The notes under the pieces are model-generated. The model saw nothing but the letters and a program-made list of their open reading frames with translations. It made no database searches and was not told where the DNA came from. From the NCBI GenBank assembly GCA_045617125.1, contig JAZLIA010000047.1, positions 1 to 15,562 of the forward strand: a stretch of 15,562 nt of DNA, in the 5' to 3' direction. Below are positions 1-15,562 of this stretch, in pieces (position 1 is the stretch's first letter; every line of letters starts with the position of its first letter). The stretch comes from Clostridia bacterium. Its GTDB lineage: Bacteria > Bacillota > Clostridia > Christensenellales > Aristaeellaceae. The translations under genes and the position numbers were made by a program.

Positions 1-278
1 GCAAACACGCCGACAATATCCTTATCGGTTATATCCCGTTCAAGGTGGGTGCGGTTATCGCCGCAAATAACATAGCCGGATTTAGTTACCTGAACAATGC
101 GGTGCATTGTATAGTGTCCGTCCCGTCTATATACGGGAATATCATATTTTTTAAGCGGAAACACAGGCTTTCGTACCACAATTTTATCGCCCGTTTTAAT
201 CATAGGAGCCATACTGTTGCCCTCTGTGGTAGTCATATAAAAGCCGTGTTCTGCAAGGCATTTTTCTATTCCTTTCAC
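1..278 (-). CDS. S24/S26-family serine peptidase (SipW/Sec11-like motif set). Partial: the 3' end lies beyond the left window edge.
   Basis: The minus-strand frame is open from 278 to position 1. Translation: VKGIEKCLAEHGFYMTTTEGNSMAPMIKTGDKIVVRKPVFPLKKYDIPVYRRDGHYTMHRIVQVTKSGYVICGDNRTHLERDITDKDIVGVF. It shows the GNSMAP nucleophile-Ser box plus HRIV and GDNR boxes, as in S26B/SipW-type and S24 peptidases. GTG at 278 overlaps the upstream TGA (GTGA), and ATG at 236 is an alternative start. The + strand track ORF 45..341 is its antisense shadow. Confidence 0.75.
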   Translation of the reverse strand, partial: MKGIEKCLAEHGFYMTTTEGNSMAPMIKTGDKIVVRKPVFPLKKYDIPVYRRDGHYTMHRIVQVTKSGYVICGDNRTHLERDITDKDIVGVF

Positions 279-976
279 CCGATAATCACCTCATACGCCG
301 TTTTTGCGGCTGACAAGTCCATATTGCACCTTATCACATAAAATTCCGCCGTTTTTAAGAGCATATCCGCCATTTTCAAAGTTTGTATCATATATTTTCC
401 GTTATCGGTATAGATATACGAAAACAGCTTTGTCAAGGCTTCGCTTGCCGTTATTTTAATACATTTAATACATTCGTTTTTCTCGCTCCGTTCTATAAAG
501 CATATTTTTTTAAGGGGAGTACACTTGTTTGTCTGCTCGCCCTCTTTACCTGCCCACGGCGTACCGTAGGCATAAGCCTGACCGCCCGAAAAACGCACAA
601 GCGGTTTATCGCCGTTAATGACGGTTAGTTTATCTTTCAAAAGCTCTTTCCAAAGTGAAGCGTGAGTTGACTTGCCGACACCGCTTTTTGCAAAAAAGCC
701 TATGCCTGTATTATCCGTTTCAAGTATAACACCGTGCATTAAAAAGCCGTCATATTCAAACATCTTCACGGCGATTTTGCGATATATTGCAAGGCTTTCG
801 AGATAACCGTTCGGATAGCTTGCGGTCTGTTCCGCCGCAATTTCATCATCTGTCGCTTCGATTACAAGCTCCGGTGCTAAAACAGCCGGGACAATATAAT
901 CCCGGCACATAAGCTCAACATATTCATATTTATTTTTTATGCAGACATTCAAATCCGCTATTCTTATATAAAACAT
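275..976 (-). CDS. HprK-related P-loop kinase (HPr kinase C-terminal-domain-like), RiPP-associated
   Basis: Track ORF 275..994. I prefer ATG at 976 (MFYIRIADL...), which sits 1 nt after the PqqD stop codon (978-980). P-loop FFAKSGVGKSTHASLW. The roughly 230-aa size and the position beside a PqqD protein match the HprK-like kinases seen in RiPP clusters (lasso kinase type, SynChlorMet ScmC type). Confidence 0.8.
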   Translation of the reverse strand: MFYIRIADLNVCIKNKYEYVELMCRDYIVPAVLAPELVIEATDDEIAAEQTASYPNGYLESLAIYRKIAVKMFEYDGFLMHGVILETDNTGIGFFAKSGVGKSTHASLWKELLKDKLTVINGDKPLVRFSGGQAYAYGTPWAGKEGEQTNKCTPLKKICFIERSEKNECIKCIKITASEALTKLFSYIYTDNGKYMIQTLKMADMLLKTAEFYVIRCNMDLSAAKTAYEVIIG

Positions 977-977
977 A

Positions 978-1235
978 TTATTCTTCCAGTGCACCGATCT
1001 TTTTCAATACTTCAATCGTACTGTCAACCGAATTCTCAAGCTCGTCCCGCTTGGCGTCATATTCCTTTGCCAACGTATCAATAACATTTTCTTTTGTTGT
1101 TTCTTCCTGCAAGCATTCAATAATAAATTTTGCGGTATCGTTGATACGCACAACGCCGCTGAAAGCTCCATTCGTTGGAACAAGCAAAGCTTCATCCGCA
1201 ATTTGCGATATAATAAAACCGTCTTTGATTTTCAT
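978..1235 (-). CDS. PqqD-family protein (stand-alone RiPP recognition element / peptide chaperone)
   Basis: 85-aa ORF MKIKDGFIISQIADEALLVPTNG...VRINDTAKFIIECLQEETTKENVIDTLAKEYDAKRDELENSVDSTIEVLKKIGALEE. This is the typical PqqD/RRE length and pattern. AAGGAGG lies upstream (12-nt spacing) and the gene is tightly packed with its neighbours. Confidence 0.85.
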   Translation of the reverse strand: MKIKDGFIISQIADEALLVPTNGAFSGVVRINDTAKFIIECLQEETTKENVIDTLAKEYDAKRDELENSVDSTIEVLKKIGALEE

Positions 1236-1272
1236 AAGACAATATAACCTCCTTATTTTAATAGGATTAACA

Positions 1273-1299
1273 CAGCGGCGGTCGAAACGACCGCCACTG
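1273..1299 (-). promoter_or_regulatory. GC-rich intercistronic hairpin immediately 3' of the precursor ORF (partial terminator / mRNA-stabilising element)
   Basis: Minus-strand RNA reads CAGUGGCGGUCG-UUU-CGACCGCCGCUG: a 12-bp stem with one G.U pair and a 3-nt loop. It starts 14 nt after the precursor TAA. The following sequence UGUUAAUCCUAUU is only a weak U-tract, and the PqqD SD follows. Confidence 0.5.
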
Positions 1300-1313
1300 C
1301 GTAGATGGTGAGT

Positions 1314-1469
1314 TTACACGAATCCAGGATTGCAAGTCTGTTCTATTCCTGCGCATGAATCTTCAGTACCGCCACCAGTCGTGTCCCAAGTACATGTTCC
1401 GCTTGTTACGATAACATCCTGAGCATTGAACTCAACGACTTCCAATTTTGCCGGTTCAAATTTTTTCAC
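1314..1469 (-). CDS. RiPP precursor peptide, 51 aa (not in the supplied ORF track)
   Basis: GAAGGAGGTG-AAGATT-GTG: the SD lies 8 nt upstream of GTG at 1469, and TAA is at 1316-1314. Translation: MKKFEPAKLEVVEFNAQDVIVTSGTCTWDTTGGGTEDSCAGIEQTCNPGFV. It lies between the radical SAM and PqqD genes on the same strand. The N-terminal half is leader-like and the C-terminal half is rich in Cys, Thr, Gly and acidic residues. Confidence 0.75.
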   Translation of the reverse strand: MKKFEPAKLEVVEFNAQDVIVTSGTCTWDTTGGGTEDSCAGIEQTCNPGFV

Positions 1470-1520
1470 AATCTTCACCTCCTTCTGCAAAAATTTTATG
1501 ATAAACTGTTTTCGCAGTTA

Positions 1521-2849
1521 TCAACAGTTATCTTCGTCCGTTTTTTCTTCAGACGATTCCGTGGGATATAATGTATTTTTCATTTTCCCTTTTACTCCGG
1601 ACAATAGATTTTTACGAATATAATCTGTGCAATTTGACGCAGTATCACATCTTTTGAGGCGTATACATTCCGGATAATAAAAGCAGTCAGTGCATACTTC
1701 CTCCGGCGGAAAACATTCCTTAAACGATTTTCGCTCTTTTGCATCGACAAGGTTGTCCCAAATATCTCCGATATAATCAGAATCGGTATAATGCTCGCAA
1801 GCACCGAGTTTTCCATTCGGCAAGACCGTTACGGAGGTATCGCTGTCCGCCTGACAGCGATTCAATCTCAAACGATTGGACACATAGTTTTTAGACTGCA
1901 GGCAATACCTTTGAATCAGTTCGTCCAAAGCTTTCGATTTTTCATAAACTTCGGCGTATTCCTTATCCGATTTTTCCATAATCTGATAAATCAGCATGGA
2001 ATATACCCTTAAATATTTGTTTGTGCCGAAACGCCGGTAAAGCTGATGAACAAGCGCAATAAGGTCATCGGCGTTGACCGTACTGACATTCAAACGAATT
2101 TGAACATATATTTCATTTTCAAGACACTTTTTGATGTTTCCAAGCACAGTTTCAAACGGATTTGTATCATCATAAATATAATTTTTTGTTTGATTATATA
2201 TTTTTTCCGTTCCGTCCAGCGTAATCTGCACCATTTGCAGATTCCACATTTTTTTTGCTCTGCTGATGATCTCATCATCAAGAAGATAACCGTTTGTAGT
2301 CATATGAGAAGTGAAAGTTATATTTTTCTCTTTTAGCGCTTTTGAAATAATGTCTATCGCTTTTGTATTATATAATGGTTCGCCGCCGAACCAAGCTAAA
2401 TTTACAGGTTTTCCGCCGCAATGCTCCGCAATAAACTCCGCGGTTTTCAGTGCCGTTTCCTCGTTCATCGGATAACGCTTTGCATCTTTTTCAAAGCAAT
2501 AAAAACATCTCGCATTGCAATCTGTGGTCGTGAAGATAGTATAGCTTGTGATATGCTCCGATTTCTTCTGCATAGCACGCAAGGTAAACCGAATTTGGTC
2601 AACAAGCTTCATATCGTTTGTTTCCTCCGGCACGATGAACCATTTTTCATAAAGCTCCGGCAAATCAAACAAACGGGAATATTCCTCTTTGGAAAGGAGC
2701 ATCATTTCCCGCGTGAGGGTATGGAAAAGCAACACGTCGTCCTCTGCCGCTTCGGATACGACATAATGCATCAGGCGATAGTTTTCGCCCGTTTTCGCTT
2801 TCCCGAGAAGTTTAATAACATTATCCGCTGCGGGAATAATCGTCTTCAT
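1521..2849 (-). CDS. Radical SAM / SPASM-domain peptide maturase
   Basis: 442-aa ORF. CNARCFYC (C111/C115/C118) is the CxxxCxxC motif and follows a roughly 110-aa N-terminal extension. WFGGEPLYN is the SAM-binding GGE motif. The C-terminal region is Cys-rich and resembles an auxiliary-cluster (SPASM/twitch-like) domain: CQADSD...GACEH...CTDCFYYPECIRLKRC...C. Confidence 0.92.
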   Translation of the reverse strand: MKTIIPAADNVIKLLGKAKTGENYRLMHYVVSEAAEDDVLLFHTLTREMMLLSKEEYSRLFDLPELYEKWFIVPEETNDMKLVDQIRFTLRAMQKKSEHITSYTIFTTTDCNARCFYCFEKDAKRYPMNEETALKTAEFIAEHCGGKPVNLAWFGGEPLYNTKAIDIISKALKEKNITFTSHMTTNGYLLDDEIISRAKKMWNLQMVQITLDGTEKIYNQTKNYIYDDTNPFETVLGNIKKCLENEIYVQIRLNVSTVNADDLIALVHQLYRRFGTNKYLRVYSMLIYQIMEKSDKEYAEVYEKSKALDELIQRYCLQSKNYVSNRLRLNRCQADSDTSVTVLPNGKLGACEHYTDSDYIGDIWDNLVDAKERKSFKECFPPEEVCTDCFYYPECIRLKRCDTASNCTDYIRKNLLSGVKGKMKNTLYPTESSEEKTDEDNC

Positions 2850-2907
2850 AGATTTTGTCCCTTTCCGTTCCCTATAAATAGGACCGCAACAACGCTTGAT
2901 TTTAAAC

Positions 2908-2970
2908 GTAAAAAAGAGACCATTCTATTCTTGGACACAGTTCGACTGTGCGGATAAATAAAATCGTCTC

Positions 2971-2973
<3 letters not shown>
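2908..2973 (-). terminator. Long imperfect hairpin plus U-tract in the leader of the RiPP operon (candidate intrinsic terminator / attenuator)
   Basis: On the minus strand, AAGAGAC (2972-2966) pairs perfectly with GUCUCUU (2920-2914). The stem extends through AUUUUAUUU/GAAUAGAAU (with G.U pairs) and is capped by CACAGU-CGA-ACUGUG (2950-2936). It is followed by UUUUACGUUU. The 5' arm overlaps the TAA of the small repeat-containing ORF. Confidence 0.4.
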
Positions 2974-3144
<171 letters not shown>

Positions 3145-3199
3145 GTTAGGAGTGACCCGAAAAAGGGTACACTTACCCCGCAATATAAATACATGATTT

Positions 3200-3228
3200 A
3201 TTATAGCACATCGTCTCGCAAAAGCCAA
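3200..3228 (-). promoter_or_regulatory. Sigma-A-type promoter facing the RiPP operon
   Basis: Minus strand: TTGGCT (3228-3223), 17 nt, TGC-TATAAT (-10 at 3205-3200, with an extended TGn). The predicted TSS is near 3192, giving a roughly 340-nt leader before the maturase ATG. Confidence 0.5.
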
Positions 3229-3282
3229 GACTTTTTGTAAATTTTATATTACACATTGTGACACTTCTGTAACTTTTTGCTC

Positions 3283-3531
3283 TTACATCAGAAAGTCCGG
3301 CATAAACAGTTCGTGATTATTATAATATACTTGTTGTGCTTCCCGCCGGATGCTTTCGTTGTCGCACTGCAGCAGAGCCTCAAACAAATAGGTCTGCTCA
3401 TCTATTTCTATAAGATACTTCGTTCGGTTTGTCTTCAAATAGGTTGCGGCCTCTCTGGTAAATCCGTTTTTCTGAAGCCATATTATCAGCGGGTCAGTCG
3501 TACCATATTCGACAAACTCATTTTTCTTCAA
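3283..3531 (-). CDS. Hypothetical protein, 82 codons, possibly a 5'-truncated remnant
   Basis: AT-rich ORF KKNEFVEYGTTDPLIIWLQKNGFTREAATYLKTNRTKYLIEIDEQTYLFEALLQCDNESIRREAQQVYYNNHELFMPDFLM. The only available start is TTG at 3531, it has no SD, and it lies exactly at the composition break. I recognise no family. Confidence 0.45.
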   Translation of the reverse strand: MKKNEFVEYGTTDPLIIWLQKNGFTREAATYLKTNRTKYLIEIDEQTYLFEALLQCDNESIRREAQQVYYNNHELFMPDFLM

Positions 3532-4073
3532 TTCTGCGCGATGCCGGGGAATTGCTTTCGCATGGGGCTGACGGCCTTGTGTTTGGGTTTCTTTTTAGCG
3601 ACGGCACAGTGAACGAGGAACGGGTGAAGCGCCTTGTGGAGCTTGCGGGAGAAAGGGACACGGTGTTCAGCCGGGCGATCGATGTGACACCGGATTGGAA
3701 ACATGCCCTGGATGCCCTGATCCGAAACGGAGTAAAGCGGGTGCTTACAAGCGGGCAGAGAAGGGATGCTTTTTCGGGAAGAAACGTGATACGTGAGATG
3801 ATCGCTTTTGCCGGAAACAGCATCCGCATTCTGCCGGGATGCGGGATAAGGGAAGAAAACGTGCGTGAATTGATCAGCGCCACCGGGGCGCGGGAAATCC
3901 ACCTGAGCGGGAAGCACATCGGGGTTGCTGATTTTTCCGCCTGCTCAAATCCCGAGGTGCGCTTTGGTCTTCCCGGAATTAAGGAGGACCGGTATGACGT
4001 GATCGACCCGGAATATTTTGTTCGGGTGCGTGCCCGAGCGGAAGGAATGGAGGAAACAGCGTGTTTCGATTGA
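3531..4073 (+). pseudogene. cutC: cutC (CutC-family protein) lacking its N-terminal ~85-90 residues
   Basis: In-frame translation from 3531: ILRDAGELLSHGADGLVFGFLFSDGTVNEERVKRLVELAGERDTVFSRAIDV...RVLTSGQRRDAF... This matches the central and C-terminal part of CutC; from memory E. coli CutC reads ...[28 protein letters not shown]...FHRAFDM...LTSGQKSDAL. The track ORF starts at TTG 3552. The in-frame codons upstream are AT-rich and unrelated. Confidence 0.7.
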
Positions 4074-4990
4074 TCGGTACATGGCGCATGAGCCTGGAGG
4101 GCATCCGGGAGGCTGCCGGGATGCTTTTGAAGGGCGGAAAGGCGGATGACGCGGTGACCTACGCGGTAAGACGCGTGGAGGATGAGCCTGGCTTCACTTC
4201 AGTGGGCTATGGCGGGCTGCCCGCCCGGGACGGGCATGTTTACTGCGATGCCTCGTTTATGGATGGCGAAAGCCTGCGGTTGGGCGCGATCCTTTCGGCG
4301 GAAGGAATACGCAACCCGGTGGATGCGGCGCGGCTCCTATGCGGAAGAAGCACCAACTGTGTGCTGGCTGGGAGGGGAGCGGAGCAGTTTGCGATCAACA
4401 GCGGCCTTCCCATGCGGGATATGCACACAGAACAGAGCCTGCAGCGCTGGCAGGAGGAAGCATCCCTGATGAAAAACACGTCTCCGCTTCAGGCCTACCG
4501 CGGTCATGACACCGTGTGCGTGCTGGGAATGGATGCTTCGGGCCGCATGGTGAGCGCCGCTTCCACCTCCGGCCTGTTCATGAAGGAGCCCGGCAGGGTG
4601 GGGGATTCGCCCCTTGTTGGTTCGGGCTTTTACTGTGATGCCCGCTACGGCGCGGCGGCTGCGACGGGCCTGGGTGAAGATATCATGCGTTCCTGTCTTT
4701 CCTTTTCCATCGTTTCCGATATGCGCAGGGGAATGAGCCCTGCCCTTGCCTGTGCCCGGGCGGTGAATGAACTGAAACGGGACAAGGAGGAAAGGGGCGA
4801 ATATGACAGCTCCTTCAGCGTGATCGCTCTTGCCCCGGACGGCTCCTTCGGGGCTGCCACCACGCTTCCTGTGTTTCCCTTTGCCCTGGCGACAGAGCAG
4901 GGCACCTGGCTTTTTGGCTGCCGTCCGCAGGAGGACGGGAGCATGAAGCTGCTGCCTGAAACGGAAAATGCCCTGGAAGGGGAACCCTGA
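4061..4990 (+). CDS. Ntn-hydrolase of the asparaginase-2 family (glycosylasparaginase / isoaspartyl peptidase-like)
   Basis: 309 aa. It has the N-terminal IGTW motif, the autoprocessing motif GHDTVCVLGMD, and GRVGDSPLVGSGFYCD...GAAAATGLGEDIMR. GTG at 4061 overlaps the cutC stop codon. Confidence 0.88.
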   Translation: MFRLIGTWRMSLEGIREAAGMLLKGGKADDAVTYAVRRVEDEPGFTSVGYGGLPARDGHVYCDASFMDGESLRLGAILSAEGIRNPVDAARLLCGRSTNCVLAGRGAEQFAINSGLPMRDMHTEQSLQRWQEEASLMKNTSPLQAYRGHDTVCVLGMDASGRMVSAASTSGLFMKEPGRVGDSPLVGSGFYCDARYGAAAATGLGEDIMRSCLSFSIVSDMRRGMSPALACARAVNELKRDKEERGEYDSSFSVIALAPDGSFGAATTLPVFPFALATEQGTWLFGCRPQEDGSMKLLPETENALEGEP

Positions 4991-5084
4991 CGTGGAGGGG
5001 AAACCTTGTTTCCCCAAAAAAAGAAAAGACGGGAGGAGCTGCGTATGCTTTCCTTCCCGCATGAAATATTCGTTTGATCGTTCT

Positions 5085-5759
5085 TCATTTTTCAGCGCGG
5101 CACATTTCCTGCCGCGCTCTTTCCTTTTCAAGCCGTTCCCGGGCTTCTCTGGAAAAACGGCATCCGCAGTAGGGCTGGCGGTAAAGGTGATATTCCCTGC
5201 TGAGCTGAATGGAACGAAGATACCCGTTTTTCTTTTTGAAATCGCTGGTAAGATACTTTACGCCGTATTCCTCCTCAAGAAGGCTTCCTATGGCGTTCAG
5301 CTTTGCCGCGTTTTTGTAGGGGCTTACGGAAAGACTGGTGCAGAAGTAATCATATCCGCCTTCCTTTGCAGCCTGTGCGGCATCGCGCAAACGAAGCTCA
5401 TAGCATTTTTCGCACCGCGCACCGCCCTCGGGCAGCTGTTCCAGGCCTGAAGCGATTTGCAGGAAGGGGGCTTCATCCCATTCGGGAATTTCGGCTTTCA
5501 CAGCCTTTGCTGTTTGAAACTCCTTCAGGAGACGCAGCAGCTCCTCTGCTCGGTAGTCATATTCCTCCTTGGGGGAAATGTTGGGGTTGTAGTAGCGCAC
5601 CGTGATGTCAAAATAGGGGCACAGCCTTTCCAGCACCGCGCTGGAACAGGGAGCACAGCACACATGCAAAAGCAGCCGGAGGCGGGAGGAAAGGGATAAA
5701 AGTACCTGGTCCAGTTCATCCTGTTTCATCTTTGTACGCTTTCGTATTCGTTCAGTCAT
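5085..5759 (-). CDS. queH: Epoxyqueuosine reductase QueH (DUF208)
   Basis: LLLHVCCAPCS, YNPNISPKEEY, GGARCEKCYELRL, TSLSVSPYKN and YRQPYCGC are the hallmark QueH Cys motifs. ATG at 5759 overlaps the upstream gene stop by 8 nt (the track start at 5765 is TTG). ATG at 5729 is an alternative start. Confidence 0.88.
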   Translation of the reverse strand: MTERIRKRTKMKQDELDQVLLSLSSRLRLLLHVCCAPCSSAVLERLCPYFDITVRYYNPNISPKEEYDYRAEELLRLLKEFQTAKAVKAEIPEWDEAPFLQIASGLEQLPEGGARCEKCYELRLRDAAQAAKEGGYDYFCTSLSVSPYKNAAKLNAIGSLLEEEYGVKYLTSDFKKKNGYLRSIQLSREYHLYRQPYCGCRFSREARERLEKERARQEMCRAEK

Positions 5760-6657
5760 TTTCAAGCCTGTGCAGGACCGAGCGGGAAATTTTGGAAAGG
5801 TTTTCCGCGCAGGTCATGCTCATGGTGTAGCGAAGGTCCCGGGTGATTTCGTTTATTTTCCCGGTCACCCCCGCGGCTCCCTTTTCGCGGAGGGGCTGCA
5901 TCAGGGGCCTTCCAACACAGCAGGCGGCGGCTCCAAACGCCATGCAGCGGTAGATATCCTGGCCGTTTTGCAGGCTGCAATCCACAAACACGGGCAGGGT
6001 GCCGCCCACGGTTTTTACGATCTCAGGCAGCATGTAAAGGGGAGGAACGGTACAATCCATGCGCCCGTTGTGGTGGCTTACCACGATCCCGCCGGCTCCT
6101 GCCCGAACACACTGCGCGGCATCCTCCGTGGAAAGCACGCCTTTTACAATAAAGGGCAAGTGGGTGGAGGCACAAAGGTCGCGCAATTCTTTCAGGGTGA
6201 TCGGAGAGATCTCCATTTCATCCACCCGGTCATACACGCTTTCCCGGTTGAAGGCATGGTCGATATCGATGCCCACGGCCAGGGCACCATGCTGCTCCGC
6301 ATGGCGGATGCGGGCATAAATGCTTTCGCGGTCCCGGTAGGTCTTGATGATCTTGATCACCTGTGCGCCGGTGTCCAGCATGCGCGCCAGCTCGTCAGGC
6401 TTTCCCATTCCACTGAAGCATACGGCTCCGGCATCCCGGGCCCCCTGAGCGTATTCGGTCATGCCGTCCCGCCCCGCATCCAGAGAACAGAAGCGGTTGA
6501 GATGGGAGAGGGCCCCGGTCATGACCGGGGTGGAAAAGTGATGGCCGAACAGGTCCATTCCCGTGTCCGCGGCAGTGGAGCCGATGTGCCTTACTTCAAA
6601 AAGCCAGCTGTCGAGATAGCGGCGGTTGATCTGATCGGAACTGATCATTCTTTCCAT
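5752..6657 (-). CDS. FMN-dependent alpha-hydroxy-acid dehydrogenase/oxidase-family protein (short form)
   Basis: 301 aa. PFIVKGVLSTEDA...GAGGIVVSHHNGRMD corresponds to the family VKG...GI.VSNHGGRQ.D active-site region. An SD (GAGG) precedes ATG 6657. Confidence 0.75.
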   Translation of the reverse strand: MERMISSDQINRRYLDSWLFEVRHIGSTAADTGMDLFGHHFSTPVMTGALSHLNRFCSLDAGRDGMTEYAQGARDAGAVCFSGMGKPDELARMLDTGAQVIKIIKTYRDRESIYARIRHAEQHGALAVGIDIDHAFNRESVYDRVDEMEISPITLKELRDLCASTHLPFIVKGVLSTEDAAQCVRAGAGGIVVSHHNGRMDCTVPPLYMLPEIVKTVGGTLPVFVDCSLQNGQDIYRCMAFGAAACCVGRPLMQPLREKGAAGVTGKINEITRDLRYTMSMTCAENLSKISRSVLHRLEND

Positions 6658-6666
6658 ATTAATACC

Positions 6667-7506
6667 TCACTTGAAAATCAGCTTTTCTTTTTCTGCCAGT
6701 GAGCGGAGATAGCGGGTGGAATACACATAATCCTCATGCGTGCTGAGATGCTCGGTGAACAGGGGAATATCCTCTCCCAGCTGATCCGCCAGATGCAATA
6801 CCAGTGAAAGCGGCAGGCTGCCCTTGCTCACCGGCACCTCGCTTACCGCAAAGGGAAGCACGGAATCGGATATCAGGCAATCCTTGATGTGGATGCTCAC
6901 GATACTTTTGCCCAGCTTTTCAAAGCAGTCCCGTATCAGGATATCCGGGTGAAGATAGCGTTCCAGGGAGTTTACCATGTTGCAGAAATCCAGATGTACC
7001 CGGAAGGCTTCCCGATCGACCTCCCTGATCAGGGCCAGGTAATCCTCCGGGCTGTCCGGCGTCATCCAGGGCATGGGTTCCAGAGAATAGGAGGTGTGGG
7101 TGGGCTTCACCGCATCCAGGATCTGTTGAGTGAGGTGAACGACCCGTTCCCGGGTTCTTTGAGAATAATTATCGGGATGGAAGCCGTCCCACACCTTCCC
7201 GCAGGAGCCGCTGATGTTTACGCAGCAGTTGGCTCCCACTTTTTCAGCCAGCTCCAGCTGACGTATCGAATACTGCAAATATTCTTCCTGCTTAGAAATA
7301 TCCTCGTCCAGAAGGTTTTTCCAGATGCCCACTTCGCCGATCAGGATGTTTTCATCCTGAAGACGTGCTGTAAGCTCCTTTATCAGGGCTTCAGGCGCGC
7401 TGCTGTCCACCGGGAACACCACTGCGCTGTATCCCATTTCCTTCACAAGCTGCATATATTCCCCGGCTGTTTTCCAGGGCTTCATGATGGCACCGCCGAT
7501 ACGCAT
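6667..7506 (-). CDS. Sugar-phosphate isomerase/epimerase (xylose-isomerase-like TIM barrel)
   Basis: 279 aa with the typical family pattern (LELAEKVGANCCVN..., SLEPMP, VHLDFCNM, IHIKD). A strong SD (GGGGAGG) lies 8 nt before ATG 7506. Confidence 0.78.
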   Translation of the reverse strand: MRIGGAIMKPWKTAGEYMQLVKEMGYSAVVFPVDSSAPEALIKELTARLQDENILIGEVGIWKNLLDEDISKQEEYLQYSIRQLELAEKVGANCCVNISGSCGKVWDGFHPDNYSQRTRERVVHLTQQILDAVKPTHTSYSLEPMPWMTPDSPEDYLALIREVDREAFRVHLDFCNMVNSLERYLHPDILIRDCFEKLGKSIVSIHIKDCLISDSVLPFAVSEVPVSKGSLPLSLVLHLADQLGEDIPLFTEHLSTHEDYVYSTRYLRSLAEKEKLIFK

Positions 7507-7542
7507 TTTCTGTACCTCCCCAAATCGATCTCTTTGTGTGTA

Positions 7543-7571
7543 AATGTATCACAAGGGGCATCATTCGTCAA
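7543..7571 (-). promoter_or_regulatory. Candidate promoter for the isomerase / FMN-dehydrogenase / queH operon
   Basis: Minus strand: TTGACG (7571-7566), 17 nt, TGA-TACATT (-10 at 7548-7543). Confidence 0.35.
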
Positions 7572-7720
7572 TCGGCTGCGGGAAGGATGAACGGTAAATA
7601 CAGTCAGGATAATCGTATAAATTGGTTTTTCCGGGCAGGCAGCGGGGGAAAGTCTTTCTGCGACTTTCAGAAAAATCAGAGAGCGGATTTGGAAATACAA
7701 TAAAAAAACCAATTTACCTA

Positions 7721-7748
7721 TTGCAATTCTTTCAAAACAGTGTATAAT
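7721..7748 (+). promoter_or_regulatory. Candidate promoter for the amino-acid ABC transporter operon
   Basis: TTGCAA (7721-7726), 16 nt, TATAAT (7743-7748). The -10 box lies inside the perfect 14-bp palindrome TGTATAATTATACA (7741-7754). Confidence 0.45.
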
Positions 7749-7782
7749 TATACATGTAATCACACGAAAGGAGGTCATTCTA

Positions 7783-7842
7783 ATGCATAATTATTGCATT
7801 TGCGTATTCTCTGATCGACGATGGCGGTGTGCTTTCCGATGA
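7783..7842 (+). CDS. Candidate 19-aa leader ORF (MHNYCICVFSDRRWRCAFR)
   Basis: GAAAGGAGG lies 8 nt upstream of ATG 7783, and TGA is at 7840-7842. It lies between the promoter and the SBP gene. The start codon sits inside an inverted repeat, so it may be an operator rather than a coding feature. Confidence 0.2.
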   Translation: MHNYCICVFSDRRWRCAFR

Positions 7843-7896
7843 TCCCGGTTTATAATGACTGACCTTATTGATCAAAAAATGATGGAGGAAAATAAA

Positions 7897-8715
7897 ATGA
7901 AAAAGCTGCTTGTTGTTATGATCGCGATGGTGATGGTACTCGGTATGGTCTCCTTTGCTCAGGCGGATACGCTCAGTGATATTCAGGCAAAGGGCACCCT
8001 GGTGGTGGGCGCCAATGTTCTGTTCCCTCCCTATGAATTCTATTGGACCAATCCTGAAACGGGCGAAGAAGAATATGCCGGTTTCGATATGGCGCTGGCC
8101 AAGGGTGTTGCCGAGCAGATCGGTGTGGAACTGGTCATTGCCGATCAGGATTTTGCCGGGCTTGTGACCGCCCTTTCGGTGGGTGAGCTGGATATGGTCA
8201 TCAGCGGCATCGCCATCCGGGATGACCGGAAGGAAGTGGTGGATTTCTCCGATCCGTACTATAACGGAACACAGATCATGCTGGTGCGTGCCGCGGATTA
8301 TGATGTGCTCACCAAGGTGGAGGATCTGAACGGCAAGGGTGTGGGCGCCCAGACCGGCAGTCTTCAGGCGGGCATTTTGGAAGAACAGTTTTCCAATGCC
8401 AATGGTGTGACCATGGATAAGATCCCGCTGATGATCCTGGACCTGATGAACGGCGAATTGGACGGCTTGCTCCTTACCGATACAGTGGCGAAGCAGTACA
8501 TGGCTGTATATCCCGGCATGTTCGTGATCAGTCAGGTGCCCGTTGTGTATGATAATACCGCCGGTGTCGGCATCGCGGTGCAAAAGGGCGACAACGAAAG
8601 CCTGCTGAAGCTGCTCAACGATTATATCGCTGCCATCAAGGCCGATGGCACCTTCGACGCCTGGGAGCAGGAAGCGATGGACAAGAGCGCCGGTCTGGTG
8701 GAAACCGCTGAATGA
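7897..8715 (+). CDS. Polar amino-acid ABC transporter substrate-binding protein (SBP family 3)
   Basis: GGAGGAAAATAAA-ATG at 7897. Signal peptide MKKLLVVMIAMVMVLGMVSFAQA followed by the family-3 SBP pattern (GTLVVGANVLFPPYEF..., DMVISGIAIRDDRKEVVDFSDPYY). The track start at 7855 is upstream of the SD and is rejected. Confidence 0.9.
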   Translation: MKKLLVVMIAMVMVLGMVSFAQADTLSDIQAKGTLVVGANVLFPPYEFYWTNPETGEEEYAGFDMALAKGVAEQIGVELVIADQDFAGLVTALSVGELDMVISGIAIRDDRKEVVDFSDPYYNGTQIMLVRAADYDVLTKVEDLNGKGVGAQTGSLQAGILEEQFSNANGVTMDKIPLMILDLMNGELDGLLLTDTVAKQYMAVYPGMFVISQVPVVYDNTAGVGIAVQKGDNESLLKLLNDYIAAIKADGTFDAWEQEAMDKSAGLVETAE

Positions 8716-8736
8716 TCCCGCGCCCTTGAGGATATT

Positions 8737-8771
8737 GGAAAGGCCTCTTCCCATGGCGGGGAGGTCTTTCC
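8737..8771 (+). promoter_or_regulatory. Intercistronic hairpin after the SBP gene
   Basis: GGAAAGGCCUC (8737-8747) pairs with GAGGUCUUUCC (8761-8771): 11 bp with one G.U pair and a 13-nt loop. No U-tract follows. This is the kind of stem often found after SBP genes in ABC operons. Confidence 0.4.
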
Positions 8772-8804
8772 CCTGTCATATACCATTTGCAGAAAGGAAA
8801 TCTG

Positions 8805-9500
8805 ATGATTAGTCTGGAGAAAATTTGGGAGATCCTGACGACCAAATTCGGCACCTTCATGATGGGCGCCGGGGTCACGCTGAAGCTCAGCGCCTATACC
8901 GTGCTGATCGGTTTTTTGCTGGGGCTGCTGGTGGCGGTGTTCAGGAATAACAGGATCGCGCCCCTTCGCTGGCTGATGAACGCCTATGTGGCCTTTATCC
9001 GCGGAACGCCATTGCTTGTGCAGGTGCTTTTGATCGTTTATGGCTTGCCTCAGCTGGGACTGAACCGGATCGGCGCGTATAAAATGTCCAAATTCGATAT
9101 GTGTCTGATCGCCCTGGGCATCAACAGCGGCGCATATATGGCGGAGATCATCCGCGCGGGCCTGCAAAGTGTGGATCATGGGCAGGCGGAAGCGGCGGAC
9201 AGCCTGGGCATGAGCGGGTTTCAGAAGCTGCTGTATATCATTTTGCCTCAGGCGATCAAGGTGATCCTGCCGACCATGGGAAATGAATTTGTTGCCATCA
9301 TCAAGGAATCCTCCGTTCTGTACAGTGTGGGCGTGTATGAGCTGACATATCAGGCCAATAAGCTGGCCAGCGTGAATTACCGCTATCTGGAAACCATGCT
9401 GGATGCCGCGCTGATCTATTTTGTTCTTACTTATGTGGCTACCAAGCTTTTGAATCTGTTGGAATGGAGGATGCGGCGCAGTGAGCGAAAAGCAGTGTGA
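8805..9500 (+). CDS. Amino-acid ABC transporter permease (His/Glu/Gln/Arg/opine family)
   Basis: ATG at 8805 (MISLEK...) preceded by AAAGGAAA; the track TTG at 8787 is less likely. Typical motifs: [21 protein letters not shown] and the EAA-like loop [29 protein letters not shown]. Confidence 0.9.
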
Positions 9501-10260
9501 TATTTTTGATTCCGGCAGCCAGGAGCAGGTACTCATTCAGGTAAGAGACCTGAAAAAGAGCTTCGGGAAGCTGAACGTGCTCAAGGGCATTAACATGAAT
9601 GTGCATAAAGGGGATGTGCTGGTCATTATCGGTCCCAGCGGAAGCGGAAAAAGTACTTTGCTTCGCAGCCTGAACCTGCTGGACCCGCCCACTGGCGGAA
9701 GCCTCATGTTTGAAGGCAGGGAATTGACGCACACCTCCAAAAAAGAGCTTTGCGCTGCCCGTCGGCATATAGGCATGGTGTTTCAGCAGTTCAATTTGTT
9801 TCCTCATCTGAAGGTGAAGGACAACGTGACCATCTCTCTGAGGAAGGTGCTGCGGTGCGGCAGGGAGGAAGCGGAGCAGAAGGCGAAAAAGCTGCTGGAA
9901 CGCGTGGGACTCGGGGATAAATGGGATGTGTATCCCGACAGCCTCAGCGGCGGGCAGAAGCAGCGCGTGGCCATCATGCGCGCTTTGGCGATGGACCCGG
10001 ATGTGATCCTCTTTGACGTGCCCACCAGTGCACTGGATCCGGAAATGGTGGGAGAGGTGCTGGATGTGATGAAGTCTCTGGCTGCCAGCGGCATGACCAT
10101 GCTGGTAGTCACCCATGAAATGCGCTTTGCCCGGGAGGTCGGAGATTATATCCTCTTTATTGATGACGGGCAGATCATGGAGCATGGCACCCCGGAGGAG
10201 ATATTCGATCATCCTCAGAATCCCCGCACACAGGATTTTCTTTCCAAGGTGCTTCAATAA
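9481..10260 (+). CDS. Amino-acid ABC transporter ATP-binding protein (GlnQ/ArtP-like) with Val replacing the Walker-B catalytic Glu
   Basis: Walker [11 protein letters not shown]-loop MVFQQFNLF, signature [15 protein letters not shown] and H-loop VVTHEM are all present. Walker B reads [12 protein letters not shown] instead of ...FDEPTSALD. GTG at 9481 overlaps the permease stop codon, and GGAGGA lies 9 nt upstream. Confidence 0.92.
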
Positions 10261-10269
10261 ATATGATCA

Positions 10270-10296
10270 GGGGATCCGGGACGGGTCCCCTTCTTT
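10270..10296 (+). terminator. Rho-independent-type terminator after the ABC operon
   Basis: GGGGAUCCG-GGA-CGGGUCCCC (9-bp stem with one G.U pair) followed by UUCUUUG. Confidence 0.55.
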
Positions 10297-10308
10297 GCAG
10301 GAGGCGTT

Positions 10309-11418
10309 ATGATGTTCATCGATCCCTATGAATCCCTGAAAGCGTATGTGAATCAGCCCAGCGGCAGCCTGGACCAGAAGGATGTGACGAAGGTTGCCAT
10401 GATGTTCAAGGAGGATTTTGAAAGCCTGGGCTTTCAAACACAGATATATGAGGGGAAAAAGTATGGCCCGCGCCTTATCTGCACCATTGGTACAGGTGAT
10501 AAAAACCTGATGCTGATGGGGCATATGGACACCGTTTTTCCACATGACCTGTCTGTTCCCTATACTGAAACGGAGGATGGGCGTATCCTTGGAAGCGGTG
10601 TAACAGACATGAAGGGCGGTGTGGTGGTGATGCTTTATGCTCTGCGTGAAGCGCTGCCGCAGATCGACCTTAAGAAATACAGGCTCACCGTGGTGCTCAA
10701 TGCGGATGAAGAGGTCGGTAGCCCGGAAAGTCATGATATGATCCTGGAAAATGCCGGGAAAGCGTTTGCCGCGTTGAGCTTTGAACCCGCAGGCGCAGAC
10801 GGGCGCATGACCTGTGCCCGCAAGGGCGTGACCAGTGTGCTGATCCATTGCAGGGGAAAGGCAGGGCATGCGGGAGCGGAATATACCCATTGTGCCAGCG
10901 CCATACAGGCGCTCTGCGCCCAGATTACCGCATTGTATGCCCTGAGGGATGACGCACGGGAGATCAGCTTCAACGCCGGTCTTATCAGCGGCGGCACCGC
11001 CGAAAATGTGGTGGCCCCGGAAGCCCAATGCAAATGCGAATTCCGTTATTTTGATCAGAGCCTGCAAAAGGGGCTGATGCAGAAGATCAGTGAGATCGTT
11101 TCCCATGAGCCCGTTCCGGGAGTGGTAACGGATATCACCTTCGGTGCAAGCCATCCTGCGGTGGATGTGACCGAAAAGAGCATTGAGCTGTTCAGAATGG
11201 CTCAGAATATCGCCGCCCGGCAGGGCAGAACGCTCTATCATGAAAAGACCGGCGGGGCCGGAGATATCGCCATTGCGGGTCAGGCAGGCATCGGTGTGCT
11301 GGATGGCTTAGGACTGTATGGCGGCGGGGTGCATACCGTTCAGGAATTTGCTCTTCGGGAAAGCCTGCCAAACCAGATTCGTCTGGCAGCGGAAATGCTG
11401 AAACAGGTGTGCTGTTAA
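10309..11418 (+). CDS. M20-family metallopeptidase (carboxypeptidase G2 / glutamate carboxypeptidase-like)
   Basis: 369 aa with LMGHMDTVFP, GSGVTDMKGG and NADEEVGSPESH metal/catalytic motifs. AGGAGG SD lies before ATG 10309. Confidence 0.88.
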   Translation: MMFIDPYESLKAYVNQPSGSLDQKDVTKVAMMFKEDFESLGFQTQIYEGKKYGPRLICTIGTGDKNLMLMGHMDTVFPHDLSVPYTETEDGRILGSGVTDMKGGVVVMLYALREALPQIDLKKYRLTVVLNADEEVGSPESHDMILENAGKAFAALSFEPAGADGRMTCARKGVTSVLIHCRGKAGHAGAEYTHCASAIQALCAQITALYALRDDAREISFNAGLISGGTAENVVAPEAQCKCEFRYFDQSLQKGLMQKISEIVSHEPVPGVVTDITFGASHPAVDVTEKSIELFRMAQNIAARQGRTLYHEKTGGAGDIAIAGQAGIGVLDGLGLYGGGVHTVQEFALRESLPNQIRLAAEMLKQVCC

Positions 11419-11447
11419 GACATAAACCCTAACTCGTATGCCGCGGC

Positions 11448-11476
11448 TTGACAAAAGCAGGTTTTTCCTGTAAGAT
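11448..11476 (+). promoter_or_regulatory. Promoter of the trpS T-box leader
   Basis: TTGACA (11448-11453), 17 nt, TAAGAT (11471-11476). Confidence 0.6.
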
Positions 11477-11482
11477 GGTGCC

Positions 11483-11717
11483 ATAACCTGAGACAGGGAA
11501 GAGTAATCGGCTTCTGCCCTCACAGAGAGCCGCCGGGGATGGAATGGCGGCAGGGCAAGGCCGGTGAATGGGCCCCGGAGGGCACAGGCGAAAAGGTAGC
11601 CTGTGACGGGCAGCGGCCGTTATACCGCCCAAAGGGTCCTTTTCCGCAGGAAGAGGGCTGAAATTGAGTGGCACCGCGAAAACTTCGCCTCAAGCAGTAA
11701 TGCTGAGGTGCTTTTTT
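11483..11717 (+). promoter_or_regulatory. T-box riboswitch leader, Trp-specific (specifier UGG at 11569-11571)
   Basis: The Stem I elements are present: UGAGA (K-turn), AGAGUA (S-turn), the AG bulge CAGAGAG, and the distal helix CCGCC/GGCGG with loop GGGGAUGGAAU. The specifier context is GAA-UGG-G. The Stem II hairpin is CACAGGC...GCCUGUG. The T-box sequence is AAAUUGAGUGGCACCGCG (11661-11678). The terminator is GCCUCAAGCA-GUAA-UGCUGAGG followed by UGCUUUUUU (11687-11717). Confidence 0.85.
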
Positions 11718-11742
11718 ATGCACAGGAAAGAAGGAGATCACC

Positions 11743-12750
11743 ATGAGCGAACAGGTTCAGGAAAAGAAAAAAGTTGTGTTTTCGGGCATTCAGCCTTCCG
11801 GCAATATCACGCTGGGCAACTATATCGGCGCGCTTCGCAATTTTACCCATTTTGAGGATGCTGACTGCCTCTACTGCATGGCCGATCTGCACACCCTCAC
11901 GGTGAGGCAGAACCCGGCGGAGCTGAGGAAGCGCACCGCTTCCCTGGCGGCGATCTATATTGCCTGCGGTCTGGACCCGGAAAAGAACATCATCTACTGT
12001 CAGAGCCATGTTCCGGCTCACGCAGAGCTTGCGTGGATCCTGAACTGCTACACCTACATGGGTGAGCTTCAGCGCATGACTCAGTTCAAGGATAAATCCG
12101 CCAAGCATGCTGACAATATCAACGCGGGTCTTTTCACTTATCCGGTTTTGATGGCCAGCGACATTCTTCTGTATCAAACCGATTATGTTCCTGTTGGGGT
12201 CGATCAGAAGCAGCATGTGGAGATCTGCCGGGATATCGCGCAGCGCTTCAACAGCATTTACGGCGATGTGTTCACCATTCCCGAGCCTGTCATTGCCAAA
12301 GCGGGCGCCAAGGTGATGAGCCTGGCGGAACCTACCAAGAAAATGAGCAAATCCGATCCGGACGACACCTATATCGCCGTTCTGGACAAGCCTGAGGATA
12401 TCCGCCGCAAGCTCAAGCGGGCTGTGACTGACAGCGACGGCGAGATCCGCTATGATCCTGAAAACAAGCCCGGCGTGAGCAACCTGCTCACCATCCTTTC
12501 CGTGCTGGAAGGAAAAACGATGGAGGAGAGCGTAAAGGACCTGCAGGGCCTGGGTTACGGCGCACTGAAGGATGCTGTGACGGAAGCGGTACTGCGTGAG
12601 CTTGCTCCCATCCAGCAGAAATACAATGAGATCATGGCGGATAAGAGCTATCTTCCCGCGATATTGAAGAATAATGCGGAACGGGCCCAGTATCTGGCTT
12701 CGAAAACGCTGCGCAAGGTGTATAAGAAGGTGGGATTGTATCAGCTGTGA
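11743..12750 (+). CDS. trpS: Tryptophan--tRNA ligase
   Basis: 335 aa. Class I motifs are present: the HIGH-region equivalent (GIQPSGNITLGNYIGAL) and KMSKS (KKMSKSDPDD). GGAG SD lies before ATG 11743, and the gene is preceded by a UGG T-box. Confidence 0.95.
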   Translation: MSEQVQEKKKVVFSGIQPSGNITLGNYIGALRNFTHFEDADCLYCMADLHTLTVRQNPAELRKRTASLAAIYIACGLDPEKNIIYCQSHVPAHAELAWILNCYTYMGELQRMTQFKDKSAKHADNINAGLFTYPVLMASDILLYQTDYVPVGVDQKQHVEICRDIAQRFNSIYGDVFTIPEPVIAKAGAKVMSLAEPTKKMSKSDPDDTYIAVLDKPEDIRRKLKRAVTDSDGEIRYDPENKPGVSNLLTILSVLEGKTMEESVKDLQGLGYGALKDAVTEAVLRELAPIQQKYNEIMADKSYLPAILKNNAERAQYLASKTLRKVYKKVGLYQL

Positions 12751-12795
12751 TGCAGCCCTGAATGAAAGAACGGGACAAAGGAACGGAGGTTCGGC

Positions 12796-13674
12796 ATGGA
12801 GTATTCTGTGGAGCGTGAGACCCATCTCTGGCTGCCGGAAGGAGAACCCAAAGCGGTCATCCAGATCATTCACGGCATGGCCGAGCATATCGGACGTTAT
12901 GAGCAGACGGCGAAGGATCTGAATAGGGCAGGCTATGCTGTTGCCGGGATCAATCTGCGCGGTCATGGGCAAAATGCGGAACGGAAGGGTTGGTTTGCCG
13001 ACAAAAATGGCTGGGGAAGGCTGCTGGAGGATCATCGGGAGCTGACGCTCAGCCTGCGGAAACGTTTTCCGGGAAAACCACTTGTGCTGCTCGGGCATTC
13101 CATGGGGTCCTTTCTGGCAAGAGAGTATGCGATCCGCTGGAAGGGCGACATGGATGCGCTGGTGCTTTCCGGCACCGGGCATTATGACAGAAAGCTTTGC
13201 GGAACGGGAAAATTGCTGGCAAGCGTGTCTCCCCGCAAAAGGCCGGCCCATTTGGTAAATAACATTGCCTTTAAGGGCAATAACCGGCCCTTTGTTCCGG
13301 CCCGCACCGGGTTTGAATGGTTATGCCGGGATGAAAAGGAAGTGGATGCCTATGTTGCATCGCCGCTTTGCGGCTTTGTGTTCACCGGCTCGGCTTTCCG
13401 GGACTTTTTCGGCGGCCTTGTCAAGCTGTGCGACACTTCGCGTCTTGAAAATATCCGCAAAGACTTGCCTGTGCTTTTCATTTCCGGCGACCGGGACCCG
13501 GTGGGGCAGATGGGAAAGGGCGTCAGGATCACTGAGGAGGAGTACAGGAATGCGGGGATCCGGAACGTGAAGGTGAACCTGTATCCCGGAGCGCGGCATG
13601 AGCTTTTCCATGAAACCAACCGGGATGAGGCGATCCGGGACCTGACCAGGTGGCTTGACCATTATTTTGCTTGA
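12796..13674 (+). CDS. Alpha/beta hydrolase (lysophospholipase / monoacylglycerol-lipase-like)
   Basis: 292 aa. Motifs: IIHGMAEHIGRY, nucleophile elbow GHSMGS, and C-terminal GDRDPV...ARHELFHE (Asp/His of the triad). GGAGG SD is present. Confidence 0.85.
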   Translation: MEYSVERETHLWLPEGEPKAVIQIIHGMAEHIGRYEQTAKDLNRAGYAVAGINLRGHGQNAERKGWFADKNGWGRLLEDHRELTLSLRKRFPGKPLVLLGHSMGSFLAREYAIRWKGDMDALVLSGTGHYDRKLCGTGKLLASVSPRKRPAHLVNNIAFKGNNRPFVPARTGFEWLCRDEKEVDAYVASPLCGFVFTGSAFRDFFGGLVKLCDTSRLENIRKDLPVLFISGDRDPVGQMGKGVRITEEEYRNAGIRNVKVNLYPGARHELFHETNRDEAIRDLTRWLDHYFA

Positions 13675-13685
13675 GGCTTGATAAT

Positions 13686-14063
13686 ATGATCGTTGGCGTA
13701 GGCATTGATCTGTGCGAGATCGGGCGGATGGAAACGCTGCTTCATGAGGAGCGTTTTCTCGCCCGTTGTTTTGCTCGGGAGGAACAGGAATATATTTTAA
13801 ATCGGGGCCGTATGGCTTCAGCTTCCATGGCTGGCATTTTTGCGGCGAAGGAAGCGCTGGTGAAGGCATTGGGCACCGGCTTTATCGACACGCAGCTCAG
13901 TGATATACGGGTGGAACACGATGCGTACGGCGCTCCTTATTTTGATCTTACCGGCGGCATTGCGGTTCATGTTTCGCAAAGGGGCATCACCTCGCTGCAT
14001 TTATCCATCACCCATGAAGGAAACATGGCTGCGGCTGTTGTGGTCGCGGAAAGGAATATATGA
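13686..14063 (+). CDS. acpS: Holo-[acyl-carrier-protein] synthase
   Basis: MIVGVGIDLCEI..., FAAKEALVKALGTGF, ISITHEGNMAAAVVVAE. ATG at 13686 is preferred; the track start at 13671 is TTG. The stop overlaps the nnr start (ATGA). Confidence 0.92.
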   Translation: MIVGVGIDLCEIGRMETLLHEERFLARCFAREEQEYILNRGRMASASMAGIFAAKEALVKALGTGFIDTQLSDIRVEHDAYGAPYFDLTGGIAVHVSQRGITSLHLSITHEGNMAAAVVVAERNI

Positions 14064-15562
14064 GCGTAAAGGTACTGACGAACGCGCAGATGCGGGAAAC
14101 GGAGCAGCTGGCGATCAAGGCGGGCTATCCTTCTCTGCTGCTGATGGAGCACGCGGCATGCGCATTGACGGACGTGCTGGAGAAAGAATTGAAGGGATGC
14201 AAGGGAAAGCATGTTCTTTTCCTGTGCGGAAAGGGAAACAACGGCGGCGATGGCCTGGCTGCGGCTCGGCTTTTCAGAGACCGGGGCGGTGAACCGGTCG
14301 TTTTTTTGACCGAGGAAAGCTGCACAGATGACAGCAGAACAAATCTGCATTTGGCGCGTCTGATGGAAATTCCCGTTGTGACCGCAGCAGGGGGAGAACC
14401 GGAGGCGGAGCTTCAGCCTTTTTGGCCGCAGGGAGGCTGGGACGGCTTTGTGGATGCGCTGTATGGAACCGGCTTTTCCGGCTGCACCGATGAGCTTACG
14501 GAAAGGCTTACATTTCTGCCGCTTTATCAGGAACGTGCGGTGCCCGTGATCGCGGCGGATGTGCCCAGCGGCCTTCATGCCCTCACCGGGGAATGCTTTG
14601 GCTCCATGATGAAAGCAGACGTGACAGTCACCTTCCACGCAGTGAAGCCCGGGCTTGTGCTCACAAAGGAACGGGACCGCGTTGGCCGGGTCGCGGTGAA
14701 GAATATTGGCCTGGAGCATCTGGATGAGGAGATCGTGCCAAGAAATGAAAACGTGATCCTTGCGGAGGAAAACGACCTGCTTTTGCCGGAAAGAGGAAAA
14801 GTGTGCCACAAGGGCGATATGGGCAGGCTGCTCATCTATGCGGGAAAACCGGGCATGGCGGGGGCTGCGGCAATATGCGCACGGGCAGCGGTGAAGGCCG
14901 GCGCCGGGCTTACCACTTTGATGTGTCCGGAAGAAATGATCCCCATCCTGCAGACGCTGGTTCCTTGCGCGATGTGCAGAAGCACGGAGGAAGTGAAAAA
15001 GAATGCGCCTGCCTTTGACGTGCTCTGCCTGGGCTGCGGCCTTGGGCAGGAGGAAGAAAACTGGCAGAACATTCTGCAGATATGGGATGAGGAAAAGCCC
15101 TCCGTGTGGGATGCCGACGCGCTCAATTTGCTGGCCCGTCATCCTATGCGGTTGGGGGATCTTGCGGTGATCACGCCGCATATCGGCGAAGCCGCCCGGC
15201 TGCTGAATGAAAGCACGGAAGCGGTCTTTGCAGATCGCATCGGGGCAGCGGAACGGCTGCAGAAACGGTTTGGCTGCTCTGTGGTGCTCAAGAGCGATGT
15301 GACGGTAGTGAAGCGGGATGAGCAGACGGTGCTGATCGACTGTGCTTCGCCTGCCCTGGCAAAGGGCGGAAGCGGGGACGCGCTGTGCGGGATTCTTGGC
15401 GCACTGCTGGCCCAGAACGCTCCGGATCCTTATGTGAACGGGCCGCTCTGGCATGCATTGGCTTCCCGGGCAGGGGCAGAAAAATACGGTGTGGCGGAAC
15501 TGACGGCGGAGGAGCTGATCCTTTGCCTGCATGACGCCGAAAAGCGATATATGAAGGCGTGA
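14060..15562 (+). CDS. nnr: Bifunctional NAD(P)H-hydrate repair enzyme (epimerase / ADP-dependent dehydratase)
   Basis: 500 aa. The YjeF N-terminal domain shows FLCGKGNNGGDGLAAARLF. The C-terminal carbohydrate-kinase domain shows HKGDMGRLLIYAGKPGMAGAAAICARAAVKAGAGL and GGSGDALCGILGALLAQ. TGA falls at the last 3 nt of the window. Confidence 0.92.
   Translation: MSVKVLTNAQMRETEQLAIKAGYPSLLLMEHAACALTDVLEKELKGCKGKHVLFLCGKGNNGGDGLAAARLFRDRGGEPVVFLTEESCTDDSRTNLHLARLMEIPVVTAAGGEPEAELQPFWPQGGWDGFVDALYGTGFSGCTDELTERLTFLPLYQERAVPVIAADVPSGLHALTGECFGSMMKADVTVTFHAVKPGLVLTKERDRVGRVAVKNIGLEHLDEEIVPRNENVILAEENDLLLPERGKVCHKGDMGRLLIYAGKPGMAGAAAICARAAVKAGAGLTTLMCPEEMIPILQTLVPCAMCRSTEEVKKNAPAFDVLCLGCGLGQEEENWQNILQIWDEEKPSVWDADALNLLARHPMRLGDLAVITPHIGEAARLLNESTEAVFADRIGAAERLQKRFGCSVVLKSDVTVVKRDEQTVLIDCASPALAKGGSGDALCGILGALLAQNAPDPYVNGPLWHALASRAGAEKYGVAELTAEELILCLHDAEKRYMKA

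Follow-up and report, generated by a model that had tools for sequence, protein, structure and literature searches.

At the left edge of the window analysed here (the whole 15,562-nucleotide stretch of DNA from a Clostridia bacterium), five genes lie on the minus strand, which an earlier note on this DNA had listed as maturase, precursor, PqqD, kinase and peptidase and had interpreted as a RiPP operon; all five genes were present and the operon reading was supported. Read along the minus strand, they encode (i) a radical SAM/SPASM peptide maturase of 442 aa (1521..2849) whose N-terminal ~100 aa form a domain similar to a RiPP recognition element (RRE), (ii) a precursor peptide of 51 aa (1314..1469) with a conserved leader and a three-Cys core, (iii) a stand-alone PqqD-type RRE of 85 aa (978..1235; PF05402), (iv) an HprK-like P-loop kinase of 233 aa (275..976) of the Pfam "ScmC" family, and (v) a SipW/archaeal-type signal-peptidase-like (S24/S26) leader peptidase (1..278), of which the first 92 of ~153 codons are in the window. 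All reading frames in the cassette are intact and translationally coupled; as previously described, pqqD and the kinase gene are separated by 1 nt (TAA, t, ATG at position 977) and the kinase and peptidase genes share a GTGA overlap, located at 275-278. A 15-bp GC-rich hairpin is found on the same strand between the precursor gene and pqqD (1270..1302); RNA folding gave a free energy of -30.9 kcal/mol (z-score -5.3), which was equalled by 0 of 200 shuffles. This hairpin is not followed by a U-tract and may represent an attenuator or mRNA stabiliser. The cassette is located on a low-GC island (0.40 vs 0.55) that adjoins a truncated cutC gene.

All five genes recur in a different context, at 90% DNA identity, in a second locus (L001), where the 153-aa peptidase gene is the last of the set; next to it lies a convergent TnpV gene, and no transporter follows. 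Judged from this copy, the portion of the peptidase gene beyond the window is only ~61 codons, and the suggestion that the operon extends beyond the left edge to a transporter or tailoring genes was thus not confirmed. Neither the window nor the complete L001 copy includes a nucleotidyltransferase (NTP_transf_5) or an exporter gene, and a phosphatase gene is also absent from the cassette. Between the window and L001, dN/dS was 0.14-0.16 for all four enzymes, which were 86-92% identical, while the precursors were only 56% identical and their core was hypervariable. The four enzyme gene types reappear in other orders in five further loci (L027, L063, L072, L082 and L083), and fusion proteins that join kinase to peptidase or radical SAM enzyme to kinase are known. 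The recurrence at 90% identity, the low dN/dS values and the fusion proteins indicate that the five-gene arrangement is not due to chance. These data also bear on the possibility that the cassette, carried passively on a mobile island, is silent or decaying and makes no product in its host. While the low-GC island against truncated cutC, the TnpV gene beside the L001 copy, the loss of two genes in a related locus and the lack of an exporter could all be accommodated by such a scenario, intact and coupled frames as well as a dN/dS of 0.14-0.16 for every enzyme, relative to a copy that has diverged by ~10%, make it very improbable.

The maturase matched PF04055 (Radical_SAM; E 4e-15) and PF13353, while the Pfam SPASM model remained below threshold. 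Ten cysteines were invariant, i.e., C111, C115 and C118 as well as seven C-terminal cysteines (C332, C351, C386, C389, C395, C401 and C407), and the spacing C332-x13-G-x4-C351 matches the SPASM motif. The CxxxCxxC motif, the auxiliary-cluster cysteines and the N-terminal recognition domain that make up the sactipeptide/ranthipeptide feature set are therefore all present. The closest solved structure by sequence was CteB (5wgg; E 3e-13), and Foldseek searches with an AF2 model (pLDDT 87) also placed CteB first (E 1e-17, full length), followed by TigE, SuiB and SkfB. The best NCBIfam matches were all RiPP SPASM maturases, and all scored far under their family cut-offs. The earlier note had named a non-RiPP family, such as the anaerobic sulfatase maturases, as the outcome that would speak against its reading; instead, the protein groups with thioether-forming RiPP SPASM enzymes, with CteB leading in the sequence as well as the fold comparison. 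An anSME-type identity was rejected, as anSME was outside the top 25 NCBIfam matches and ranked lower in Foldseek with a shorter alignment. Like CteB, the enzyme for the ranthipeptide thermocellin, and the sactipeptide synthase SkfB, the window maturase has three domains (N-terminal recognition domain, radical SAM core and 7-Cys SPASM domain) and is paired with a Cys-containing substrate core; it is, however, only ~16-17% identical to these enzymes and under every curated family cut-off. Sactipeptide and ranthipeptide clusters are, moreover, not known to contain a stand-alone PqqD, a kinase or a signal-peptidase-like protease, all of which are present here.

The precursor, MKKFEPAKLEVVEFNAQDVIVTSG-TCTWDTTGGGTEDSCAGIEQTCNPGFV, combines a conserved leader with a core that has three cysteines as well as Trp, Thr, Asp and Glu. 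Its GTG start is located 8 nt after an AAGGAGG site, and the L001 precursor has ATG at the same codon. The window precursor matched the leader profile with an E value of 3e-10; the motif of the leader family is [Y/F]xx[P/A]ExE[V/I][I/V]xFxxxDVITTSG. A close relative (P0357) retains the core pattern CTWDxTGGGTEDSCAGIExTC. Core cysteines (1-3 per peptide) were found in all 9 distinct precursors that adjoin the radical SAM family, compared to 0 of 30 for loci that lack this enzyme; additional Cys-core precursors accompanied by the radical SAM enzyme were found in L087 and L089. Together with the homology of the maturase, this strict association suggests that the enzyme forms thioethers. Alternatively, the maturase could introduce another change, e.g., C-C or C-O cross-linking, epimerisation or cyclopropyl formation, with the cysteines serving in another role such as disulfides or metal binding. 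The sub-threshold NCBIfam matches, the Trp, Thr, Asp and Glu residues of the core, and the presence of TigE (a cyclopropylglycine synthase) and SuiB (which makes a Lys-Trp cross-link) among the structural neighbours would fit this explanation; we nevertheless consider it quite unlikely given the association of 9/9 vs 0/30, the leading position of the thioether-forming CteB by sequence and fold, with SkfB likewise highly ranked, and the presence of all seven conserved SPASM cysteines. The conserved Ser of the leader motif was found in 37 of 39 precursors. As no other Ser or Thr follows the motif in many of the non-Cys cores (10 of 30 and, in a second set, 29 of 65), a Ser kinase conserved across these loci would have to act on the motif Ser.

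The 233-aa protein was confirmed as HprK-like. Its AF2 model (pLDDT 92) retrieved HprK/P structures first in Foldseek (E 2e-6) and then PEPCK, and HprK (1jb1) was the best PDB sequence for the family profile. Invariant residues of the family include H81, S98-G-x-G-K102 and N121-G-D-K-P125. For the window protein itself, the domain searches matched only TIGR04249 (ScmC), weakly (E 2e-3, 17.3 bits), and its homologues are assigned to PF27840 (ScmC). Among 38 family members, 20 matched TIGR00679 and 16 matched TIGR04249, with further matches to TIGR04355 and TIGR04352; these four models were pooled as "HprK kinase" in a recent study of linear polyphosphorylated peptides (LPPs) (PMC13381572). The putative equivalence of the window kinase, whose activity is predicted, to the LPP kinase LppK is based on fold and shared NCBIfam models.

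LPP clusters, reported in May 2026, have a kinase, a PqqD protein and a SipW-like peptidase as their core (PMC13381572), as exemplified by lppAKBSDN from Paenibacillus alginolyticus DSM5050 (Popov et al., Nat Commun 2026, PMC13381572). The view that the pairing of PqqD with an HprK-like kinase is characterised only in lasso clusters therefore had to be abandoned, since the trio represents the experimentally studied LPP core. In that system, LppK polyphosphorylates a conserved Ser just past the cleavage site, the peptidase requires the PqqD adaptor, precursor without phosphate is barely processed in vivo, and processed cores keep one to four phosphates (PMC13381572). The window PqqD matched PF05402 (E 9e-13), and its best NCBIfam matches were lasso-type PqqD chaperones. 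A profile of clostridial PqqD proteins matched LppB (E 1.5e-10) and, equally well, the lasso adaptor PbaB1. Asn32 of the window protein aligns with LppB N33, which fixes the leader kink and is essential for leader binding (PMC13381572), whereas paeninodin-type RREs have Gly at this position; the position of LppB D70 aligns with Ser69, in a region where the alignment is weak. The peptidase matched PF00717 (Peptidase_S24; E 1e-9) and, as the best NCBIfam model, TIGR02228 (archaeal-type signal peptidase I; E 1e-7), in agreement with its previous description as SipW-like. S22, H59, D74 and E80 were invariant among 54 homologues. The clostridial peptidase profile matched LppS with an E value of 2.8e-20; S22, H59 and E80 align with the catalytic S29, H68 and D93 of LppS, with Glu replacing Asp.

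The window thus shares with LPP clusters an HprK-like kinase, a stand-alone PqqD and a SipW/archaeal-type leader peptidase, as well as a leader whose start is [Y/F]xxP-like and which contains a Phe-x-small site and a conserved Ser. Genes for NTP_transf_5 and an ABC exporter are present in related clostridial loci, while the window cassette lacks both NTP_transf_5 (LppN) and an MsbA-like exporter (LppD). Conversely, a radical SAM/SPASM enzyme is an extra component of the window and appears neither in the text nor in the supplements of the LPP paper (PMC13381572). LPP precursors have the motif YxxPxVLxHQxIxFETxxS and yield a linear product with no cross-linking enzyme (PMC13381572); the Cys-bearing core of the window precursor indicates that its product is probably not linear. 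The window leader also differs by its DVITTSG block, by a Pro-to-Phe gap of 6 residues (9 in LPPs) and by a Ser 7 residues past the FET-like site (3 in LPPs), and the cleavage site and phospho-acceptor proposed below are thus extrapolated. LPPs were defined in 2026 from 126 clusters, mostly of Bacilli, and the few clostridial peptidases in that study formed minor similarity clusters outside its experiments (PMC13381572), whereas the window is from Clostridia.

Two other known systems share parts of the cassette. Lasso clusters of the paeninodin/pseudomycoidin type include an HprK-like kinase that (poly)phosphorylates a precursor Ser, a stand-alone PqqD (B1), an NTP_transf_5 enzyme that decorates the phosphate (present in loci related to the window) and a similar leader motif ([Y/W]xxP). 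They differ in that the window peptidase is a signal-peptidase-type serine peptidase and in that the phospho-acceptor predicted for the window is near the core N-terminus, as compared to the C-terminus in lasso peptides. A lasso identity was rejected, as neither an asparagine-synthetase-like cyclase nor a transglutaminase-like B2 cysteine protease was present in the window or L001. SynChlorMet cassettes (TIGR04249-TIGR04251), to which the earlier note had drawn a tie, also bring radical SAM/SPASM enzymes together with a homologue of PqqD and an HprK-like protein of the ScmC type. They have two radical SAM enzymes compared to one in the window, which in turn has a peptidase and an identifiable precursor. 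The tie was not upheld, and membership was rejected, as scores for ScmC (17.3 bits vs a cut-off of 125) and ScmE (TIGR04250; 41.8 vs 400) were far under the cut-offs and a single radical SAM gene is present.

In Clostridia, the kinase/PqqD/peptidase trio and the conserved leader represent a large unannotated family that spans >586 species loci and ~3,100 clusters of precursors, many of them with the LPP nucleotidyltransferase. NTP_transf_5 was found in 17 of 80 related loci, some of which carry ABC exporter genes, and the radical SAM enzyme was present in 7 of 80 sampled loci. Overall, we favour the reading, with a probability of about 0.6, that the cassette is a compact, horizontally mobile RiPP unit from a gut-type Clostridia genome that joins the LPP substrate-handling core to a CteB-like radical SAM/SPASM cross-linking enzyme. 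We established the identities of the genes, their folds, the homology to LppS and LppB, the co-occurrence across the family and the purifying selection; the chemistry is predicted. Counting against this reading are the low TIGR04249 score of the kinase, the leader spacing that differs from LPPs, the SPASM model below threshold, the absence of an exporter, the loss of kinase and peptidase in L087, and the 24 of 80 related kinase genes that are solitary and located among housekeeping genes. By analogy with the LppB-LppA crystal structure, PqqD would bind the N-terminal part of the precursor's leader (FEPAKLEVVEF), and the kinase, with ATP, would phosphorylate Ser23 of the DVIxxS-G motif, possibly several times, as LppK does. 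The maturase, using its own N-terminal recognition domain, would then form thioethers between the three core cysteines and acceptor residues, and the SipW-like Ser/His/acid peptidase would take the leader from PqqD and cut it off, with candidate cuts after F14-N15-A16 (homologous to the LPP F-E-T cut) or after TSG24. The expected product would be a leaderless, thioether-bridged peptide of ~27-35 residues with a phospho-Ser near its N-terminus. With no nucleotidyltransferase in the cassette the phosphate is probably not decorated further, and with no exporter any export would rely on host functions.

A product that carries both thioether and phosphate, a combination that the earlier note considered undescribed, is still the best prediction, and we found no description of it. 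An alternative explanation is an ordinary thioether product of the ranthipeptide or sactipeptide type, where the phosphate is a transient licence for leader cleavage that is later removed, or where the kinase serves the peptidase-adaptor complex as an ATPase or a scaffold. Gating of this kind fits the poor processing of LPP precursors without phosphate (PMC13381572), and kinase-peptidase fusions suggest a single acting unit; a nucleotidyltransferase that would build on a phosphate is missing from the cassette, and in L087 kinase and peptidase are lost while radical SAM enzyme, precursor and PqqD remain, so that cross-linking may need neither of the lost proteins. On the other hand, processed LPP cores keep their phosphates, the kinase family shows no variation in the P-loop or at the His and Asp positions typical of HprK, and no phosphatase gene is present, which renders this explanation unlikely. 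We propose, tentatively and at slightly below even odds for the proposal as a whole, that the cassette represents an undescribed RiPP type, i.e., a radical-SAM thioether macrocycle with a (poly)phosphorylated Ser beside the new N-terminus. This type would be a branch of a very large clostridial "DVITTS-leader" superfamily whose members would pair a common kinase/PqqD/signal-peptidase module with exchangeable tailoring enzymes (radical SAM enzymes for Cys cores, nucleotidyltransferases for short acidic cores), and its five-gene block would move between gut bacteria.

LPP-type kinase/adaptor/signal-peptidase logic is far commoner in gut and rumen Clostridia, with hundreds of species and thousands of unannotated precursors, and the radical SAM-coupled minority of loci would unite polyphosphorylation and radical thioether chemistry, which have so far been described separately. 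As a minimal cassette of five genes in ~3 kb, the set is suited to heterologous reconstitution and could reveal if leader cleavage is gated by phosphorylation and how three different enzymes share a single leader; the DVITTSG leader provides a usable handle for genome mining of further clusters.

The leftmost 2.85 kb of the window carries five tightly packed genes on the minus strand, placed as described in an earlier note made from the sequence alone, i.e., genes encoding a radical SAM enzyme (1521-2849; 442 aa), a precursor peptide (1314-1469; 51 aa; GTG start with an AAGGAGG site ahead of it), PqqD (978-1235; 85 aa), a P-loop (HprK-like) protein (275-976; 233 aa) and an S24 peptidase, of which the first 92 codons (1-278) fall within the window. 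The PqqD stop and the kinase ATG are spaced by 1 nt, and the end of the kinase gene overlaps the beginning of the peptidase gene in GTGA; a GC-rich hairpin of 15 bp without a U-tract (1270-1302; -30.9 kcal/mol, z -5.3) is located between the precursor gene and pqqD. As the source contig spans only 15,730 bp, its end probably falls inside the peptidase gene; exact look-ups with the window radical SAM protein, aimed at extending the contig to the left, matched no record. The earlier note had expected the operon to run on past the left edge; in a metagenomic contig with a copy of all five genes at 90% DNA identity (L001), the peptidase (153 aa) is the last gene and a convergent TnpV gene comes next, and the operon therefore does not go on to a transporter. 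Similarity to L001 covers exactly window positions 1-2852, ending 3 nt upstream of the start codon of the radical SAM gene. Between the two copies, dN/dS was 0.14-0.16 for all four enzymes; the precursors share only 56% identity, their leader being conserved and their core divergent.

G+C is ~0.40 over the cassette stretch as compared to ~0.55 elsewhere in the window. This low-GC island reaches ~3530, where it adjoins a cutC gene (about 3530-4073) whose match to the CutC profile (202 positions) is limited to positions 84-201, the first ~83 being missing; insertion of the island appears to have taken away the 5' third of cutC. An 82-aa ORF within the island upstream of the operon (3283-3531, minus strand) had no Pfam match and might be a regulator or an island remnant. 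A perfect tetranucleotide microsatellite, (GCTT)13.8 (3028-3082; (AAGC)n on the operon strand), is located within a small minus-strand ORF starting at 3143, ~180 nt upstream of where the radical SAM gene starts; a promoter-like site is found on one side (3228-3200) and a terminator-like hairpin on the other (3030-3012). The same repeat, as (GCAA)n, occurs at the contig ends of a related kinase-radical SAM-precursor cassette in two other loci (L089, 7694-7745; L090, 4219-4246), and the tract may represent a phase-variable switch or an assembly-breaking repeat. The rest of the window (4061-15562) holds ordinary high-GC housekeeping genes, encoding an Asparaginase_2-family protein, an FMN-dependent dehydrogenase, a xylose-isomerase-like TIM-barrel protein, a family-3 solute-binding protein, a binding-protein-dependent transport permease, an M20 peptidase, a class I (Trp/Tyr-type) tRNA synthetase and an NAD(P)H-hydrate repair enzyme.

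No family of the local Pfam library matched the 233-aa protein, and among curated families ScmC alone did so, weakly; homologues of the protein are assigned to the newer Pfam family PF27840 'ScmC', and members of the family match TIGR00679, TIGR04249, TIGR04355 and TIGR04352. An alignment of 38 kinase sequences showed an invariant HprK-type His, an S-G-x-G-K P-loop and an N-G-D-K-P motif. HprK was the best match when the family profile was compared to PDB sequences, and a confident model (pLDDT 92) ranked HprK/P structures first and PEPCK next. As profile and fold both point to HprK, the protein is placed among the HprK-like kinases and not, as the earlier note had allowed, outside them. Literature searches on SynChlorMet and ScmC/PF27840/PF14907, and on HPr kinase combined with RiPP and signal peptidase, returned nothing relevant. 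FlmE/OhkG proved to be part of peptide-arginase clusters, which are unrelated.

Besides a CxxxCxxC motif, the radical SAM enzyme has seven cysteines in its C-terminal part that are invariant; they include C-x13-G-x4-C, a SPASM-type pattern. Its top matches among curated families were RiPP SPASM maturases without exception, each far under the cut-off. The thioether-forming maturase CteB was the nearest solved structure by sequence (E 3e-13) and ranked first by fold for the model (pLDDT 87; E 1e-17), over the full length including the N-terminal recognition-type domain; TigE, SuiB and SkfB (the last also thioether-forming) followed. The rival identity considered, an anaerobic sulfatase maturase (anSME), ranked lower, and the enzyme was therefore assigned to the RiPP maturases.

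The peptidase is of the S24/S26 type, as the earlier note had proposed, and matched best the model for archaeal-type signal peptidase I; its N-terminus begins at once with a short helix, without a membrane anchor. Such a peptidase is also found in the linear polyphosphorylated peptide (LPP) family, described in May 2026 (PMC13381572), whose conserved genes encode a SipW-like archaeal-type signal peptidase (LppS), a stand-alone PqqD (LppB), an HprK-like kinase (LppK), an NTP_transf_5 enzyme (LppN) and an MsbA-like exporter (LppD). LppK puts one to four phosphates on core Ser3, and LppS, which requires LppB, cleaves after F-E-T and barely processes the unphosphorylated precursor in vivo (PMC13381572). 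The authors stated that LppS-type peptidases had until then been unseen in RiPP pathways (PMC13381572), and these peptidases are absent from a 2023 review of leader proteases.

Using LPP sequences from Supplementary Data 1 of PMC13381572, we compared the two systems. The clostridial peptidase profile matched LppS with E 2.8e-20. S22, H59 and E80 of the window peptidase align with LppS S29, H68 and D93, all three essential (PMC13381572); D82 had been considered as the third catalytic residue, and alignment with full LppS gives E80. The 'HprK kinase' category of PMC13381572 consists of NCBIfam models also matched by the window kinase family; a search for a solved structure of LppK found none. 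The LPP leader carries a YxxP motif held by LppB N33 and D70 (PMC13381572), and the window PqqD retains the Asn equivalent to N33. Its Ser69 aligns, in a region where the alignment is weak, with the Tyr-binding Asp70, and the window precursor has Phe where LPP leaders carry Tyr; adaptor and leader may covary.

Overall, kinase, PqqD and peptidase make up an LPP-type module within the cassette. Unlike LPP loci, the cassette has no nucleotidyltransferase or exporter, and it has in addition the radical SAM enzyme and a cysteine-bearing core, for which combination we found no description in the literature. The text and supplements of PMC13381572 do not mention radical SAM or SPASM, and clostridial peptidases, of which its data set has few, fall in minor similarity clusters left unstudied there.

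Related cassettes come with one to six small precursor genes, which encode a common leader, [Y/F]xx[P/A]ExE[V/I][I/V]xFxxxDVITTSG, and after it a core that is short and variable. The precursor profile matched 3,101 clusters in the protein collection, none with a Pfam domain, and 'hypothetical protein' was the sole source name among the 120 matches listed. One to three core cysteines were present in all 9 distinct precursors located beside a window-type radical SAM enzyme and in 0 of 30 precursors from other loci; L087, L089 and many database peptides agree with this pattern. The motif Ser was present in 37 of 39 precursors, and non-cysteine cores often had no further Ser or Thr (10/30 locus precursors; 29/65 database peptides).

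Alongside the gene identities, homology, co-occurrence and selection observed here, the product is most likely a peptide freed of its leader, bridged by thioethers and carrying (poly)phospho-Ser in the conserved DVIxxS motif; phosphate site and number, bridge type, cleavage position and step order are predicted. As the cores are acidic and Gly-initial, we also considered that the kinase might activate Asp/Glu side chains for a lasso-like macrolactam; by analogy with the homologous LPP module, which polyphosphorylates Ser, this idea was set aside in favor of the phosphorylated, thioether-bridged product. The interpretation in the earlier note was largely right, although it has partly been overtaken by the 2026 LPP work and erred on the continuation of the operon. 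For RiPP specialists, the cassette represents a minimal, testable system predicting polyphosphorylation and radical cross-linking together. Some observations count against the proposal or find no explanation in it: L087 has lost kinase and peptidase while retaining PqqD, precursor and radical SAM enzyme, and housekeeping genes are the only neighbours of many kinase homologues and of the very abundant radical SAM homologues with ~45% identity.

Scanning species-representative genomes turned up at least 586 kinase-family loci, nearly all in gut or rumen Clostridia, and the protein collection holds 5,360 clusters of kinase relatives at 90% identity (some fused to an S24 peptidase) and ~3,336 clusters of maturase homologues. 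Searching plasmids with the kinase yielded nothing beyond weak matches (25-29% identity). Among 80 fetched loci, kinase, PqqD and peptidase occurred together in 40, kinase and peptidase only in 9, and the kinase alone, with PqqD, peptidase and radical SAM absent within 6 kb, in 24; an NTP_transf_5 nucleotidyltransferase was present in 17, and ABC exporters were common. As peptidase-nucleotidyltransferase fusions occur, the peptidase profile for this survey was built from domain envelopes. A homologue of the window radical SAM enzyme was found in 7 loci and all four gene types together in 5 (L027, L063, L072, L082 and L083), with varying gene order; L082 additionally has a nucleotidyltransferase and an exporter. 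Kinases that stand alone or occur with a peptidase only are nearer to the window kinase (45-51% identity) than are those of other radical SAM loci (35-41%), which suggests that modules are shuffled.

The lone kinase homologues (L007, 7001-7693, and 23 other loci), located among sugar-metabolism and other housekeeping genes, are the closest relatives in reference genomes (45-51% identity). In Oscillospiraceae (L084-L086), radical SAM homologues with ~45% identity to the window enzyme (1521-2849) sit by themselves between lysS and trkH, and genes for precursor, PqqD, kinase and peptidase are all absent from the vicinity; a precursor sought beside the L084 homologue was not found. Some of these clusters have > 1,000 member sequences, i.e., represent a very common gut gene. 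The L087 cassette (6001-8133), with a 75% identical radical SAM enzyme and a three-cysteine precursor, is followed by a 68-aa ORF and then housekeeping genes. In two loci (L088, 4949-5821; L003, 9308-10150), a second, short radical SAM/SPASM gene (280-290 aa) adjoins the cassette and may encode an extra maturase.
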